Below, one piece after another: positions 1 to 64,000 of a stretch of DNA of 64,000 bases; positions within the stretch are counted from its first letter, which is position 1, and each line of letters starts with the position of its first letter. The notes below the pieces were generated by a model. It did no database searches. It was given only the letters and a program-made list of their open reading frames with translations, and was not told the origin of the DNA. The translations under genes and the position numbers were made by a program. Source of the stretch: Candidatus Omnitrophota bacterium. GTDB lineage: Bacteria > Omnitrophota > Omnitrophia > Omnitrophales > Aquincolibacteriaceae. The stretch lies in the NCBI GenBank assembly GCA_043732705.1, contig JAYTHE010000026.1, positions 12,136-76,135 of the forward strand, in the 5' to 3' direction.

Positions 1-2
1 AT

Positions 3-1088
3 CTGACTGATGATGAACGGAATATGATTCCCCATAAATTATTTCCTGGTGCTCCGCCGGCGCAGCAAATTCAAGTTTATGAGAGGCGCTTTGGCCCGGA
101 GGACACTTTTCCGGTTTGGCTGAAAGTCGATACCGGTAATGTCGCGGCGGCTAACTCGCTGCCGAATCTTTTTAACAATCGCGCGACGAATGCGTTTCAA
201 ATGCGTGATTTTTTCTGGTGGGAGTTTGCCGTTGATTTTGGAATAATTCCGGACTGGCCTATCCCCTTGAAGTCGGATGGAACCTGCCTGGATAGTTCGA
301 ACCATGTTATTCGAGGATGGGAGTGCGTGAGTCCGCGGCGTAAAGGATTAAGGCCTCGAGCTGTGCCTGATTTCGCGGGTACCGTGCATAGCACCTTGGT
401 ATGGGATAATTTAGAGGGCGTGATGATGGATCACAATAGTGGCCGCGGCATTAAAGGTTATTTGCTTGCAGCACCGACTCAAGGCACCGGAAATTGTACG
501 CAAGTATGGGTTCCAGGCACTGAAACAATTCCGGGACATGTTGAGCTTATTCCTCCGGGATGCATTCAGTTTGGGGCATGGTCAGGTACTTTCGTAGAGA
601 TGCCGATTCGACATTCGTATTTGCTCGGAGTGGGTTTTTTGAATCGCTGTCCTACGGAAGCGCATCCATGTTATGACGATGAATACTGGCATGCGAGTTC
701 GCGCAAACCCTACATTCAATATTGGGATCCGTCCTATCAACTTAATATGGGTGAGCGCAGCACTCCTTATATCGTGCGTTACAGCGGGGGGATGGAAAAT
801 CTAATTAATTTTGATGCTAATTGGAGTTATCGAACCGGTGAAAACCCTGACCATAGTCCCATTATGCATGAAAGCCATCTCTATTTTTCAGGAACTTTAA
901 CTGCGCCTTGGTCATCCAGCGAGTTAATTGGAACGGATGGGCCGGCATATTACCGTACAGATTATTACACTCCTCCGAAAAGAATTTTCGATTATGACGA
1001 AAGCCTTTCCACGGATCCGCCCCCGGCCGCACCTAATACATTTATGCTCAAGCGTTTAACGCGCACAACGGATCAGGGAAGCGCATAA
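3..1088 (+). CDS. Hypothetical protein, 5'-truncated at the window edge (C-terminal fragment)
   Basis: The reading frame is open from position 3 with no upstream stop, so Met24 is probably internal. Stop at 1088. No recognisable motif. It lies just upstream of a pseudopilin gene. Confidence 0.5.
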   Translation: MTDDERNMIPHKLFPGAPPAQQIQVYERRFGPEDTFPVWLKVDTGNVAAANSLPNLFNNRATNAFQMRDFFWWEFAVDFGIIPDWPIPLKSDGTCLDSSNHVIRGWECVSPRRKGLRPRAVPDFAGTVHSTLVWDNLEGVMMDHNSGRGIKGYLLAAPTQGTGNCTQVWVPGTETIPGHVELIPPGCIQFGAWSGTFVEMPIRHSYLLGVGFLNRCPTEAHPCYDDEYWHASSRKPYIQYWDPSYQLNMGERSTPYIVRYSGGMENLINFDANWSYRTGENPDHSPIMHESHLYFSGTLTAPWSSSELIGTDGPAYYRTDYYTPPKRIFDYDESLSTDPPPAAPNTFMLKRLTRTTDQGSA

Positions 1089-1089
1089 G

Positions 1090-1647
1090 ATGAGGATTTT
1101 TTCGCTGCGAATATTTCAAATCGACAGGGCGGGTAACACGCTGATGGAAGTGATTCTCGTCATGGTGATTTTTTCCATCGGTGCTGCGATTGGCGTGCCC
1201 AAAATGCAGCGCGTCTGGGATGTTCGAAAACTTGAACGTTCCGCAAGCTCTTTGGAATCTATCGCAAATGCGATTCGGATTTACGGAATTGAGAATAATG
1301 TTATTTCCTCAGCCGGGACCCCCGGCGTTTTTAATAACAATATTACTTCAAGGAGTTTTACCGACTTATTGACGGCACTCGAAACCAAAGGTCTTCTCAA
1401 TCAAGCTGATTTAACTCCGCATTTTTGTTATAGCTGGAAGGTTGTTCCATCAACCGATTCGAAAGGGGAGATAACGGGATTGGGTGAGATACAGTCTTCT
1501 GTGAAAGACAAAAACGGAGTTTGTAGTACGGATCCGGAAGAACAGGCGGTTTATAGAATCGATTTTACGAACGGACGCGGTTATGATCAAAAAATAATTG
1601 GAACCCAACCTCCCAAAACCAGATTGTCAAACAGCGATAATTTTTAA
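1090..1647 (+). CDS. Pseudopilin / type IV pilin-like protein (prepilin N-terminal cleavage/methylation domain)
   Basis: N-terminus reads ...RAG|NTLMEVILVMVIFSIGAAIG. This fits the prepilin peptidase site: Gly at -1, Glu at +5 and a following hydrophobic helix. Confidence 0.6.
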   Translation: MRIFSLRIFQIDRAGNTLMEVILVMVIFSIGAAIGVPKMQRVWDVRKLERSASSLESIANAIRIYGIENNVISSAGTPGVFNNNITSRSFTDLLTALETKGLLNQADLTPHFCYSWKVVPSTDSKGEITGLGEIQSSVKDKNGVCSTDPEEQAVYRIDFTNGRGYDQKIIGTQPPKTRLSNSDNF

Positions 1648-1681
1648 ATCCTATAATTTATTAAAATTAATCTGATCAATC

Positions 1682-2395
1682 ATGAGAAAAATTGTCTTTT
1701 CCCTGCGTTCACCCAGTCCTTTTCAATCGCTTGTGGATGAGTATTTCTCAGAAGTGCAATTCGAAAAGCTTCCGGAAAATAATTCCGCGGTTCAAAACGC
1801 CGATCTTATTTTTATCGAGACTCATTTTTGCCAAACGGCAATGATTCAAAGAATTCGCGTGGCGCGGAATTTGAACCCAAAAATGCGTGTGTTTGGCTTG
1901 GGTGAATTCGAGTCCGCACCCCAGGATATTTTTGACGCAACGTTTCAGGCTTCCTGTCATCTTTTTGAATTCTCAAAAAAAATATCCGAGAAAATTCATT
2001 TGCCCGAATCGATTCGGCTGCTTGTCGCGGATGATGATCCCGATATTCTCGCGATGATTTGTGATTATTTTGAGGGGCGGCAGGCTCCGGTTTTTGAAGT
2101 TTTGCGTGCGGCAAACGGGCGTGAAGCTATGGGGTGGGTTCAGAAAAAACGTCCTGACGCGATGATTCTCGATGTTAAAATGCCGCTCATGACAGGCAGC
2201 GAGGTTTATTGCAAGCTTCAAAAGCAGAATGAAAAAATCCCGACCATTATTTTTTTTGACGCGATTTCCGCGGGTGATTTAGACGCGATTAAGAAGACGG
2301 GTTCGCCGGTGATTGTGGAGAAGGGATATCGCGACAGCTCGATGGCATATTTGATGGCGACCATCAAAAAACTTGTATATTTCGCGGACTGCTGA
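1682..2395 (+). CDS. Response-regulator receiver-domain protein with an uncharacterised N-terminal ~120-aa domain
   Basis: C-terminal half shows CheY-like motifs: LLVADDDPDIL ... ILDVKMPLMTG ... a conserved Lys region. The N-terminal part has no recognisable motif. Confidence 0.6.
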   Translation: MRKIVFSLRSPSPFQSLVDEYFSEVQFEKLPENNSAVQNADLIFIETHFCQTAMIQRIRVARNLNPKMRVFGLGEFESAPQDIFDATFQASCHLFEFSKKISEKIHLPESIRLLVADDDPDILAMICDYFEGRQAPVFEVLRAANGREAMGWVQKKRPDAMILDVKMPLMTGSEVYCKLQKQNEKIPTIIFFDAISAGDLDAIKKTGSPVIVEKGYRDSSMAYLMATIKKLVYFADC

Positions 2396-2645
2396 AAAAG
2401 TCCATTTATTAGCGCGAAAGCAGTTTCATAAGGTGTCTGGAGTCCAGCCCGTCATCGCGAGGAGCCCCGTAGGGCGACGTGGCGATCTGACGCTTTTTGT
2501 CATTCCCGCGAAGGCGGGAATCCAGACTGGATCCCCGATCAAGTCGGGGATGACACGGCGTGTCAGATTGCTTCGCTTTGCTCGCAATGACGTGATAATT
2601 AATAAGGACTCTTTGAGCAGCCCTTACCATTTCGGGAGAATATTT

Positions 2646-4595
2646 TTGAATTGTAGAAAAGTTTTTTATCGTAGTGCATGTTTTTGTCTTCTGTCTTTGG
2701 CTGTTAGTCTTTTGTTTCCGGCTTTTTGCCGGGCGCAGAATTTTGAATTCTCCAATGATGACAGAATTTTTATGCAAAAAATCGAGCGGCGCGCGCTCGA
2801 TTACTTTTTAAAAGAAGCTAGCCTTGAAAATGGGCTTGTGCGCGATTATGCTCCTAATCAAGCGGGCGAAGCCGACACTTCCCCCGCAACGATTGCCGCT
2901 TCGGGACTTGCTTTGAGTGCGTATGCCGTTGGAGTTGAGAATGGCTGGATTTTACGCGAGGAAGGTATGAATCGCACCAAACGAGCGTTGCGTTTTGCCT
3001 TGCAAGGCGTCGAGTCTGAGCATGGATTTTTTTACCACTTCGTCAGTTTTAGCTCTGGGAAGCGCATTTCACAATCCGAACTTTCCCCGATTGATACCGC
3101 GCTTTTTATCTCAGGAGCTTTATTTGCCGCGGAATATTATCAAGATCCGGAAATTTCGGCATTGGCTAGAAAATTATATGAACGCGTCGACTTTCCTTGG
3201 ATGCAAAACGGCGGGAAATTTTTTGCGTTATTTTGGACGCCTGAAAAAAAATTCAGCGACAAGCATTGGGATCATTACGATGAATCACTTTTGCTTTACG
3301 CGCTTGCGATCGGATCGCCGACGCACCCCATTGACGCAGACTCCTGGCATGCCTTGGCGCGTCCCGTGGGAAGTTATCAGTCTTACCATATGGTCGCGAT
3401 GCCGCCGCTTTTTACGCATCAGTATCCGCAAATCTGGCTTGATTTGCGTAACAAACAAGACGGTGTGATGAATTATTTCAATCATTCGGTTACAGCTTGT
3501 GAGGTGAACCGGGCTTTCGCGATGGATGAATCGGAGACTTATAAAACGTATGGTCCGGCCGCATGGGGAATTACCGCGAGCGACGGGCCGCATGGTTATA
3601 AAGCTTACGGAGCGCCGCCGGGCTGGGCGATTCACGATGGAACGCTTGCTCCAAGCGGGGCAGGAAGTTGTATGCCTTTTACGCCAAAAGAATCGCTTGC
3701 GGTTCTCCGGCACTTTGAATCCTACGGAAAAAAATTATGGGGGCGGTATGGTTTTGCTGATGCTTTGAACGACGATGAAAATTGGGTTTCACCGCGTGTG
3801 CTTGCGATTGATCAAGGCGCCATGATGCTCATGATTGAAAATGCAGCGAGCGGACTTTTATGGAAAACGACGAATCGCATTGCCGCATTCCAAAAGGCTT
3901 TTGAAAAAATTGGTTTTAAACCCGGCTCAAAAGAGTTGGCATGGGTTGATCCGCCTCATACGCGTGCCTTCTATGCAGCGGGCGGAATACAAGTCGATGG
4001 ATTTATGAAAGATTGGCCGGGCGGGATGGATGTGATTACGCTGGACAAAAGCTTTGCGGAGTTTGGCGACTTTCGCAAAGAGCATGACGCGCGCGCTAAA
4101 ATTCGCTTTGCTTGGGATGAAACCAATTTATATTTTGCCGCAGAAGTGGAAGATGACAGTATCGTGGCGCGCCAAAGCGGAACGCAGCTTTGGCGGGATG
4201 ATTTATTAGAAATGTATATTGACCCCCAGGGCGACGGACTTTATTGGGAAGATGAGCGTGATTTTCAAATTGGGTTTCGTCCGGTTCCCGGGAGTGATGG
4301 GGCCATGGTTTGGTCTTGGTTTCAAAAGGGTGAAGATCCGGTCCAAGCCGGTTGGGTTAAATCGCAAAGTTATAGCGATGCGCGCGGCTATGTCATCGAA
4401 GGCAGTATGCGTTGGGATCAGCTCGGTATTGTTCCGCGGCCGGGGCTTGAGGTCTCTTTAAGCCCGGCTTTGCATGATGTGGATGCTGACCATTCGCATC
4501 GCAAGTTACAATGGTTTTTCAGAAGCGAAGGAAAACTAAAAAAGTTTACACTGGGGAAAGTTATTTTGGAGGGACCGCATGGCGGAAAAAAATAG
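2646..4595 (+). CDS. Secreted glycoside-hydrolase-like protein ((alpha/alpha)6 glucoamylase-like/DUF3131-type core) with C-terminal CBM9-like carbohydrate-binding domain
   Basis: The ORF table extends to 2373, but 2373-2640 is translation of the palindromic repeat (VIPAKAGIQ ... RFARNDV). A signal-peptide-like segment (SLAVSLLFPAFCRA) begins near TTG 2646, preceded by GGGAGA; an alternative start is ATG 2771. The core motifs (DYFLKEASLENGLVRDY ... IAASGLALSAYAVG) resemble glucoamylase-like/beta-1,2-glucanase-type barrels. The C-terminus (RFAWDETNLYFAAEVEDDSIV ... DDLLEMYIDPQGDG) resembles CBM family 9. Confidence 0.55.
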   Translation: MNCRKVFYRSACFCLLSLAVSLLFPAFCRAQNFEFSNDDRIFMQKIERRALDYFLKEASLENGLVRDYAPNQAGEADTSPATIAASGLALSAYAVGVENGWILREEGMNRTKRALRFALQGVESEHGFFYHFVSFSSGKRISQSELSPIDTALFISGALFAAEYYQDPEISALARKLYERVDFPWMQNGGKFFALFWTPEKKFSDKHWDHYDESLLLYALAIGSPTHPIDADSWHALARPVGSYQSYHMVAMPPLFTHQYPQIWLDLRNKQDGVMNYFNHSVTACEVNRAFAMDESETYKTYGPAAWGITASDGPHGYKAYGAPPGWAIHDGTLAPSGAGSCMPFTPKESLAVLRHFESYGKKLWGRYGFADALNDDENWVSPRVLAIDQGAMMLMIENAASGLLWKTTNRIAAFQKAFEKIGFKPGSKELAWVDPPHTRAFYAAGGIQVDGFMKDWPGGMDVITLDKSFAEFGDFRKEHDARAKIRFAWDETNLYFAAEVEDDSIVARQSGTQLWRDDLLEMYIDPQGDGLYWEDERDFQIGFRPVPGSDGAMVWSWFQKGEDPVQAGWVKSQSYSDARGYVIEGSMRWDQLGIVPRPGLEVSLSPALHDVDADHSHRKLQWFFRSEGKLKKFTLGKVILEGPHGGKK

Positions 4596-5199
4596 TTCTG
4601 CTAAAAAGAAAGATCCAATAACCTCGATCAATGTAGGGCAAACCGTACGGTTTCTGCGCGAAAAGCAGCGGCTTACGGGCGCGGAACTGTGTAAGCGTTC
4701 CGGAGGGTTGGACCCCAAAACTTTGACTGCGGTAGAAAAAGGACGCATCCGTAACCCTTCGATTCAAACCCTTGAAGGTATCGCGCGCGGGTTGGGCGTG
4801 ACGATCAGCGCAATCTTTCGGCAGGCGGAATTAGGGAGCGAGAAGTTTTTTTTAAGAAGTTCACAAAAAGGGGTTTTCCACCTTCAGTTTGATCCCGGAG
4901 TTGAGTTGGTGTCGTTTACGCCCTTCACTCCCGGAATTTTTTGCGGAAAATTTATTATAGGCGGCCGCAAAACATTGGATCGTAACTTAATTCGTTTTGA
5001 CGGAACTGTTTTCGCCATGAGCTTGGTGGGGAATTTTCGCGTGAAGATGGAACAGCATGAGCTTGAAATCCGCGAAGGCGAGAATCTTTATTTTCGAGGC
5101 TCATTTGATTTTTCGTTTTATAACCCGAATTATCGCAATGCGGCTCTTTTAGTGGTTACCTCACCCTCTTTCTTGTCCGCAAGCGCAGCGGGGCATTAA
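4579..5199 (+). CDS. XRE-family HTH transcriptional regulator with C-terminal cupin domain
   Basis: Helix-turn-helix motif INVGQTVRFLREKQRLTGAELCKRSGGLDPKTLTAVEKG. The C-terminal ~100 aa has a cupin-like beta pattern. Confidence 0.7.
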   Translation: MAEKNSSAKKKDPITSINVGQTVRFLREKQRLTGAELCKRSGGLDPKTLTAVEKGRIRNPSIQTLEGIARGLGVTISAIFRQAELGSEKFFLRSSQKGVFHLQFDPGVELVSFTPFTPGIFCGKFIIGGRKTLDRNLIRFDGTVFAMSLVGNFRVKMEQHELEIREGENLYFRGSFDFSFYNPNYRNAALLVVTSPSFLSASAAGH

Positions 5200-5348
5200 A
5201 ATCATAAAAACAAGCACAAAATACTGGTTTATGAGGGCATATTTATATAGACTAACCCACAATCATAATCAAATCACCCGGGTTAAGGTAAATTTGAGTT
5301 TTGCCGATAGTATTTTGAAAATGATTTTCCAACAAAAAATAAATCGAA

Positions 5349-7217
5349 ATGAATAAAATACTCATTGTTTTTTCAGGGGTTGTGTTGATGGGGATGGGTT
5401 TGCATGCTGCTCCCGCCACGGCGCAGGATTCTTCCAAGATTAAATGGACGATTGTGGACGGTTCCAATAGTCACCCTGCGGTTTCAACGGTTTCCGCTAA
5501 GGAAGAAAAGCCCTCAAAAAAAGAAAAACCCAAGAAGAAAGAAGAACCCCAGCCGTCTTCTCATAAACCTTCCTTCTGGTCCAAAAGGGCCGATAAGCCT
5601 AAAAATGTTGACCGCCAATCCGAGATGGCAAAAGCCATGCAGGGCGTTCAACCGTCCAATCCCGAAACGGCAAAAGCCGGGCATCCTGTTTCGCCGCAGA
5701 ATCTTTTTAAATCACCCGACGTCACTCAGGAATCAATTGAACTGATGTTTGCCCCATACCGAACTCAAAATAAGCAGGATTTTCTTTCACGTCAGGGCCA
5801 TGGACTGGCGGATGTCATTGAACGGTCGCAAATGGTGCATACCCAGGCACGCGCGGCTCAAGAAAGCATCGCTCTCGCCCAACGCCGCCTGCTTTTGGCA
5901 ATTCGGCAAATGTTCCCCGAACTGACATTTGAGTACCAGCACCGGGATGGTTCACTTTCTGCCGCAGAATACATCTCAAGAGGGGATAAATTTTCTATGC
6001 GTCAACCCCTTTTCAGAGGCGGAGTTTTATGGAATAGTTTCTTGCAGGAGCGCAAAATGTTGGAATCAGCGCGCAGCAACTATCAGAAAGTAATCGACGA
6101 TCTTGTTTTTGAGGTTTCAAAGGTTTACTTTGAATATCAGCGCGCCCGTGCGGTTGCGGATGATCAAGCCAAAACGATCGAAGCCGTGAAACCGCAAATT
6201 AAAATTTCGGAAGAAAAATTTAAAGAAAAAATCACATCAGAAATTGAGCATTTAAACGCGCAATCTTTGGAAGGTCAAATTGAGTTTGATCATGAAACTT
6301 CAAAGCAGGAACTCGAAATCGCGACGCTTGATTTGCAGCATTATCTGGGTTTGGGCATGAAAGACCCTTTAAATTTAAGGCCTGAGTATGATGTGGATAA
6401 AGTGATTGCAGGCATGCCGGAGGATGATTTAACGGCGGCAAAAATTGAAACTTCGTTGGGTTCGTTCAGTCATGGCCAACCCATTCCCGGGCTTGAGAAT
6501 TTGGTTGAGATGTCTTATGGCCACCGTGCCGAATTAGCGGTTCAAATTTCTCAGCTTCAGGCCGCACGTTACGGTGAGCGCGCGAAATGGGGCGGCTTTG
6601 TTCCTAAGGCTGATTTGCTTGTGGAATGGGGCGCGCTCGCGGAATCTTTTAAAGAGCTTTCCAATAACCCGGATCATCATGCTGAGTTTCGGGCAATGAT
6701 TGAGGTGGATTGGAACGCGATGGGTAATAAACTTGCTTATACCAATGAAATGGATCATCGCGCGCCTTCCGTGACGCAGTTCCAATCGGGCGCCGGCACG
6801 ATTACCAACCGTCAGTCTTTTTCGGTCGGGCTTTTGAACGGCTTAGATGGTTTTGTGGACGTGAAGCAAGCCGAAGTTGAAAAGCTGAATAAAGTTGTGG
6901 AGCTTGAGCAGTCCGAAAAGAAAGTTTTGGAAGAAGTCAAGCGGGCTTATTACGATTACCAGAAAGCGTTGATTCAAATGAAATCCGCGATGAAACGCGT
7001 GCAATGGCGCCGCAGATTGCGTGACCTCGCGCAGCATCGCCTCGAACAAAAAGAAGTCGAGATCTCGGAGTATCTTCAATCCGAAATTGATCTTTTAAGA
7101 GAGCGCGGAGAATTTCATACGGCGCTGAAAGACTATTACACGGCGAAATCAAGTCTTAATTATGCCGTGGGTGTTCAAGAATTTTTAAATGAGCACAAAA
7201 CTTACGGAGCGAAGTGA
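5349..7217 (+). CDS. TolC-like outer membrane efflux protein (OMF) with Lys/Pro-rich N-terminal spacer
   Basis: Signal peptide MNKILIVFSGVVLMGMGLHAAPATAQ. Low-complexity spacer KEEKPSKKEKPKKKEEPQP. Two OEP-type coiled-coil repeat halves. First gene of the OMF-MFP-RND-RND operon. Confidence 0.7.
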   Translation: MNKILIVFSGVVLMGMGLHAAPATAQDSSKIKWTIVDGSNSHPAVSTVSAKEEKPSKKEKPKKKEEPQPSSHKPSFWSKRADKPKNVDRQSEMAKAMQGVQPSNPETAKAGHPVSPQNLFKSPDVTQESIELMFAPYRTQNKQDFLSRQGHGLADVIERSQMVHTQARAAQESIALAQRRLLLAIRQMFPELTFEYQHRDGSLSAAEYISRGDKFSMRQPLFRGGVLWNSFLQERKMLESARSNYQKVIDDLVFEVSKVYFEYQRARAVADDQAKTIEAVKPQIKISEEKFKEKITSEIEHLNAQSLEGQIEFDHETSKQELEIATLDLQHYLGLGMKDPLNLRPEYDVDKVIAGMPEDDLTAAKIETSLGSFSHGQPIPGLENLVEMSYGHRAELAVQISQLQAARYGERAKWGGFVPKADLLVEWGALAESFKELSNNPDHHAEFRAMIEVDWNAMGNKLAYTNEMDHRAPSVTQFQSGAGTITNRQSFSVGLLNGLDGFVDVKQAEVEKLNKVVELEQSEKKVLEEVKRAYYDYQKALIQMKSAMKRVQWRRRLRDLAQHRLEQKEVEISEYLQSEIDLLRERGEFHTALKDYYTAKSSLNYAVGVQEFLNEHKTYGAK

Positions 7218-7450
7218 GCGTAAGTTTAGCGTGCGAATTTATCCCAAACGTGTAGCTTTGAAGGTTCGGGATAAAGAAGAAATTGCGGAAGCAATTTTCA
7301 AATAAATGAGCAAAAAACTTCCGGAGTGAAGTAGGCACAGGTTTTTCGTGCGCCTGCTGGCGGAAATTTAAAATAATTCCGGACGCATAGCTATGATAGT
7401 CCGGGACAGAGAAGAAGTTGCGAAAGCAAGTTTCGACACAATGGAGAAAA

Positions 7451-8698
7451 ATGGAAAATCCTAATTCAGAAGATCAAAAGCAACCGGTCGACCGCGGCTC
7501 AAAATTCAGTTTTTCTTTTCGTCCGCCGGAGGATGGTTCTCCGCGGCCCAAATTTCCCATTTCAAGAAAATGGGTGATTATCGGCGTTGCCGCTATTTTG
7601 TTGCTCTTGATCGGAAAAAATATTTTTTCACCAAAGGTAAAAAAACTTTCTTTGGCTGAAACGGTTAAAAAAGAACAGCAGGCCGCGGCTCAGGCAGCCG
7701 TTTCCGTCAAGGGTTTTAAATTAAGCCGTGTCAATTACGAGGACCCGCTTCAGGTTTTAGGTACCGTCAAGGGCGCGCAGGAAATCAAATTAAGCTTCGA
7801 GGTTCCCGGCTCGGTGAGCGCGATCAATTACCGCACCGGCGAAAAGTACGAAGAAGGCGCGCTGCTGATCTCTCTTAAGCAGGATGATATTTTATTGCGT
7901 TTGAAGCGCGCGCAAGCGGCTTGGAAAAAAGCGGAATCAGAAGTTGCCATCAAGAAGGATGAAGCCGCTGAGAATGAAAAGCTTTTCAAAATGGGCGCGA
8001 TTCCTCAATCGACTTTGGATAAAAAGAAAAATGAATTGGATGCCGCTCAGTATGAATCTGAGGCTCAACGTCTTGAAATGAAAGCTAATGAGTCGATGCT
8101 TGAGAAATCTAATTTGTACGCGCCGTCTTCCGGGATGCTCGGTAAGCTGAACGTTGAAGAAGGTGAAAATGTTTCTCAAAATACGCTTGTCGGCGAACAT
8201 ATCAACACGGAATATGTCTATGTCGAGGTTGGCATCGTTGAAAAAGACTTGAGCAAGGTTTCGTTGGGGCAAAAAGCCAAAGTTTTTATTGATGCTTACC
8301 CCGATAAGAATTTTGAAGGTGTCGTGGAAAACGTGTCGGGTGTGATTTCTGGCAATAGCCGTACCGCGACCGTCAAAGTCCGCATTGAAAACCCTGAAGG
8401 ATTGCTGCGCCCGGGCATGTTCGCGCGCATTCGTATTTTGCTTTATAGCAAGGCCAATACACTCGCGATTCCCGCGGAAACAGTCCAGGGCAAGGAAGGC
8501 GATCAATTTGTTTATTTGATCGATGCAAAATTGAACGTTGTCAAGAAAACACCAATTACAATCGGATACACGCGCCCTGATTATGTTCAGATTGACGCCG
8601 GTTTGCAGGAAGGCGATGTGATCGCCATGAGCGGCTTTGAGAATCTTGAGGATGGTAAAGCGATCAAGCTTCTCGATACTCAACAAGCCGAAATGTAA
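7451..8698 (+). CDS. Efflux RND transporter periplasmic adaptor (HlyD/MFP family)
   Basis: The ORF table starts at TTG 7418. The first in-frame ATG is 7451, preceded by GGAG. Contains an N-terminal TM anchor, a coiled coil, a lipoyl-like motif (YAPSSGMLGKLNVEEGENV) and a beta-barrel domain. Confidence 0.85.
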   Translation: MENPNSEDQKQPVDRGSKFSFSFRPPEDGSPRPKFPISRKWVIIGVAAILLLLIGKNIFSPKVKKLSLAETVKKEQQAAAQAAVSVKGFKLSRVNYEDPLQVLGTVKGAQEIKLSFEVPGSVSAINYRTGEKYEEGALLISLKQDDILLRLKRAQAAWKKAESEVAIKKDEAAENEKLFKMGAIPQSTLDKKKNELDAAQYESEAQRLEMKANESMLEKSNLYAPSSGMLGKLNVEEGENVSQNTLVGEHINTEYVYVEVGIVEKDLSKVSLGQKAKVFIDAYPDKNFEGVVENVSGVISGNSRTATVKVRIENPEGLLRPGMFARIRILLYSKANTLAIPAETVQGKEGDQFVYLIDAKLNVVKKTPITIGYTRPDYVQIDAGLQEGDVIAMSGFENLEDGKAIKLLDTQQAEM

Positions 8699-8796
8699 AT
8701 AATCCTAAACTCTAAATAAATTTCAAATTCCAATTTTGAGTGGTGTTACATCGAGTGACTGTATTTTTTTAGGATTTAGAACTTAGGATTTAACAC

Positions 8797-11700
8797 ATGG
8801 CATTAGCCGAATTTGCGGTCAAAAGAAAAGTAGCCATGGTCATGGCCACTTCCGCGCTGGTTCTTCTCGGCGTGATTTCCGCCACTATTCTTCCTCAAGA
8901 ATACTTTCCAAAAATTCAATTCCCGCAAATTACGATCGTAACCGATTATTCGAATGCCGCGCCGGAAGAAATTGAAACTCTGATTACGCGCCCGATTGAA
9001 GAAACTATTGGTTCTGTTTCGGGAATTAAGCGCATTGAGTCGGTTTCACGCGAAGGCCGGTCGACGATTACGGCCGCGTTTAATTGGGGGCAAAATATTG
9101 ATTTTGCCGCTTTGGGAATCCGTGAAAAAATTGATTTGATTAAAGAGCGCCTTCCTAAAGAGGCGGATGACCCAATCGTTCTGAAGTTTGATCCGCTCGC
9201 GACTCCAATTATGTTGATTTCCATCACGGGACCGAAGCTTGAGGCGGTACGCCTTAAGCATCTTGCTGAAAAAATGCTGAAAGATCGCCTTGAGAAAGTG
9301 GATGGCGTGGCTTCCGCGAGTATGTCGGGCGGCGTGAACCGCGAAATCTTGGTGAATATTGATCATGCGCGCCTGGAAGCCAACCATTTGTCCTTGACGG
9401 AAGTGACCAGTGCTTTGGATGAGGCCAATATTTCTTATCCTGCAGGAAGCATCAAAAAGGGTCTTTACGAATATCTTATCCGCACCATGGGTGAGTTTAA
9501 AACTATTCAGGAAATTTCAACCACGGTGGTGGGAACGGATGCCGTCCAAAATATGCGGCGCGATGACAACTCATTTATTGAAAAAAGCGAAGACGGACCG
9601 CGCGATACAATTGAGCGTTTACGCGAAGAACTGGACAAAGGGACATTAGAAAAACGTCTCATTTTTGTGCGCGATATCGGAAATGTCGAAGATGGACTTG
9701 CGGAAACGACCAGCTTTTCGCGCTACAACACACACGACAACATTCAGCTCTCGATTCAAAAGCAATCCAATGCAAATACGATTCAAGTCGTAAACCGCCT
9801 TAAAAAAGAATTGGGCAGCTTGGAAAAAGAGTTAAAGGGGCATGGAATCGAGTTCAAAGTTATTTATGATCACTCCGTTTATATCCATCAGACTTTAAAA
9901 GATTTATGCGAAGCTTCAATGGAAGCCGGAGTACTGATTTTTATTATCCTTTTAATTTTCTTGAAAGATTGGGTTGCGTGCGTTGTCGCTGTTTTAAATA
10001 TTCCGCTGAGTATTCTCGGCGTTTTCTTTATGATGACGCTCACAAAATATTTGCCGTTCATGGGCGAAGTTACGATCAATATTATGTCCTTGGGCGGTTT
10101 GACGCTTGCCATCGGGTTGATCGTGGATGACAGTGTTGTTGTTATTGAAAATATTTTCAGGAAACGCCAGCAGGGTATGGATCCAGAACAGGCGGCGATT
10201 GAGGGAACAAACGAGGTTACTTGGCCCGTAGTCGGCTCAAAAATGACTATCATCGTTGTTTTTTTTCCGATGATTGTTTTTGTTCCCGGTATTCCGGGGC
10301 AGATGTTTAAAGATTTGTCATGGGCAATTGTTTTTTCACAGCTGATCGCGCTTATTTTGCCGTTGACCGTCATTGCTATGGTTTGTGTTTACCTGAAGGT
10401 TAAGCAAGAAGGTTATCATCCCTTATCGATCACGGGAAATTTAGATCAGCATATTATTTCCATGCCCGAACCTGAGCAGCAAAATAAATTGATGCTTAAA
10501 ATGCTGATGTGGGCCGGCCTTTTTATGGCATTGAGTTTGTTGATCGTTCCGACATTGGATAAAGAAGTTTTGCCGCATGTAGACCGTGGCCAGTTTTATG
10601 TTAAGTTGGGAATGCCGATCGGAACTCAGCTTGAAGTCACCGATCAAGTGAGTCGTCAAATTGAAGGTGTACTCGAATCTGAAAATTCCGTGCAAGACGT
10701 CGCGGTGGCGGTAGGCAGTGAAAAATCAGGCAAAGGTGAAATTAAAATTGAAGCCTTACGTCCTTCTCAAGCCCAGATATTAGTTACATTAAAAAAGAAA
10801 CGCAAACAAAGTTCGTCGCAGGTGATTGATTCCGTGCGTGAGAAACTTGCCGCGCTTGAGCTCGACAGAAAGAGCGCACATATTGAATTTATTCAGCAGG
10901 AAAGTGAATTCGCGATTGCTCAAGGAGGTGTTAAGCCGATCGTGGTTGAGATTCAGGGTTATGACCTGACGAAGCTTGAAGCTTTTGCTGACCGTCTTCG
11001 TCAAAAACTCAGTAATATTCCCGGTGTGATTCATTTGTCCGATGACCGCGGTGAAAAATCTCCCGAAACTAAATTGGATATTAATAAAAAACGCGCCGCG
11101 CTTTATGGGATTTCGGCATTGGATATTTCGCTCACGGCAAAAACTGCGATTGAGGGTGCGGTGGCGACGCAGTTCCGCGAAGAGGGACGTGAAATTGATG
11201 TGCGCGTTCGGTTGCGCGAGCAAGACCGCGATAAAATTGAAAACATCGAAAATCTTTTACTTTACTCCAAAGTGTTGGATCAGCATATCCCGATGAAGGA
11301 ATTGGCTTCGATTGACCGCGGGACAGGGCCGAGTGAAATTCGCCGTATTGACCAAGAACGCACCATCACGATTTCCGGCGAAATTGACAAAGGCCAGCGC
11401 GATAAAGACGTCCTTCAGGCGGTTCAACGTATGTTGGCACAGCTTCAGCCCGGGGTGGATATTCCTCCCGACACAGCCGTGGCGCTTTCCGGAAAATTAA
11501 AAGAAATTCGTGAGAGCTTTGGCGGAACTATGTTTGCGTTTATTCTCGCCATTCTTCTCGTTTACATGGTTATGGCGGCGGAGTTCGAATCCATTTTGCA
11601 GCCGCTTTTGATTATGTTCACGATCCCGTTTTCATTTTGCGGAGCGTTGATTTTTCTTAAAATTTCCGGCGGAACACTGAATGTGATCTCACTATTGGGG

Positions 11701-12081
11701 TTTGTGTTGTTGGGTGGAGTTGTTGTTAATAATGGTATTGTTTTGATTGAATACATGAATCAACGCCGGCAAGAAGGTGAAGAATTGGTTTCGGCGGTAT
11801 GGAATGCCACACGGATTCGTACACGGCCTGTTTTAATGACTGCCATCGCGAACATCGTCAGCATGGTTCCTGTTATTTTTGGTTCGGATATTTTAAGACC
11901 GATGGCGGTGACCGTCATGGGCGGAATGTTTTCTTCGACTATTTTGACTCTTGTTCTTTTGCCTTGTCTTTATATTTTGATGGTGCGTTATATCGAAGAG
12001 CCTTATTTTGGAGCGGATGACCGGGAAAGTGAAATGATTGCTCCTGTGACGCCGCCCATCGATGGGGAACCCGAAGCTTAG
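8797..12081 (+). CDS. RND family efflux permease (AcrB/MdtB-like)
   Basis: 1094 aa with 12-TM topology and two large periplasmic loops. Typical AcrB N-terminus (FAVKRKVAMVMATSALVLLG ... PQI-TIVT-YS-A). Confidence 0.9.
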   Translation: MALAEFAVKRKVAMVMATSALVLLGVISATILPQEYFPKIQFPQITIVTDYSNAAPEEIETLITRPIEETIGSVSGIKRIESVSREGRSTITAAFNWGQNIDFAALGIREKIDLIKERLPKEADDPIVLKFDPLATPIMLISITGPKLEAVRLKHLAEKMLKDRLEKVDGVASASMSGGVNREILVNIDHARLEANHLSLTEVTSALDEANISYPAGSIKKGLYEYLIRTMGEFKTIQEISTTVVGTDAVQNMRRDDNSFIEKSEDGPRDTIERLREELDKGTLEKRLIFVRDIGNVEDGLAETTSFSRYNTHDNIQLSIQKQSNANTIQVVNRLKKELGSLEKELKGHGIEFKVIYDHSVYIHQTLKDLCEASMEAGVLIFIILLIFLKDWVACVVAVLNIPLSILGVFFMMTLTKYLPFMGEVTINIMSLGGLTLAIGLIVDDSVVVIENIFRKRQQGMDPEQAAIEGTNEVTWPVVGSKMTIIVVFFPMIVFVPGIPGQMFKDLSWAIVFSQLIALILPLTVIAMVCVYLKVKQEGYHPLSITGNLDQHIISMPEPEQQNKLMLKMLMWAGLFMALSLLIVPTLDKEVLPHVDRGQFYVKLGMPIGTQLEVTDQVSRQIEGVLESENSVQDVAVAVGSEKSGKGEIKIEALRPSQAQILVTLKKKRKQSSSQVIDSVREKLAALELDRKSAHIEFIQQESEFAIAQGGVKPIVVEIQGYDLTKLEAFADRLRQKLSNIPGVIHLSDDRGEKSPETKLDINKKRAALYGISALDISLTAKTAIEGAVATQFREEGREIDVRVRLREQDRDKIENIENLLLYSKVLDQHIPMKELASIDRGTGPSEIRRIDQERTITISGEIDKGQRDKDVLQAVQRMLAQLQPGVDIPPDTAVALSGKLKEIRESFGGTMFAFILAILLVYMVMAAEFESILQPLLIMFTIPFSFCGALIFLKISGGTLNVISLLGFVLLGGVVVNNGIVLIEYMNQRRQEGEELVSAVWNATRIRTRPVLMTAIANIVSMVPVIFGSDILRPMAVTVMGGMFSSTILTLVLLPCLYILMVRYIEEPYFGADDRESEMIAPVTPPIDGEPEA

Positions 12082-12083
12082 GT

Positions 12084-15000
12084 ATGGGCTTACCCTCGCT
12101 CGCCATTAAACGTCCGATCTCGACGATGATGTTTTACATCGCGCTTTGTATTTTTGGTGTAATCTCCCTTTTTGCTCTGGAAGTTGAGCTTTATCAAGGC
12201 CAAAACCAAAGCATTATTAGTATCGTGATCCGCGCTCGCGGCGGTTTGCCTGCCACCGAAGTTGAAAAAATGATCACCAAGCCCACCGAAGAAGCCGTGG
12301 CAACGGTCACCGGTATTCACACACTTTATTCCAATTCGCGGGAAGCTGAGTCGCGTGTGACGATGGAGTTTGAACCCGGCACCAATATGAAGTTCGCGGC
12401 ACTTGAAATTCGTGAAAAATTCGCACGTGTCAGGCCGCTTCTTCCCAAAGAAATTGAAAAGCCTGTGATCGCTAATTATGATGACGCGCAGGCGGCGATT
12501 CTTATTTTTGCGGTGACATCAGACCGATATTCCACCGAAGACATTCGTGAAAAAGTAGATAACGAATTAAAGCCTATTTTGAGTCGCGTAGATGGCGTCG
12601 CCAGCGTGGAAGTTTATGGCGGCCGCGAACGCAAAATTATGATCGAGCTCGATCGCGACAAAATGATGGAGTACAACATTCCGATCGAGCGCGTGATGGA
12701 TATTCTCGGGCAAAGTAATGTTAACCTTCTCGCCGGAAGCGTTAAAACAGGGAAGCTGCAGCTTGCGATCCGCAGTATGGGCGCGTTCAACAGCGTAAGT
12801 GAAATCGCGGAAACCGGTATTAAAGCGACGCGTCAGGGAACTATCATTCCGCTCAAAGAAATTGCCACGGTTAAAGACGCGTACATGGAAGCCAGCAATC
12901 ACGCGCGTTTAAATCTGGAACAGAACGTTACGGTTTATATTAAAAAAGAAAGTTTGGCGAATACCATTTCCGTTGTTAAAGCTGCGCATGCCGCCGTGAA
13001 TCAATATGAAAAAAATTATAAAGGCGAATTCCGCGTCATTACCGTGAATGACCGCGCGGATACGATCGCAAACGCAATCGGAACGGTTTCGGGCGAGCTT
13101 TTCATGGGATTAATTCTCACGGTTTATACGATTTGTGTTTTTTTAAAGCGGACAAAATCTATTTTTGTTTCTTTTCTGGGGATACCCGTCGCGGCATTTT
13201 ATTATTTTACCTTCGCGAAAATTTTCCATGATCCAAATAATCTTTTTGATTTGACGATTTTCTTTATGATGGTCGCGACGCTTGTCGGAATGTATTTAGA
13301 TCGCGCGATCGTGGCTTTTATTGTTGTTTTGACAATTCCGGTTTCATTAATGATTACTTTTATTTTTATGGAAGCTTGTAATATCAGCATTAATGTCATG
13401 ACTTTAACGGGACTTGCGCTTGCGATGGGTAATCTCGTGGACAGCGCGATTGTGGTTACGGAGTCTGTTTTGGCCAAAAAGGAAGAGGGTAAAACAGACT
13501 TTGCGGCGATTCATGAAGGCGCGGAGGAAGTTTGGCTGCCGCTTTTGACCTCTCTCGCGACCACCTTAATTGTTTTCTTGCCCATTTTGTTTATTGATAA
13601 ACGCGTTCAAATTATGTACAGCGGCCTGGCTTTTACCGTAAGTTTTTCCCTCATCTCTTCCTTCTTTGTTGCGTTGATGCTTGCTCCGATGATGTTTTCG
13701 CAGTTTGCGCGCGGGAAATTAATGATTGAAAAAGTTCATCATCGCACCATTTTAGACCGGTTTTGCGACTGGTATCACGGCTTTATGAAAGGCATTTTAG
13801 ACGGCACGGCTTTTAAACGCGGAGTGATATTACTTGTTTTTGCGGCGGTGGCTGTGACGGGCACCACGCTTCTCTTTAAGAAGAGCATCGATTGGCCTTC
13901 CACTTATGAAGAAAATGAATTCGCCGTTATTTCCTTTCCGCTCGCAGGCGCCAAACTGGAAACCAATGACGAGGCCATGAAGAAAATTGAACAAATTCTG
14001 AATAAAATTCCTGATGTTCAAATCTTTTCGTCCACGATCAGCAAAGATGATTTGCGAATTTTTGTGCGTCTCAAGCCAAAGAATCAAAGAAAGTATTCCA
14101 AGAGTGAGATCATGAAAATGATCGATGAGCAGGGAAATGCCGCGATTAAAGAAATTCATAATGACTTTAGTTTGATTGTCGATGAAGGCTCGGGTTCATC
14201 GGAGCAAAAGAAAATGGTGATCGAAATATTTGGCTATGACAATGATGAGTTGGAAAAGCTGGCCAAGCAATTCGCTCAGAAGGTCCGCGATGTTCCCGGA
14301 ATTTCTAATATCGTGATGACCGACCTGCGCAAACGTCCAGAGTATTCGATCAAAGTTGACCGCCGCGCCGCGTTATATGGGCTCAGTGTTAAAAAAGTGG
14401 CAGACTCTTTGCATGCGCAAATTCGTGGAATGCGACCGACCGAATTTCATGAGCTTGCCAAAGGGGAACGCATCGAAATGATCACGCGGCTGCAGCCGAT
14501 TTACAGGCAAAAAATTGACGATTTGAAGCTGGTGCCGATAGGAACTGATTTAGGCGTTCAAATTCCATTGCAGGAAATTGCTAACTTTTACCCGACTGTG
14601 GGGCCGCAGACAATTGACCGTAAAAATAAATATCGCTACGTGTTTGTTAAATGCGATATCAAGCGCCCGGTTGAAGATATTGCCAAGGATATAGACAAAG
14701 TTCTCACTGGTATCAAAATGCCGGATGATTATTTTTGGCGATTTGGCGGAGGTTACGAAGATTTGTTGGCAAGTAAGTCACAGCTTTTTGTAGCGGTCCT
14801 CATCACAGTCTTCCTGGTTTACATGGTCATGGCATGCTTGTTTCAAGATTTTCTTTCGCCGCTTTTAATCATGGTGACGGTTCCGATGGCATTAATTGGC
14901 GTTTGGATCGCGTTGGATTGGCCCAATTTTATCCGTTGGCCGCTCATGCTTTTGGGCCTGCCGGTTGAGAAGTGGACGTGGCTACCTCAAGCCAAACCGT

Positions 15001-15752
15001 TGAGTCAGCAAGTTTTGATCGGTATTGTCATGTTGGGCGGATATGTCGTCACGGCAGCGATTATTATGACGGATTACTATAAATCCCTTTTGGCGGATGG
15101 AATGGAAATGAAAGAGGCTTTGGTTGAATCCGTTGTGGACCGGTTCAGGCCGATTTTAATGACAACGATGACGACAGTTTTGGGTTTTGCGCCCATGGCT
15201 TTTTCAATCGGAACAACCAGTGATCTATGGGCGCCGATGGCGGTAACCGGAATCGGCGGAATGATCATGGGGACGGTTTTGACACTTTTTGTTTTGCCGA
15301 TTTTGATTTATTTTATAGCGGAGGAAAGGAGAGTTGTGGCGGGAATAATTGATTTAATCGTCATCCCTATCCTCTATGGTTTTCTATTAGCGCTTGTTAT
15401 TAAGCCCTGGGAAAGCGGCCCTAACAAGATCTATTGGTTGATTGTATGGAATTTAATGAACTCGATGTTGCCTGTCATACGCGACATGTTTTTTTCACCT
15501 GGCCGGACAGCGATGAAATTAAAATTAATTAGTTTAAAATCCGAAAAGGTCTCCCTGCTTCAGGTGGTTCGGCGTAATGCGCTCTTGATGATTCCGGGTG
15601 TTTCGCTTGCCGGTTGTCTATTTGAATTTATTATGATCATCAAGAAGGGCCATCGTTTTGAGGATGCCTGGGCCCAAACACAAATTGTGGACCACGAGCT
15701 TGAATTTAAAAGTAGAAAGATAGATGTTGGACTTCTCGCGCCTGGACAATAG
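12084..15752 (+). CDS. Second RND efflux permease (MdtC-like partner) with ~150-aa C-terminal RDD-like membrane extension
   Basis: The AcrB-like N-terminus (LAIKRPISTMMFYIALCIFG ...) follows directly after the previous permease, suggesting a heteromeric pair. The extra C-terminal region from about 15318 to the end carries an RDD-like motif (GRTAMKLKLISLKSEKVSLLQVVRRNALLMIPG). Confidence 0.8.
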   Translation: MGLPSLAIKRPISTMMFYIALCIFGVISLFALEVELYQGQNQSIISIVIRARGGLPATEVEKMITKPTEEAVATVTGIHTLYSNSREAESRVTMEFEPGTNMKFAALEIREKFARVRPLLPKEIEKPVIANYDDAQAAILIFAVTSDRYSTEDIREKVDNELKPILSRVDGVASVEVYGGRERKIMIELDRDKMMEYNIPIERVMDILGQSNVNLLAGSVKTGKLQLAIRSMGAFNSVSEIAETGIKATRQGTIIPLKEIATVKDAYMEASNHARLNLEQNVTVYIKKESLANTISVVKAAHAAVNQYEKNYKGEFRVITVNDRADTIANAIGTVSGELFMGLILTVYTICVFLKRTKSIFVSFLGIPVAAFYYFTFAKIFHDPNNLFDLTIFFMMVATLVGMYLDRAIVAFIVVLTIPVSLMITFIFMEACNISINVMTLTGLALAMGNLVDSAIVVTESVLAKKEEGKTDFAAIHEGAEEVWLPLLTSLATTLIVFLPILFIDKRVQIMYSGLAFTVSFSLISSFFVALMLAPMMFSQFARGKLMIEKVHHRTILDRFCDWYHGFMKGILDGTAFKRGVILLVFAAVAVTGTTLLFKKSIDWPSTYEENEFAVISFPLAGAKLETNDEAMKKIEQILNKIPDVQIFSSTISKDDLRIFVRLKPKNQRKYSKSEIMKMIDEQGNAAIKEIHNDFSLIVDEGSGSSEQKKMVIEIFGYDNDELEKLAKQFAQKVRDVPGISNIVMTDLRKRPEYSIKVDRRAALYGLSVKKVADSLHAQIRGMRPTEFHELAKGERIEMITRLQPIYRQKIDDLKLVPIGTDLGVQIPLQEIANFYPTVGPQTIDRKNKYRYVFVKCDIKRPVEDIAKDIDKVLTGIKMPDDYFWRFGGGYEDLLASKSQLFVAVLITVFLVYMVMACLFQDFLSPLLIMVTVPMALIGVWIALDWPNFIRWPLMLLGLPVEKWTWLPQAKPLSQQVLIGIVMLGGYVVTAAIIMTDYYKSLLADGMEMKEALVESVVDRFRPILMTTMTTVLGFAPMAFSIGTTSDLWAPMAVTGIGGMIMGTVLTLFVLPILIYFIAEERRVVAGIIDLIVIPILYGFLLALVIKPWESGPNKIYWLIVWNLMNSMLPVIRDMFFSPGRTAMKLKLISLKSEKVSLLQVVRRNALLMIPGVSLAGCLFEFIMIIKKGHRFEDAWAQTQIVDHELEFKSRKIDVGLLAPGQ

Positions 15753-15792
15753 TTTTAATTTAATAATTTTGATTTTCCGATAAGGAGGAATT

Positions 15793-16350
15793 ATGCAACA
15801 GCAACCGACCCGTAATTATCAACGTAAGGCGATGAATCTTTTTATTCACAAGGAGATGCAGCGCGAGTTTTCATTCGTGCTCATCGCGCTTTTGATCGTG
15901 TCGTCATTTTGCGTGGCGCTCACGATTCACTACACCATTCAACATGCCGCGTTTGGAGACCAGGCGCTGCAGTTTGGAAAAGTCAATCCTTACGAAGTGA
16001 TTGCTCAGGTGAGTTATCAAATCGTAATGCGCGTGACGGTGATTTTGATTTTGACGCTCTTTGTTGTAGCGGCATATGGCATTAAATTCTTGCATCGCGT
16101 TGCAGGCCCGATTTATCGTTGCCGCAAAACTTTAATTTTATTGAATCAGGGTAAAATCCCGGATCATATTCGTGTGCGCTCGGGGGATTTTTTTGATGAA
16201 GTGGCGGAAGAAATTAATCGTCAAACTGATTTGTGGATCGCTGAAAGCCAACGCAAAGAGGAGCTAGCCCGCCAAATTACGGATTTATCCGGTTCGATTA
16301 CGTCGTCCGATGTGAAAACAAAGGTTGAAGCGCTTAAGCAGTGGATTTAA
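15793..16350 (+). CDS. Hypothetical membrane protein (two TM segments)
   Basis: Strong RBS AAGGAGG 6 nt upstream of ATG 15793. Two hydrophobic helices. No recognised catalytic motif. Confidence 0.5.
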   Translation: MQQQPTRNYQRKAMNLFIHKEMQREFSFVLIALLIVSSFCVALTIHYTIQHAAFGDQALQFGKVNPYEVIAQVSYQIVMRVTVILILTLFVVAAYGIKFLHRVAGPIYRCRKTLILLNQGKIPDHIRVRSGDFFDEVAEEINRQTDLWIAESQRKEELARQITDLSGSITSSDVKTKVEALKQWI

Positions 16351-16355
16351 ACATT

Positions 16356-16429
16356 CCATCCTACCTCCCGGTAGTAGGAAAGACTCCTGCTGCCGGGAGG
16401 TAGGATGGGTTGGTGTAATGATTTTTTGC
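16356..16429 (+). terminator. Strong hairpin (16-bp perfect stem CCATCCTACCTCCCGG / CCGGGAGGTAGGATGG) downstream of 15793..16350; terminator-like
   Basis: The inverted repeat 16356-16371 / 16393-16408 is read directly. The T-run at 16424-16429 lies 15 nt downstream and the loop is 21 nt, so this is an atypical intrinsic terminator. Confidence 0.4.
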
Positions 16430-16561
16430 TCGGTGTTAACCTCTTTCTAAAGCCCTAAAATTATTCCATCCCTTTTAGGCATAATCACTTACGTTATATC
16501 CCAGCGTCATTATGCTTCATAGTGCTATGTAGTGCTTTGAATAGATTGATATAGATATGAT

Positions 16562-17026
16562 TTGATGTTAGACTTCTTAAGCGGAGAAGTGTCTATGTAT
16601 GGATTAGCCATTGCAGAAAATAAACACATTGGGGAAAGCGGATTCACTTTCATCGAGCTCATGATTGCGATGGTAGTGGCTTCGCTGACCATTCTCTTTT
16701 GTGTTACGGGTCAAAACGTTCTTCAGGTTAACGCTGAATCAGCTTATGAGCGTAAAGTTGCAGCTCAAGATGCGCATCGGTTTCTTGAACAAATGCGTCT
16801 TACAGCAAAGACGGGAACATTTCCTGCAAATGTTAGTACAACTTCGTTTCCGGCGGGCTCAATTTCCGGTTATACCAGTATGCCTTCATCATCTACTGAA
16901 ACGATGTCAGTTGCTTATGCTAGCGCGGCGGCTGATCCGTTGGATGTGACGGTAACAGTTTCTTGGACGGGAAATAATGGACACAGCGCGAGCCAAACGG
17001 TTCGAACCATGGTTACGGCAAGGTGA
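16562..17026 (+). CDS. Pseudopilin (prepilin N-terminal methylation domain)
   Basis: Motif GESG|FTFIELMIAMVVASL with Glu at +5. The start is uncertain: ATG 16562 or ATG 16592. Confidence 0.65.
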   Translation: MMLDFLSGEVSMYGLAIAENKHIGESGFTFIELMIAMVVASLTILFCVTGQNVLQVNAESAYERKVAAQDAHRFLEQMRLTAKTGTFPANVSTTSFPAGSISGYTSMPSSSTETMSVAYASAAADPLDVTVTVSWTGNNGHSASQTVRTMVTAR

Positions 17027-17030
17027 AATT

Positions 17031-17567
17031 ATGAAAATCTTAAAAAATCAAAAAGGGTTTTCATTGCTGGAAATTATGGTGGCTTCACTTCTTGCGAGCT
17101 TCGTGATTGGGGCCCTTTTCGCGTCAGTGCGTGCTTATGATGCCAATGGAGATTTATTTTATACGAAGACAAGTATGGAAGAGCAGGGTATGCGTGCCTT
17201 GCAGAAAATGGAGTTGGAGTTGCGTGAAACAGCGCCAAGCAGAATCTCTCTTGGCTCAGGCGGAAGTTCGATTACGTTTTCAGTTCCGAGCGAATCCTCC
17301 CCCACTACGGCAGGAACCTATGCGGTGGATTGGACCAATGCCCATTCCATTACTTATTCTGTTTCAGGAACACAACTGATTCGAACCGATGCTAACGCCG
17401 TAACAGACACAACGACGCGAAAATTAAGTAATTTTGTAAGCAGCGTTGTCTTTGCTGTCCCCAGTTCTGGTGTCGTAACAATTACTTTGAATTTATCTCA
17501 AACTTTAAAAAATACACGAACTCTAACTAAAACATTAACGGCAACGGCCCAATTGAGGAACCCGTGA
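17031..17567 (+). CDS. Pseudopilin (prepilin N-terminal methylation domain)
   Basis: MKILKNQKG|FSLLEIMVASLL. RBS AAGGTGA. The start overlaps the previous stop. The ORF table shows a longer upstream extension. Confidence 0.7.
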   Translation: MKILKNQKGFSLLEIMVASLLASFVIGALFASVRAYDANGDLFYTKTSMEEQGMRALQKMELELRETAPSRISLGSGGSSITFSVPSESSPTTAGTYAVDWTNAHSITYSVSGTQLIRTDANAVTDTTTRKLSNFVSSVVFAVPSSGVVTITLNLSQTLKNTRTLTKTLTATAQLRNP

Positions 17568-18760
17568 AATTTCAAAAAGAAATTTGTGACTGTTTCAAGG
17601 TAAATGTTTTCTCTGGGCAAAAAGGTTACGTTTTAATTACGACCTATATTCTCATGGCCGTCCTTTCTGTTACAACGCTGGCTTCAATGCGCAGAACCTA
17701 TATTTATACACGCGATGCTGAGCGCCAAAAAAATGCAATTATTGCTTCCGAGATGGCGGAGGGAGCTATCGATAAGGCGATTACACAGTTGGCAGCAAGC
17801 AGCAGTTACACGGGAACGAGTTATCAAGATTTTTCAAGCGGTAGTGCACAGGGTGGTTATTCTATTACAGTGACGACTCCGGCATCTAACATTCGTCAAA
17901 TTGCGGTCACAGGTTATGCTCCGGGAAGTACTGCAACTGCGATTGGCTATAAGACGGCGAGCTCGAATACTTATGTGAGCCTTCCTTCCTCAGGCACTTT
18001 TACTAATGCTGTTTTTTCCAAGACAACTCTCAGTATTAATGGAAATCCTACGATTGATAGTTATATTTCAAGTAGTGGGGCTTATGCTGCAGGTTCGGCT
18101 CGAAGCAATGCTAATGTGGGCTCAAACACAACAGCTGTTGGTGGGATTAGCTTGACGGGAAGTGCAATTACAATCCAAGGGGCCGTCCAATATGGTTCAG
18201 GAGGGACAAGTTCGGTTGTTGACACGAGTGGTCATCCCACAATTACGGGGGGTACGCCTACTGCGCAGACCACCAATAAATCTTTTACAAACCCTACTAC
18301 AAGCACGGTGTCTTCTGGTGCGCTTTCAGTTAGTAGAGGAACCACAACACTTGCGGCAGGAACTTACAACTACTCGTCGCTTTCGGTGAGTGCTAGCGGT
18401 TCTTTGGCGACATCTGGCGCAGTAACTATTTATGTTAGCGGCACGGTTGATCTTGGCGGAGGCGGTATCGCGGGAGCAAGCAGTATTCCCGCCAATTTAA
18501 AAATATATGTTACAGGTACTTCGGCTGTGAGTGTAAGCGGTAACAGTTCTATGATAGGAGTGATTTATGCGCCGCGTTCGAGTGTTGACTTGGGTGGGAC
18601 GGGGGGCATTTACGGTGCTGTCGTAGGAAATGCTGTAACTGTTTCAGGCAATGGAAAGATTCACTATGATGAAGATTTGGCGAGCATTGGAGCTTCAACG
18701 GGTGGAGATCCGACCGTTTTAACTTATATTCAAACTGGCAATGGGTCGTGGACAGCTTGA
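17564..18760 (+). CDS. PilX-like minor pilin / pilus-associated large Ser/Thr/Gly-rich protein
   Basis: N-terminus QKG|YVLITTYILMAVL is PilX-like and lacks Glu at +5. Followed by ~300 aa of S/T/G-rich beta-helix-like sequence. The C-terminal motif (IYAPRSSVDLGGTGGIYGAVVGNAVTVSGNGKIHYDEDL) is seen in PilX-neighbour proteins. 4-bp overlap with the upstream pilin gene. Confidence 0.55.
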   Translation: MKFQKEICDCFKVNVFSGQKGYVLITTYILMAVLSVTTLASMRRTYIYTRDAERQKNAIIASEMAEGAIDKAITQLAASSSYTGTSYQDFSSGSAQGGYSITVTTPASNIRQIAVTGYAPGSTATAIGYKTASSNTYVSLPSSGTFTNAVFSKTTLSINGNPTIDSYISSSGAYAAGSARSNANVGSNTTAVGGISLTGSAITIQGAVQYGSGGTSSVVDTSGHPTITGGTPTAQTTNKSFTNPTTSTVSSGALSVSRGTTTLAAGTYNYSSLSVSASGSLATSGAVTIYVSGTVDLGGGGIAGASSIPANLKIYVTGTSAVSVSGNSSMIGVIYAPRSSVDLGGTGGIYGAVVGNAVTVSGNGKIHYDEDLASIGASTGGDPTVLTYIQTGNGSWTA

Positions 18761-18813
18761 TGAGTCGCGTAAGTGTAGTTAAAAATAAAATAAATGAAAC
18801 AGGAGGATTGGAT

Positions 18814-19140
18814 ATGAAAAGTAAACAAAGCGCAAAAATGGTTCCCGTGGCATGGCTTGTTTTATTGGCTATGATTTTCGCACCAGCTTTCTTGAGTGCT
18901 ACTGCATGGGCTGATGAAGCAAATGATGCGGTTGCAGGCTGCCAAGCTGTGGCAGTTGATCCGGCTGCATCATTCGAGTATCAACAAGCTGTTTGTCGTG
19001 CAGCTGAAGGAAACGCTTCTTCGAGCTGTGCAGCTAGCGGTCATGGCATGTGCTCGTCTCCCAAGATGAATGACACTATGGTGGATGGCACCAACTGTAT
19101 TTGCTTGGCTGATGCTCCGGCAGAAACTCCGGCACCTTAA
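18814..19140 (+). CDS. Small secreted cysteine-rich protein (6 Cys)
   Basis: GGAGG 9 nt upstream of ATG 18814. Signal peptide MKSKQSAKMVPVAWLVLLAMIFAPAFLSATAWA. Six cysteines in the mature ~80 aa. Confidence 0.5.
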   Translation: MKSKQSAKMVPVAWLVLLAMIFAPAFLSATAWADEANDAVAGCQAVAVDPAASFEYQQAVCRAAEGNASSSCAASGHGMCSSPKMNDTMVDGTNCICLADAPAETPAP

Positions 19141-19167
19141 AAGTATTTTATAAGGTCGCTCTGTTCT

Positions 19168-19216
19168 AAAGCGCCTCGGCTTCAGCATTTTGAGGAAGCC
19201 GAGGCGCTTTCTTTTA
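19168..19216 (+). terminator. Rho-independent terminator
   Basis: 16-bp perfect stem AAAGCGCCTCGGCTTC / GAAGCCGAGGCGCTTT with an 11-nt loop, followed by CTTTT. Confidence 0.65.
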
Positions 19217-19359
19217 CACGTGTTCAAGCTCCCGCCTATTTAGCCGTTAAAGATACGGGCTTCTGTCTTTTGAGCTGCATCGCTTTCAGTTTTAGAGCCT
19301 TTAAGGCCTAAAATAAAATGTCCATATTCGTTTAAATGAAGACAGAGCGAGGATATTGA

Positions 19360-20955
19360 ATGTTTGAACCTAAAACCTACTCGGTCGACCTGAAGCGCAA
19401 GATGAAGTCAAAACGTTGGAAACTTTTGCGTTCGATGACTCGCATTGAGGATCTTGCCCGTTATATGCCTAACGTGAAGTCTTGCAAGGTAGTGGGCCGC
19501 GAGCCTGATGGGGTGGTGACCGCATGGTCCATTGAAATCGAAGGTATTCCTGTGAGTTGGAAGCAGCGGGAAATATTTGATCTTAAAAATTTCCAGGTTT
19601 CTTTTCAAGCGACCGAAGGTGATTTGCAAGATTTCGCGGGTTATTGGAAGTTATCGAAAGAATCGGATGATGTGACGGAAGTTCACCTGCATCTTCAGGT
19701 TAAAGTCGGCATTCCTCAGGTTGAAGAAATTATCGGCGAGATGATCGTCCAGAAAATAAAAAAAAATTTCTCGCAAATGCTGGATGTCATCGAAGAAACG
19801 ATTGTTTTTGAGCGTTATAAAAACTTAACGGACCGGCAAGCGAGCGACGTGCACGGTTTTGCGGTTATTTGCCACCCTTATAATTACAACCATTTAGTCC
19901 GCTACCTTCAATCGTTTAATCCCGAACTGAAGCTGCCATCGCGTGAATTTCTTTCAAAAATATTTGAAATGACACCTTCTTATGCTTCTTATGAGGTGAA
20001 AGAGTTTCGGTCGAAAACGGGCAAGGTGACGCGCGGCTATTTTATTATGTGCCCGATTTTGCCGGATATGATTGAAAATAATCTCGAGATGGTTATGAAA
20101 AAAGTGGTGGAAGCCTGCCGCGTTGCCGAAAAGCTTGGCCTTGGAATTTTGACGTTGGGCGGATTTACCTCGATTGCGGCCGAAAAACATCATCGTGGTT
20201 TGCCTGGTATGGTAAATATTCCCGTGACGACAGGCAATACTTTTACGGCCGTGCTAGCCGTGGAAGGCGTTAAAAAAGCCGCGCAAATCATGTGTCATGA
20301 TTTAACGAAATGCAATGTCGCGATTATCGGCGGTGCGGGCGATATCGGAAGCGCTTGCGCGCGCGCATTATCCCGTATCGTAAAGAAGATCACGATTACC
20401 GGGCGCAATCCCAAAAATTTGATCGAGGTGAAGCGCAGTTTAGAAAATTATGGCCGTGCCAAAATTGAAATTACGCATGACAACCGGAAAGCAGTTGCTG
20501 ACGCGGAAATTGTGATCGCGGCAGCCAGTTCCACCCATTCAATCGTGGAAATTTCCGATTTTAAACAGGGCGCGGTTGTTTGTGATATCGGCTATCCTAA
20601 AAATATTTCGCATGCCGATTGTGACCGCGATGATTTGTTGATTTTCTCAGGCGGCATTTGCGCGATTCCAGATGAATTTGACTTTGGATTTGACGTGGGG
20701 CTGCCATCTAAGAAAACGATGTATGGCTGTTTCTCCGAAGCAATTTTGCTCGATTTAGAGGAGCGTTATGAAAATTACTCCTGGGGAAAAGGGCATATTA
20801 CCGAAGAGCGGATGAGTTATCTCTGGGAAATTGCCAAGAAACACGGGTTTGGATTAGCGCCCTTCTTTTGGGGTAGTCAAATGTTGAGTGAGAAAGAACT
20901 GCAGGCCTTACACGAGCGGCGAAAGCGTATTTTATTTGACCTCGATCATGCCTGA
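19360..20955 (+). CDS. Two-domain protein: N-terminal SRPBCC (polyketide cyclase/START-like) domain + C-terminal NAD(P)-binding Rossmann oxidoreductase-like domain
   Basis: The N-terminal 150 aa show the SRPBCC pattern. The C-terminus has a GxGxxG motif (VAIIGGAGDIGSACARAL) with a shikimate/saccharopine-dehydrogenase-like arrangement. Confidence 0.5.
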   Translation: MFEPKTYSVDLKRKMKSKRWKLLRSMTRIEDLARYMPNVKSCKVVGREPDGVVTAWSIEIEGIPVSWKQREIFDLKNFQVSFQATEGDLQDFAGYWKLSKESDDVTEVHLHLQVKVGIPQVEEIIGEMIVQKIKKNFSQMLDVIEETIVFERYKNLTDRQASDVHGFAVICHPYNYNHLVRYLQSFNPELKLPSREFLSKIFEMTPSYASYEVKEFRSKTGKVTRGYFIMCPILPDMIENNLEMVMKKVVEACRVAEKLGLGILTLGGFTSIAAEKHHRGLPGMVNIPVTTGNTFTAVLAVEGVKKAAQIMCHDLTKCNVAIIGGAGDIGSACARALSRIVKKITITGRNPKNLIEVKRSLENYGRAKIEITHDNRKAVADAEIVIAAASSTHSIVEISDFKQGAVVCDIGYPKNISHADCDRDDLLIFSGGICAIPDEFDFGFDVGLPSKKTMYGCFSEAILLDLEERYENYSWGKGHITEERMSYLWEIAKKHGFGLAPFFWGSQMLSEKELQALHERRKRILFDLDHA

Positions 20956-23131
20956 TTTGTTTGATCTTAGTTTTCGTTCCAACTCCTACGCATGGCCCGT
21001 CTTTTTTATCGCGGCATTTATTCCGCTGGCCGGCATTTATATCTATAAACAAAACTACAAGTCCGCATCGAACCGCGCGTTCTTTTTTTTATGCATCGCG
21101 ATTTTCTTTTGGATGATCGGACAGGCTGGTGTTTTTTGCGCCACCAAAGAAGCTCAGGCGATTGCGCTTTACCGCACCGTTGCTTTTTTAGGAGTCAGTT
21201 GGATTGGAACACTAGTTTATTATTTCTCAGTGGTCTGGCTCGGCCTTTCTGAAAAATCACGTCTCCAGGTAAGGCTGGGCTTTATCGGTTCGGTTGTTTT
21301 CTACGCGGCGGGCCTTTTCAGTTCATGGAGTTTTCCGGGAGTCCGCACTTATTATTGGGGCTATTATCCGATTTATGGGCCGCTCAATTGGCTGTTTTTA
21401 TGCTTCTTTTTCTTTTATTTTTTTGCGGCTTTTTTTAATTTCGTCAAAGCGCTTAAAACAGAAACCAACCGCCAGCGTATTGCGCAGATTCAATTGATCA
21501 ACATTGCATTTATTATTTCTTTTTTTTCCTCGCTCGACTACGTTCCCAAGCTGATTTCATTTTCACTTTATCCGTTGGGATTTTTATACGTCTTTGTCTG
21601 GATCATGATCGTGGCTTACGCCATCATTAAATATCACGCAATGGACATTGAAACCGTCATTCATAAAACGGCGATGTGGGCCGCGACACTCGCCGTAGCC
21701 TTGGTGCCGTTCGTTGCGGTTATTTTCTTTACACATGAACGCATGAGAAACTTAGGTCATGTGACGGCGTCGATTCTTTTTTCATTTTTTGCGATTCTGT
21801 TTTATTTTTATTTCAGCAAAGTGAAGCCTCTGCTTGATAAGTTTTTTCAGAAACGGCGCTCGGATTTAAGCAGCGAGTTCGAACGTTTCTCAAGAGACAT
21901 GGTTTTTTTGACCGATTTACGCAGTTTGCTTCAGCGTTTTGCGCGTTTACTGCGCCGCAGCTTATATGCCCGCGATTTATCAATTTATCTTTTTGATGAA
22001 GAGCATGACCAATATGTGCCTGTGATTGCAAAACGAATTCGTAATTTAAAGCCGATCCCCAACAGCCAGGTATTTCTATTGTGGCTCTCCAAGGAAGCGC
22101 GAGTGGCTGGTCTTCAAAAGCTCAAGCAAAACCCTGAGAATGAAAAAATGTTAGTAGAGATCAACGCTTTTTTTGAATCGTTGCGTGCCATGGTCATGAT
22201 GCCTTTGATGGTGGGCGATAGGATGATTGGCTTTGTGTCGCTTGGCAAACGTATGAATTTACAAAAATATAAGCATGATGATATTCAGTTTTTAACCCAG
22301 CTTGCGGTTCCTGTCAGTATTGCGCTTTCGAATACCATGCAATATGAAAAAGTTCAGGAAATGACCGAAGAACTTTTAAAATGGAATGAAGATCTTGAAA
22401 AACGCGTTGAAGAGCGTACGCGTGAATTGCGTGAGACCCAGGAACAGTTAATTCAAGCCGAAAAAATGGCGACGCTCGGTATTTTGGCGGGAGGCGTCGC
22501 GCATGAAATTAATAATCCGCTGACAGCTGTTTTGACCAATGCGCAGATTTTGAAAATGGGCGCCAATCCCGATGACGTGGAATCTTTGGGAATGATTGAG
22601 GAGGGCGCTAAACGTTGTCAAATTATTGTTCAAAAACTGCTCAATTATTCCCGTACGGCGATAACGGAAGTTTCCGGCCAGAAAACAGATTTGAATAAAG
22701 CGATCAAAAATACCATCGCGATGCTTGCGTATCAAATCAAGCAGGAGAATGTTGAAATTGAATTCCATTCTGAAGAATTGCCGCCTGTTGCTGCCGTGCA
22801 AAATGAAATCGAGCAAGTTTTTACAAACTTAATTGTAAATGCCCGTGATGCCATCGCGGAGACAGGAAGAAAAGACGGTAAAATTCAAATTCGGACATTT
22901 GTGCAGAATAAGAAAGTTTGCGCCGAAGTGCGTGACAATGGCTGCGGTATTTCCAAGGAGATTGTCGGGAAAATCTTCGATCCTTTCTTTACTACCAAAG
23001 ATGTCGGCGAAGGCACCGGCCTCGGCCTTTCTGTGACGCAAGGTATCATTACGCGTTATAGCGGAGAAATCACCGTACAATCCGAAACCGGCAAAGGCGC
23101 TGCTTTCACTATTGCTTTCACTGCGACGTGA
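20948..23131 (+). CDS. Sensor histidine kinase (N-terminal 7TM sensor domain - GAF - HisKA - HATPase_c)
   Basis: ATG 20948 overlaps the previous stop. Seven hydrophobic helices. H-box [21 protein letters not shown]1 and G2 boxes present (DNGCGI ... GTGLGLS). Confidence 0.85.
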
Positions 23132-23162
23132 CATGATTGACCACATGTTTTTATCTTCAGTC

Positions 23163-23190
23163 TGTCATTCTCGCGCAGGCGGGAATCCAG
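23163..23190. repeat. Single unit of the palindromic hairpin repeat family (TGTCATTCTCGCGCAGGCGGGAATCCAG)
   Basis: Read directly. Lies 14 nt upstream of ATG 23204, at the boundary of the AT-rich segment. Confidence 0.8.
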
Positions 23191-23203
23191 GAGTTTTTAA
23201 CGA

Positions 23204-24607
23204 ATGAATTTGTACGCGTTAAGTGTGACTTGCTTTGGAATCACATCTCTTTTGATAGGACTTTTGGTTTGGATTAAGCTTGAGTCAAAGGTCGGATTTT
23301 ATTATTTTTTATTTTCGGCTTTTGCAGGGTTGTGGGGAATGTTTGAAGGACAGCAGTTTTCTAACAATTTTGATTACTCGACATCCGTTTTCTTTGCTAA
23401 GTGCTCAAATGTTTCGGCGATTTTTATCGGACCATTCTGGTATCACTTCGCCTTGGCTTTTGAACGAAAAGAATATTCTTTATCTCAGAAAGCGACACTT
23501 TTTATTTTTTACTTGGCTGCGATTTTTATTTGTTCGTTTTCTTCATCACGTTTATTTGTTGCAGGTGTTCACGAAATAGTTGGAATTAAGTACTACACGA
23601 AGCCTGGTCCTATATGGCATATTTTCACTGTTTTGTTTTTTGCATCTATTCCATTTGGTTTCAAAGAACTGTTCCGACATTTAAGTAAATTAGCGGGAAA
23701 AGAGCGGGGACAATGTTGGTGGTTAATTTGTACAACGGGCGTTGGTTTCTTGGGCGGCGCTTTAACTTTTCCACCTGCTTATGGGATTCCATTACCTCAA
23801 TATGGTTTGTTGATCATGCCGCTTTACCCTTTGTTTATGGCTATCTCGATGATGAAATATGGATTGCTTACCGAAGAGAATTTAATTTTAGCGGCACACA
23901 AAGATAAGCTTGCTGCGCTGGGAGTTTTAACCGCAAGCATGAACCATGAAATCCGCAGCCCTTTATTTTTAATGCGAGGCATGATTGAAATCGAAGGCAA
24001 AGGCTCTCCATTAGGGATTAAGCTATTGAATCAAATCAATCGCGTAACAGATATCGTTGCTCGTTTAACACATTTTGCAAAAAAGGGTGTGGAAGAAACT
24101 GCACAAATTGAGCCTCTTAACTTGAATGAAGTTTTAGAAGATATTCGTCCTTTATTTCAGCATCAGCTCAATTATCAGCATATCGAATACAATCAAGAGG
24201 TTCCCAAAGACTTACCCAAAGTGATGGCCGATAGGCGCTATCTCGAAGAAATTTTATTTAATCTTATTTTGAATGCCTGCCAAGCTCTCCAGAATACGTC
24301 GCAACCAACAATTGAATTGTCAGCGCGTATTCTTGAAGACCAACGACTATCGACTAGCGACCATAGACTCGCTTCTCGGTCCTCCGGCCTTGGGTCTACG
24401 ATCGTTGTCACGATCGTAGACAATGGCCCTGGCTTTACAGACAAGCAACGCAAAAATGTTTTTAAGCCCTTTTACACCACTAAAGAAGAGGGAACGGGCC
24501 TTGGTCTTTATATCACCAAACAACTTGTTGAAAAATGCGGTGGGAAAATTGAAATTAGATCTAGTGCCGCTAATGGGACACAATTTGTTGTAAAGCTGTT
24601 GCTTTAG
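23204..24607 (+). CDS. Sensor histidine kinase (7TM N-terminal sensor - HisKA - HATPase_c), paralog
   Basis: 7TM N-terminus. H-box LGVLTASMNHEIRSPL. G boxes DNGPGF ... GTGLGLYI. Lower-GC DNA than its neighbours. Confidence 0.8.
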   Translation: MNLYALSVTCFGITSLLIGLLVWIKLESKVGFYYFLFSAFAGLWGMFEGQQFSNNFDYSTSVFFAKCSNVSAIFIGPFWYHFALAFERKEYSLSQKATLFIFYLAAIFICSFSSSRLFVAGVHEIVGIKYYTKPGPIWHIFTVLFFASIPFGFKELFRHLSKLAGKERGQCWWLICTTGVGFLGGALTFPPAYGIPLPQYGLLIMPLYPLFMAISMMKYGLLTEENLILAAHKDKLAALGVLTASMNHEIRSPLFLMRGMIEIEGKGSPLGIKLLNQINRVTDIVARLTHFAKKGVEETAQIEPLNLNEVLEDIRPLFQHQLNYQHIEYNQEVPKDLPKVMADRRYLEEILFNLILNACQALQNTSQPTIELSARILEDQRLSTSDHRLASRSSGLGSTIVVTIVDNGPGFTDKQRKNVFKPFYTTKEEGTGLGLYITKQLVEKCGGKIEIRSSAANGTQFVVKLLL

Positions 24608-24709
24608 GGTGACTAGCTAGACGCCTTTAAAAAGACCTTCTGGGATCATTTGAGGCTCTTTAGTTTCCCGTTAATTATTCCGATACATATATGTAAAAAA
24701 GAGGTGAAA

Positions 24710-25087
24710 ATGGACAAGAAAATTGTTGTTGTCGATGATGAAGAGATACTGGTTAGATCATTTTCTAAGTTGCTGGAGAAGCATGGTTATGAAGTATTTG
24801 GATTTAAAAAAGGGTCAGATGCAATAGCTTTTAGCGAGGAAGAAGATATTGACCTAATAATATGTGATATTCGCATGCCTGGTAAAAATGGAGTGGAAAC
24901 AATACAAGATATATTTAACCATCTAATTAAAGATAAAAAAAAATTAATGCCAGTTATTTTTGCTACAGGATATGCAGACAAGGAAATAGAAAAAGCGGCT
25001 GAAAATCTTAAGCCAGTAGCAATTTTAAGGAAACCATTTGACATCAATCATCTTCTCGAAATAGTGCAACGGACACTGAGTAAATGA
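24710..25087 (+). CDS. Single-domain response regulator (CheY-like receiver)
   Basis: RBS GAGGTG. MDKKIVVVDDEEIL ... LIICDIRMPGKNG ... K. No output domain. Confidence 0.8.
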   Translation: MDKKIVVVDDEEILVRSFSKLLEKHGYEVFGFKKGSDAIAFSEEEDIDLIICDIRMPGKNGVETIQDIFNHLIKDKKKLMPVIFATGYADKEIEKAAENLKPVAILRKPFDINHLLEIVQRTLSK

Positions 25088-26109
25088 TCAAATTTATAAA
25101 AGAATTTAAACCGGAAACCTCGCTTCGAAAAAGGCTAAAGGCGTACTTACAGCGCGTTAACCAAATAGAGGTGGAGCTTGATAATAAACCAGCTGAGTGG
25201 GGCCGTTATCAGAGCGAGTTCAATCAGGAAGTTAACTCCGTATTTCGCGATTTAATGATTTTTGAGAAAGAAAATGTCATAGGGGGGAAAGAGCAGCTTG
25301 TTTATAAGCTAAAGAGATTTTTTACTGAAAACCTGAGAGATGTTTTTGTTAGAGGGAAATGTCTCAAGCAAAGCCTTCATAAGCCCTATGGATATGCGGG
25401 CGACTTTGAAATTATTAATGACATATATCTTAATGAGCCACAGACGAAGGGGATTGAATTACTTTACGATAATTACTTTCAGATGTCCGCAATTTGTCAT
25501 GCTGTTCGTAATCGTAAGAAAGATTTTCAGAATTTTTTTATTAATAAAGCAAAAAGCAAAGTTGGACGGAATGTGAATGTGCTAGATTTGGCATCAGGTC
25601 CGTGCCGAGATGTCTACGAGGTAATGAGTGGACCATTAAAGAATAATAATGACGTTAGATTATTTTGCTTTGACGCGGATGAGAATGCTGTTGCTTTTGG
25701 ATCTAAGCTCTTTGAAGGAGATCAAAGGGTGGAATTTAGAAAGTACAATGCGGTAAGGATCGCATTAATGAAAAATATAAAAGAGGTGGTTCCTGAAAGA
25801 TTTGATTTAATTTTTTCCACGGGGTTATTTGATTATTTAGATGATAAAATTACTGTTAGGTTGATAAAAAATTTAGGCAAGCTGCTGAAGCCAGATGGCA
25901 TTTTAGCTATATCGGATGTTCGCGATAAATTTAGCAACCCATCGATTTATTTTATGGAGTGGGTAGCTGATTGGAACCTGATTTATCGGGGAGATGATGA
26001 GTTTAGAGAGCTTTTTGGTGAGGCTGGCTATAAAAAAGAAAATCTCGAATTCCGTTATGAGCAACAAGGAATGTTTCAGTATGTATTGGCGAGTGGACCT
26101 CTTCCCTAA
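25084..26109 (+). CDS. Class I SAM-dependent methyltransferase with uncharacterised N-terminal region
   Basis: Motif I VNVLDLASGPCRDV, then an acidic residue after beta2 and a motif-IV-like segment. Overlaps the receiver stop (ATGA). Confidence 0.6.
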   Translation: MIKFIKEFKPETSLRKRLKAYLQRVNQIEVELDNKPAEWGRYQSEFNQEVNSVFRDLMIFEKENVIGGKEQLVYKLKRFFTENLRDVFVRGKCLKQSLHKPYGYAGDFEIINDIYLNEPQTKGIELLYDNYFQMSAICHAVRNRKKDFQNFFINKAKSKVGRNVNVLDLASGPCRDVYEVMSGPLKNNNDVRLFCFDADENAVAFGSKLFEGDQRVEFRKYNAVRIALMKNIKEVVPERFDLIFSTGLFDYLDDKITVRLIKNLGKLLKPDGILAISDVRDKFSNPSIYFMEWVADWNLIYRGDDEFRELFGEAGYKKENLEFRYEQQGMFQYVLASGPLP

Positions 26110-26123
26110 ATGAATGATTAAGC

Positions 26124-28427
26124 ATGATACAGATTTTTTGTGGATACTCTGGCTTAGTTAACTTTATTGTATGTATCGCTCTCTCAGTCTTCCTTTTTTT
26201 TGCCAATAGTAAAAGTAAAATAAATCGAAGCTTTTCTCTTTGGTCTGCCTGCGTAGCATGGTGGTCATTAGGCTATTTTGTTTGGCTATTTACTCCCAAT
26301 AAAGCTTCAGCCCTATTCTGGACGCGGTGCCTTATGGCAGGAGCTATCATTATCCCGTCCGCCTTTTTACATTTCGCTTTGATTTATGTTAAAAAAGACA
26401 TCCAACAAAAAAAACTTGTGTTTGGAGCTTATGCTTTTAGTTTTATTTATCTTATTTTAGATTTTACTAGCTACTTCATTAAAGACGTTGAGTCCCGGTA
26501 TTGGTTTCGTTTTTGGCCTGTTCCTGGAATTAGCTATCACTTGTTTCAGATATTTTTTATTTTAGCGGTAATTTATTCGCACTATTTGTTATTTAAAAAT
26601 GCAATTGATAGTAAGGTGGAAAGAGAAAAAAAACAATACATGTTGGTTGCTTTTGGAACTCTAGTTGCATTTTCTGGAGGAAGCACCAATTTCTTTATTT
26701 GGTATAACATACCTATTCCCCCCGTGCTGAATATATTAGTTGTTGGTTATGTTGTTTTGATTGCGCACGCCATACACTATTACAAGCTGTGGGATTTACA
26801 GCTGATTATACGAAGAACTGTGGTTTTTGCGGGGTTGTTAGCATTCGTTTTTGGTATATATTCAATGGCAACTATTTTTGTTCGTAATGTGTTAAACGAC
26901 TTTTTTTACATTCGTCCTTTTTGGTCAAACCTTGCTTCAATTTTTCTTATTGTGCTTGGTTACGATCCCATTCGAACCTTTCTTATTAACCTCACAGATA
27001 AACATCTATTTCAAAAAGGCTACGATTACCACAAGGTTTTGAAGGATGCTTCGCGGGGAATGGCAAAGATTGAAAGTCTTAAGCATTTGCTCGGTCTTGT
27101 GCTTCATTTTATCACCATGAAAATGCGTGTTGAAAATGTTGCGGTGCTTTCATTCGAAAACAGTGAGCGTTTATTTAGGTTGGTTGCATCGCGAGGTTAT
27201 CAAGGGAATGTCTCAAGAGTTTCTTTGAATACCGATCATCCTTTGATGGCCATGTTGCGTGAAACACGTGAAGCAATTCAATTGCATGAAGTGACGGATA
27301 AGCTTGAGAGTGCTGAAGAATCTGAATCTAGAGGAGATTTGAAAATTATCGGCGATGAAATGAAAATGCTGGGTGCAAAGTGCGCCATTCCAAGTTTCTT
27401 GGGCAATGATCTTAAAAATGTCCTTCTTATCGGGGACAAAAAATCTGGTGAGCCGCTCACATCGGAAGACATCAGCCTTTTGATGACATTAGCGCAGGAA
27501 GCCTCAATTGCGCTTGAAAATGCGCGTCTTTACGATGAAGCCATCAAGAAACAAAGGCAATTAGGGCAAATCAATGATCAGCTTGAGCACTCCAAAAAAA
27601 TGCTCGTGAATGCGCTATCTGAAGCGGAAGGCGCGAATAAGCAACTGCAAGATACGCAGGCGCAATTGATTCACGAACAAAAAATGGCGACGCTTGGACG
27701 TTTAGCCGCATCCGTCGGACATGAAGTCAATAATCCACTCACAATTTTATCGATGAATGTGTCGCGCGCAATTTTAAAATTCAGAAAAAATCCTGAATTG
27801 AAGGTGAGCGAGATTCTCGATGTATTCGACAAAATGGAAAAGAATATTGAGCGTATCAAGGCTGTTGTGAATACCCTCACCGGGCTTTTGAAGAAATCAG
27901 AAAAAGGGAAGTTTGAACCACTGTCGTTGAAGCTAATTTTGGAGGAAACTTTGCCGCTCGTTCAATTTCAAACTTATATGGATAACTTATCCGGAACTGA
28001 GGTGGAATTAAATGTGCCGGGCAGCGTTCCGCTGATTCGCGGCGATCTCGAGCGCTTGCAGGAAATTTTTCTTAATTTATTCATTAACGCCTATCATGCC
28101 ATGGCAAACAAACGCTTTCGGAAAATCCGTGTCGATGCTGAACTTGATCCTGAGGCCGCGGGAATGGTCGCGATTCATTTTACGGATAATGGCTCGGGTA
28201 TGAGTGAAGACACAATGAAGAAAGTGTTTAATTATGGCTACACCACGAAGCCTCCCGGAAAAGGTTCGGGACTTGGGCTTTATATGTGCAAATATATTGT
28301 CGAATTGCACGGTGGGACAATTCGAGTGAAGAGCAAGTTGGGCGAGGGCACAACCTTCACAGTGACTTTGCCGGTGTATCAAGAAGAACAAACGGCTGCA
28401 AGCGCGAGCCAGCAAAAGGCCGGATAA
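26124..28427 (+). CDS. Sensor histidine kinase (7TM N-terminal sensor - GAF - HisKA - HATPase_c), third paralog
   Basis: 7TM region. GAF-like middle. Coiled coil. H-box LGRLAASVGHEVNNPLTIL. DNGSGM ... GSGLGLYM. Confidence 0.85.
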   Translation: MIQIFCGYSGLVNFIVCIALSVFLFFANSKSKINRSFSLWSACVAWWSLGYFVWLFTPNKASALFWTRCLMAGAIIIPSAFLHFALIYVKKDIQQKKLVFGAYAFSFIYLILDFTSYFIKDVESRYWFRFWPVPGISYHLFQIFFILAVIYSHYLLFKNAIDSKVEREKKQYMLVAFGTLVAFSGGSTNFFIWYNIPIPPVLNILVVGYVVLIAHAIHYYKLWDLQLIIRRTVVFAGLLAFVFGIYSMATIFVRNVLNDFFYIRPFWSNLASIFLIVLGYDPIRTFLINLTDKHLFQKGYDYHKVLKDASRGMAKIESLKHLLGLVLHFITMKMRVENVAVLSFENSERLFRLVASRGYQGNVSRVSLNTDHPLMAMLRETREAIQLHEVTDKLESAEESESRGDLKIIGDEMKMLGAKCAIPSFLGNDLKNVLLIGDKKSGEPLTSEDISLLMTLAQEASIALENARLYDEAIKKQRQLGQINDQLEHSKKMLVNALSEAEGANKQLQDTQAQLIHEQKMATLGRLAASVGHEVNNPLTILSMNVSRAILKFRKNPELKVSEILDVFDKMEKNIERIKAVVNTLTGLLKKSEKGKFEPLSLKLILEETLPLVQFQTYMDNLSGTEVELNVPGSVPLIRGDLERLQEIFLNLFINAYHAMANKRFRKIRVDAELDPEAAGMVAIHFTDNGSGMSEDTMKKVFNYGYTTKPPGKGSGLGLYMCKYIVELHGGTIRVKSKLGEGTTFTVTLPVYQEEQTAASASQQKAG

Positions 28428-28431
28428 AAGT

Positions 28432-28791
28432 ATGGGCAAGAAAATATTAATTGTGGATGATGAAGTCGGAATCGTGGATGAGATTCGCGATTTTCTTGTG
28501 GAAGAGGGTTATGAAGTTTTTACGGCGGATACAGTCAAGGCAGGTATTGCCGCTGTGACTTCTTTCCGGCCTGATTTATTGATTGTCGATATGAAATTGC
28601 CCGATGCTTCCGGAATTGAAGTGTTGCGCGTCTGCCGCGCTGAATTACCAAACACAAAAACAATGGTTGTGACGGGCTATGTCGATCAAAAGGTCATGGA
28701 TGAGGCCGAAAACCTGGGCCGCGATATGTTTTTACAAAAACCTTTTGACCTTGTCACATTGATCGAAGAAATTCAAAAGTTCCTTTCCTGA
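28432..28791 (+). CDS. Single-domain response regulator (CheY-like receiver)
   Basis: MGKKILIVDDEVGIV ... LLIVDMKLPDASG ... K. No output domain. Starts 5 nt after the kinase stop. Confidence 0.85.
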   Translation: MGKKILIVDDEVGIVDEIRDFLVEEGYEVFTADTVKAGIAAVTSFRPDLLIVDMKLPDASGIEVLRVCRAELPNTKTMVVTGYVDQKVMDEAENLGRDMFLQKPFDLVTLIEEIQKFLS

Positions 28792-28859
28792 GACAAAAGA
28801 CTACAGGCTAAAGGTCGACGCACAATGACAAATTTTATTTGTCATTCGGAGAGGGCGGC

Positions 28860-28928
28860 TGTCATTCCCGCGAAGGCGGGAATCCAGTTTTTAATCTGAC
28901 TAGATTCCCGCCTTCGCGGGAATGACAG
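28860..28928. repeat. Inverted pair of palindromic hairpin units (MITE/REP-like)
   Basis: TGTCATTCCCGCGAAGGCGGGAATCCAG at 28860-28887 and the reverse unit CTAGATTCCCGCCTTCGCGGGAATGACAG at 28900-28928, separated by a 12-nt spacer. Confidence 0.85.
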
Positions 28929-28949
28929 AGTAGCAATTCTCATTAAAGC

Positions 28950-29267
28950 TTGGTTTACTTGAAAGAATATTTTGTTTATATTTTAGCAAGCAAGAGAAAT
29001 GGAACTCTTTATATTGGAGTTACCAATGATCTTGTGCGTAGGGTATATGAACACAAGCAGGGGTTGGTTGAGGGTTTTACGAAAGAATATGGAGTTGACC
29101 GGCTGGTCTATTTTGAACAAACGAATTCCGTTGAAGCAGCGATTTTACGTGAGAAGCAAGTTAAGAAATGGAATCGTCAGTGGAAATTAAGATTGATAGA
29201 AAATCAAAATCCAGAATGGGAAGATTTGTACAACAAGTTGACTGGATTCCCGCCTTCGCGGGAATGA
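28950..29267 (+). CDS. GIY-YIG nuclease family protein (COG2827-type small URI-domain endonuclease)
   Basis: YFVYILASKRNGTLYIGVTNDLVRRVYEHK ... KKW matches the GIY-YIG core. Start is TTG 28950. The last codons and the stop (..TGFPPSRE*) lie inside a repeat unit. Confidence 0.8.
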   Translation: MVYLKEYFVYILASKRNGTLYIGVTNDLVRRVYEHKQGLVEGFTKEYGVDRLVYFEQTNSVEAAILREKQVKKWNRQWKLRLIENQNPEWEDLYNKLTGFPPSRE

Positions 29268-29270
29268 CAG
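29242..29270. repeat. Single reverse-orientation hairpin repeat unit overlapping the GIY-YIG stop codon
   Basis: CTGGATTCCCGCCTTCGCGGGAATGACAG. The stop TGA falls at 29265-29267 inside it. Confidence 0.85.
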
Positions 29271-29342
29271 TAAAAACAGAGGTTTAATAATCGTGGATTT
29301 AACTGTCTTTAGTCCACAGTCTTCAGTCTTTGGTCTGCTATT

Positions 29343-29888
29343 ATGAAATTAATAGCAACTGCAATTCCCGATGTCATTTTAATTGAACCACAAGTTTTCG
29401 GCGACGAACGCGGATTTTTTATGGAAACTTTCCGCGGAGAATGGCTGACAAAACTAGGAATTAAGCACGGCTTTGTTCAGGATAATCATAGTATGTCGGT
29501 GAAAGGTGTTTTGCGCGGGCTGCATTTTCAAAAGCCGCCTTACGAACAAGCTAAATTAGTGCGCGTGATTAAAGGTGAAGCGCTTGATGTGGCGGTTGAT
29601 TTACGGCACGGATCGCCGACATTCGGAAAAGTTGCAGCTGAAATTTTATCCGAGAAAAACCGCCGCATGATGTATGTTCCGAAAGGCTTTGCGCATGGTT
29701 ATTGCGCGATATCGGAGACTTGCGAATTTCTTTATAAGGTCTCGGATTTTTATGCGCCGGGCTCCGAAGGCGGAATTATTTGGAATGACCCCGGGCTTAA
29801 TATTCAATGGCCTAAGCTCGACACGCCGTATATTCTTTCTGACAAAGATAAGAAGTTTCCAACCTTGAAAGAGTGGGTGAAAACCTAA
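29343..29888 (+). CDS. rfbC: dTDP-4-dehydrorhamnose 3,5-epimerase
   Basis: Near-collinear match to RmlC: IPDVILIEPQVFGDERGFFMETF ... VQDNHSMS ... VLRGLHFQ ... KLVRV ... DVAVDLR ... SPTFG ... VPKGFAHGY ... EFLYK ... IIWND. Confidence 0.93.
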   Translation: MKLIATAIPDVILIEPQVFGDERGFFMETFRGEWLTKLGIKHGFVQDNHSMSVKGVLRGLHFQKPPYEQAKLVRVIKGEALDVAVDLRHGSPTFGKVAAEILSEKNRRMMYVPKGFAHGYCAISETCEFLYKVSDFYAPGSEGGIIWNDPGLNIQWPKLDTPYILSDKDKKFPTLKEWVKT

Positions 29889-29911
29889 TCACGGACGTGG
29901 TCCGAGATCTT

Positions 29912-29979
29912 TGTCATTCCCGCGAAGGCGGGGATCCAGGTCTAACGATTACTAGATTCCCGCCTTCGCGGGAATGACA
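29912..29979. repeat. Inverted pair of palindromic hairpin units
   Basis: TGTCATTCCCGCGAAGGCGGGGATCCAG at 29912-29939 and CTAGATTCCCGCCTTCGCGGGAATGACA at 29952-29979. Confidence 0.85.
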
Positions 29980-29991
29980 TTAAAAAGGAAA

Positions 29992-31230
29992 TCATCTCTT
30001 TTTTAAGATGACGAGGGTTTCAATATGCTTGGTACGCGGAAACATATCAAAGGCCTGAACAGATTCCACCTTATAAGCCCGCTCGGTGAGTATCCTTAAA
30101 TCGCGCCCTAAAGCCCCCATATGACACGATATATATAGTATCGAATCAGGGCCCTTCCCTGAAGAAAGCGCCTTAGAAACGATGGGATCAAGGCCTGTGC
30201 GGGGAGGGTCAAGCAGGGCAAGAACGGGGCCATGGTGCTCTTCTTCCAAAATATCTTCGATGCAGTTTTCCACTTCTTCAGGGGCGATTTCAGCTGCAAG
30301 CCCCGCGTTATTCAAATTCATTTGCAAGGCGTCAATCGCTTGCGGATGACTTTCAACACACAAGGTTTGAGATTTGCTTGGATGCACGAGCATTGTAAAA
30401 GTACCCACGCCCGCGTAAAGATCCCAAAAATGTTCCGGTTTTAAACTTTCATACTGCGCATGAATTTTTTCTGCGATTTTTAAAGTCATTTCAAGATTAT
30501 TTTGAAAAAAGCAGCGCGAATGTGTTCGCAGGCGGATATTACCAACCGGAATATTAAAAAAAGTATCTTCAGCGCTTGTGGTAACTTTGCCTGCGGCTCC
30601 CACACGCACTGTGATTCTATTTGCTTTTGCAGTGTCATCCTCGCGCAGGCGGGGATCCATGTGCGGGTCGTTGGTCTGACGCGCAGTAGTCATCCCTGCG
30701 GAAGCAGGGATCTTCTGCCTGTTATCTCGAGTCTCTGGTCTCAGGTCTGCCAGAAATGAGTTAATCTCATTTTTAGCAAGTAGGCATGATTTGATTGCGA
30801 CTTTCGACTCATTGTTCTCATCCACAAAACCCCAGCCGTTATTTGCGTGATGTAAAGTGATGTGATTGCGATAGCTGTAAGGGTTGGAATTCGCGACAAT
30901 CGGCAGAAAAAGTTCATCGGGAAGCTGCAGCTGCTTTTGTAAAGATTCACGGATTTGAATTTCTTTCCATTTCACTTCTTCCGCGTAGCTCATGTGCTGA
31001 TACTGACAGCCGCCGCAGGAACCATAATAGGGGCAGGGAGGCGTCTCCCGCGCGTTAGAAGGATTCTCAATTTTGATGGCCCGTGCTTCTATAAAATTCT
31101 TTTTATCCTGAAGAATTTTAATTTCAACCGTTTCGCCCGGCAAAGCATTTTCAACAAAGCAAACTTTGCCTTCAAATCTGCCAATACCTTTTCCGCCGTA
31201 ACCTATTTTTTCGATTTTGATTTGTGTCAT
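29992..31230 (-). CDS. rlmD: 23S rRNA (uracil-C5)-methyltransferase RlmD/RumA family (TRAM + [4Fe-4S] + SAM-MTase), carrying an in-frame repeat insertion
   Basis: TRAM N-terminus (IGYGGKGIGRFEGKVCFVENALPGETVEIKI). Cys cluster CPYYGSCGGCQYQH. MTase motifs DLYAGVGTF and nucleophile ISCHMGALGRD. The segment IPASAGMTTARQTNDPHMDPRLREDDTAK is translation of the repeat family. Confidence 0.85.
   Translation of the reverse strand: MTQIKIEKIGYGGKGIGRFEGKVCFVENALPGETVEIKILQDKKNFIEARAIKIENPSNARETPPCPYYGSCGGCQYQHMSYAEEVKWKEIQIRESLQKQLQLPDELFLPIVANSNPYSYRNHITLHHANNGWGFVDENNESKVAIKSCLLAKNEINSFLADLRPETRDNRQKIPASAGMTTARQTNDPHMDPRLREDDTAKANRITVRVGAAGKVTTSAEDTFFNIPVGNIRLRTHSRCFFQNNLEMTLKIAEKIHAQYESLKPEHFWDLYAGVGTFTMLVHPSKSQTLCVESHPQAIDALQMNLNNAGLAAEIAPEEVENCIEDILEEEHHGPVLALLDPPRTGLDPIVSKALSSGKGPDSILYISCHMGALGRDLRILTERAYKVESVQAFDMFPRTKHIETLVILKKR
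30633..30717. repeat. Two direct hairpin repeat units inserted in-frame inside the rlmD-like CDS
   Basis: TGTCATCCTCGCGCAGGCGGGGATCCAT at 30633-30660 and TAGTCATCCCTGCGGAAGCAGGGATCTTCTG at 30687-30717. The minus-strand reading frame continues uninterrupted. Confidence 0.8.
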
Positions 31231-31256
31231 ATGAATTAATTTTTTGTATCCGTACT

Positions 31257-31325
31257 TGTCATCCCCGCGAAGGCGGGGATCCAGTCTTGAGTATTGCTAG
31301 ATTCCCGCCTGCGCGGGAATGACAG
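31257..31325. repeat. Inverted pair of palindromic hairpin units
   Basis: TGTCATCCCCGCGAAGGCGGGGATCCAG at 31257-31284 and CTAGATTCCCGCCTGCGCGGGAATGACAG at 31297-31325, between the two minus-strand genes. Confidence 0.85.
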
Positions 31326-31390
31326 CGGGTGATTATAGACAAAAAAAGAGGAGAGACCTACAAAAGTCTCTCCCCTTAAATTAAAGAATG

Positions 31391-32815
31391 CTATTTGGCG
31401 GCGACTGTCGAGCCTTCCCAGTCTTCAGCTTCTTTGGGGGTGGGTTGAAGCCCGTCCCACTTGTAAGTGAGGCCAAAGTTCCAAACATGCAGGAATGATT
31501 TGTATGTGCCGTCCACGGATGTCCCTAAAGGGTTGCTGATGTCATTTTGGACATGGCGATTGAGAAAGAAAACAGCAGTGTAGGCTGCATCAAAAGTAAG
31601 ATATTTCGTGAATGCATAAGAGATTCCAGCCGCCCAAATCATGCGGTTTGAATCCGGCACAACCGGTGTGAAGTGATTTTTGGGGATAGGCGTCCAATAC
31701 CAAAAGTTGCTGCCACGCAAAGTTAATTTATCGGTCATTTTATGACTTACACCGTACGCGAGAGAGTATCCGTTATGCCAATCTTTATCTGCTGCGCCGG
31801 TTGGTCCAGGAGTATTGAAAAGACTGTTTAGTAAATTATCATGAAAGCCGCTTAGCCCGCCCAACGATGTGCCGCTGATTGGATCCACAGGAATGTTGAG
31901 GTTGTCAAAAACAGACCAACGGGTCCAACCGAAATCAATTCCGACATCGGTTTTCTCAGTGGCTTTATAGTTATATCCCCAAGTCATATTCATGGGTAAA
32001 TGGACTTTGGTGTGAATGCCGGTTTCAAATTTACCGGTCGTCCCGCCTCCGGCAAAGTCGTCTAAAATATTCTCACCCTTAAGTAGACCCTTAGCGCGGA
32101 CCAAAACAGGACTGCGGAAGTAAAAACCAATTTTATGTTTGGGCGCCGGTTTTGCCAAAATCCCCATATGCCAACCCCATGCATTCCCGGATAAGTTGCC
32201 GCGAACCTGTCCGTCGGGAGTGGTGGGTACGCCTGTAATGGCTTTATTGGGATAAGCCGCGATTTGGCCTAAGTCAAAAATACGATACCACATTGGACCG
32301 CCGCCCATTGAGAGCCAATCTGTAAATCGAAAAGAGGCAACGGGTTTGATCGCATACATTTTAAGCCAGTTGCGAGAGCCAGTGTAATGCGTTGCCGTAA
32401 AACCGGAATCATATTTATTGGAAAGACCAAACGGAGAATCAACGCCAAGACCGAGTGCTAATCGGTCATTGAAAACTTTACCCGGATTAACCGAAAGATA
32501 AGTTGTTGGCGCGACAATGGTTGTTCCCGAACTGCGTGAAGAACCTCCGCCCGGCAAATCACTATCCATACGTGTCCACATATTTAAAAAATTGGCATTG
32601 CCTTGAAATTGGACGCCCGGTAAATCAACCAATCCCGCAGGGTTCGATGAAATGGAAGCGGGCTCATCAGGATCAGCTGTCACTGCGCCGCGAGCATAAG
32701 CACGGGGGCTAAAAGTAGCATTTTCGAAACCGGCGCCGCCGACGGCATAAGAAGAAGCGGGGAGTGCGATGAGTACAATGAGTATGAGAGCTGATACTTT
32801 TTTGAAATGCTGCAT
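31391..32815 (-). CDS. FadL/TodX-family outer membrane transport protein
   Basis: Signal peptide. N-terminal GAGFENATFSPRAYARGGAVTADPDEPASISSNPAGL motif typical of FadL-like proteins. Beta-rich with a C-terminal aromatic residue. Confidence 0.7.
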   Translation of the reverse strand: MQHFKKVSALILIVLIALPASSYAVGGAGFENATFSPRAYARGAVTADPDEPASISSNPAGLVDLPGVQFQGNANFLNMWTRMDSDLPGGGSSRSSGTTIVAPTTYLSVNPGKVFNDRLALGLGVDSPFGLSNKYDSGFTATHYTGSRNWLKMYAIKPVASFRFTDWLSMGGGPMWYRIFDLGQIAAYPNKAITGVPTTPDGQVRGNLSGNAWGWHMGILAKPAPKHKIGFYFRSPVLVRAKGLLKGENILDDFAGGGTTGKFETGIHTKVHLPMNMTWGYNYKATEKTDVGIDFGWTRWSVFDNLNIPVDPISGTSLGGLSGFHDNLLNSLFNTPGPTGAADKDWHNGYSLAYGVSHKMTDKLTLRGSNFWYWTPIPKNHFTPVVPDSNRMIWAAGISYAFTKYLTFDAAYTAVFFLNRHVQNDISNPLGTSVDGTYKSFLHVWNFGLTYKWDGLQPTPKEAEDWEGSTVAAK

Positions 32816-33125
32816 TTTTTTCCCCTCCGACGCATGCGTCGTTCCCTAAAGTCAGTATTTATTCCGCTTCATTCTAACGGCAATTTCCGGAATTTCTTCA
32901 GATTTAAATCAAGATAAAGAAAAGTCTTTTGATTGAAGGTCCGCGATTTTATCTCCGCGAGCTCAAAATCAGAAATAAATCGATCTCGTTAAACCTTCTT
33001 ATAAAGTTTTCAGTACTCAAGTGAATGATATTAATAAACGTTTTTTATCGTTTTTTGGTATCCGCTCTTCCGCTTTTCTTTCATTCGCGCATGCTATTTC
33101 CTGAGTCTCTGTTTAAACTCCAAAC

Positions 33126-33299
33126 ATGACGCATCCTGAAAAAATAAACACAGATAGTTGGATCGAAATCAAATTGATTGTTGAGCCGGAGGAATATCGA
33201 TTCCTTCAAAAGCAAGCTCAGCGCAAAGACATGATGGTTTCAGACCTAATTCGGCAAATTGTTCTGCGCTACATCGGTAATGAACGGGGGAGTTTATGA
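33126..33299 (+). CDS. Small (57 aa) ribbon-helix-helix-like protein, translationally coupled to the giant gene
   Basis: Absent from the ORF table (below 60 aa). Reads MTHPEKINTDSWIEIKLIVEPEEYRFLQKQAQRKDMMVSDLIRQIVLRYIGNERGSL. The beta-alpha-alpha pattern is CopG/RHH-like. Its TGA overlaps the giant gene's ATG (ATGA at 33296-33299). No strong SD. Confidence 0.4.
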   Translation: MTHPEKINTDSWIEIKLIVEPEEYRFLQKQAQRKDMMVSDLIRQIVLRYIGNERGSL

Positions 33300-36200
33300 G
33301 GTTAAAAAAAACAGTCAAGAAAGTGACCGCGCTTTTTTTGATAGTTACTTTTTCTTGGACAAATTTAATTGGAGCAAATAGCTGGGCGGCAGTCGAGCCG
33401 ATTCAAATGGTTAATGGGCAAGCCACAGCTGTTACCGATCCTTTTGCCACGAATACAAGTACTACTCAGATGGGAACGGTTCCCGTTGATTTTTTAGCGC
33501 AACAACCTGTGGTGACAACCGCTGCCGCAGTCTCCTTGGTTTCAATTGCTCCTACAGCTGCATTAAAATCTACCAACGTATCAAGTTTGTTGGGGAACCC
33601 TAAACCTTATATTCTTTCTAGTTCAACTTCCGCGACAAATCTGAGCTATGTAAACAATGCATTCAATTTTGGTTATAGTGTTCCAAATACTAACGACAAA
33701 TCAGGATTTTCTGTTTCATTTGATAATACAAGTACGGCCTTGATAGAAACGCAAAGCCTAACAAAAATGACCTTGGGTTTGAAGGGCACTGCTTCGACAA
33801 TTCAACTCGAAATCGTGGACTCATCCGGAATGCACGATAAGATTTTACTCACAGGTATTTCAAACACAGTCGAGCAGTTTTGGAAGATTCCAACGGCCTA
33901 CTTTTCTGCTTCAGTGAATAAAGCGAAAATTACTCAAATTAATTTTATTGTTGATCAATCGAATACTACAACCACAGCCCGATCGGGAACTTTGAATGTT
34001 CGGTTGAACGGATTGGATGTCGCTTCGCCAACTGCGCCTCTTGTGCAATCTGCGCCGCCCGCATTTTCAAATGTGAATAATATTACCTTGTCAGGAGCCA
34101 AAGAAGCGAACACATCACTTTTGATTAATGGTGTTGAAGTTATGCCGCGTAATAACTCAACAGCCTGGTCTTATCAGGTGAGCTTGCCCATAGAAGGTAA
34201 ATATATATTCAGTCTGATTGTCAAAAATTCGCTTGGAAAAATCAGTGCGGCATCTACGGTTGCGATAACGCGTGATACTGTTTTACCAACCGGAACAATC
34301 ATAATCGATTCAGGGGCTCTTTATTCCACTGACTTAAATGTGGCGTTGAAGCTTTCGGCGGTAGACGCCGGCAGCGCGGTCAAAAAAATGAGTTTTTCAG
34401 CGGACGGAGTGAATTGGAGTGCTCAAGAAACTTATGTGACTGCAAAAACTCTGACGCTTTCCTCAGGCGACGGTAATAAAACGGTGTATGTGAAATTTTA
34501 TGACGGAGCGGGGAATGCTAGCGCCGTATATTCCAAATCAATCATTGTTGATACTTTACCGCCTTCCGGAACAATTAAAGTGAATGATGGTGTGGCGATG
34601 ATTAATCAACGGGTAGCAATGTTGAATCTTTTAGCTGTAGACGTTGGATCCGGTGTCAGCAAAATGAGTTTTTCAACTAACGGGACTTCTTGGACAACCG
34701 CAGAAGTCTATGGGACAACTAAAGATTGGATATTTTCAGCGGGTGATGGGAATAAAATAGTTTATGTAAAGTTTTTGGATAAGTCGGGTAAATGGTCAAC
34801 GCCGATATCAGCAGCTGTTTTGATGGATACAATCAAACCGACAGGATCAATTAATATTAATTCCGGAGCGGCTTATGTTAATTTGCCTGAGATTGCGCTT
34901 AATCTTTCTGCTGCCGATCTTGGGGGAGCAGGCATCGGCAGCATGAGTTTCTCGTCTGACAATGTGAATTGGACAGTGCCGGAAGCTTACACGACTACCA
35001 AATCCTTTGTGCTTTCTCCCGGCGATGGGAATAAAACAATTTATGTAAAATATTTTGATAAAGCGGGGAATGTGAGTGTCGCTTATTCAAAATCCATTCT
35101 ATTGGATACGATAGCACCAACGGGTACGATGCGTATTAACGGAGGCGAGTCTTTTGTTAGTCAGACAGCCGTAACTCTTAATTTAACCGCAGCTGATTCC
35201 GGTACGGGGCTCGATAAGGTAAGTTTTTCGAATGATGGTGTGAATTGGAGCGTGGCCGAAACATTTGCTGCCGAGAAAAATTGGGTGCTTGCGATTGGCG
35301 AAGATCTTAAAACTGTTTTTGTTAAGTTTCTTGATAAGGCCGGTAATTGGTCAAGTGTAATTTCTAATAGCATTTTTCTGGATGTCACCGCGCCCACGGG
35401 GGCAATCAATATTAACTCCGGCACTGCTTACACAAACTCAAAAAATATCACATTAAATTTATTAGCAAATGATTCTGGCAGTGGTATCGATAAGATGAGT
35501 TTCTCAGTAGATGGAATTAATTGGAGCGCGCTTGAAAATTTTACGGCTTCCAAAGCATGGATGCTTTCTGACAATGATGGGAATAAAACGATTTATGTAA
35601 AATATTTTGATAAAGCGGGGAATGGGAGTGTCGCTTACTCAAAGTCCATTATCCTGGACACTATCGCACCGATTATTGATCTTTTGAATGCGCCGACTCA
35701 TGCAAATAGCGCAAGTTACATGACTCAGTATCGTGTGGATGGCGTATTAAAAGACAAAGCTTTTACGCTTAGCTCCGGAATGAATGCGATTTCAATTCGG
35801 GAAATAGACTTTGCGGGAAATGAAACAATTCGCACATGGAATGTGGAATATTCTACGACGGAAGACATCAATCTTGCCGGCGGTGGGTTGCAACATTTTG
35901 AAAATGGAAAGATTCAGTATCAGGTTAATGCGGACGGGAGCCGGGTTAATTATAATTCGGATGGATCGATTGCGAATTTTTCATGGGGCATAGCGAATGG
36001 AAATACAAAGGTCACATTTTTAAATGACGCACAAAACTCTTTAGAAATACGCGACGCATCCAATCAATTAATCAAGATCATCTCAAATGTAAAACCCCCA
36101 GAGCCTAATTTGAGCAACGCTCTTAAAATTAATTTGCAAGATGGAATCGAGACTTACTATTCAGAAGGTGTCTTGAAGGAAATCCGGACTGCGGAAAATG

Positions 36201-39200
36201 TGAAGCTTTTTAATTTAACGATGTCCGCGCCTGTCTCCGCAAGTGAAGTGCCCGAAATACGGGATGCCGTGATTGCTTATCCTAATGGTTCGATTGACAT
36301 TATGTGGAATAAATTTTTGATCCGCAGAATCACAGTTGATGGATCAATTACAGATATGCTGCCTGACGGAACGATAGGCAGGGAAATTAGCGAGGAAATT
36401 GAGCAAACTTATCTCGGAATTTATGATGCCTCCGGAAATGTTGCAGGGACAAAAATTCTTTCGAATCAAGGCGACGAAGTCACTTACGACGAAAAGGGAA
36501 TTTTAAAAGAAGTCAAAGGGCATGATGGTAAGCATTTTGTTTATGATCGCACACAAAGTGGGAACCAGTATCTTTTAAGCCTAAACGGAGCACTTTCCAG
36601 TTCTGCGTCGGACCAAACGCTTAAATCAGGGAAATATGCGCAAGACGGAAGCGTTCTTGAGCTTGATTTTCAAAATGGCAGCAAAGTAACCTTTGAAAAC
36701 GGACAAATTAAACAGGCTGTAAATGCACAAGGTGAGACGGTTAATTACAGTCAACTGCTAAGCAATGGCCTCGCACAGGGGCTAATGGTGAATCGGGGCT
36801 TAGCCAATTTTACTTATGACATAACCGGTTTTCTCAGCCAGATTCAAACGGAACAAGGAATCATTACCCGCGAACAAGTGGACTCTAATCACGATGGTCT
36901 GCTCAATGACCAAGATACGGTCGATTTGCTGTTGGAGCTGACAGGCGGGAATAAACTCACGGATTTTCAATTGGATGTGAATGGGAAAATTTTAAATGGG
37001 ATTATCGAGACGCGCGAAGGTATAAAGCAGAAAATTGAAAATGGAATTCTTAGAGAGCTAATTACCGCAGATGGCAAAAAATATCTGATACATAACGGAC
37101 AGGCAGAACTTGATACTTGGGCATTTCAGGATGGCATAGTTGTGAAGTATGGCGGTACAAGTATTCAGCAGATTTTGTTTCCAAATGGGAAGCGTTTTGA
37201 GCAAGTGCAGCTTAACGCACAAAAAGAAATTGCAAGCTATGTTGAAATTGATGGTAACACACAAAGTTTTTTTGAAAATGGAATTTTAAAAAAGCGTGTT
37301 TTTGATGGGGTTCAGATTTTTTACTCAATAGATGGACGAGCTCAAAAAATAATCCGTGCGAATGGTGCCGAGGAATTTGTTGAGCATCAATTTGATGTGA
37401 ATGGAAATTGGGTTGGATTAAATCTGGTTAGTGCGGATGGCATGCTTGTTTACGATGAGGATGGAAAGCTTACCGCTATTTTGACATCAGGCTTAACCGC
37501 GCAGGTCGAAGATAGCACGATTAAGAGTCTTTCAACGCGCTTTGGAAATATACAAGATCCCGTTTTTAATGCTAAGGGCAATCTGAACGGAGAGGTTGTT
37601 TTATCAGACGAACGAAAACTTCTCATTCAGGATGGCAAACTTTTACGTATAACTTTTAAAAATGGAACACAGATTGATTGTGCCAATGGTCGCATCTCAC
37701 GCGTTGAAAATTCAGAGGGAATTTATCAGCTTACCTACTTGGAAAACTCTAGTGCCCTTGAGGATGTTAAAGTTAATTATGTCTTAAGCCCCGGTACTTC
37801 TGCCACCGGACTTACGGTTGAAATGAGCCTCGCAAGCTATTTACTAGCTAATCCTTATTCTGAATTTTCAAAAATCATAAGTCCTCGCCCTGCGAAAGAT
37901 ATTTTTGCGGGTGGAATACAAACACAGTTAGGCGCTCATGGTTTACTTGATTTATCAAAGATAGTTGAAGACCAAGATCGCGGAGATACTTACTCCGTAG
38001 GAGGGATTTTTGATCCAAACTTATCAGATATTTATAATTTAGATGGCAACTATAACGGCGGATATCTTAGCAAAAGTCTCATGGGGATGATTGCTTCTGA
38101 TTTACTAGATTTAGATGGAGATGGTGATTTAGACCGGATCTTTGTTGATTCTTCGAAAAATTTTTGGTGGGTTCAAAAATTTGAAAATGGAAGTTTCCTT
38201 TCTGCTGAGAAGTGGATCGGGATAGAGGCGATTGGAAATACAGTCAATAATTTTGCTTTAAGATTCTCTAATGACTCAAACACCGCGGTTATGGGTAACT
38301 TGCTGGATATGAACGGGGATGGCAGGCCTGATCGCGTAGTAGCTTCTGTAAATGAAAATCCCGTTTGGTATGTTCAATTAAATAATGGTGTCGGTTTTGA
38401 TCCGGCTAAAATTTGGAGTAATGTGCAGCCGCTTATCCAAATCAATGCCGGCGATCCTATCAACAAGTACGCGCTACAAGTTCGCGAGAATTCTTCGCAA
38501 AATCAGTTTTTTATCTCTGATTTAATTGACATGGATGGTGACAATTTGCCGGATCGCATTATTCAATCGCAAGCAAGCCCTGTTCCTGGCGCGGATCCAT
38601 TCAATCATTGGTTTTTTCAAAAAAATAACGGACATGGGTTTGATGAAGCTGTCATTTGGAAAGGGATTAACAATTCCTTTGATCTGGATCCTAAGATCGG
38701 CAGCGGCATGAACGTTTTTTTTAATAGTACAACTTGGTTTGATGAAGATCTGCGCCTTGCATTTACAAGCGCCCATGCAAGTTTTAATAACGCTTGGACT
38801 AGCAAAAATATTAATGCTTACCGTGCGACTTTCCTTCTAACTAAGTCAATGGTTAAAGGGCCTCCGGGAATCTTGAATTGGCTTAATAGCCTGGAACCGC
38901 AGCTTTTCGGAACGACATGTGTAAAGAACATATGCACTCAATATATAAAGGAAAACGTATACCAAGCGGCCAACGCACTTTTTTCAAACATTGATTCTGT
39001 CCAAAGAAATATTCTAACCACGAGCGTTCTAAAGGACATGAATGGCGATGGCCGGCCCGATCGAATTTTACTTAAACAGAAGAATCCGAGTAATGCTAAT
39101 TCGGGCTATAGCTGGTACATCCAATGGAATAATGGCAGCGGCTTTGATCCCGCTGTTCTTTTTGATGATCAAGTTCGCAGTGTGTCGGGCAGCATTGCGC

Positions 39201-42200
39201 AGCAGGGAGCATCCACCGCCATTCAATCTTTTTTTGCCTGGGATCAGAAAGAAAAGACACGCAGCTATCTGAGTTATTTAGCGGATGTCACGGGTGACGG
39301 CCTTCCGGACCGCATCACTTTAGATTCTTGGAGCATGGTTCCGGCAAATCGGTGGTGGGTTGAAGTGAATGATGGAAAAACTTTTAAGGATGCTGTTGCT
39401 TGGGATGGTGTGGAAGGTAGTGCTTTAGCCCAAATCGCGCCTTCCCAAGGTATTGAAGGAGCCGCGACGCAGAGTTCGAATGTAAGCGTGATATCAAAAC
39501 TAATTGATATAAATGGCGACAAAATTCCCGACCATATTTTTTTTAAGGAAGGAACAAATCAATGGGTTGTGCAGTATGGAACAGGGCACGGCTTTTTACC
39601 TTCTCAGCCGATGGAAATCCAGGGTATTCGGAACAAAGAAGCATTTAATGCGGCTAAATACGAATATGCGCACATAAGTTTGCGCGCTCAATATCCTGAT
39701 CTTGTTCAAAATGGCAAATTGGTAATTAGGCTTATCGATGAAAATAATAAAGAAGTTCAAAAATGGGAAATTACGGGCGCAAACAATAGCTGGAAAGATC
39801 AATATTTGGCGATTGACCGTGCAAAAACAGGCGGCCGCTATCTGGATGCGCGTTGGGAGCTTAATGCAGGGGTAGTTGCAGCCGATCCGCAAATTTTAGT
39901 CGATGATGTAAGTTTAATTTCGTTGCATCCCAATGCAAGTACGGAATGGCTAGATTATTTGCTTACGGAAGGGAATGTGATTAATGCCGTGCAAGCGGCG
40001 GCGAATGATCCGGCGATTCATGATTTAGCTCAAGTCGTTAATGCGCAAGACACATTTGATTGGAAAAAACTGCTCGCGGTCGAAACCAAAATTAATTTCA
40101 ATGCAACCGGCGCGGTTAGCGGCGCCGAAAAATTAAATGGTGAAACCTCACAAGTTCAAACTTCGGGCAACACAACCACGATTACTGTGGCGCATACCGA
40201 TGGAACTGTTACTCAAACCACAGTTCCCACCGCAGGTAGTTCAAATAGCTACACAAAAAGCATTAACTATGACAATGGAACACCGGATAATTTAACGGAT
40301 GACTACACTGAGATAGCTATGATTGCTTATGATCGTATGCGAAGTGTGACTCGTGACCACAGTCATAAACAACCGCTTCAATATTCTTATGAATTTGATG
40401 AATTAAATCGAGAGATTACAGTTATCTATGATCCTGATTCTAATGAAACTGAAAAATCACGGGCGGTTTCCGGATTAAATGGGGACGAAAATAAAATTGT
40501 CGCGCAAATCGCGGCCAACGGGGTTGAAACTCGCTACACCTACAATGCTTCCGCTGAGCTCACGCGCACCGAAATTACTTATAAGGGGCGCGTACGCGAA
40601 ACTTTTGAGCAAAGTATTACTGCGGACGGCCTTCACGCGCTCAAAACCGAATCGGGCTCAATCGAGTTTTATAATGAGCAAGGACAAATTGTCGGCCATC
40701 GCACAACCGATGGCTATTATTACAAGCATGAATTTGCTCCGGCTAAAACCATAGAGACTTCTATAACCACTAAAACAGTTGTGTTGTGCGATTCCGCAAA
40801 GCAAGATTGTTCAGCAATTCCTGTCGCGCAACGCACGCTTACAGTTCAAATTCCGACAGTTACCTTGACAGACTGTTTAATTAATTGCGAAACCATTCAT
40901 CAGGTTACACTCGATCATCTTACCGACTTAGATGGCAATATTGCTTTTTATACAGGCTCGCAGTTAAGCAGTCTTGAATTATCAACGGGCCTTAAGATGA
41001 CTTTCGACGGAATGATTACCGAAAATAGCAAAGATGTTAATGGTAATGATATTGAAATTACCAAGCCCAAGAACGTGGTCATTTTTCATCAAGATGGAAC
41101 GATCACTGAGTTTAAGAATGGTCTGCCATACTCTGTCACTTCCGCAGCTGGCCACGTTATTTCTATTGAGCCCGACACAGAGACGACGACTACAGGTCGT
41201 GTTGTATTAAAAAATCCTTCCTCCTCCGCCGAGTTTCACTACGCTGAAGCGGTCAAGCTTTGGAATCAGAAAGTTTTGGCTAATTTTGATAAATATCAAT
41301 TGCCGGACAGCCAAGTTGTGCAGGTGGAATATGCAAAGACGGGCAACAAGATCGTTACGCAGCTTTTCGCGTCAGGTGGGCGGGAAATGTATGACGCTGC
41401 CGGGCATATTGACTTTGTGGTTTCCGAAGAAGGGGATCGCATTATTGATTATGACTATGATGCAGCCGGCAATCCTACCGCGATCCATTTAGAAGGCTCG
41501 CGCCGCAAACTTGATCAGACCATATTAGATCTTAAAATTGAAATAGCTTTAAAACAGTATCAGTCTTTACTTGATGTGGCAGAACGCGAGCAGATTTTAA
41601 ATGAAACAGTAGAAAGTCAGTACATTGTTCAACGCAATCAGTTAATCGCGTTACGCGCGCAAATTGAATCGCAGCGAAACCAACTAGCCTCGATTAAAGT
41701 TAAAGGCAAAGCCGGTAAAAATTCAATATCGGACGCGATGCAGCAAATTAATGTTGGTCTCGGGCAGGTGAATCAGGCTTTATACCAATTGCTCGAAAAT
41801 CGTACGCAAGCGCTCGCGAATTTACAAGGCCAGGTGAAAAATCTTAATACGCAGATTAATGACCAAACAACGCAGGCTTACACGGACATTTCAAATAAAG
41901 AAAGAGAAGTTCAAAATTCAATCCTGACGCAGGAAATTTCGCCGATCGTTTATCACTGGTACCGCACAATTCTTGGTCGCGATCCCTCTGAGTCGGAGTA
42001 TGAAGCTGCCAAGTCTTTGGCCAACTATAGCTCGGGGACATTTAACCTTACAAGTCTTAAGGCGCAGCTTCAAAATAGCCCTGAATATGTCCAACGCACA
42101 GCGGAAGTAGCCGCGATTAAAGCCGCAGTTAAGACGCAATTGCTTAATTATTTAGCGGCAGATGACGCCGGCAAGCAAGCCTTTGTCGCAGGTTTAGGAA

Positions 42201-45200
42201 TTAATTCTCAAAATAGAGTGTCTCTTGCTCGGGCTGAAGTGGATGCAATTTTTGTATGGATGGATAAGCAAAACTTGCACTTTGGTCAATCCGCTTTCAT
42301 TTCCTTAGAAGCGCTGCTTGACGATGCGGGCATTGCGCACAACCGCATTAATATGGCGCGGGATTTAATTTTAACTGACATTATTACCGGTACTCTTACT
42401 CCGATTGAAAAAGGTGATTTGCTTATTTCGATGTATGCGATGAATGCCTATGCCGCCCGGTTTGGTTTAAATTTATCGCCACTCAAACTAACTTACGACG
42501 CCCTCAAGTCTATTTTTGATACTTGGTGCGTTGAGCATGGTTCATGCGCGGGATTCCGTTTGGTTGCGCATATGGATGGTAATCATTACGTTGTAGTTAC
42601 AGGCATTACTACGCGGGTTGAAGATGGGAAGACTATCGAAGAAGTTCACTATACTGATCCGGGCGCGGGCAAGAACGGTGACGAAGCGGTTGTCGTATCC
42701 AAAGATGATTTTTTGAAGTATTGGATTAATCAATCCGCAAAGTTAGACAGCCCGGATGCATCTAACTTACAAAACTCAGCTATGGGTTATATCCTCTCGC
42801 CGCGCGCGCCTCCGGCTGCTAAAAAAAGTGAATTCCGTGTTTTAAATTTCACAGAGCAAATGCAGGTTCGCGGCTCCTTCTTCTTTCTCATTCCCATTAT
42901 CGTAGCTGCTATCGTTGTAGCTATTCATGCCATTGTTGGCGCAATTATCGCAGCGATCACGGCGATTATCGGCGCACTCGTAGCAAGTGTTAGCACAATC
43001 ATTACCGGTTTCACCACGTTCTTTGGTGGATTATTCGGAAATTTCTTAACAACATTCTCTGGATTTTTTACCGGAATATTTCACGGTTTGACTTCGCTCG
43101 GCGGACTTGTTTTTAATGCGATTACGTACGGTCCTAATGCGGTTCTTGGAGTGCTTGGCCTGAAAGCCGGAACCTTTCTCGGCAGCGTGGTTTTCTCAAG
43201 CTTGATAGGCGCTGAATTCTTGGGTGCAGGAAAGCTTTTAGAATTGACGGGTTTGTCCCCAAAATTCGCGCAAACGATTATTAACTTTGGAAAAATTATC
43301 ACGGGTGTCAGTCTTATCGCAACGGGCGCTGGAAGTGTTCTTGGATTCGGATTCATCAGCGCGGGAACAACGGATTTGCTCCATGCCTATACAAATCTTT
43401 CACCGCAGTTTATCAATGCTCTTTCCATTGGTGCGCAGGCATTAAGCGCGTTTGGAATTGGTGGAGTTATCGGCGGAACTATCCAAGGCGCAATGAATGC
43501 GCTTAAAGAAGCAACTCCATTTTTGACGAAAGAGCTTTCATCGCTGGGGTTGCTTAGTTTTGGGACGAGCAAAAGCCTCAGGCTCGCTGCCTTGCTTGAA
43601 ACCCCGATCAATTTATTTACGGGCGCACTTTTGGGAGGAGGGTTTTCAGCAGCTAATATTCTGAACTCCGTCAAAACGGCGCTTTTTAGTCAGCAAGCAC
43701 TTGCTAGTTTTATTTCGATCGGGGCGCAAGTGGGACTGAATGCATTACCGATTAACCCTCTTTTGGCCGGCTTAGGCGGGGTAGTTATTTCGGGGCTGAT
43801 TGATGGATTGGTTCCGGTCAAAAAAGTTCCGGGCTTGGAAATTGGCGCGCCTATTTTTGAAACAACTTATCAATTGAAAGGCGTGCTGGAAGGATTAAAA
43901 AATGCCGTTCAACGCGCCTTCAATACTGTTTTGGAGACTCTTAGAACAGAGTCAGTGCGGTTTGACGTATCAGTTGCGAAAAATGGACTTAAAGCAACTC
44001 TCTCCGACATTGTAGCAAGCGCGCTTGACCGCTCTTCAATTGAAGGTTTGATTGGAACTGTCGGTAACCTCTCGGATTATATTGAAGACAAATATAACAA
44101 TCACTCCACGATCGTTAATTATCACGGTTCGCCGGCTAAAGAAGTCACTTTGGATGTAAATGGTAAAACCGTCATTATGACATTCGATCAGGCGACACAT
44201 GAACTTTTGCGCGTTGATGGCAGCAATGGGCATATTTTAGAAGGCGATTTGCGGCTTGGGGCGAATGGAAATATATACGCTTTTAACGGTTCGGAATTAA
44301 CCTCTGGAGCCAATGGCGTCGTGCAACAGTTTACTTATGAAGACGGCAATCTTGTTTTTTCGCGCTATGTCGGTGATGGTAAAGGCGCGGATTGGTACCC
44401 TGAGCAAGGTAAGAAATTAACTCTTTATTCAGACGGACAATTGCGTGACGGCATTATTGAAGACTTGAGTTCGGGCGCAAAGACGGTTGTGCGCAACGGA
44501 AAAATTATTGAAGTTATCAATCCGCTTAAGCTTGAAATCGCACCGAATTCAATCGGCGGCGAGCAAGTTCCACTTTTTGAGCAGGCAGGGCTGCTTGGCG
44601 AAGATGGAAAATTCACAAATTATGAATATCGAATCAATTCCGCGGCGCTAAAAGGAATGCGGTCAGATGATTTAAGCAGCGCGGCGTTGACGGGCTTAAA
44701 AGAATCCATGAATGATCTTTCCAGTTGGCAGGGAACACCGGCAGGATTTGCGAAAACAGGTATTCAAAAAGTTCAAGCATGGGAGGAGAATTTTTATGCG
44801 GTGAACGGCAGTCCTCTGACAAATCGCGGTTCCTTGGGTGTTTTTCTTGCGGCAGGAGCCATTAAAGGCGTGTTCGATATTGGCAATTTTGGAACAGACA
44901 CGTACTTGGCGGTGGAATCATTAAAAGAAGCGATTCGAACCGGGGAATTCGAAACCGGCGCGAAGAATTATTTTGATAATTGGAAAAATTCGCTTCTCAC
45001 TAATCCTTTGATTTCTGTGGCTAACGTATTTGGAGTCAACACCCCCAATTTAAATCAAGCCGTGTCGTCTATGGGCAACGAAACCATGCGCGTCATGAAT
45101 GCCTTTGGCACCGCAGAAATGGTCAAGGTTTTATGGCCGTACAAAGGAATTTTCGCTACGGGGTTAGTATCTGCTCTGAAAGATGATTTTGGACAGCTCA

Positions 45201-45748
45201 TTAGGAGTGAAGGCGGGTATATTCGAATTGTTCGAGAAACTTTTGGGGAAAGAGTATCAAGATTGCTTGGAAATCCTACCAGCGGTAACTTAAATGAGAT
45301 CGAGGGATTATTACGAAATAAAGTCAATATGCAGGAGGTCTTATTTAAAGAATATAAGAGTGCAACAGATGTGACTGAGGCGGCTCAACGCGGCTTTTTA
45401 AATTTGGATGTTAATACAGCACGATCATTTAAAGGCGGACAGTATCAAGTTAGAGTTTTATCGGAAGATCTTGTAGTGTATCGAGCAGAAGGTGGATTGG
45501 CCAAAAAATATGGCGCATTTTTTGGCACTGAAAAACCTATTAATGCTTACGATGCGGATCGGCTCTATAATGTCGTTGTGCATGGCAATGATGTGCAAGA
45601 GGTTTCTACGTATATAATTAAAAAAGGCACAGTGGTCTACGAAGGTGGGGTAGAAGGTGGGGTAGGTGTTCAAATGTTTTTGAGAAATCCAAAAGAAAAA
45701 GATGTGGCTCTTTTAGCTACAGAAATCTTAGAAAGAAGTACTACATGA
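33296..45748 (+). CDS. Giant (4150 aa) secreted multidomain protein: Ig-like tandem repeats, YD/RHS-like repeats, FG-GAP-like Ca-binding repeats, coiled coil, DUF4214-like motif, C39-like peptidase motif, 330-aa glycine-zipper hydrophobic region, variable C-terminal domain (polymorphic-toxin/teneurin/Tc-toxin-like architecture)
   Basis: Single uninterrupted 12.4 kb ORF. Signal peptide MRLKKTVKKVTALFLIVTFSWTNLIGANSWA. Five ~93-aa repeats (DT-PTG-I-IN-G...GDGNKT-YVKF-DKAGN). YD-like segments (VYDEDGKLTAI, ETRYTYNASAELTRTEITYKG). Six FG-GAP-like repeats of the form L-D-[MLI]-[ND]-G-D-G-x-P-D-R (written xDxNGDGxPDR elsewhere). Heptad-rich region at aa ~2740-2880. VYHWYRTILGRDPSESEYEAA (DUF4214-like). 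CAGFRL ... NHYVVVTG (Cys...His). aa ~3192-3521 is hydrophobic and G/A/I-rich. Confidence 0.85.
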   Translation: MRLKKTVKKVTALFLIVTFSWTNLIGANSWAAVEPIQMVNGQATAVTDPFATNTSTTQMGTVPVDFLAQQPVVTTAAAVSLVSIAPTAALKSTNVSSLLGNPKPYILSSSTSATNLSYVNNAFNFGYSVPNTNDKSGFSVSFDNTSTALIETQSLTKMTLGLKGTASTIQLEIVDSSGMHDKILLTGISNTVEQFWKIPTAYFSASVNKAKITQINFIVDQSNTTTTARSGTLNVRLNGLDVASPTAPLVQSAPPAFSNVNNITLSGAKEANTSLLINGVEVMPRNNSTAWSYQVSLPIEGKYIFSLIVKNSLGKISAASTVAITRDTVLPTGTIIIDSGALYSTDLNVALKLSAVDAGSAVKKMSFSADGVNWSAQETYVTAKTLTLSSGDGNKTVYVKFYDGAGNASAVYSKSIIVDTLPPSGTIKVNDGVAMINQRVAMLNLLAVDVGSGVSKMSFSTNGTSWTTAEVYGTTKDWIFSAGDGNKIVYVKFLDKSGKWSTPISAAVLMDTIKPTGSININSGAAYVNLPEIALNLSAADLGGAGIGSMSFSSDNVNWTVPEAYTTTKSFVLSPGDGNKTIYVKYFDKAGNVSVAYSKSILLDTIAPTGTMRINGGESFVSQTAVTLNLTAADSGTGLDKVSFSNDGVNWSVAETFAAEKNWVLAIGEDLKTVFVKFLDKAGNWSSVISNSIFLDVTAPTGAININSGTAYTNSKNITLNLLANDSGSGIDKMSFSVDGINWSALENFTASKAWMLSDNDGNKTIYVKYFDKAGNGSVAYSKSIILDTIAPIIDLLNAPTHANSASYMTQYRVDGVLKDKAFTLSSGMNAISIREIDFAGNETIRTWNVEYSTTEDINLAGGGLQHFENGKIQYQVNADGSRVNYNSDGSIANFSWGIANGNTKVTFLNDAQNSLEIRDASNQLIKIISNVKPPEPNLSNALKINLQDGIETYYSEGVLKEIRTAENVKLFNLTMSAPVSASEVPEIRDAVIAYPNGSIDIMWNKFLIRRITVDGSITDMLPDGTIGREISEEIEQTYLGIYDASGNVAGTKILSNQGDEVTYDEKGILKEVKGHDGKHFVYDRTQSGNQYLLSLNGALSSSASDQTLKSGKYAQDGSVLELDFQNGSKVTFENGQIKQAVNAQGETVNYSQLLSNGLAQGLMVNRGLANFTYDITGFLSQIQTEQGIITREQVDSNHDGLLNDQDTVDLLLELTGGNKLTDFQLDVNGKILNGIIETREGIKQKIENGILRELITADGKKYLIHNGQAELDTWAFQDGIVVKYGGTSIQQILFPNGKRFEQVQLNAQKEIASYVEIDGNTQSFFENGILKKRVFDGVQIFYSIDGRAQKIIRANGAEEFVEHQFDVNGNWVGLNLVSADGMLVYDEDGKLTAILTSGLTAQVEDSTIKSLSTRFGNIQDPVFNAKGNLNGEVVLSDERKLLIQDGKLLRITFKNGTQIDCANGRISRVENSEGIYQLTYLENSSALEDVKVNYVLSPGTSATGLTVEMSLASYLLANPYSEFSKIISPRPAKDIFAGGIQTQLGAHGLLDLSKIVEDQDRGDTYSVGGIFDPNLSDIYNLDGNYNGGYLSKSLMGMIASDLLDLDGDGDLDRIFVDSSKNFWWVQKFENGSFLSAEKWIGIEAIGNTVNNFALRFSNDSNTAVMGNLLDMNGDGRPDRVVASVNENPVWYVQLNNGVGFDPAKIWSNVQPLIQINAGDPINKYALQVRENSSQNQFFISDLIDMDGDNLPDRIIQSQASPVPGADPFNHWFFQKNNGHGFDEAVIWKGINNSFDLDPKIGSGMNVFFNSTTWFDEDLRLAFTSAHASFNNAWTSKNINAYRATFLLTKSMVKGPPGILNWLNSLEPQLFGTTCVKNICTQYIKENVYQAANALFSNIDSVQRNILTTSVLKDMNGDGRPDRILLKQKNPSNANSGYSWYIQWNNGSGFDPAVLFDDQVRSVSGSIAQQGASTAIQSFFAWDQKEKTRSYLSYLADVTGDGLPDRITLDSWSMVPANRWWVEVNDGKTFKDAVAWDGVEGSALAQIAPSQGIEGAATQSSNVSVISKLIDINGDKIPDHIFFKEGTNQWVVQYGTGHGFLPSQPMEIQGIRNKEAFNAAKYEYAHISLRAQYPDLVQNGKLVIRLIDENNKEVQKWEITGANNSWKDQYLAIDRAKTGGRYLDARWELNAGVVAADPQILVDDVSLISLHPNASTEWLDYLLTEGNVINAVQAAANDPAIHDLAQVVNAQDTFDWKKLLAVETKINFNATGAVSGAEKLNGETSQVQTSGNTTTITVAHTDGTVTQTTVPTAGSSNSYTKSINYDNGTPDNLTDDYTEIAMIAYDRMRSVTRDHSHKQPLQYSYEFDELNREITVIYDPDSNETEKSRAVSGLNGDENKIVAQIAANGVETRYTYNASAELTRTEITYKGRVRETFEQSITADGLHALKTESGSIEFYNEQGQIVGHRTTDGYYYKHEFAPAKTIETSITTKTVVLCDSAKQDCSAIPVAQRTLTVQIPTVTLTDCLINCETIHQVTLDHLTDLDGNIAFYTGSQLSSLELSTGLKMTFDGMITENSKDVNGNDIEITKPKNVVIFHQDGTITEFKNGLPYSVTSAAGHVISIEPDTETTTTGRVVLKNPSSSAEFHYAEAVKLWNQKVLANFDKYQLPDSQVVQVEYAKTGNKIVTQLFASGGREMYDAAGHIDFVVSEEGDRIIDYDYDAAGNPTAIHLEGSRRKLDQTILDLKIEIALKQYQSLLDVAEREQILNETVESQYIVQRNQLIALRAQIESQRNQLASIKVKGKAGKNSISDAMQQINVGLGQVNQALYQLLENRTQALANLQGQVKNLNTQINDQTTQAYTDISNKEREVQNSILTQEISPIVYHWYRTILGRDPSESEYEAAKSLANYSSGTFNLTSLKAQLQNSPEYVQRTAEVAAIKAAVKTQLLNYLAADDAGKQAFVAGLGINSQNRVSLARAEVDAIFVWMDKQNLHFGQSAFISLEALLDDAGIAHNRINMARDLILTDIITGTLTPIEKGDLLISMYAMNAYAARFGLNLSPLKLTYDALKSIFDTWCVEHGSCAGFRLVAHMDGNHYVVVTGITTRVEDGKTIEEVHYTDPGAGKNGDEAVVVSKDDFLKYWINQSAKLDSPDASNLQNSAMGYILSPRAPPAAKKSEFRVLNFTEQMQVRGSFFFLIPIIVAAIVVAIHAIVGAIIAAITAIIGALVASVSTIITGFTTFFGGLFGNFLTTFSGFFTGIFHGLTSLGGLVFNAITYGPNAVLGVLGLKAGTFLGSVVFSSLIGAEFLGAGKLLELTGLSPKFAQTIINFGKIITGVSLIATGAGSVLGFGFISAGTTDLLHAYTNLSPQFINALSIGAQALSAFGIGGVIGGTIQGAMNALKEATPFLTKELSSLGLLSFGTSKSLRLAALLETPINLFTGALLGGGFSAANILNSVKTALFSQQALASFISIGAQVGLNALPINPLLAGLGGVVISGLIDGLVPVKKVPGLEIGAPIFETTYQLKGVLEGLKNAVQRAFNTVLETLRTESVRFDVSVAKNGLKATLSDIVASALDRSSIEGLIGTVGNLSDYIEDKYNNHSTIVNYHGSPAKEVTLDVNGKTVIMTFDQATHELLRVDGSNGHILEGDLRLGANGNIYAFNGSELTSGANGVVQQFTYEDGNLVFSRYVGDGKGADWYPEQGKKLTLYSDGQLRDGIIEDLSSGAKTVVRNGKIIEVINPLKLEIAPNSIGGEQVPLFEQAGLLGEDGKFTNYEYRINSAALKGMRSDDLSSAALTGLKESMNDLSSWQGTPAGFAKTGIQKVQAWEENFYAVNGSPLTNRGSLGVFLAAGAIKGVFDIGNFGTDTYLAVESLKEAIRTGEFETGAKNYFDNWKNSLLTNPLISVANVFGVNTPNLNQAVSSMGNETMRVMNAFGTAEMVKVLWPYKGIFATGLVSALKDDFGQLIRSEGGYIRIVRETFGERVSRLLGNPTSGNLNEIEGLLRNKVNMQEVLFKEYKSATDVTEAAQRGFLNLDVNTARSFKGGQYQVRVLSEDLVVYRAEGGLAKKYGAFFGTEKPINAYDADRLYNVVVHGNDVQEVSTYIIKKGTVVYEGGVEGGVGVQMFLRNPKEKDVALLATEILERSTT
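34270..35680 (+). repeat. Five tandem ~279-bp coding repeats (Ig-like modules) inside the giant gene; repeats 3 and 5 are near-identical at the DNA level over ~100 bp
   Basis: GATGGGAATAAAAC(A/G)ATTTATGTAAAATATTTTGATAAAGCGGGGAATG ... CGCTTA(T/C)TCAAA at about 35028 and about 35578. The protein-level periodicity is listed in the call. Confidence 0.8.
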
Positions 45749-46107
45749 TTAAATCTTTATCCGAAACTCGCAAATCAATTGTAGAAATAGTTGGGTTTTT
45801 GAAAGTGCACAATGATTTAGTTTGGACTAAATATTTGAGTGGAATGCTTTCGGAGTTTGACAGGGTTTTTGGTGGAGCCGAAGTAGATCAGCAGGGTGGA
45901 AAAAGTATTTTAGAAAAAATCGACAAGCTATTCGGTGGCATGGGCTCATTGAATGATTTGAATATTTACAAAGAGAATGGTCATATTGTAAGTAATGAAA
46001 GAGAAGCCAATGTGGAATTAAGCAAATTACGATCAAGATTATTTGATAATGTTCAGAGAAGTATTTTGGAGATGCAGCAACAACAGGAGAGATCGGAACA
46101 TTTCTAA
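45745..46107 (+). CDS. Small (120 aa) cytoplasmic protein translationally coupled to the giant gene's stop; candidate immunity/partner protein
   Basis: Its ATG at 45745 overlaps the giant gene's TGA at 45746-45748 (ATGA). No signal peptide. Acidic, helical. Motif SILEKIDKLFGGMGSLNDL. The assignment rests on position only. Confidence 0.5.
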   Translation: MIKSLSETRKSIVEIVGFLKVHNDLVWTKYLSGMLSEFDRVFGGAEVDQQGGKSILEKIDKLFGGMGSLNDLNIYKENGHIVSNEREANVELSKLRSRLFDNVQRSILEMQQQQERSEHF

Positions 46108-46153
46108 AAGTGCCAGGTCTAAAAGGACAAAAAGTTGAAAAAGATATTAAGTT

Positions 46154-46741
46154 ATGCCAAGAAGACCAAGAGTATTAGTAGATGGTGGAATCTATCATGT
46201 TTTTAATCGTGGAAATAACCGACACGATTTATTTTGTGATCAAGAGGATGCAGGAATTTTCCTTTCGTATTTATATGAAATCAAGCAAGAGCTTGGGGCG
46301 AGCATCTATCACTATTGTTTGATGACCAACCACTTTCATTTTTTGATGAAGGTTGAGAGGGGCGAGGACTTGTCGAAAGTGATGCATAGAGCACAATTGG
46401 GATATGCGCGTTACTTTAAGCGAAAATATAAATTTGTTGGGCATGTGTTTCAGGAACGGTTTCGAAGCCCATTAATTGATAGAGAGGCTTACTACCTCCA
46501 GTGTGGGAGGTATATCGAGCGCAATCCTGTCAAAGCGGACATGGTGAAGAATGCCTGGGACTACGAATGGACGAGTGCTACGTATTATGCGCTAGGTGAA
46601 AAGGATGGAATGATAACTCCAAACCCATATTATGAGGGAATGGGCAAGGATGCAGCGAGTCGGCAGGAGAGTTATCGTAGCTTTTTAGCGATCGAAGATG
46701 CTTATTCAAAGTTAATTGATGAGGCTTTAATTAAATGTTAG
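46154..46741 (+). mobile_element. IS200/IS605-family Y1 (HuH) transposase of the REP-associated tyrosine transposase (RAYT, COG1943) type
   Basis: IYHVFNRGNNRHDLFCDQED ... YHYCLMTNHFHFLM (HuH motif HFH) ... catalytic Tyr in YIERNPVKADMV. Matches the RAYT signature YI..NPVKA. Confidence 0.8.
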
Positions 46742-47040
46742 TAATCGAACCCGGCACTTTTAGAAATGTTCCGATCTCTGTTCTAAGATATGCCAGTGAA
46801 CAAAATGGAGCTGGTAGTTTTTTAACCAAAAGTAATTATTCAGATGTCGCTCAAGCTGTTAGTGGATTAAACTTGGAGCCAACTAATAATTTAGCAAGTT
46901 ATAAACAAGTGGTTATGGTGGAAAAACCCACGCTGGTTTTAGAAGGTAAAATTGCCGGAAGTGGTGATGGTTCTGTGCAATCAATAGTCCTCGAGAAAGA
47001 TAGCTTTGTTTTTCAGGCAGGAGAAAGTATTAATGATTAA
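46735..47040 (+). CDS. Hypothetical small protein (101 aa), coupled to the transposase stop
   Basis: ATG 46735 overlaps the RAYT stop by 7 nt. AT-rich DNA. No motif recognised. Confidence 0.4.
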   Translation: MLVIEPGTFRNVPISVLRYASEQNGAGSFLTKSNYSDVAQAVSGLNLEPTNNLASYKQVVMVEKPTLVLEGKIAGSGDGSVQSIVLEKDSFVFQAGESIND

Positions 47041-47311
47041 TAAAGTTTTAATTCAACTAGAAGCTTTAATTCGTCAGTTAGAAACGCCCTTACAAGAAGA
47101 AGAAAAACAGCAAGGGTGGACTGAAGAGAAAAGAAAGATATGGTTGAATTATTTTATTTCGGTGAAGCTTGAAATTAAACTTAAAGGAATTGAATATTAT
47201 AAGAAAAATTCCAAATCAATCATTAGGTCCTTAGATTCTCATAACATCCATGGCGGCAATATTCTCGAAAGCGCTTGTCGCCTTGAAAATTTGGTTCATG
47301 ATTTAAAATGA
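47033..47311 (+). CDS. Hypothetical small helical protein (92 aa; alternative start 47006)
   Basis: ATGATTAA overlap with the previous stop. Predicted helical. No motif recognised. Confidence 0.4.
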   Translation: MINKVLIQLEALIRQLETPLQEEEKQQGWTEEKRKIWLNYFISVKLEIKLKGIEYYKKNSKSIIRSLDSHNIHGGNILESACRLENLVHDLK

Positions 47312-47469
47312 AACTCTGGCACATCGGTTTAATCATTCTTCTTGTGTCGCTGCTTATCAGCGTATTGCTTGTCCATGCTGAAATCGGCGGCCTTATTCGC
47401 GATCTTTTTCGCATCCTTACGCTTGCTGGACTCGTGCTTCTTATTTATGGACTTATTAAGCATAAATGA
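47308..47469 (+). CDS. Putative 53-aa two-TM membrane peptide
   Basis: Absent from the ORF table (below 60 aa). ATGA overlap with the previous stop. Reads MKLWHIGLIILLVSLLISVLLVHAEIGGLIRDLFRILTLAGLVLLIYGLIKHK. Confidence 0.35.
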   Translation: MKLWHIGLIILLVSLLISVLLVHAEIGGLIRDLFRILTLAGLVLLIYGLIKHK

Positions 47470-47558
47470 CTGGGGCAAAGATTGAATTTTTTCAAAGGTA
47501 GTGAGTCTAAGAAAATAGATTCGTAGTTATGATTCTTAAAAATAAACAGGAGAAAAAT

Positions 47559-47960
47559 ATGAAAACCTTAGCATCCGTATTTGCAGTTATGATTTTATTA
47601 AGTGGATGTAACGCGGCCAGCCATCGTGCGGCGGTTCAGGATGACTCCACGGATCGTTTGACTGTGGGAAATGTGCAAAGAGAAATTCATGTTGGCATGA
47701 GCGGTGCTGATGTGGTTCAGGCACTAGGTTCACCCAATGTTGTAACTACGGATGAGCAGCGCCGCGAAGTTTGGGTTTATGATAAAGTTGCTTCCGATGC
47801 CACATATTCAAACAGTTCAGGCTATGGCACGCTAATTCTTTTAGGCTATAGTAAAGATGCTGGATCGGTTTCGACTACTCAAAGAACTTTAACTGTTGTT
47901 GTGAAGTTTGATGAGAAAAAAATGGTCCGAGACTTTGCTTATCACAGCTCGAAATTTTAA
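47559..47960 (+). CDS. Lipoprotein, BamE/SmpA_OmlA-like
   Basis: RBS AGGAG. MKTLASVFAVMILLSGC lipobox. Motif LTVGNVQREIHVGMSGADVVQALGSPN ... EVWVYD. Confidence 0.55.
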   Translation: MKTLASVFAVMILLSGCNAASHRAAVQDDSTDRLTVGNVQREIHVGMSGADVVQALGSPNVVTTDEQRREVWVYDKVASDATYSNSSGYGTLILLGYSKDAGSVSTTQRTLTVVVKFDEKKMVRDFAYHSSKF

Positions 47961-47991
47961 AAATAGAACTGATTTGTGCGGATTTAAAAAT

Positions 47992-48534
47992 ATGAAACGC
48001 ATTGCAGCTTTTGTCTCAGCCTGTTTAATATTGACCGGCTGTATGTCTATGCCGCTGGATATTTTAAAATCTCCAGCGGATGCGGTTCAAAAGCGTGAGC
48101 TCCAGAGTCGGGCTTATGCCACGACCGATGAAAATAAAATGATCACATCGGCCGCTATGGCGCTCCAGGATATGGAGTTTACCTTAGACGATAGTGAAAC
48201 TTCACTTGGCGTGGTATTAGCATCAAAGGATCGAAGTGCTGTGAGCGCCGGTCAAGTTACTGCGGCAGTGATGCTTGATGTGCTTGCGGCGGCAGGGGGC
48301 GGATATTCAAATGCTTATGGAACAACTGACAAGCAACAAAAGATACGCGCTTCAGTTGTGACAAAACTGAGTGAAGATAGATCAAAGGTTATTGTCCGCA
48401 CTGTTTTTCAAAAACTGGTTTGGAATCAAATGGGGCAGCTTTCTCGAGTTGAAACGTTGAAAGACGCGACGATGTATCAAGGGTTTTATGATAAATTGTC
48501 TAAATCGGTATTTCTTGAGGAACAAAAAATATGA
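47992..48534 (+). CDS. Lipoprotein, uncharacterised family (paralog A)
   Basis: MKRIAAFVSACLILTGC lipobox. Shares motifs with the next gene (R-Y/F-T-D ... QD-E ... FY..LSKSVFL..QK). Confidence 0.55.
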   Translation: MKRIAAFVSACLILTGCMSMPLDILKSPADAVQKRELQSRAYATTDENKMITSAAMALQDMEFTLDDSETSLGVVLASKDRSAVSAGQVTAAVMLDVLAAAGGGYSNAYGTTDKQQKIRASVVTKLSEDRSKVIVRTVFQKLVWNQMGQLSRVETLKDATMYQGFYDKLSKSVFLEEQKI

Positions 48535-48962
48535 AGTCAGATTTTTGTAAAAGAATATTTATCGCGGGAGTGATGCTTTTTTTTGTAGGGTGCACGAGCT
48601 CTCCATCGAAGAGTGTTCTTGCGACCGATGCGAGTCAAGTGATGTTGCGTAGTATGCAGACACGTGCCTTTGATACAAGTGATCAGTCAAAAACAATGCG
48701 TGCGGTGATTGCCACTGTTCAAGATCTTGAGATGGTGATCGAAAAAGCGGATCAGCAGTTGGGGAGTGTGACTGCAACAAAATTTAGCAGCGGACAAGAG
48801 CTTAAAATGACTGTTACGGTGAGAAACGGAAATCCTGGACAAACTCTGGTGCGTGCTAATGCGCAATATGGAATTAAGCCTGTTGATAAGCCAGAGCCCT
48901 ACCAGGACTTTTTTTCTGCACTTGAAAAATCGATGTTTTTAGCCGCGCAAAAAGTCGATTAA
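48531..48962 (+). CDS. Lipoprotein, uncharacterised family (paralog B)
   Basis: MKSDFCKRIFIAGVMLFFVGC lipobox. ATGA overlap with paralog A. Motifs RAFDTSDQ ... QDLEMV ... FFSALEKSMFLAAQK. Confidence 0.55.
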   Translation: MKSDFCKRIFIAGVMLFFVGCTSSPSKSVLATDASQVMLRSMQTRAFDTSDQSKTMRAVIATVQDLEMVIEKADQQLGSVTATKFSSGQELKMTVTVRNGNPGQTLVRANAQYGIKPVDKPEPYQDFFSALEKSMFLAAQKVD

Positions 48963-49072
48963 GTTTTCTTTTCATTTCCGCAAAATAAGATTTTCCCTCC
49001 TATTCCGTCATGCCTGCTTTGCAACTTGAAGGTGCAGACAGCTGTGTTTCGAATGAGCTACAATAGCGGCTT

Positions 49073-50068
49073 GTGATGTCCTTTTATATGCGAATTCAAA
49101 AAACGACTTTAATCCGGCAGGCTTTTTTTATTGGTGTTTTATTTTTAATTTCTGCACAAGGTTTTGCCGCGGAAAAGGGTGAGCAAATGAAAAATAGTCC
49201 TATCAAAATAAAAATCGGCGAATCTTTTCTTTTACAAAAGGATCAAGCAGCGAAGTATAAGGGAATTTTATTTAACTTTTCAGCCGTCACACATCCATTC
49301 TCCAAAAATCCGGATACAGGCATTGAGCAATATCCGAAAGAGGATTATGAGCTCACCGTTTCATACCGGGGAACAAAGCTGAATACCTATAAAATAGGTG
49401 ACGGCACTTTTTTACGTTTAGCTGACCCTAGTGATCAGGTTATAGGGAAAATCGAAGGTATTTCTTATGCGTTTCGCAGACTTGAACACAAGTTGGGAGA
49501 GGTGCGATTGATATTAAATAAAACCGAATATGAAGTTGCTCCCATTGCAAAGCAAGATGCTGCAAAACAATCTCTTATCTATTCGATTAAATTGCGTTAT
49601 GACATTGAAAAAGACGTTGCCAGGAAAGTTATCTATCTTGATGAAACTTTTCACAATAGCGGACAAACTCCATTAACTCTAAGTCTGTGGGGGCAGTCTC
49701 CCATGGTTAAAGCAGTTAAGCCTTGGTGGGCATTTCGTAAAGAAAAAACCCGCGCAGCTTGTGGAATGCCAGGTGCCGCCAAAGAATCAGATGTGCTGCA
49801 AATTCCTCCTAATCAGTCAATCACAGTGTCTCAATGGTATTGGGCGCAGTCCCTGCTGCCATGGACTTCAGAGCCGGACAAAGGTTTTAATACGCTTTTT
49901 CACCTTAAGAAATCAAGCTCGATTCAAATAGCACTTTGCCGGGTTTTTCGTAATGACGTTGAGGTAGTCGGGCATTTATTAAAGTGTAAAGTACAACTTG
50001 TGGAAGGAAAGTTCTGTTCAGCGCCGGTGAAGTTCAAGTACGAAATTCTTGAAAAAGAAGAAAAGTAA
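49073..50068 (+). CDS. Hypothetical secreted protein
   Basis: Signal peptide (FFIGVLFLISAQGFAA). No recognisable catalytic motif. Confidence 0.45.
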   Translation: MMSFYMRIQKTTLIRQAFFIGVLFLISAQGFAAEKGEQMKNSPIKIKIGESFLLQKDQAAKYKGILFNFSAVTHPFSKNPDTGIEQYPKEDYELTVSYRGTKLNTYKIGDGTFLRLADPSDQVIGKIEGISYAFRRLEHKLGEVRLILNKTEYEVAPIAKQDAAKQSLIYSIKLRYDIEKDVARKVIYLDETFHNSGQTPLTLSLWGQSPMVKAVKPWWAFRKEKTRAACGMPGAAKESDVLQIPPNQSITVSQWYWAQSLLPWTSEPDKGFNTLFHLKKSSSIQIALCRVFRNDVEVVGHLLKCKVQLVEGKFCSAPVKFKYEILEKEEK

Positions 50069-50187
50069 ATAAGTAAAATGAGCCGGTGCAAACTAGCCCC
50101 TTTTCATTAGCCGGAATGGAATAGGGGAGCGTGGAAAAATTTATGTTTTGTTAAAAATACCGAATTGTATTTCCGGTCAACCTAGGC

Positions 50188-51132
50188 TCAGGCTTTCTTT
50201 TTTATCAACGCGATAAAAAAGGCGGTCATGGTGCCGTCGGGTAAAATGCGGCGGGCTTTTTTCACCTCCGGCGAGTAAGTCTTTTTATCCCAATCGGCAA
50301 TGCCTTCCATCCAATTTGAAACGGGCGGCCTCCAATCTAAAATTTCCATTTTATCGTCAGTGCGTCCAAGCGCCCAATCAAGCATGCCCTCATTTTCTTC
50401 GGGCGCGAAAGTGCAAGTGGCATAAACCATCACACCGCCCGGTTTCAAAGAAAGAAAAGCAGATTTAAAAAGCGCGCGCTGTTTAAAAACCATTTCCTTG
50501 ATTTTGGAAAGCGACCAGAATTTAAATGAATCGGGATAGGCGGTGGAAAAACGCCCTTCGCTTGAACAAGGTGAATCTAAAAGCACACGGTCGAAAGTAT
50601 CGGGCGCGAGTTTGCAGTAAATTTCACCGGGCTTAAGTGTTAATTTAAAATTGTCATAACCCTGCGTATCGAGATTGGTTTTTAGTTTAAAAAACCGGGT
50701 TTTAATTTTTTCATTCGCGGTAAGTTCACCCTCGCCATTGAGGGCGCGCGTCATTTGGCCGGTTTTACTGCCCGGCGCGGCGCAAAGATCAAGAATCGTT
50801 TCACCCGGTTCAGGGTCTAAAGCTAATACAGGCAGCATGCTTGCAAGCCCTTGAATGTAAATTTCGCTATTTTGATAGCACGGCGCCTCTTGTAAGGCGC
50901 GGATATCTTTATTAAGAAGGCGAAAAGCATCCGGATACCAACTGACCGGTTCAATTTCAAATCCAAAATCTTTAAGCTGAGCAATTATTTTTCCGTGGTC
51001 TGCGTTTTTGTGATGAAGCCGGAAAGCGGGACGAGGCGTTTCAGAAAAAGAATCAACAACCTGTTTTAGATGAAGCGCCGGAATTATTTTTTGAAGGCGT
51101 TCAAGAAAAAGCGGGGGAAGTGATAGGGGCAT
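50188..51132 (-). CDS. RNA cytosine-C5 methyltransferase, NOL1/NOP2/Sun (RsmB/RsmF) family, compact form
   Basis: ILDLCAAPGSKTGQM (motif I). LLDSPCSSEG (the motif-IV Pro-Cys motif) and YATCTF (motif-VI Thr-Cys) supply the two catalytic cysteines. Confidence 0.8.
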   Translation of the reverse strand: MPLSLPPLFLERLQKIIPALHLKQVVDSFSETPRPAFRLHHKNADHGKIIAQLKDFGFEIEPVSWYPDAFRLLNKDIRALQEAPCYQNSEIYIQGLASMLPVLALDPEPGETILDLCAAPGSKTGQMTRALNGEGELTANEKIKTRFFKLKTNLDTQGYDNFKLTLKPGEIYCKLAPDTFDRVLLDSPCSSEGRFSTAYPDSFKFWSLSKIKEMVFKQRALFKSAFLSLKPGGVMVYATCTFAPEENEGMLDWALGRTDDKMEILDWRPPVSNWMEGIADWDKKTYSPEVKKARRILPDGTMTAFFIALIKKKA

Positions 51133-51140
51133 GGGATTAT

Positions 51141-51183
51141 TTAACCTGCGAGATTAGGAGACCGCTCCAATCTCGCAGGTTAA
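51141..51183 (-). promoter_or_regulatory. 15-bp perfect inverted repeat hairpin between the DUF2892-like gene and the m5C-MTase start (TTAACCTGCGAGATT ... AATCTCGCAGGTTAA)
   Basis: Read directly. On the minus strand the stem ends 8 nt before the MTase AUG and has no U-tract. It is therefore more likely an RBS-occluding or processing structure than an intrinsic terminator. Confidence 0.35.
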
Positions 51184-51193
51184 AATGGGTTGT

Positions 51194-51424
51194 CTAATGA
51201 CTGCAGCCGTCACCGTGTTTGTGCTCGTGCTTTTCTTCTTCCTTTTTCATTTCGCATGATTTTCCGCCGCAGCAAAGCGGGCAATAGCCGATCGCAGACG
51301 AAAGAATTGGAATAATACCTAACCCGCCAAACCAGTTTTTATAATAAATTCCTGCGCCAATGATCGCGAGCCCGATAATAGCTCGAATCAAACGGTTTGT
51401 TCGATTCATATTTGCTTTCATCAT
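51194..51424 (-). CDS. DUF2892/YgaP-like small membrane protein with Cys/His-rich C-terminal tail
   Basis: RLIRAIIGLAIIGAGIYY ... IGYCPLCCGGKSCEMKKEEEKHEHKHGDGCSH. Two TM segments plus a metal-binding-like tail. Confidence 0.55.
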   Translation of the reverse strand: MMKANMNRTNRLIRAIIGLAIIGAGIYYKNWFGGLGIIPILSSAIGYCPLCCGGKSCEMKKEEEKHEHKHGDGCSH

Positions 51425-51569
51425 TTCCCCCTCTTAAAAAACATGCTGAAATAAACCCCTGATAAGCGCATATTGTAGCACTTAAAAACCGATTGTGATC
51501 CGAATGAAGATAGCCCCTTTAATTCCATCCTCTTTTTCTATTATACTGATACTATATATACTTAATTTT

Positions 51570-53543
51570 ATGAGTAAAAAGCCAAAACCAACCAAGCAGG
51601 ATTTGCCCCTCAATAAGATTTTTGGATCAGCTTCCGAAAAGAGCAGTCCTTTCATTACCGACTTTGACCTGTACCTCTTAGGCGAAGGCACCCATTTAAA
51701 AAGCTACGAAAAATTAGGCGCGCATCTCATCGTCAAGGATGGCGTTGCCGGAGTTTGCTTTGCGGTGTGGGCGCCGAATGCCAAAGCCGTCAGCGTCGTA
51801 GGTGATTTTAATGGCTGGTGCGCGGGCAAGCATGCGCTCGAAAAATTACCTAAATCGGAATTTTGGGCGGGTTTTTTTCCGGGCATCAAAGAGGGCAGCT
51901 TTTATAAATATTCGATTGTCACTCCGGAAGGGGGACAGATTCCTCTCAAAGCCGACCCGTACTCTTTTTTTTGTGAAATCCGTCCGAAAACCGCATCCGT
52001 TGTCACAACGCTTGACCGTCATGTTTGGCAGGACAATGATTGGATGGAAAAGCGCGCAAAAATAAATAGCCTCGACGCGCCGCTCTCGATTTACGAAGTT
52101 CATTTAGGCTCTTGGAAACGAGAGCTTCATTCCAACCATTTTTTAAACTATCGTAATTTAGCGCATGAGCTTGTCGAGTACGCGAAGAAGCAAGGCTATA
52201 CCCATATTGAGCTCATGCCCATTATGGAACATCCGTTGGATGAATCTTGGGGCTACCAGGTGCTTAGTTATTTCGCGCCCACAAGCCGCTTTGGTTCCGC
52301 GGAAGACTTTATGTATTTCGTAGATTATTGTCATCAGAACGATATCGGTGTCATTCTCGATTGGGTGCCGGCCCATTTTCCGCAGGATAAACATGGCCTC
52401 GCGAATTTTGACGGTCGCGAAATTTATGCGTATGGCGATTGGAAAAAGCGCGAGCACAAAGACTGGGGGACTTTTGTTTTTGATTATGCGAACCCCAAGG
52501 TGCGTAATTTTCTGATGGCGAACGCGCTTTTTTGGTTTGATAAATATCATATCGACGGTTTACGCGTGGATGCGGTCGCGTCGATGATTTACCGCGATTA
52601 TTCCAAAAAACCCGGAGAGTGGGATCCGAATGAGTACGGCGGCCGTGAAAACTTGGAAGCGATTGATTTTTTAAAACGCTTCAATGAAACGGTGCACATT
52701 AATTTTCCCGGCGTGTTGACGATGGCGGAAGAATCAACTGCCTGGACCGGTGTGTCACGCCCGACTTATACCGGCGGACTTGGGTTTAGCTTGAAATGGA
52801 ACATGGGCTGGATGCATGACACGCTTGAATTTTTTTGTCAGGATCCCGTGCATCGCCGCTTTCATCAAAACATGCTGACTTTTTCCCTGCTCTACGCTTT
52901 TACCGAAAATTTTGTACTGCCTATTTCCCATGATGAAGTAGTGCATGGTAAGCGCGCGCTGCTTGAAAAAATGCCGGGCGATGATTGGCAAAAGTTCGCG
53001 AATTTACGTCTTTTTCTGGGATATATGTTCGGGCATCCCGGGAAGAAACTCAATTTTATGACGAATGATATCGCGCAGCGTCAAGAATGGAATGCGGTTA
53101 GTTCCATGGATTGGCATGTGCTGCAATGGGAGCCGCATCAAAAGATTCAGCACTTTGTGCAGGATTTGAACCGTCTTTATCGTTCTAACGCGGCGCTCTA
53201 TGAAGTTGATTTTGAATGGCAGGGTTTTGAATGGATTGATTTTCTTGATCATGAAAACAGCGTGCTTTCTTTTATTCGCTGGTCGAAAGACCGCAAGCAG
53301 TCTTTAATTTTCACCCTCAATTTAACCCCGGTTCCGCGTTTGAATTACCGCATCGGAGTTCCTTTTGGCGGTTTTTACGAAGAAATCTTAAACAGTGACG
53401 CCAAAGAATACGGCGGAAGCGGTATTGGTAATTTGGGCGGAGTCCAAGCGGAATCATTTTCTTGGCATGGAAGGCCGCATTCGATCGAAGTTAATTTGCC
53501 GCCGCTCGCGATTAACATTTTTAGACCGACAATACAAAAATAA
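51570..53543 (+). CDS. glgB: 1,4-alpha-glucan branching enzyme
   Basis: Collinear with GlgB: DLYLLGEGTHLKSYEKLGAH ... VWAPNAKAVSVVGDFNGW ... SIYEVHLGSW ... GYTHIELMPIMEHP ... LDWVPAHFP ... IDGLRVDAVASMIYRDYS ... EWDPNEYGGRENLEAIDFLK ... LPISHDEVVHGK. Start at ATG 51570 (MSKKPKP). Confidence 0.93.
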   Translation: MSKKPKPTKQDLPLNKIFGSASEKSSPFITDFDLYLLGEGTHLKSYEKLGAHLIVKDGVAGVCFAVWAPNAKAVSVVGDFNGWCAGKHALEKLPKSEFWAGFFPGIKEGSFYKYSIVTPEGGQIPLKADPYSFFCEIRPKTASVVTTLDRHVWQDNDWMEKRAKINSLDAPLSIYEVHLGSWKRELHSNHFLNYRNLAHELVEYAKKQGYTHIELMPIMEHPLDESWGYQVLSYFAPTSRFGSAEDFMYFVDYCHQNDIGVILDWVPAHFPQDKHGLANFDGREIYAYGDWKKREHKDWGTFVFDYANPKVRNFLMANALFWFDKYHIDGLRVDAVASMIYRDYSKKPGEWDPNEYGGRENLEAIDFLKRFNETVHINFPGVLTMAEESTAWTGVSRPTYTGGLGFSLKWNMGWMHDTLEFFCQDPVHRRFHQNMLTFSLLYAFTENFVLPISHDEVVHGKRALLEKMPGDDWQKFANLRLFLGYMFGHPGKKLNFMTNDIAQRQEWNAVSSMDWHVLQWEPHQKIQHFVQDLNRLYRSNAALYEVDFEWQGFEWIDFLDHENSVLSFIRWSKDRKQSLIFTLNLTPVPRLNYRIGVPFGGFYEEILNSDAKEYGGSGIGNLGGVQAESFSWHGRPHSIEVNLPPLAINIFRPTIQK

Positions 53544-53555
53544 TATTAATAGTAT

Positions 53556-53620
53556 TGTCGTCCCCGCGAAGGCGGGGACCCAGTTATTATTTCTGGATTC
53601 CCGCTTACGCGGGAATGACA
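53556..53620. repeat. Inverted pair of palindromic hairpin units between glgB and glgX
   Basis: TGTCGTCCCCGCGAAGGCGGGGACCCAG at 53556-53583 and CTGGATTCCCGCTTACGCGGGAATGACA at 53593-53620. Confidence 0.85.
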
Positions 53621-53644
53621 ACTGAGAATAACGGAGTTAGGAAG

Positions 53645-55756
53645 ATGCAAATTTGGCCCGGCAAATCTTATCCTCTGGGAGCGAATTGGGACGGTGCGGG
53701 AGTGAATTTTTCGATTTTTTCGGAGCATGCTGAAAAAATCGAGCTTTGCCTTTTTGATTCCCCGGACTCGGCTAAAGAAGATGTCATTCTGCCGTTGCCC
53801 GAACGCACCAATCATATTTGGCATGGATACATTCCTGGGTTAAGGCCCGGACAGCTCTATGGCTACCGCGTGCATGGACCCTACAAACCGCAAGAAGGAC
53901 ATCGCTTTAACCCCGCTAAAATTTTACTCGATCCTTATGCTAAAGCGATTGGCCGCCAGATTACCTGGCGCGAAGAAATGTTTGGCTATGACTTGCATAA
54001 CCGCCGTAAAGATCTCGCTATCGATAAACGTGACAATGCCGCTTGGGCGCCTTTGGGTGTTGTGGTTGCGCCTTATTTTGATTGGGAAGGCGACACGCTT
54101 TTAAAAACACCTTGGCAGGAAACAGTTATTTATGAAATGCATGTTAAGGGCATGACGCAGCTGCATCAGCATATTCCCAAAGCCTTGCGCGGAACTTATG
54201 CCGGGTTGGCCTCCGAACCGGTGATCGCACATCTGAAAGAATTAGGAATTACGGCGGTGGAGCTGATGCCGATTCATTTTCACGCGAATGAGTGGCATTT
54301 ATTGGATAAGAAGTTGACGAATTATTGGGGGTATAACACCGTTTCTTTTTTTGCGCCCGACCCGGAATATGCTAGCGCCAAAAATCCGCTCGAGGTGATT
54401 CGTGAATTCAAGCATATGGTGAAACTTTTTCACCGCGCGGGTATCGAAGTGATTTTAGATGTGGTTTATAACCATACTGCGGAAGGTAATCAGCACGGGC
54501 CGACGCTTTCATTTCGAGGCATCGATAATAAATCTTATTACCGTTTATCGGAAGAGAATCAACGGCATTATGAGGACTTTACAGGCTGCGGCAACAGTTT
54601 GAATGCGCGTCATCCGCGTGCGCTCCAGGTGATTACCGATAGTTTGAGATATTGGATTCAAGATATGCATATCGACGGTTTTCGTTTTGATTTAGCGAGC
54701 ACGCTCGCGCGTGAATTTTTTGCAGTTGATAAAATGGGAAGCTTTTTTGATGTGATGCATCAAGACCCCGTTATTCATCAAGTGAAACTCATTGCTGAGC
54801 CATGGGATCTGGGTGAAGGCGGCTACCAAGTTGGTAATTTTCCGGTAGGTTGGGCGGAATGGAATGGAAAGTACCGTGATTGCATGCGCAGTTTTTGGAA
54901 GGGAGACGGCGGACGGCTTTCAGAATTCGCGACACGGTTGTGCGGTTCCAGCGATCTTTATAAAATCAGCGGGCGCAGGCCTCAGGCGAGCATTAATTTT
55001 ATTACCAGCCATGATGGATTTTCAATGCAGGATTTAGTAACGTATAACTCGAAGCACAACGAGGCTAACCTTGAAGAAAACCGCGATGGGACGGATGATA
55101 ATTTAAGCTGGAATTGCGGTTTTGAGGGTCCGACTGAAGAATTATCCGTAGTCAAACTGCGTGAGCAGCAAAAAAGAAATTTGATCGCCACACTTTTTCT
55201 TTCACAGGGTGTGCCGATGATGCTGGGCGGCGATGAAATTTCGCGCAGTCAAATGGGCAATAATAACGCGTACTGCCAGGATAATGAGCTCAGCTGGTTT
55301 CATTGGGATTTCAATGAGAATCAAGTCGCGTTTTTAGATTTCGTTAAAAAAGTAATCCGCTTTCGCAAAAGCCAGCCGGTCCTGATTCGTAAAAATTTTT
55401 TAGAAGGCCGTGAAGTACGCGGAGCAAAAGACATAATCTGGCTTGATTCAACCGGCAAAGAAATGGGCGACGCGGAGTGGAACAATCCGCATGTTCAAAG
55501 TGTCGGCATGCTGCTTTCCGGTCAAGCCATGAACGAACTGAATGAACGCGGCGAACGGATTGAAGGCGACACTTTACTTTTAATGATGAATGCGTATCAT
55601 GACCGGGTTTCCTTTTTGCTTCCGAAGATTGATTCGTCACAAGCATGGGAAATGGCTTTTGATACAGCGGAAGGCAAATTGTCAGGATGGAGAATGCGCG
55701 GCGAAGAAACGTATGTTCTTGAAGGCCGGTCATTGGCCGTGATGAAGCTTGCCTGA
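53645..55756 (+). CDS. glgX: Glycogen debranching enzyme
   Basis: MQIWPGKSYPLGANWDGAGVNFSIFSEHAE ... HGY-PG ... GYRVHGPY ... GHRFNPAK-L-DPYA ... YWGYN ... FDLAS ... AEPWD ... NNNAYCQDN. Collinear with GlgX. The ORF-table start at 53555 is a repeat-derived artefact. Confidence 0.93.
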   Translation: MQIWPGKSYPLGANWDGAGVNFSIFSEHAEKIELCLFDSPDSAKEDVILPLPERTNHIWHGYIPGLRPGQLYGYRVHGPYKPQEGHRFNPAKILLDPYAKAIGRQITWREEMFGYDLHNRRKDLAIDKRDNAAWAPLGVVVAPYFDWEGDTLLKTPWQETVIYEMHVKGMTQLHQHIPKALRGTYAGLASEPVIAHLKELGITAVELMPIHFHANEWHLLDKKLTNYWGYNTVSFFAPDPEYASAKNPLEVIREFKHMVKLFHRAGIEVILDVVYNHTAEGNQHGPTLSFRGIDNKSYYRLSEENQRHYEDFTGCGNSLNARHPRALQVITDSLRYWIQDMHIDGFRFDLASTLAREFFAVDKMGSFFDVMHQDPVIHQVKLIAEPWDLGEGGYQVGNFPVGWAEWNGKYRDCMRSFWKGDGGRLSEFATRLCGSSDLYKISGRRPQASINFITSHDGFSMQDLVTYNSKHNEANLEENRDGTDDNLSWNCGFEGPTEELSVVKLREQQKRNLIATLFLSQGVPMMLGGDEISRSQMGNNNAYCQDNELSWFHWDFNENQVAFLDFVKKVIRFRKSQPVLIRKNFLEGREVRGAKDIIWLDSTGKEMGDAEWNNPHVQSVGMLLSGQAMNELNERGERIEGDTLLLMMNAYHDRVSFLLPKIDSSQAWEMAFDTAEGKLSGWRMRGEETYVLEGRSLAVMKLA

Positions 55757-55792
55757 GTATGAAATTATAATTTTTTTGAAAGGATTTTATTT

Positions 55793-57484
55793 ATGGCGTT
55801 TTTAAGTCAAGAAGTGATTGCTTATTTTTCCATGGAAATTGCGTTGCAGTCGGATATGCCGAGTTACAGCGGCGGTTTGGGCGTGCTTGCCGGCGATACA
55901 GTGCGCACAGCCGCTGATCTTGGAATTCCGATGGTGGCAGTAACATTGCTGCACCGTAAAGGTTATTTTAATCAAAAGTTAAATCCCGATGGAACTCAGG
56001 TCGAGTCGCCATCGGAATGGCGTATTGAAGACTTTTTGCAGGAACTGCGCTCCCGCGTTGCGGTTAACATTGAAGGCCGGACAGTGTACATCCGGCTTTG
56101 GCGTTACTTGATCAAGGGTGTTACCGGCGCGACTGTTCCGGTTTATTTTTTAGATACCGACCTTCCCGAAAATTCCGAATGGGACCGCACATTAACTCAT
56201 TTTCTTTATGGTAAAGATCAGCGCTATCGTCTTGCCCAAGAAATTATTTTAGGCGTGGGCGGAGTGCGCATGCTGCGTGTCAAGCGCCACAATAATATTC
56301 GCCGGTTTCATATGAATGAAGGCCACGCCAGTTTACTGACTTGGGAGCTTATGCAAGAGCGGCTCGGTCCGGACCAAAGCCGCACATTGACTGCCGAAGA
56401 TATTAATGCTTTGCGTGAAAAGTGTATTTTTACAACGCATACGCCCGTTCCCGCCGGACATGACCAATTTCCGATGGAACTTGTAGAGCAGGTTCTCGGG
56501 AAACCGGCGATGGAAGCGATTAGCGCGGTTGTGAATGATTCGCATACTTTGAATATGACGCGCTTGGGAATGAATCTCAGTCATTTCATCAATGCTGTTG
56601 CGCGCAAACACGGCGAAATTTCGCGCAAAATGTTTCCCGAGCACAACATTGACTATATTACGAACGGTGTTCACGCTACCAGCTGGACTGCGCCCGCTTT
56701 TCAAGCTTTATATGACCGCTATATTCCCGATTGGAAGAAGGACAATCTTCTTTTTCGTGAAGTTCAAAAGATTCCGCGTCAGGAAATCTGGGACGCGCAT
56801 CAAGCGGCAAAGCGTGATTTGATTGCCTATGTTAAGTCAGCTGCGCAGGTTGAATTTGACCCCGAAGTTTTTACTCTCGGTTTTGCGCGGCGTTCGGTTG
56901 CGTATAAGCGCGCGGATTTATTTTTCGAAGACACCGAACGCCTCAAAAGAATTATCGGAAACCATCCGATTCAAATTGTTTTTGCAGGCAAAGCCCATCC
57001 TCAAGATACTGCCGGCAAAGAACTGATCAAAAATATCCATCGTGCCCGCGCAGCTTTGGCACCGCAGGTTCGCGTTGTTTATTTGGAAGATTATGATATG
57101 GAAATCGGGCGGTTGATGACCTCAGGCGTGGATATTTGGCTGAATAATCCGGAGCGTCCGCTTGAAGCTTCTGGCACCAGCGGAATGAAATCTGCATTAA
57201 ATGGTGTTCCGTCACTTTCAGTTTTAGACGGATGGTGGTGTGAAGGCTGCATTGAAGGTGTGACCGGATGGGCGATTGGCGAGCAATTTAATGAAACCAA
57301 TCAAAATCGTAAAGATGATGCCGACTCGCTTTACTCCAAGCTCGAAAATCTGATTTTGCCGCTTTACTATAAAGAGCGTGCGCGTTATCTCGATATTATG
57401 GCGCAGGTGATTGCTCTTAATGGTACGGCATTTAATACGCAAAGAATGTTATATCAATACGCGCTTAAGGCTTATTTCCTCTAA
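55793..57484 (+). CDS. glgP: Alpha-glucan phosphorylase (GT35, short form)
   Basis: MAFLSQEVIAYFSMEIAL ... SGGLGVLAGD ... a PLP-lysine motif EASGTSGMKSALNGV. Confidence 0.85.
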   Translation: MAFLSQEVIAYFSMEIALQSDMPSYSGGLGVLAGDTVRTAADLGIPMVAVTLLHRKGYFNQKLNPDGTQVESPSEWRIEDFLQELRSRVAVNIEGRTVYIRLWRYLIKGVTGATVPVYFLDTDLPENSEWDRTLTHFLYGKDQRYRLAQEIILGVGGVRMLRVKRHNNIRRFHMNEGHASLLTWELMQERLGPDQSRTLTAEDINALREKCIFTTHTPVPAGHDQFPMELVEQVLGKPAMEAISAVVNDSHTLNMTRLGMNLSHFINAVARKHGEISRKMFPEHNIDYITNGVHATSWTAPAFQALYDRYIPDWKKDNLLFREVQKIPRQEIWDAHQAAKRDLIAYVKSAAQVEFDPEVFTLGFARRSVAYKRADLFFEDTERLKRIIGNHPIQIVFAGKAHPQDTAGKELIKNIHRARAALAPQVRVVYLEDYDMEIGRLMTSGVDIWLNNPERPLEASGTSGMKSALNGVPSLSVLDGWWCEGCIEGVTGWAIGEQFNETNQNRKDDADSLYSKLENLILPLYYKERARYLDIMAQVIALNGTAFNTQRMLYQYALKAYFL

Positions 57485-57501
57485 TCCGTTTCGCCCCATT
57501 T

Positions 57502-57538
57502 AACCGCTTAGGGCCTTTGGCCTTAAGCGGTTTTTTTC
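57502..57538 (+). terminator. Rho-independent terminator after glgP
   Basis: AACCGCTTAGGGCC / GGCCTTAAGCGGTT stem with one G-U position, followed by TTTTTTT. Confidence 0.8.
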
Positions 57539-57848
57539 TATTCCTTGTCTTCATAATCTTGTAATTTATTAATCCTATGTTAGTTTTTGATTAATAATGC
57601 TATTAAATGACTCATATTTTTTTGAATAATCTTTGAATATCCGCCGTCCAAGATGTGAACTTGAAATTATTCACTTAATGATAATGGAGGGGTAAACCGA
57701 AAGAATCCTGACGGTATTTTTATACTGTTATGAACGCTGTCAAAGGCGCTCAGGTAGCAGGGCAAAACCCTGACGGTGAATCAGCGTAAGAGTTTCTGGT
57801 GCGCGTTTTTGTTTAGTGTTACTTCAATTTAAACTCAAGGAGATATTT

Positions 57849-58175
57849 ATGAAAAAGTTTTTGACAGTCTTGGCTTTATTGGCGGTTGCGCTTAATTTCA
57901 GTTCAGTTCGTTTATGGGCTGAAGAAATCAAAGCAGACAGCACGGCGGTTGTTAGCACAGATGCAGTTAAAGGCGGCAGTGATGCTGAAATTGCTCTTGA
58001 AAACGCGGCTGTAGCGGATGATCAGAAAGCGAAGACTGAAGTAGTAGCGCCCGTAGTTGCTGTGCCCGCGGCGGATGCCGCAAAAGCAGTCGTTCCTGCG
58101 GTGACAGAAGAGAAGAAGGAAGCTATGGGCTCTGTTCTTCCTGTAACCACACAAGATCAGGCTAAGATTTCCTAA
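57849..58175 (+). CDS. Small secreted Ala/Val-rich protein
   Basis: AAGGAG RBS. Signal peptide MKKFLTVLALLAVALNFSS. Low-complexity A/V/E/K-rich mature region. Confidence 0.5.
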   Translation: MKKFLTVLALLAVALNFSSVRLWAEEIKADSTAVVSTDAVKGGSDAEIALENAAVADDQKAKTEVVAPVVAVPAADAAKAVVPAVTEEKKEAMGSVLPVTTQDQAKIS

Positions 58176-58196
58176 TCTTTTCCTGGCTGAGAGAAT

Positions 58197-58232
58197 AAAA
58201 AGCGGCTTGGGTTTCCCAAGCCGCTTTTTCTA
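58197..58232 (+). terminator. Rho-independent terminator
   Basis: AAAAGCGGCTTGGG-TTT-CCCAAGCCGCTTTTTC. Stem about 11 bp, with flanking A-tract and T-tract. Confidence 0.8.
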
Positions 58233-58464
58233 TCTTCTGTTTTATATTGCGACCATCAACAAGCCTGCGGTCGTCTTTTGGCAATCCTCGATAAAAATCG
58301 AACCGGGCATGCTGCGCTTTGAACCTCAATTTTTGATAATGCTTGGATTGGTCTCTAGCGTATTTTTAGGGTATTTCTCGAGAGGATTTTCAGAAAGTTC
58401 TTTTCGGATTTAGGGCAAACAGGCTATATTGCTTCAACGTCAGACTAAACTGAGACAATAATAT

Positions 58465-59004
58465 ATGTTATGTTCCTGCGGTAAAAAAGAGGCGACAATT
58501 CATTTGACCGAAATTGTCAACGCTCAAGTCACGGAGCTTCACTTATGCGAAGCTTGCGCGAAAGATCAGGGAACTGACTTTAAGCAATTTCTTGCCCCTT
58601 TGCAGGGCGGTATGCCGGATTTGGCGGGTATGTTTTCAAAAGCCATGGGGTTGGCTCCCGGACAGGATATGAAGTGCCAGTCCTGCGGCATGACCATGGG
58701 TGATTTTGAAAAGGCGGGCCGTTTGGGATGTGCCGGTTGTTATAAGACCTTTGCGCCTTATTTACTACCGTTGATTAAACGGATTCACCGTCATGACCAG
58801 CATCACGGAAAAACGCCGGGAAATGTAAAACAGGTTGTTGCCGATAATAAAGCAGCCCCGCGGGGTAAATTGTCCGATTTGGCGATCCTGCGCAAAAAAC
58901 TCACCGAATGTGTGAAGACTGAAGATTATGAGGACGCGGCACGGCTGCGTGATGAAATTCAAAAATATGAAAAGTCCCATTCTAAAAAAAAGGTTAATTT
59001 GTGA
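58465..59004 (+). CDS. McsA-like zinc-finger protein with C-terminal UVR domain (UvrB/UvrC motif-containing protein)
   Basis: CSCGKKEATIHLTEIVNAQVTELHLCEAC ... CQSCGMTMGDFEKAGRLGCAGCYKTF ... LRKKLTECVKTEDYEDAARLRDEIQKYE. Collinear with McsA. Confidence 0.8.
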   Translation: MLCSCGKKEATIHLTEIVNAQVTELHLCEACAKDQGTDFKQFLAPLQGGMPDLAGMFSKAMGLAPGQDMKCQSCGMTMGDFEKAGRLGCAGCYKTFAPYLLPLIKRIHRHDQHHGKTPGNVKQVVADNKAAPRGKLSDLAILRKKLTECVKTEDYEDAARLRDEIQKYEKSHSKKKVNL

Positions 59005-59107
59005 GCGGAAAATATAAAGTAAATGACGACATTTTTTTATGGAGCAGCGCGAACATAAATAATGATGGGTCGGAATTTATCCCAGAAAAATGCGCAGCAT
59101 TTCATCC

Positions 59108-59146
59108 GGGACCCAGGCTAGATTCCCGCCTGCGCGGGAATGACAG
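59108..59146. repeat. Degenerate hairpin repeat pair upstream of topA
   Basis: GGGACCCAGG remnant followed by CTAGATTCCCGCCTGCGCGGGAATGACAG at 59118-59146. Confidence 0.75.
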
Positions 59147-59158
59147 GAAAGTTTAAAT

Positions 59159-61741
59159 ATGGCACATTATAAAGCTCTCGTGGTAGTTGAGTCTCCTACC
59201 AAAGTTAAAAAAATAAGTGCGTTTTTAGGAAAAGATTACAAAGTCATGGCCAGCGTCGGCCATGTACGCGATTTGCCTTCCAGCGCGTCCGAAATTCCGG
59301 CGGCCATGAAAAAAGAAAAATGGCGAACACTCGGTGTCAATGTAAACGATGATTTCAAACCGTATTATCTTGTCTCATCCGAAAAAAAGAAGATTGTCGC
59401 TGAAATTAAAAAGGCTGCGGATGAATCCGACGAACTCTTGATCGCGACCGACGAAGACCGCGAAGGCGAGAGCATTGGCTGGCATCTCATTGAAGTGCTT
59501 CAGCCTGAAGTTCCGGTACGGCGCATGGTTTTTTCTGAAATCACAAAAGAAGCTATTCAAACCGCATTAACACAAACCCGCAAGCTTGATTTGCATTTGG
59601 TGAATGCGCAGGAAACACGCCGTATTTTGGACCGCCTTTACGGGTACACATTAAGTCCTTTGCTTTGGAAGAAAATCGCGCGCGGCCTTTCCGCAGGACG
59701 TGTTCAGTCGGTTGCGGTGCGGCTTTTAGTTGAGCGCGAACTCGAGCGCCTCGCATTTCGCAGCGGAACTTATTGGGATTTGAAAGCTTCGCTTGCCAAG
59801 ACCACAGGCGATCGTTCTTTTGAAGCGCATCTTTTTAAAGTCGGAAGTAAGCGCGTTGCGGAAGGCCGTGACTTTGATGAATCCACCGGAAAACTGAAAG
59901 CGGACGTGGATGTTTTGCTTTTGGATGAAAAGGCCGCCGGAGTATTAAAAGAAAAAGTTCTGACAAGTCCTTGGAAAATTTCAAACATTGAAACCAAGGC
60001 GCAGATCCGCCGCCCTTATCCGCCGTTTACAACCAGCAGCCTTCAACAGGAGTCCAACCGCAAGCTTGGTTTTACCGCGCGGCGCACGATGCAGGTCGCA
60101 CAGGGACTTTATGAAAATGGACACATTACCTATATGCGTACCGACAGCGTTAATCTTTCCGGTGAAGCTATGAAAGCCGCGCGCGGTGCGGTGCTTGAAC
60201 GCTACGGTAAAGAATTTTTAAGTCCCGAGCCCAGACAGTTTCAAAATAAATCCAAGAACGCGCAGGAAGCCCACGAAGCGATTCGTCCCGCCGGAACGGA
60301 AATGAAAAAGGGCGAAGAACTTGGTTTAGCGGGTGAAGAATTGAAACTGTATGACATGATTTGGAAGCGCACCATGGCGACGCAGATGGCGGACGCGCGC
60401 GTTCAATTTGAAACGGTTTTTATCTCTGCCGCTGACGCGGAATTCCGCGCGACCGGCAAAAAGATTTTATTTCCCGGTTTCTTCAAAGCATATGTGGAAG
60501 ATGTGGATGATCCCGAAGCGAAGGGTGATGACCATGAAACCGAATTGCCCGAGTTGGCGGTAGATGAAAATTTGAATTGTAAAAATGTCGAAGCGATTTC
60601 GCATGAAACGAAACCGCCCGCGCGTTATACCGAAGCGTCGCTTGTAAAGGCGCTGGAAGAAAAAGGGATCGGCCGTCCGAGTACTTATGCTTCGATTATC
60701 GGAACGATTCAAGACCGCGGCTATGTGCGTAAAGCCGGCAATCAATTGATTCCTACCTTTGTAGCGATTGCCGTGACACAACTTTTGGAAAAAAACTTTC
60801 CCAAGCTTGTTGACTATAATTTTACGGCGAAGATGGAAGACTCGCTGGACGATATCGCGGCCGGCAAAGCGGAAGAGCTGCCTTATTTGCAGAATTTTTA
60901 TAACGGTGAAGAGGGTTTGGCTCAGCGCGTTAAAGTGGGCGAAGAAAAAATTGATGCGCGCGCGTCATGCACTTTGAGGTTTCCGGATTTGGATTATGAT
61001 ATTCGTGTCGGCCGCTATGGGCCTTATTTTGAAGTGATTACCGGTGAAACCAAAGTGACCGCCGGAATTCCTGAAACTTGCGCGCCCGGAGATTTGTCGA
61101 ATGCTGTAGCTAAGCAAATTATTGCGGACAAAGAAAAAGGCCCGCAAAGCATGGGAACGCATCCCGAAACAGGGCTACCGATTTTTCTGATGCGCGGTCC
61201 TTACGGTCCCTATATTCAGTTGGGCGAAGTTAAAGAAGGCGAAAAAAAGCCTAAGCGTGTTGGTATTCCTAAGACGATGGACGCCAATGCAGTTGATTTT
61301 GAAAAATCACTGGCACTTTTACAATTACCTCGTAATTTAGGCCCGCATCCGGCTGATGGTAAATCTGTTTTTGCAAATACGGGGCGCTTCGGTCCGTATG
61401 TCAGCCATGATGGAAAATTTAAGTCCATTCCTAAAGACCAGGACGTGCTGGCAATTGAATTACCTGCGGCCGTAGAATTGATTGCACAGGCCAAGGGCCG
61501 CGCGACAGCGAAACCCATCAAAGAATTAGGCAATCATCCTGATGGTGATGCGGTTGGAATTTATGAAGGTAAATACGGTCCTTATGTAAAACATAAGAAA
61601 ACCAATGCCACGATTCCAAAACAAACCGATCCGCAAAGTGTCACGCTTGAGCAGGCGCTTGAACTTTTGAAAGCGCGTGAAGCTAAAGGCAAGAAGAAAC
61701 CTGCGCGCGGCGGCAAACGTTCTAAAAAATCTGCTGAGTAA
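59159..61741 (+). CDS. topA: DNA topoisomerase I
   Basis: TOPRIM N-terminus (ALVVVESPTKVKKISAFLGKDYKVMASVGHVRDLP). Active-site region. Three C-terminal Topo_C repeat motifs (GPYGPYIQLG, GRFGPYVSHDG, GKYGPYVKHKK). Lys-rich tail. Confidence 0.93.
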   Translation: MAHYKALVVVESPTKVKKISAFLGKDYKVMASVGHVRDLPSSASEIPAAMKKEKWRTLGVNVNDDFKPYYLVSSEKKKIVAEIKKAADESDELLIATDEDREGESIGWHLIEVLQPEVPVRRMVFSEITKEAIQTALTQTRKLDLHLVNAQETRRILDRLYGYTLSPLLWKKIARGLSAGRVQSVAVRLLVERELERLAFRSGTYWDLKASLAKTTGDRSFEAHLFKVGSKRVAEGRDFDESTGKLKADVDVLLLDEKAAGVLKEKVLTSPWKISNIETKAQIRRPYPPFTTSSLQQESNRKLGFTARRTMQVAQGLYENGHITYMRTDSVNLSGEAMKAARGAVLERYGKEFLSPEPRQFQNKSKNAQEAHEAIRPAGTEMKKGEELGLAGEELKLYDMIWKRTMATQMADARVQFETVFISAADAEFRATGKKILFPGFFKAYVEDVDDPEAKGDDHETELPELAVDENLNCKNVEAISHETKPPARYTEASLVKALEEKGIGRPSTYASIIGTIQDRGYVRKAGNQLIPTFVAIAVTQLLEKNFPKLVDYNFTAKMEDSLDDIAAGKAEELPYLQNFYNGEEGLAQRVKVGEEKIDARASCTLRFPDLDYDIRVGRYGPYFEVITGETKVTAGIPETCAPGDLSNAVAKQIIADKEKGPQSMGTHPETGLPIFLMRGPYGPYIQLGEVKEGEKKPKRVGIPKTMDANAVDFEKSLALLQLPRNLGPHPADGKSVFANTGRFGPYVSHDGKFKSIPKDQDVLAIELPAAVELIAQAKGRATAKPIKELGNHPDGDAVGIYEGKYGPYVKHKKTNATIPKQTDPQSVTLEQALELLKAREAKGKKKPARGGKRSKKSAE

Positions 61742-61776
61742 CCCGGTAATTTTAAGTTCTTAACGAAAGAAAACTC

Positions 61777-62589
61777 ATGAAACTTGATAATGCGCTTGTG
61801 GTGATTGATATTGAATCAACCGGAACTTGGGTTGAAAAAGACCGGATTATCGAAATTGCTTTGATTAAATATTTGCCCGACGGAAAAAAAGAAGTTTTTG
61901 AAAAAAGGATTAACCCGGGAATGCCGATTCCGCCTTTCGTCGTCCAGTTGACGGGGATATCGGATGCCGACGTAAAAGACGCGCCGGCTTTTAAATCAGT
62001 CGCGCAAAGCGCGATTGCTTTTATCGGTTCCGCGGATATGGGCGGCTTCAACATCGAACGTTTTGATTTGCCGCTTTTGGAGCGGGAATGCGCGGACGCG
62101 GGTTTCCGTTTTGAGTGGAAAAACAGGAAGATATATGACGCGCAAAAGGTTTTTCATTTGAACGAAAAACGCGATCTTTCGGCGGCATATCAGTTTTATT
62201 GCGGACAGGACTTGGTGGGGGCGCATTCTGCCAGAGCGGATAGTGAAGCGGTTTTTGCTATTTTGGAAAAACAAGTTCAAAAGTACGGCGCGGGTTCCGA
62301 CGCTCTTTCTATTTTGGATCAGTTTGAGTATACATCCAGCACCGAGTTTTATGACACGGAAAGAAAGTTTTGCTGGTGGGACGGGAAACTTTATTTGATG
62401 TTCGGAAAATACGCGCGCAAACTGCCGCTTGAAGAAATTGTGAAAGTGGATACGGGTTATTTAACTTGGATTTTAAAATCTGATTTTTCAGACGGTGTTA
62501 AAAATATTATTCGTGCCGCGATGAAAGGTGAAATTCCTTCGCGAAAATCAAATTCAAACCCAACTCCCGCTCAAACAACCGCGTCCTGA
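61777..62589 (+). CDS. DEDDh 3'-5' exonuclease (DnaQ/epsilon-like) with C-terminal extension
   Basis: Exo I VVIDIESTG. Exo II FNIERFDLPLL. Exo III HSARADSEAV with Y-x3-D-like context. Confidence 0.75.
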   Translation: MKLDNALVVIDIESTGTWVEKDRIIEIALIKYLPDGKKEVFEKRINPGMPIPPFVVQLTGISDADVKDAPAFKSVAQSAIAFIGSADMGGFNIERFDLPLLERECADAGFRFEWKNRKIYDAQKVFHLNEKRDLSAAYQFYCGQDLVGAHSARADSEAVFAILEKQVQKYGAGSDALSILDQFEYTSSTEFYDTERKFCWWDGKLYLMFGKYARKLPLEEIVKVDTGYLTWILKSDFSDGVKNIIRAAMKGEIPSRKSNSNPTPAQTTAS

Positions 62590-62732
62590 CGGCGCGGAAC
62601 TCGCGGTTTTTGAGTTTGAATTTGATTTTCGCTCAGCTGGGCCATAATAAAGAACTGCGTCTGTTTTAAATTTGCGCTCCTGAATGTCGCGCCTGGGTTG
62701 TTTAATTGAAAAGTAAAAATTGAGAGGAAATT

Positions 62733-63200
62733 ATGTCGAAGCGTGTACTTTCATTTCATTATATTCTTACCAATAAAAAAGGCGAAACGATTGATTCGTC
62801 TCGCGGCGCCGAAGTTTTTCCGGTGTTGGAAGGTGCCCAGCAAATTATTCCCGGCCTTGAAGCCGAACTTTTTCAAATGAAAGCCGGTGATAAAAAGAAA
62901 ATCCATGTGACGGCGGACAAAGCCTATGGCCTCGTGCGCGAGGATTTACGCGTTAAAGTGAGCCGCGGACAGCTTCCGGACGGCGAAATCAAAGTCGGCG
63001 TTCAATTTAGTGCGGGCGAAGGGCATGGCCCCGTTTTTACCGTGATCAAGATCGAAGAAGACGGCGTACACTTGGATGGCAATCATCCTTTAGCCGGCGA
63101 AGATTTAACTTTTGACGTAGAAGTGACGGATGTGCGCGATGCGACGGCGGAAGAGGAGCAGCATGGACATGCTCATGGGCCACATGGTCACCACCACTAA
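62733..63200 (+). CDS. slyD: FKBP-type peptidyl-prolyl cis-trans isomerase SlyD with His-rich tail
   Basis: Collinear with SlyD, including the IF domain and the C-terminal HGHAHGPHGHHH metal-binding tail. Confidence 0.88.
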   Translation: MSKRVLSFHYILTNKKGETIDSSRGAEVFPVLEGAQQIIPGLEAELFQMKAGDKKKIHVTADKAYGLVREDLRVKVSRGQLPDGEIKVGVQFSAGEGHGPVFTVIKIEEDGVHLDGNHPLAGEDLTFDVEVTDVRDATAEEEQHGHAHGPHGHHH

Positions 63201-63325
63201 AATTTATTGAAAAAGGTCATCTGCTGCGTCATTCACGTCGTTTCCTTGTGCGGCGTATTACCGCATACGCCTCCGCGGGCACTAGTGAATTCCTTGCATC
63301 TGAACCTTTTTGAATAAATTTTTCT

Positions 63326-64000
63326 ATGAAAAAGCTAACATCAAAATTTTTTGAGAATGTGAAATCAAAGCGAAACGGCCGATATGCGAATATCGGCCGT
63401 TTACGTTTGTATTACGAAATTCACGGAAGGGGCGAGCCGCTTTTTTGGCTGCATGGCGGGCTTTCCTGCATTGACGGCCTGCGCTTTCAAATCCCTTATT
63501 TTGCTGGAAGCAAATATCATAATCGTAGTGAGCATTTCAAAGTGATTCTTCCTGAAAGGCCGGGGCATGGGCATACAGCCGATATTGCGGGCGCTTATTC
63601 TTACGAGCAAATGGCCGTTCAGACTTTTGAGTTAATGAAGAAATTAAAAATTAAAAAGGCGAACTTTGCCGGATACAGTGACGGCGCGAATTTGCTTCTA
63701 TGGTTAGCTGCGAAATATCCCACATGCGTTAAAAAAATAGTTTTAGTCGGCGGGAATTTTCATCATCGCGGATGTGAGTCTGAGTTTCAGAAGCATTTGC
63801 GCAAACAAAATGCGGGAATGGATCCGCGCTATGCGGCCTATTCTCCGGACGGCGCCGGGCATTACGTGGAAGTGTTTGAAAAGTGCCGTAAATTGTGGCT
63901 GACCGAGCCTCGGTGGAAAACCAGCCTCCTGAAAAAAATTCGCTGCCCCGTTCTGGTGATGGCGGGTGACCGCGATATGATTAAGCCCGAGCATACGCTT
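63326..64000 (+). CDS. Alpha/beta-hydrolase fold protein, 3'-truncated by the window end
   Basis: Read by hand; the ORF has no stop, so it is absent from the table. MKKLTSKFF ... LFWLHGGLS (HGG oxyanion motif) ... FAGYSDGANLLL (GxSxG nucleophile elbow). Confidence 0.65.
   Translation, partial: MKKLTSKFFENVKSKRNGRYANIGRLRLYYEIHGRGEPLFWLHGGLSCIDGLRFQIPYFAGSKYHNRSEHFKVILPERPGHGHTADIAGAYSYEQMAVQTFELMKKLKIKKANFAGYSDGANLLLWLAAKYPTCVKKIVLVGGNFHHRGCESEFQKHLRKQNAGMDPRYAAYSPDGAGHYVEVFEKCRKLWLTEPRWKTSLLKKIRCPVLVMAGDRDMIKPEHTL

Follow-up and report, generated by a model that had tools for sequence, protein, structure and literature searches.

A DUF6966-family protein coupled to a giant polymorphic-toxin-like protein with an NADase-fold C-terminal domain: a predicted immunity protein from a Candidatus Omnitrophota bacterium

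The window analysed here, i.e., the whole stretch of 64,000 nucleotides from contig JAYTHE010000026.1 of a Candidatus Omnitrophota bacterium (assembly GCA_043732705.1), contains a giant gene for a protein of 4150 residues, followed immediately on the same strand by an open reading frame of 120 codons. The main features of the locus are collected in Table 1. An earlier note had placed the start codon of the small ORF inside the stop codon of the giant one, and the arrangement is as described: the ATG (45745-45747) shares its TG with the TGA stop (45746-45748), and the junction reads ...ACT ACA TGA / ATG ATT AAA. The same 4-nt overlap is present in loci L001, L019, L020, L030, L042, L051 and L060, indicating a probable translational coupling of the two genes, which are interpreted below as toxin and immunity genes. 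A Y1/IS200-like transposase is found 46 nt downstream of the small ORF.

Table 1. Features of the giant gene, its C-terminal domain (CT) and the downstream gene (positions in the window)
Feature	Position	Strand	Description
Giant ORF, predicted toxin carrier, 4150 aa	33296..45748	+	ORF translation and Pfam scan
Low-GC tract	45150..46350	.	CT domain, predicted immunity gene and start of next gene; composition profile
CT domain	45356..45745	+	Giant aa 4021-4150; predicted NAD(P)+ glycohydrolase-like fold; no Pfam model
Y4062-R4063	45479..45484	+	Invariant Tyr-Arg of the CT family, first core strand
Q4126	45671..45673	+	Gln of GGxxQ; invariant in alignment A2, at least 90% in A3
ATGA start/stop overlap	45745..45748	+	Stop of the putative toxin gene, start of the putative immunity gene
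DUF6966-family protein, 120 aa	45745..46107	+	Predicted to confer immunity to the CT domain in the cytoplasm
Conserved loop LFGGMGSLNDLNIYKENGH	45928..45984	+	aa 62-80, linker between helices 3 and 4; proposed toxin-binding, active-site-plugging element

The giant protein is multimodular. A Sec-type signal peptide, seen in the sequence at its N-terminus, is followed by Ig-like repeats, TcdB_toxin_midN with an FG-GAP propeller, weak YD/RHS repeats, a coiled coil, a weak C39-like peptidase match, about five hydrophobic segments (residues 3189-3500), an unassigned stretch of ~500 residues and finally the CT domain. Scanned in segments, the protein matches the Pfam families Big_7 (34.1 bits), FG-GAP_3 (53.9), TcdB_toxin_midN (27.5) and FG-GAP (27.0), all above their own cut-offs, and RHS_repeat and Peptidase_C39 below theirs. 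The Pfam scan revealed no RHS core (PF03527), which in Rhs proteins directly precedes the CT; the DPxGL autoproteolysis motif is likewise missing, as DP.G[LWIVM] is absent from the whole sequence. The signal peptide, the Ig, TcdB_toxin_midN and FG-GAP modules, the weak RHS repeats and a CT shared with the ends of toxins are together the features of a polymorphic-toxin carrier.

The small ORF matches the Pfam family DUF6966 (PF22294) with an E-value of 1.4e-9 and 38.3 bits, above the gathering score of 27 bits, over residues 45-82, which include the conserved loop. The statement in the earlier note that the protein could not be assigned to a named family is thus superseded. In addition, a leave-one-out HMM of the family, from which the window sequence was excluded, finds the small ORF at E 1.8e-28 and gives no second match when the window is translated in all six frames. 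On the strength of the Pfam match, this HMM and a confident AlphaFold2 model (pLDDT 96.3), the small ORF is a real gene and not a chance reading frame. A search of 1.84 billion representatives yielded 74 homologues. The proteins are stand-alone, ~100 residues in length, and share the signature W...FGGMGS-ND...NG(H)...N..L..LR, every conserved position of which is present in the window protein. The PF22294 model spans only 53 positions of what is, in the family as aligned, a ~100-residue four-helix domain. Pfam gives no function for DUF6966, and the literature search revealed no paper that mentions it; this is a previously uncharacterised family, within a system of an ordinary kind whose parts were previously unnamed.

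In the AlphaFold2 model, the protein consists of four helices (residues 3-21, 25-42, 49-63 and 85-118), in agreement with the helical character suggested earlier. The predicted lack of a signal peptide is also consistent with the sequence, in which no hydrophobic run exceeds 6 residues. The description of the protein as acidic holds weakly (pI 5.9), but the charges are near balance, with 18 acidic and 16 basic residues. Examination of 58 homologues shows that the conserved-looking LFGGMGSLNDL segment (residues 62-72, nt 45928-45960) is a real family signature, wherein G64, G65, M66, G67 and S68 are conserved in at least 90% of the sequences and D71 is invariant. The segment opens a loop (residues 62-80) that is both long and ordered, with pLDDT blocks of 95-98. 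A Foldseek search with the model returned generic helical bundles only, the best of which (E 0.39) is a de novo design, and the NADase immunity proteins Tsi6, Tni2 and RhsI1 were absent among the best 50 matches listed. Likewise, the DUF6966 profile (A1) gave only chance-level matches in the PDB (E of at least 0.2), with helical proteins that are either designed or unrelated. DUF6966 shares neither sequence nor fold with the NADase immunity proteins of solved structure.

The CT, in the last ~115 residues of the giant protein, is homologous to the C-terminal ends of Rhs and other carriers: blastp ties it to the proteins encoded upstream of DUF6966 in other genomes, and a leave-one-out HMM of the CT family scores it at 42 bits. 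No Pfam family, PF14021 included, matches the window CT even at E<=10, nor was any found over the CTs of ten family members (E<=0.01), and the CT profile (A2) has no sequence match in the PDB at E<=10. Foldseek comparison of the CT model placed NADases at all of ranks 1 to 17 (6b12_A at E 3.3e-4, 4zv0_A, 6xtd_A, 6yge/8pmr), i.e., Tne2, Tse6, Rhs1-CT and fungal NADases, several of which were solved together with their immunity proteins. The fold matched is the ART-like palm of Tse6, Tne2, Rhs1-CT, TNT and AfNADase. Confidence in the CT model is medium (pLDDT 73, TM ~0.57), and from this fold match we infer that the CT is a putative NAD(P)+ glycohydrolase. The Tyr-Arg pair is invariant in both alignments of the CT family (A2 and A3) and stands 63-75 residues from the Gln, and the YR...GGxxQ pattern is retained in the window copy. 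By likeness to enzymes of the ART/TNT fold, Y4062-R4063 would be a candidate for an NAD-binding or catalytic Arg, and Q4126 is a candidate catalytic Gln.

The CT and the small ORF also share a break in composition, as the GC content drops over precisely this module. The low-GC tract has 33-40% GC, compared to ~45% in the remaining giant gene; the small ORF has a GC fraction of 0.35, the giant ORF one of 0.43 and the window as a whole one of 0.44. Such a tract probably marks a CT-immunity cassette that has been exchanged.

The distribution of the two families was compared among 80 species-representative genomes that carry DUF6966. In 25 of them, the gene directly before DUF6966 has the same orientation and ends with a CT; these genomes belong to the Pseudomonadota, Acidobacteriota, Gemmatimonadota, Planctomycetota, Myxococcota, Bacteroidota and Desulfobacterota; the pair is also found in 8 metagenome contigs. 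The N-terminal regions that precede the linked CTs are mutually unrelated. The upstream partners carry RHS_repeat, RHS core and TcdB_toxin_midN, as well as PT-HINT as a Pfam domain, and among the names given at source are "filamentous hemagglutinin" and "RHS repeat-associated core"; plasmid carriers are annotated as "pre-toxin TG domain-containing protein", "WXG100 family type VII secretion target" or "RHS repeat-associated core". These partners are genuine polymorphic toxins. Across the 80 genomes, DUF6966 has no recurrent neighbour besides the CT. Moreover, the sequence divergence of the CT and that of DUF6966 are correlated (Mantel test on 21 non-redundant pairs, Spearman 0.61, p 2e-4), so that the co-variation with the giant C-terminus, proposed as a check in the earlier note, is indeed observed. 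As in polymorphic toxin-immunity pairs, the small downstream gene on the same strand tracks the toxin domain and not the carrier. In a metagenome sample, DUF6966 lies downstream in only 8 of 67 CT loci; the remaining loci pair the CT with at least four unrelated families of small proteins, and the partners may differ even for CTs that are 60-69% identical.

In our view, the small ORF probably specifies an immunity protein of the DUF6966 family that acts in the cytoplasm; it is translationally coupled to the gene of a giant, exported, polymorphic-toxin-like protein whose CT has a predicted NADase fold. The earlier suggestion of an immunity protein cognate to a polymorphic toxin is supported by the recurrent CT adjacency and the Mantel correlation, and the immunity reading is well supported on comparative grounds, owing to that adjacency, the lack of any other recurrent neighbour, the co-divergence and the drop in GC. 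Judged from such genomic evidence, the protein most likely serves as an antidote against an NAD-destroying toxin domain at the tail of the giant protein. The ATGA overlap would then allow the immunity protein to be made stoichiometrically with the toxin. It would bind the CT in the producer, as well as in sibling cells that receive the toxin, and would block the hydrolysis of NAD(P)+ by the CT; such neutralisation is what we infer for the DUF6966 protein. The ordered loop FGGMGSLND...NGH would most likely enter the active-site cleft of the CT. By analogy with known pairs, it may act as a plug, for which H80 is a candidate basic residue. The CT-immunity pair appears to behave as a mobile cassette, grafted on differing delivery scaffolds.

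Within its family, the window CT diverges most (25-33% identity), and no close homologue of it was found. It lacks the near-invariant middle-helix residues Q66, D71 and W76 of the family and the first Q of the xxQ...GGxQ region. Because of this divergence and the missing residues, the activity of the window CT is uncertain. The same observations, together with the nearby Y1/IS200-like transposase, would fit a decayed relic, wherein the window CT is inactive and DUF6966 persists only as an orphan immunity protein against the related toxins of competitors. We regard this as unlikely, since the 12.4-kb reading frame and the ATGA coupling are intact, the invariant Tyr-Arg and the GGxxQ Gln are still present, and the window DUF6966 retains all of the residues conserved in the family. 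Furthermore, the missing residues fall in a peripheral helical segment, which is the variable part among NADase toxins (PMC10539506).

A second alternative, which we consider very unlikely, is that DUF6966 has a toxin-independent role, e.g., that of a small helical protein in regulation or nucleotide binding, and that its place after the giant gene is incidental or secondary. The earlier note had regarded conservation independent of toxin-like genes as evidence against immunity, and part of this is indeed found: in 55 of the 80 genomes, especially those of Actinomycetota, Planctomycetota and Acidobacteriota, DUF6966 is solitary, beside unrelated housekeeping genes (e.g., those of a Na+/H+ exchanger, a carboxyltransferase, HemD-GNAT or a ROK kinase), and the family is therefore not obligatorily linked to toxins. 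The solitary copies keep the same conserved motif as the linked ones. The near-invariance of the glycine-rich GGMGS in both is more like a ligand-binding loop than a fast-evolving immunity interface, and so strong a conservation of a single loop is unusual for immunity proteins and counts against the immunity reading. On the other hand, the solitary copies have no shared recurrent neighbour that could serve as an alternative partner, and the NADase-fold CT, the sole recurrent neighbour, invariably precedes DUF6966 directly and in the same orientation, often with the 4-nt overlap, and co-diverges with it. In addition, the protein is only ~100 residues long and has no enzyme-like fold match. Solitary copies without an alternative partner fit orphan immunity genes, which are documented and common for NADase toxins (PMC10539506); they lower our confidence in the immunity reading but do not overturn it.

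The least likely of the readings takes DUF6966 for a secretion chaperone, adaptor or stabiliser of the toxin domain rather than an inhibitor, or the CT for an ADP-ribosyltransferase that modifies a macromolecule and not an NADase. In its favour, the ART fold is related to that of NADases, the fold call comes from the pLDDT-73 model, and the hydrophobic segments that precede the CT could result in a C-terminus that stays in the producer cytoplasm, where a holding factor may be needed. Against it, DUF6966 follows the CT across differing delivery domains, and the top fold matches are all NAD(P)+ glycohydrolases, with the first transferase (Plx2a) only at E 5.4. For the known chaperones and adaptors (Eag/DUF1795, DUF4123 and DUF2169), the gene usually lies upstream, and the association is with the delivery domain.

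Beyond the immunity reading itself, it is possible, and we propose this only tentatively, that DUF6966 is a pan-bacterial inhibitor of TNT/Tne-type NADases that plugs a conserved cleft, is mostly kept as a solitary, pre-emptive resistance gene and is partly cross-protective. If so, the near-invariance of the loop would follow from the plugging of a conserved catalytic cleft, and the solitary copies would serve toxin-free lineages, including many Actinomycetota, Planctomycetota and Acidobacteriota. At least five unrelated small proteins would then protect against one and the same toxin family and could be exchanged between CTs that are 60-70% identical, and immunity would be active-site-directed and partly cross-protective here, not strictly cognate.

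The TNT toxin of M. tuberculosis CpnT (PF14021), with its immunity factor IFT, is an NAD+ glycohydrolase, and fungal TNT-type NADases are among the fold matches of the window CT. The active site of TNT is of the Arg...Gln type. Unlike TNT, for which 4QLP is cited (PMC10539506), the window CT gives no match to PF14021, and the DUF6966 profile (A1) has no significant PDB chain, so that IFT is unmatched if it is in the PDB.

Tne4 (Rhs1-CT of S. marcescens SJC1036) is likewise an NAD+ glycohydrolase toxin domain, and its pair with RhsI1-1036 resembles the present one in that RhsI1-1036 is small (124 residues) and encoded downstream, a likeness to DUF6966 by description only. Tne5, at the C-terminus of a Pluralibacter gergoviae Rhs protein, is an NAD(P)+ glycohydrolase of the ART fold; its immunity protein, Tni5, is encoded downstream and has a predicted cleft-entering loop, and the pair is distributed over T6SS, CDI and T7SS carriers (PMC13285283). 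The proposed pocket of Tne5 contains Lys1392 and Glu1482, 90 residues apart, as opposed to the Tyr-Arg and Gln of the CT family; the two are set apart here by description. The GGMG motif was not found in the supplements of the papers on Tni4 (RhsI1-1036) and Tni5.

Like the Rhs and Tc-toxin BC-type toxins, the giant protein has TcdB_toxin_midN, an FG-GAP propeller and YD-like repeats, and its CT is common to bona fide Rhs proteins. Unlike in those toxins, ~1400 residues separate its last YD-like repeat from the CT, a spacer that holds the coiled coil, the weak C39-like peptidase match and the hydrophobic multi-segment region.

Among the closest known systems are the T6SS NADase pairs Tne1/Tse6-Tsi6, Tne2-Tni2 and Tne3/Rhs1-CT(Db10)-RhsI1 (PDB 4ZV0, 6B12 and 6XTD), which have the same fold as predicted for the window CT. 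As in these pairs, a small cytoplasmic protein is encoded directly downstream of the C-terminal domain of a polymorphic toxin. Unlike them, the carrier in the window is a giant protein with a Sec signal and not a PAAR-Rhs T6SS effector; the A1 and A2 profiles have no detectable similarity to PDB chains, and the fold of DUF6966 differs. The immunity proteins of separate NADase families are themselves mutually unrelated, yet in Tsi6, Tni2 and RhsI1 alike, a structured loop that contains a basic residue is inserted into the active site (PMC10539506), and loop occlusion of the same type is seen in the Tne5-Tni5 model (PMC13285283).

The small gene directly behind the giant carrier ORF encodes a member of DUF6966 (Pfam PF22294). 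The earlier note had placed it in no named family, but the product scores 38.3 bits against a curated threshold of 27, and a family HMM built without it recovers it from the six-frame translation of the window (E 1.8e-28), where no second DUF6966 match was found. By these two scores the small ORF is a genuine gene. Most of what had been read from the sequence itself holds: the ATG overlaps the TGA of the carrier ORF as ATGA; the AlphaFold2 model (58-sequence alignment, mean pLDDT 96.3) is helical, with helices at residues 3-21, 25-42, 49-63 and 85-118; and the product has no N-terminal hydrophobic segment, in agreement with the proposed absence of a signal peptide. Its acidity is on the predicted side, but mild (pI 5.9). 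The motif LFGGMGSLNDL (aa 62-72) forms the core of the family signature, with G64-S68 conserved at 90% or more and D71 invariant among 58 homologues.

When 1.84 billion representatives were scanned in full with HMMER, 74 relatives reached E<=1e-3. Almost all are stand-alone proteins of 90-120 aa; domain fusions in the longer members were uninformative. The nearest relative is a 57-aa remnant in a Leptonemataceae MAG (L028), at which similarity to the giant protein was sought and not found. Queried with the small ORF, a word-indexed protein search returned that ORF alone, a plasmid search had no match, and NCBIfam and PADLOC had none for either the small ORF or the toxin domain described below. 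Profile and fold comparison of DUF6966 with solved proteins gave generic helical bundles only. Our literature search found no paper mentioning DUF6966, and its motif was not found in the supplements of two NADase papers.

The genomic context was assessed at 80 DUF6966 loci from many phyla (pattern scan, one genome per species), with ORFs called around each. In many loci an upstream same-strand ORF ends a few bases from the DUF6966 start, frequently with a 4-nt overlap. The upstream carriers (268 to 1726 aa) are unrelated in their N-terminal parts. They end in a common domain of ~115 aa, here termed CT, that also makes up the final ~115 aa of the giant protein (family alignments A2 and A3). An HMM of 59 CTs, with that of the window left out, matches the giant protein with 42 bits (E 2.9e-9, million-sequence search space). 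Among the carriers, several are genuine toxins of the Rhs/Tc type, with RHS_repeat, RHS core and TcdB_toxin_midN. A profile search added more than 226 further proteins with CT, some named "filamentous hemagglutinin" or "RHS repeat-associated core" at source and two containing a PT-HINT Pfam domain; plasmid carriers are annotated as "pre-toxin TG domain-containing protein", "WXG100 family type VII secretion target" or "RHS repeat-associated core". At four loci (L004, L025, L051, L139) orphan modules of toxin domain and small gene stand in tandem; these arrays include mixed ones, in which DUF6966 alternates with other partner families.

By sequence, CT has no match in Pfam or the PDB; PDB profile searches with the CT and DUF6966 families gave nothing meaningful, and the 200-aa C-terminus of the giant protein had no hit in a word-indexed protein search. 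The AlphaFold2 model of its last 130 aa is of medium confidence (pLDDT 73). In a Foldseek comparison of this model with the PDB, ranks 1-17 are all NAD(P)+ glycohydrolases, and the matches below are noise. The former include Tne2 (6b12_A, E 3.3e-4, TM 0.57), Tse6 (4zv0_A), Serratia Rhs1-CT (6xtd_A) and TNT-type fungal NADases. Across the family a Tyr-Arg pair is invariant and the glutamine of GGxxQ is conserved; the window copy retains Y4062, R4063 and Q4126. CT adds one more sequence family to the NADase-fold toxin domains, one without any Pfam model, and its modelled fold makes NAD(P)+ glycohydrolase activity somewhat likely. The window copy is the most divergent member and lacks the near-invariant middle-helix residues Q66, D71 and W76 (alignment numbering), so its own activity is uncertain.

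For a polymorphic-toxin-like scaffold the giant protein is unusually built: ~1400 aa separate its TcdB_midN/FG-GAP/YD-like region from the toxin domain. An RHS core domain and a DPxGL motif were looked for and neither was found, and for this reason the giant protein should not be classed with the Rhs proteins. If the number of membrane segments behind the exported N-terminus is odd, the toxin domain would come to lie in the cytoplasm of the producer.

Features of the window and of the loci compared
Feature	Location	Description
Small ORF	45745-46107 (+)	120 codons, DUF6966
Giant carrier ORF	33296-45748	4150 codons; parts listed from N to C terminus in the next rows
Signal peptide		Sec-type
Ig-like repeats		
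TcdB_toxin_midN and FG-GAP propeller		
YD repeats		sub-threshold
Coiled coil		
C39-like peptidase	aa ~3045-3106	weak match
Hydrophobic segments	aa 3189-3500	about five, Gly/Ala/Ile-rich
Unassigned region		~500 aa
Toxin domain (CT)	aa 4025-4119	extent of HMM match
Low-GC tract	roughly 45150-46350	33-40%, from ~45%
Y1 transposase gene	46154-46741	IS200-like/RAYT-type, PF01797 (E 7e-13); starts 46 nt past the small ORF
Second low-GC tract	46650-47400	33-37%
ORFs past the transposase	46735-47311, 47529-50068	several, little or no family assignment: two of ~101 aa; one of 143 aa (sub-threshold BamE-like match); 208, 143 and 331 aa without Pfam match
HMM-scored partner ORF, Sphingomonas	L156, 2457-2735	
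HMM-scored partner ORF, Bacillus	L157, 2383-2685	
CT loci with other partners	L084-L155, L081, L083, L157	L084-L155 on metagenome contigs
DUF6966 loci without CT	L005, L008, L009, L011, L014, L016, L026, L027, L031, L033, L034, L050, L056, L075, L077-L079, others	solitary copies

In a six-frame HMM scan, CT is the immediate same-strand upstream neighbor of DUF6966 at 25 of the 80 loci (the remnant L028 being a weak case), distributed over Pseudomonadota, Acidobacteriota, Gemmatimonadota, Planctomycetota, Myxococcota, Bacteroidota and Desulfobacterota. The co-variation across genomes proposed as a check in the earlier note was borne out: among 21 non-redundant pairs, the window included, pairwise identities of CT and DUF6966 are correlated (Mantel Spearman 0.61, permutation p 2e-4). 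This shows that the two have been co-inherited or have co-evolved as a module, and the correlation fits both causes alike. The drop in GC content coincides exactly with CT plus the small ORF, as expected for an exchanged CT-immunity cassette. We therefore regard the small ORF, with good confidence, as the cognate immunity gene. The low-GC tract over the module extends into the 5' end of the transposase gene. The ORFs past that gene have no match to the toxin-domain or DUF6966 HMMs.

Conservation of the family independently of toxin genes, which would speak against an immunity role, was observed in part: at the family level 55 of the 80 loci have no CT link, and the 25 toxin-linked loci remain. 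The solitary copies make up about two thirds of the DUF6966 genes in species-representative genomes, notably in Actinomycetota, Planctomycetota and Acidobacteriota. Their neighbors are ordinary housekeeping genes, and a search for a recurrent neighbor among the 55 loci found none. They too contain the near-invariant GGMGS-ND motif. Since they share this motif, have no alternative conserved context, and an orphan immunity gene has been shown to work against an Rhs NADase (PMC10539506), we read the solitary copies as putative orphan immunity genes.

In the reverse direction, metagenome contigs were scanned for a conserved CT subgroup (alignment A4), and the partner counts describe this subgroup only. 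DUF6966 lies downstream in 8 of 67 CT loci with downstream room; in the remaining loci the small downstream ORFs belong to at least four other families (16, 16, 8 and 7 members). These other partners also stand behind CT in a Yersinia mollaretii CdiA orphan array and in a Treponema YD-shell fragment. The nearest CT neighbor shares the partner type in 41 of 51 cases, and CTs that are 60-69% identical occur with different partners (e.g., L098 and L038, at 67%). With several downstream families behind one CT family, this one toxin family appears to have several unrelated candidate immunity families, in line with the mutually unrelated immunity proteins of Tse6, Tne2, Rhs1-CT and TNT (PMC10539506). 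Four partner families (F1, F2, F3, F5) were tried as distant DUF6966 relatives and rejected (hhalign probability <3%, HMM scores at shuffle level). The DUF6966 HMM gives 19.7 bits for the small protein, with the motif AGGRGFSEYNIWI, that is paired with an Rhs toxin on a Sphingomonas plasmid, and 11.6 bits for one Bacillus F5 member, the partner of a PT-TG toxin. On these scores, some partners may be remotely linked to DUF6966, in a superfamily that reaches beyond the Pfam model.

The conserved residues of DUF6966 map to two places: the long loop joining helices 3 and 4 (aa 62-84), which is modelled with confidence, and the beginning of helix 4. Three NADase effector-immunity complexes have been solved, and in each of them an immunity protein unrelated to the other two pushes a structured loop into the active site, with Lys62, Arg153 or His131 as its basic residue (PMC10539506), and a Tne5-Tni5 model predicts the same occlusion (PMC13285283). 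By analogy with these, the FGGMGSLND...NGH loop of DUF6966 might plug the CT active site, with H80 as the candidate basic residue, a mechanism that we put forward tentatively. The loop is near-invariant in linked and solitary copies alike, which is consistent with a binder aimed at a conserved catalytic cleft. The main alternative, that DUF6966 has a ligand-binding role, accounts for this near-invariance equally well.

As a probable immunity gene of this kind, DUF6966, which occurs in many phyla, gains a testable function, and the CT-DUF6966 pair can be annotated as a toxin-immunity module instead of as hypothetical proteins. The CT family spans Rhs, PT-TG, WXG100 and hemagglutinin-named carriers as well as an unusual Sec-exported scaffold of 4150 aa. 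Its at least five unrelated partner families bear on the specificity of immunity to NAD-depleting toxins, and the solitary majority of DUF6966 on the part of orphan immunity genes in bacterial competition. The pair may be likened to the Tne-Tni, Tse6-Tsi6 and TNT-IFT NADase toxin-immunity pairs in its working; by sequence it is a member of none of the families compared, the solved immunity proteins Tsi6, Tni2 and RhsI1-Db10 among them. The type of system is thus already known, and what is new is a DUF with a testable function and an unnamed NADase-fold toxin family with several candidate immunity families.
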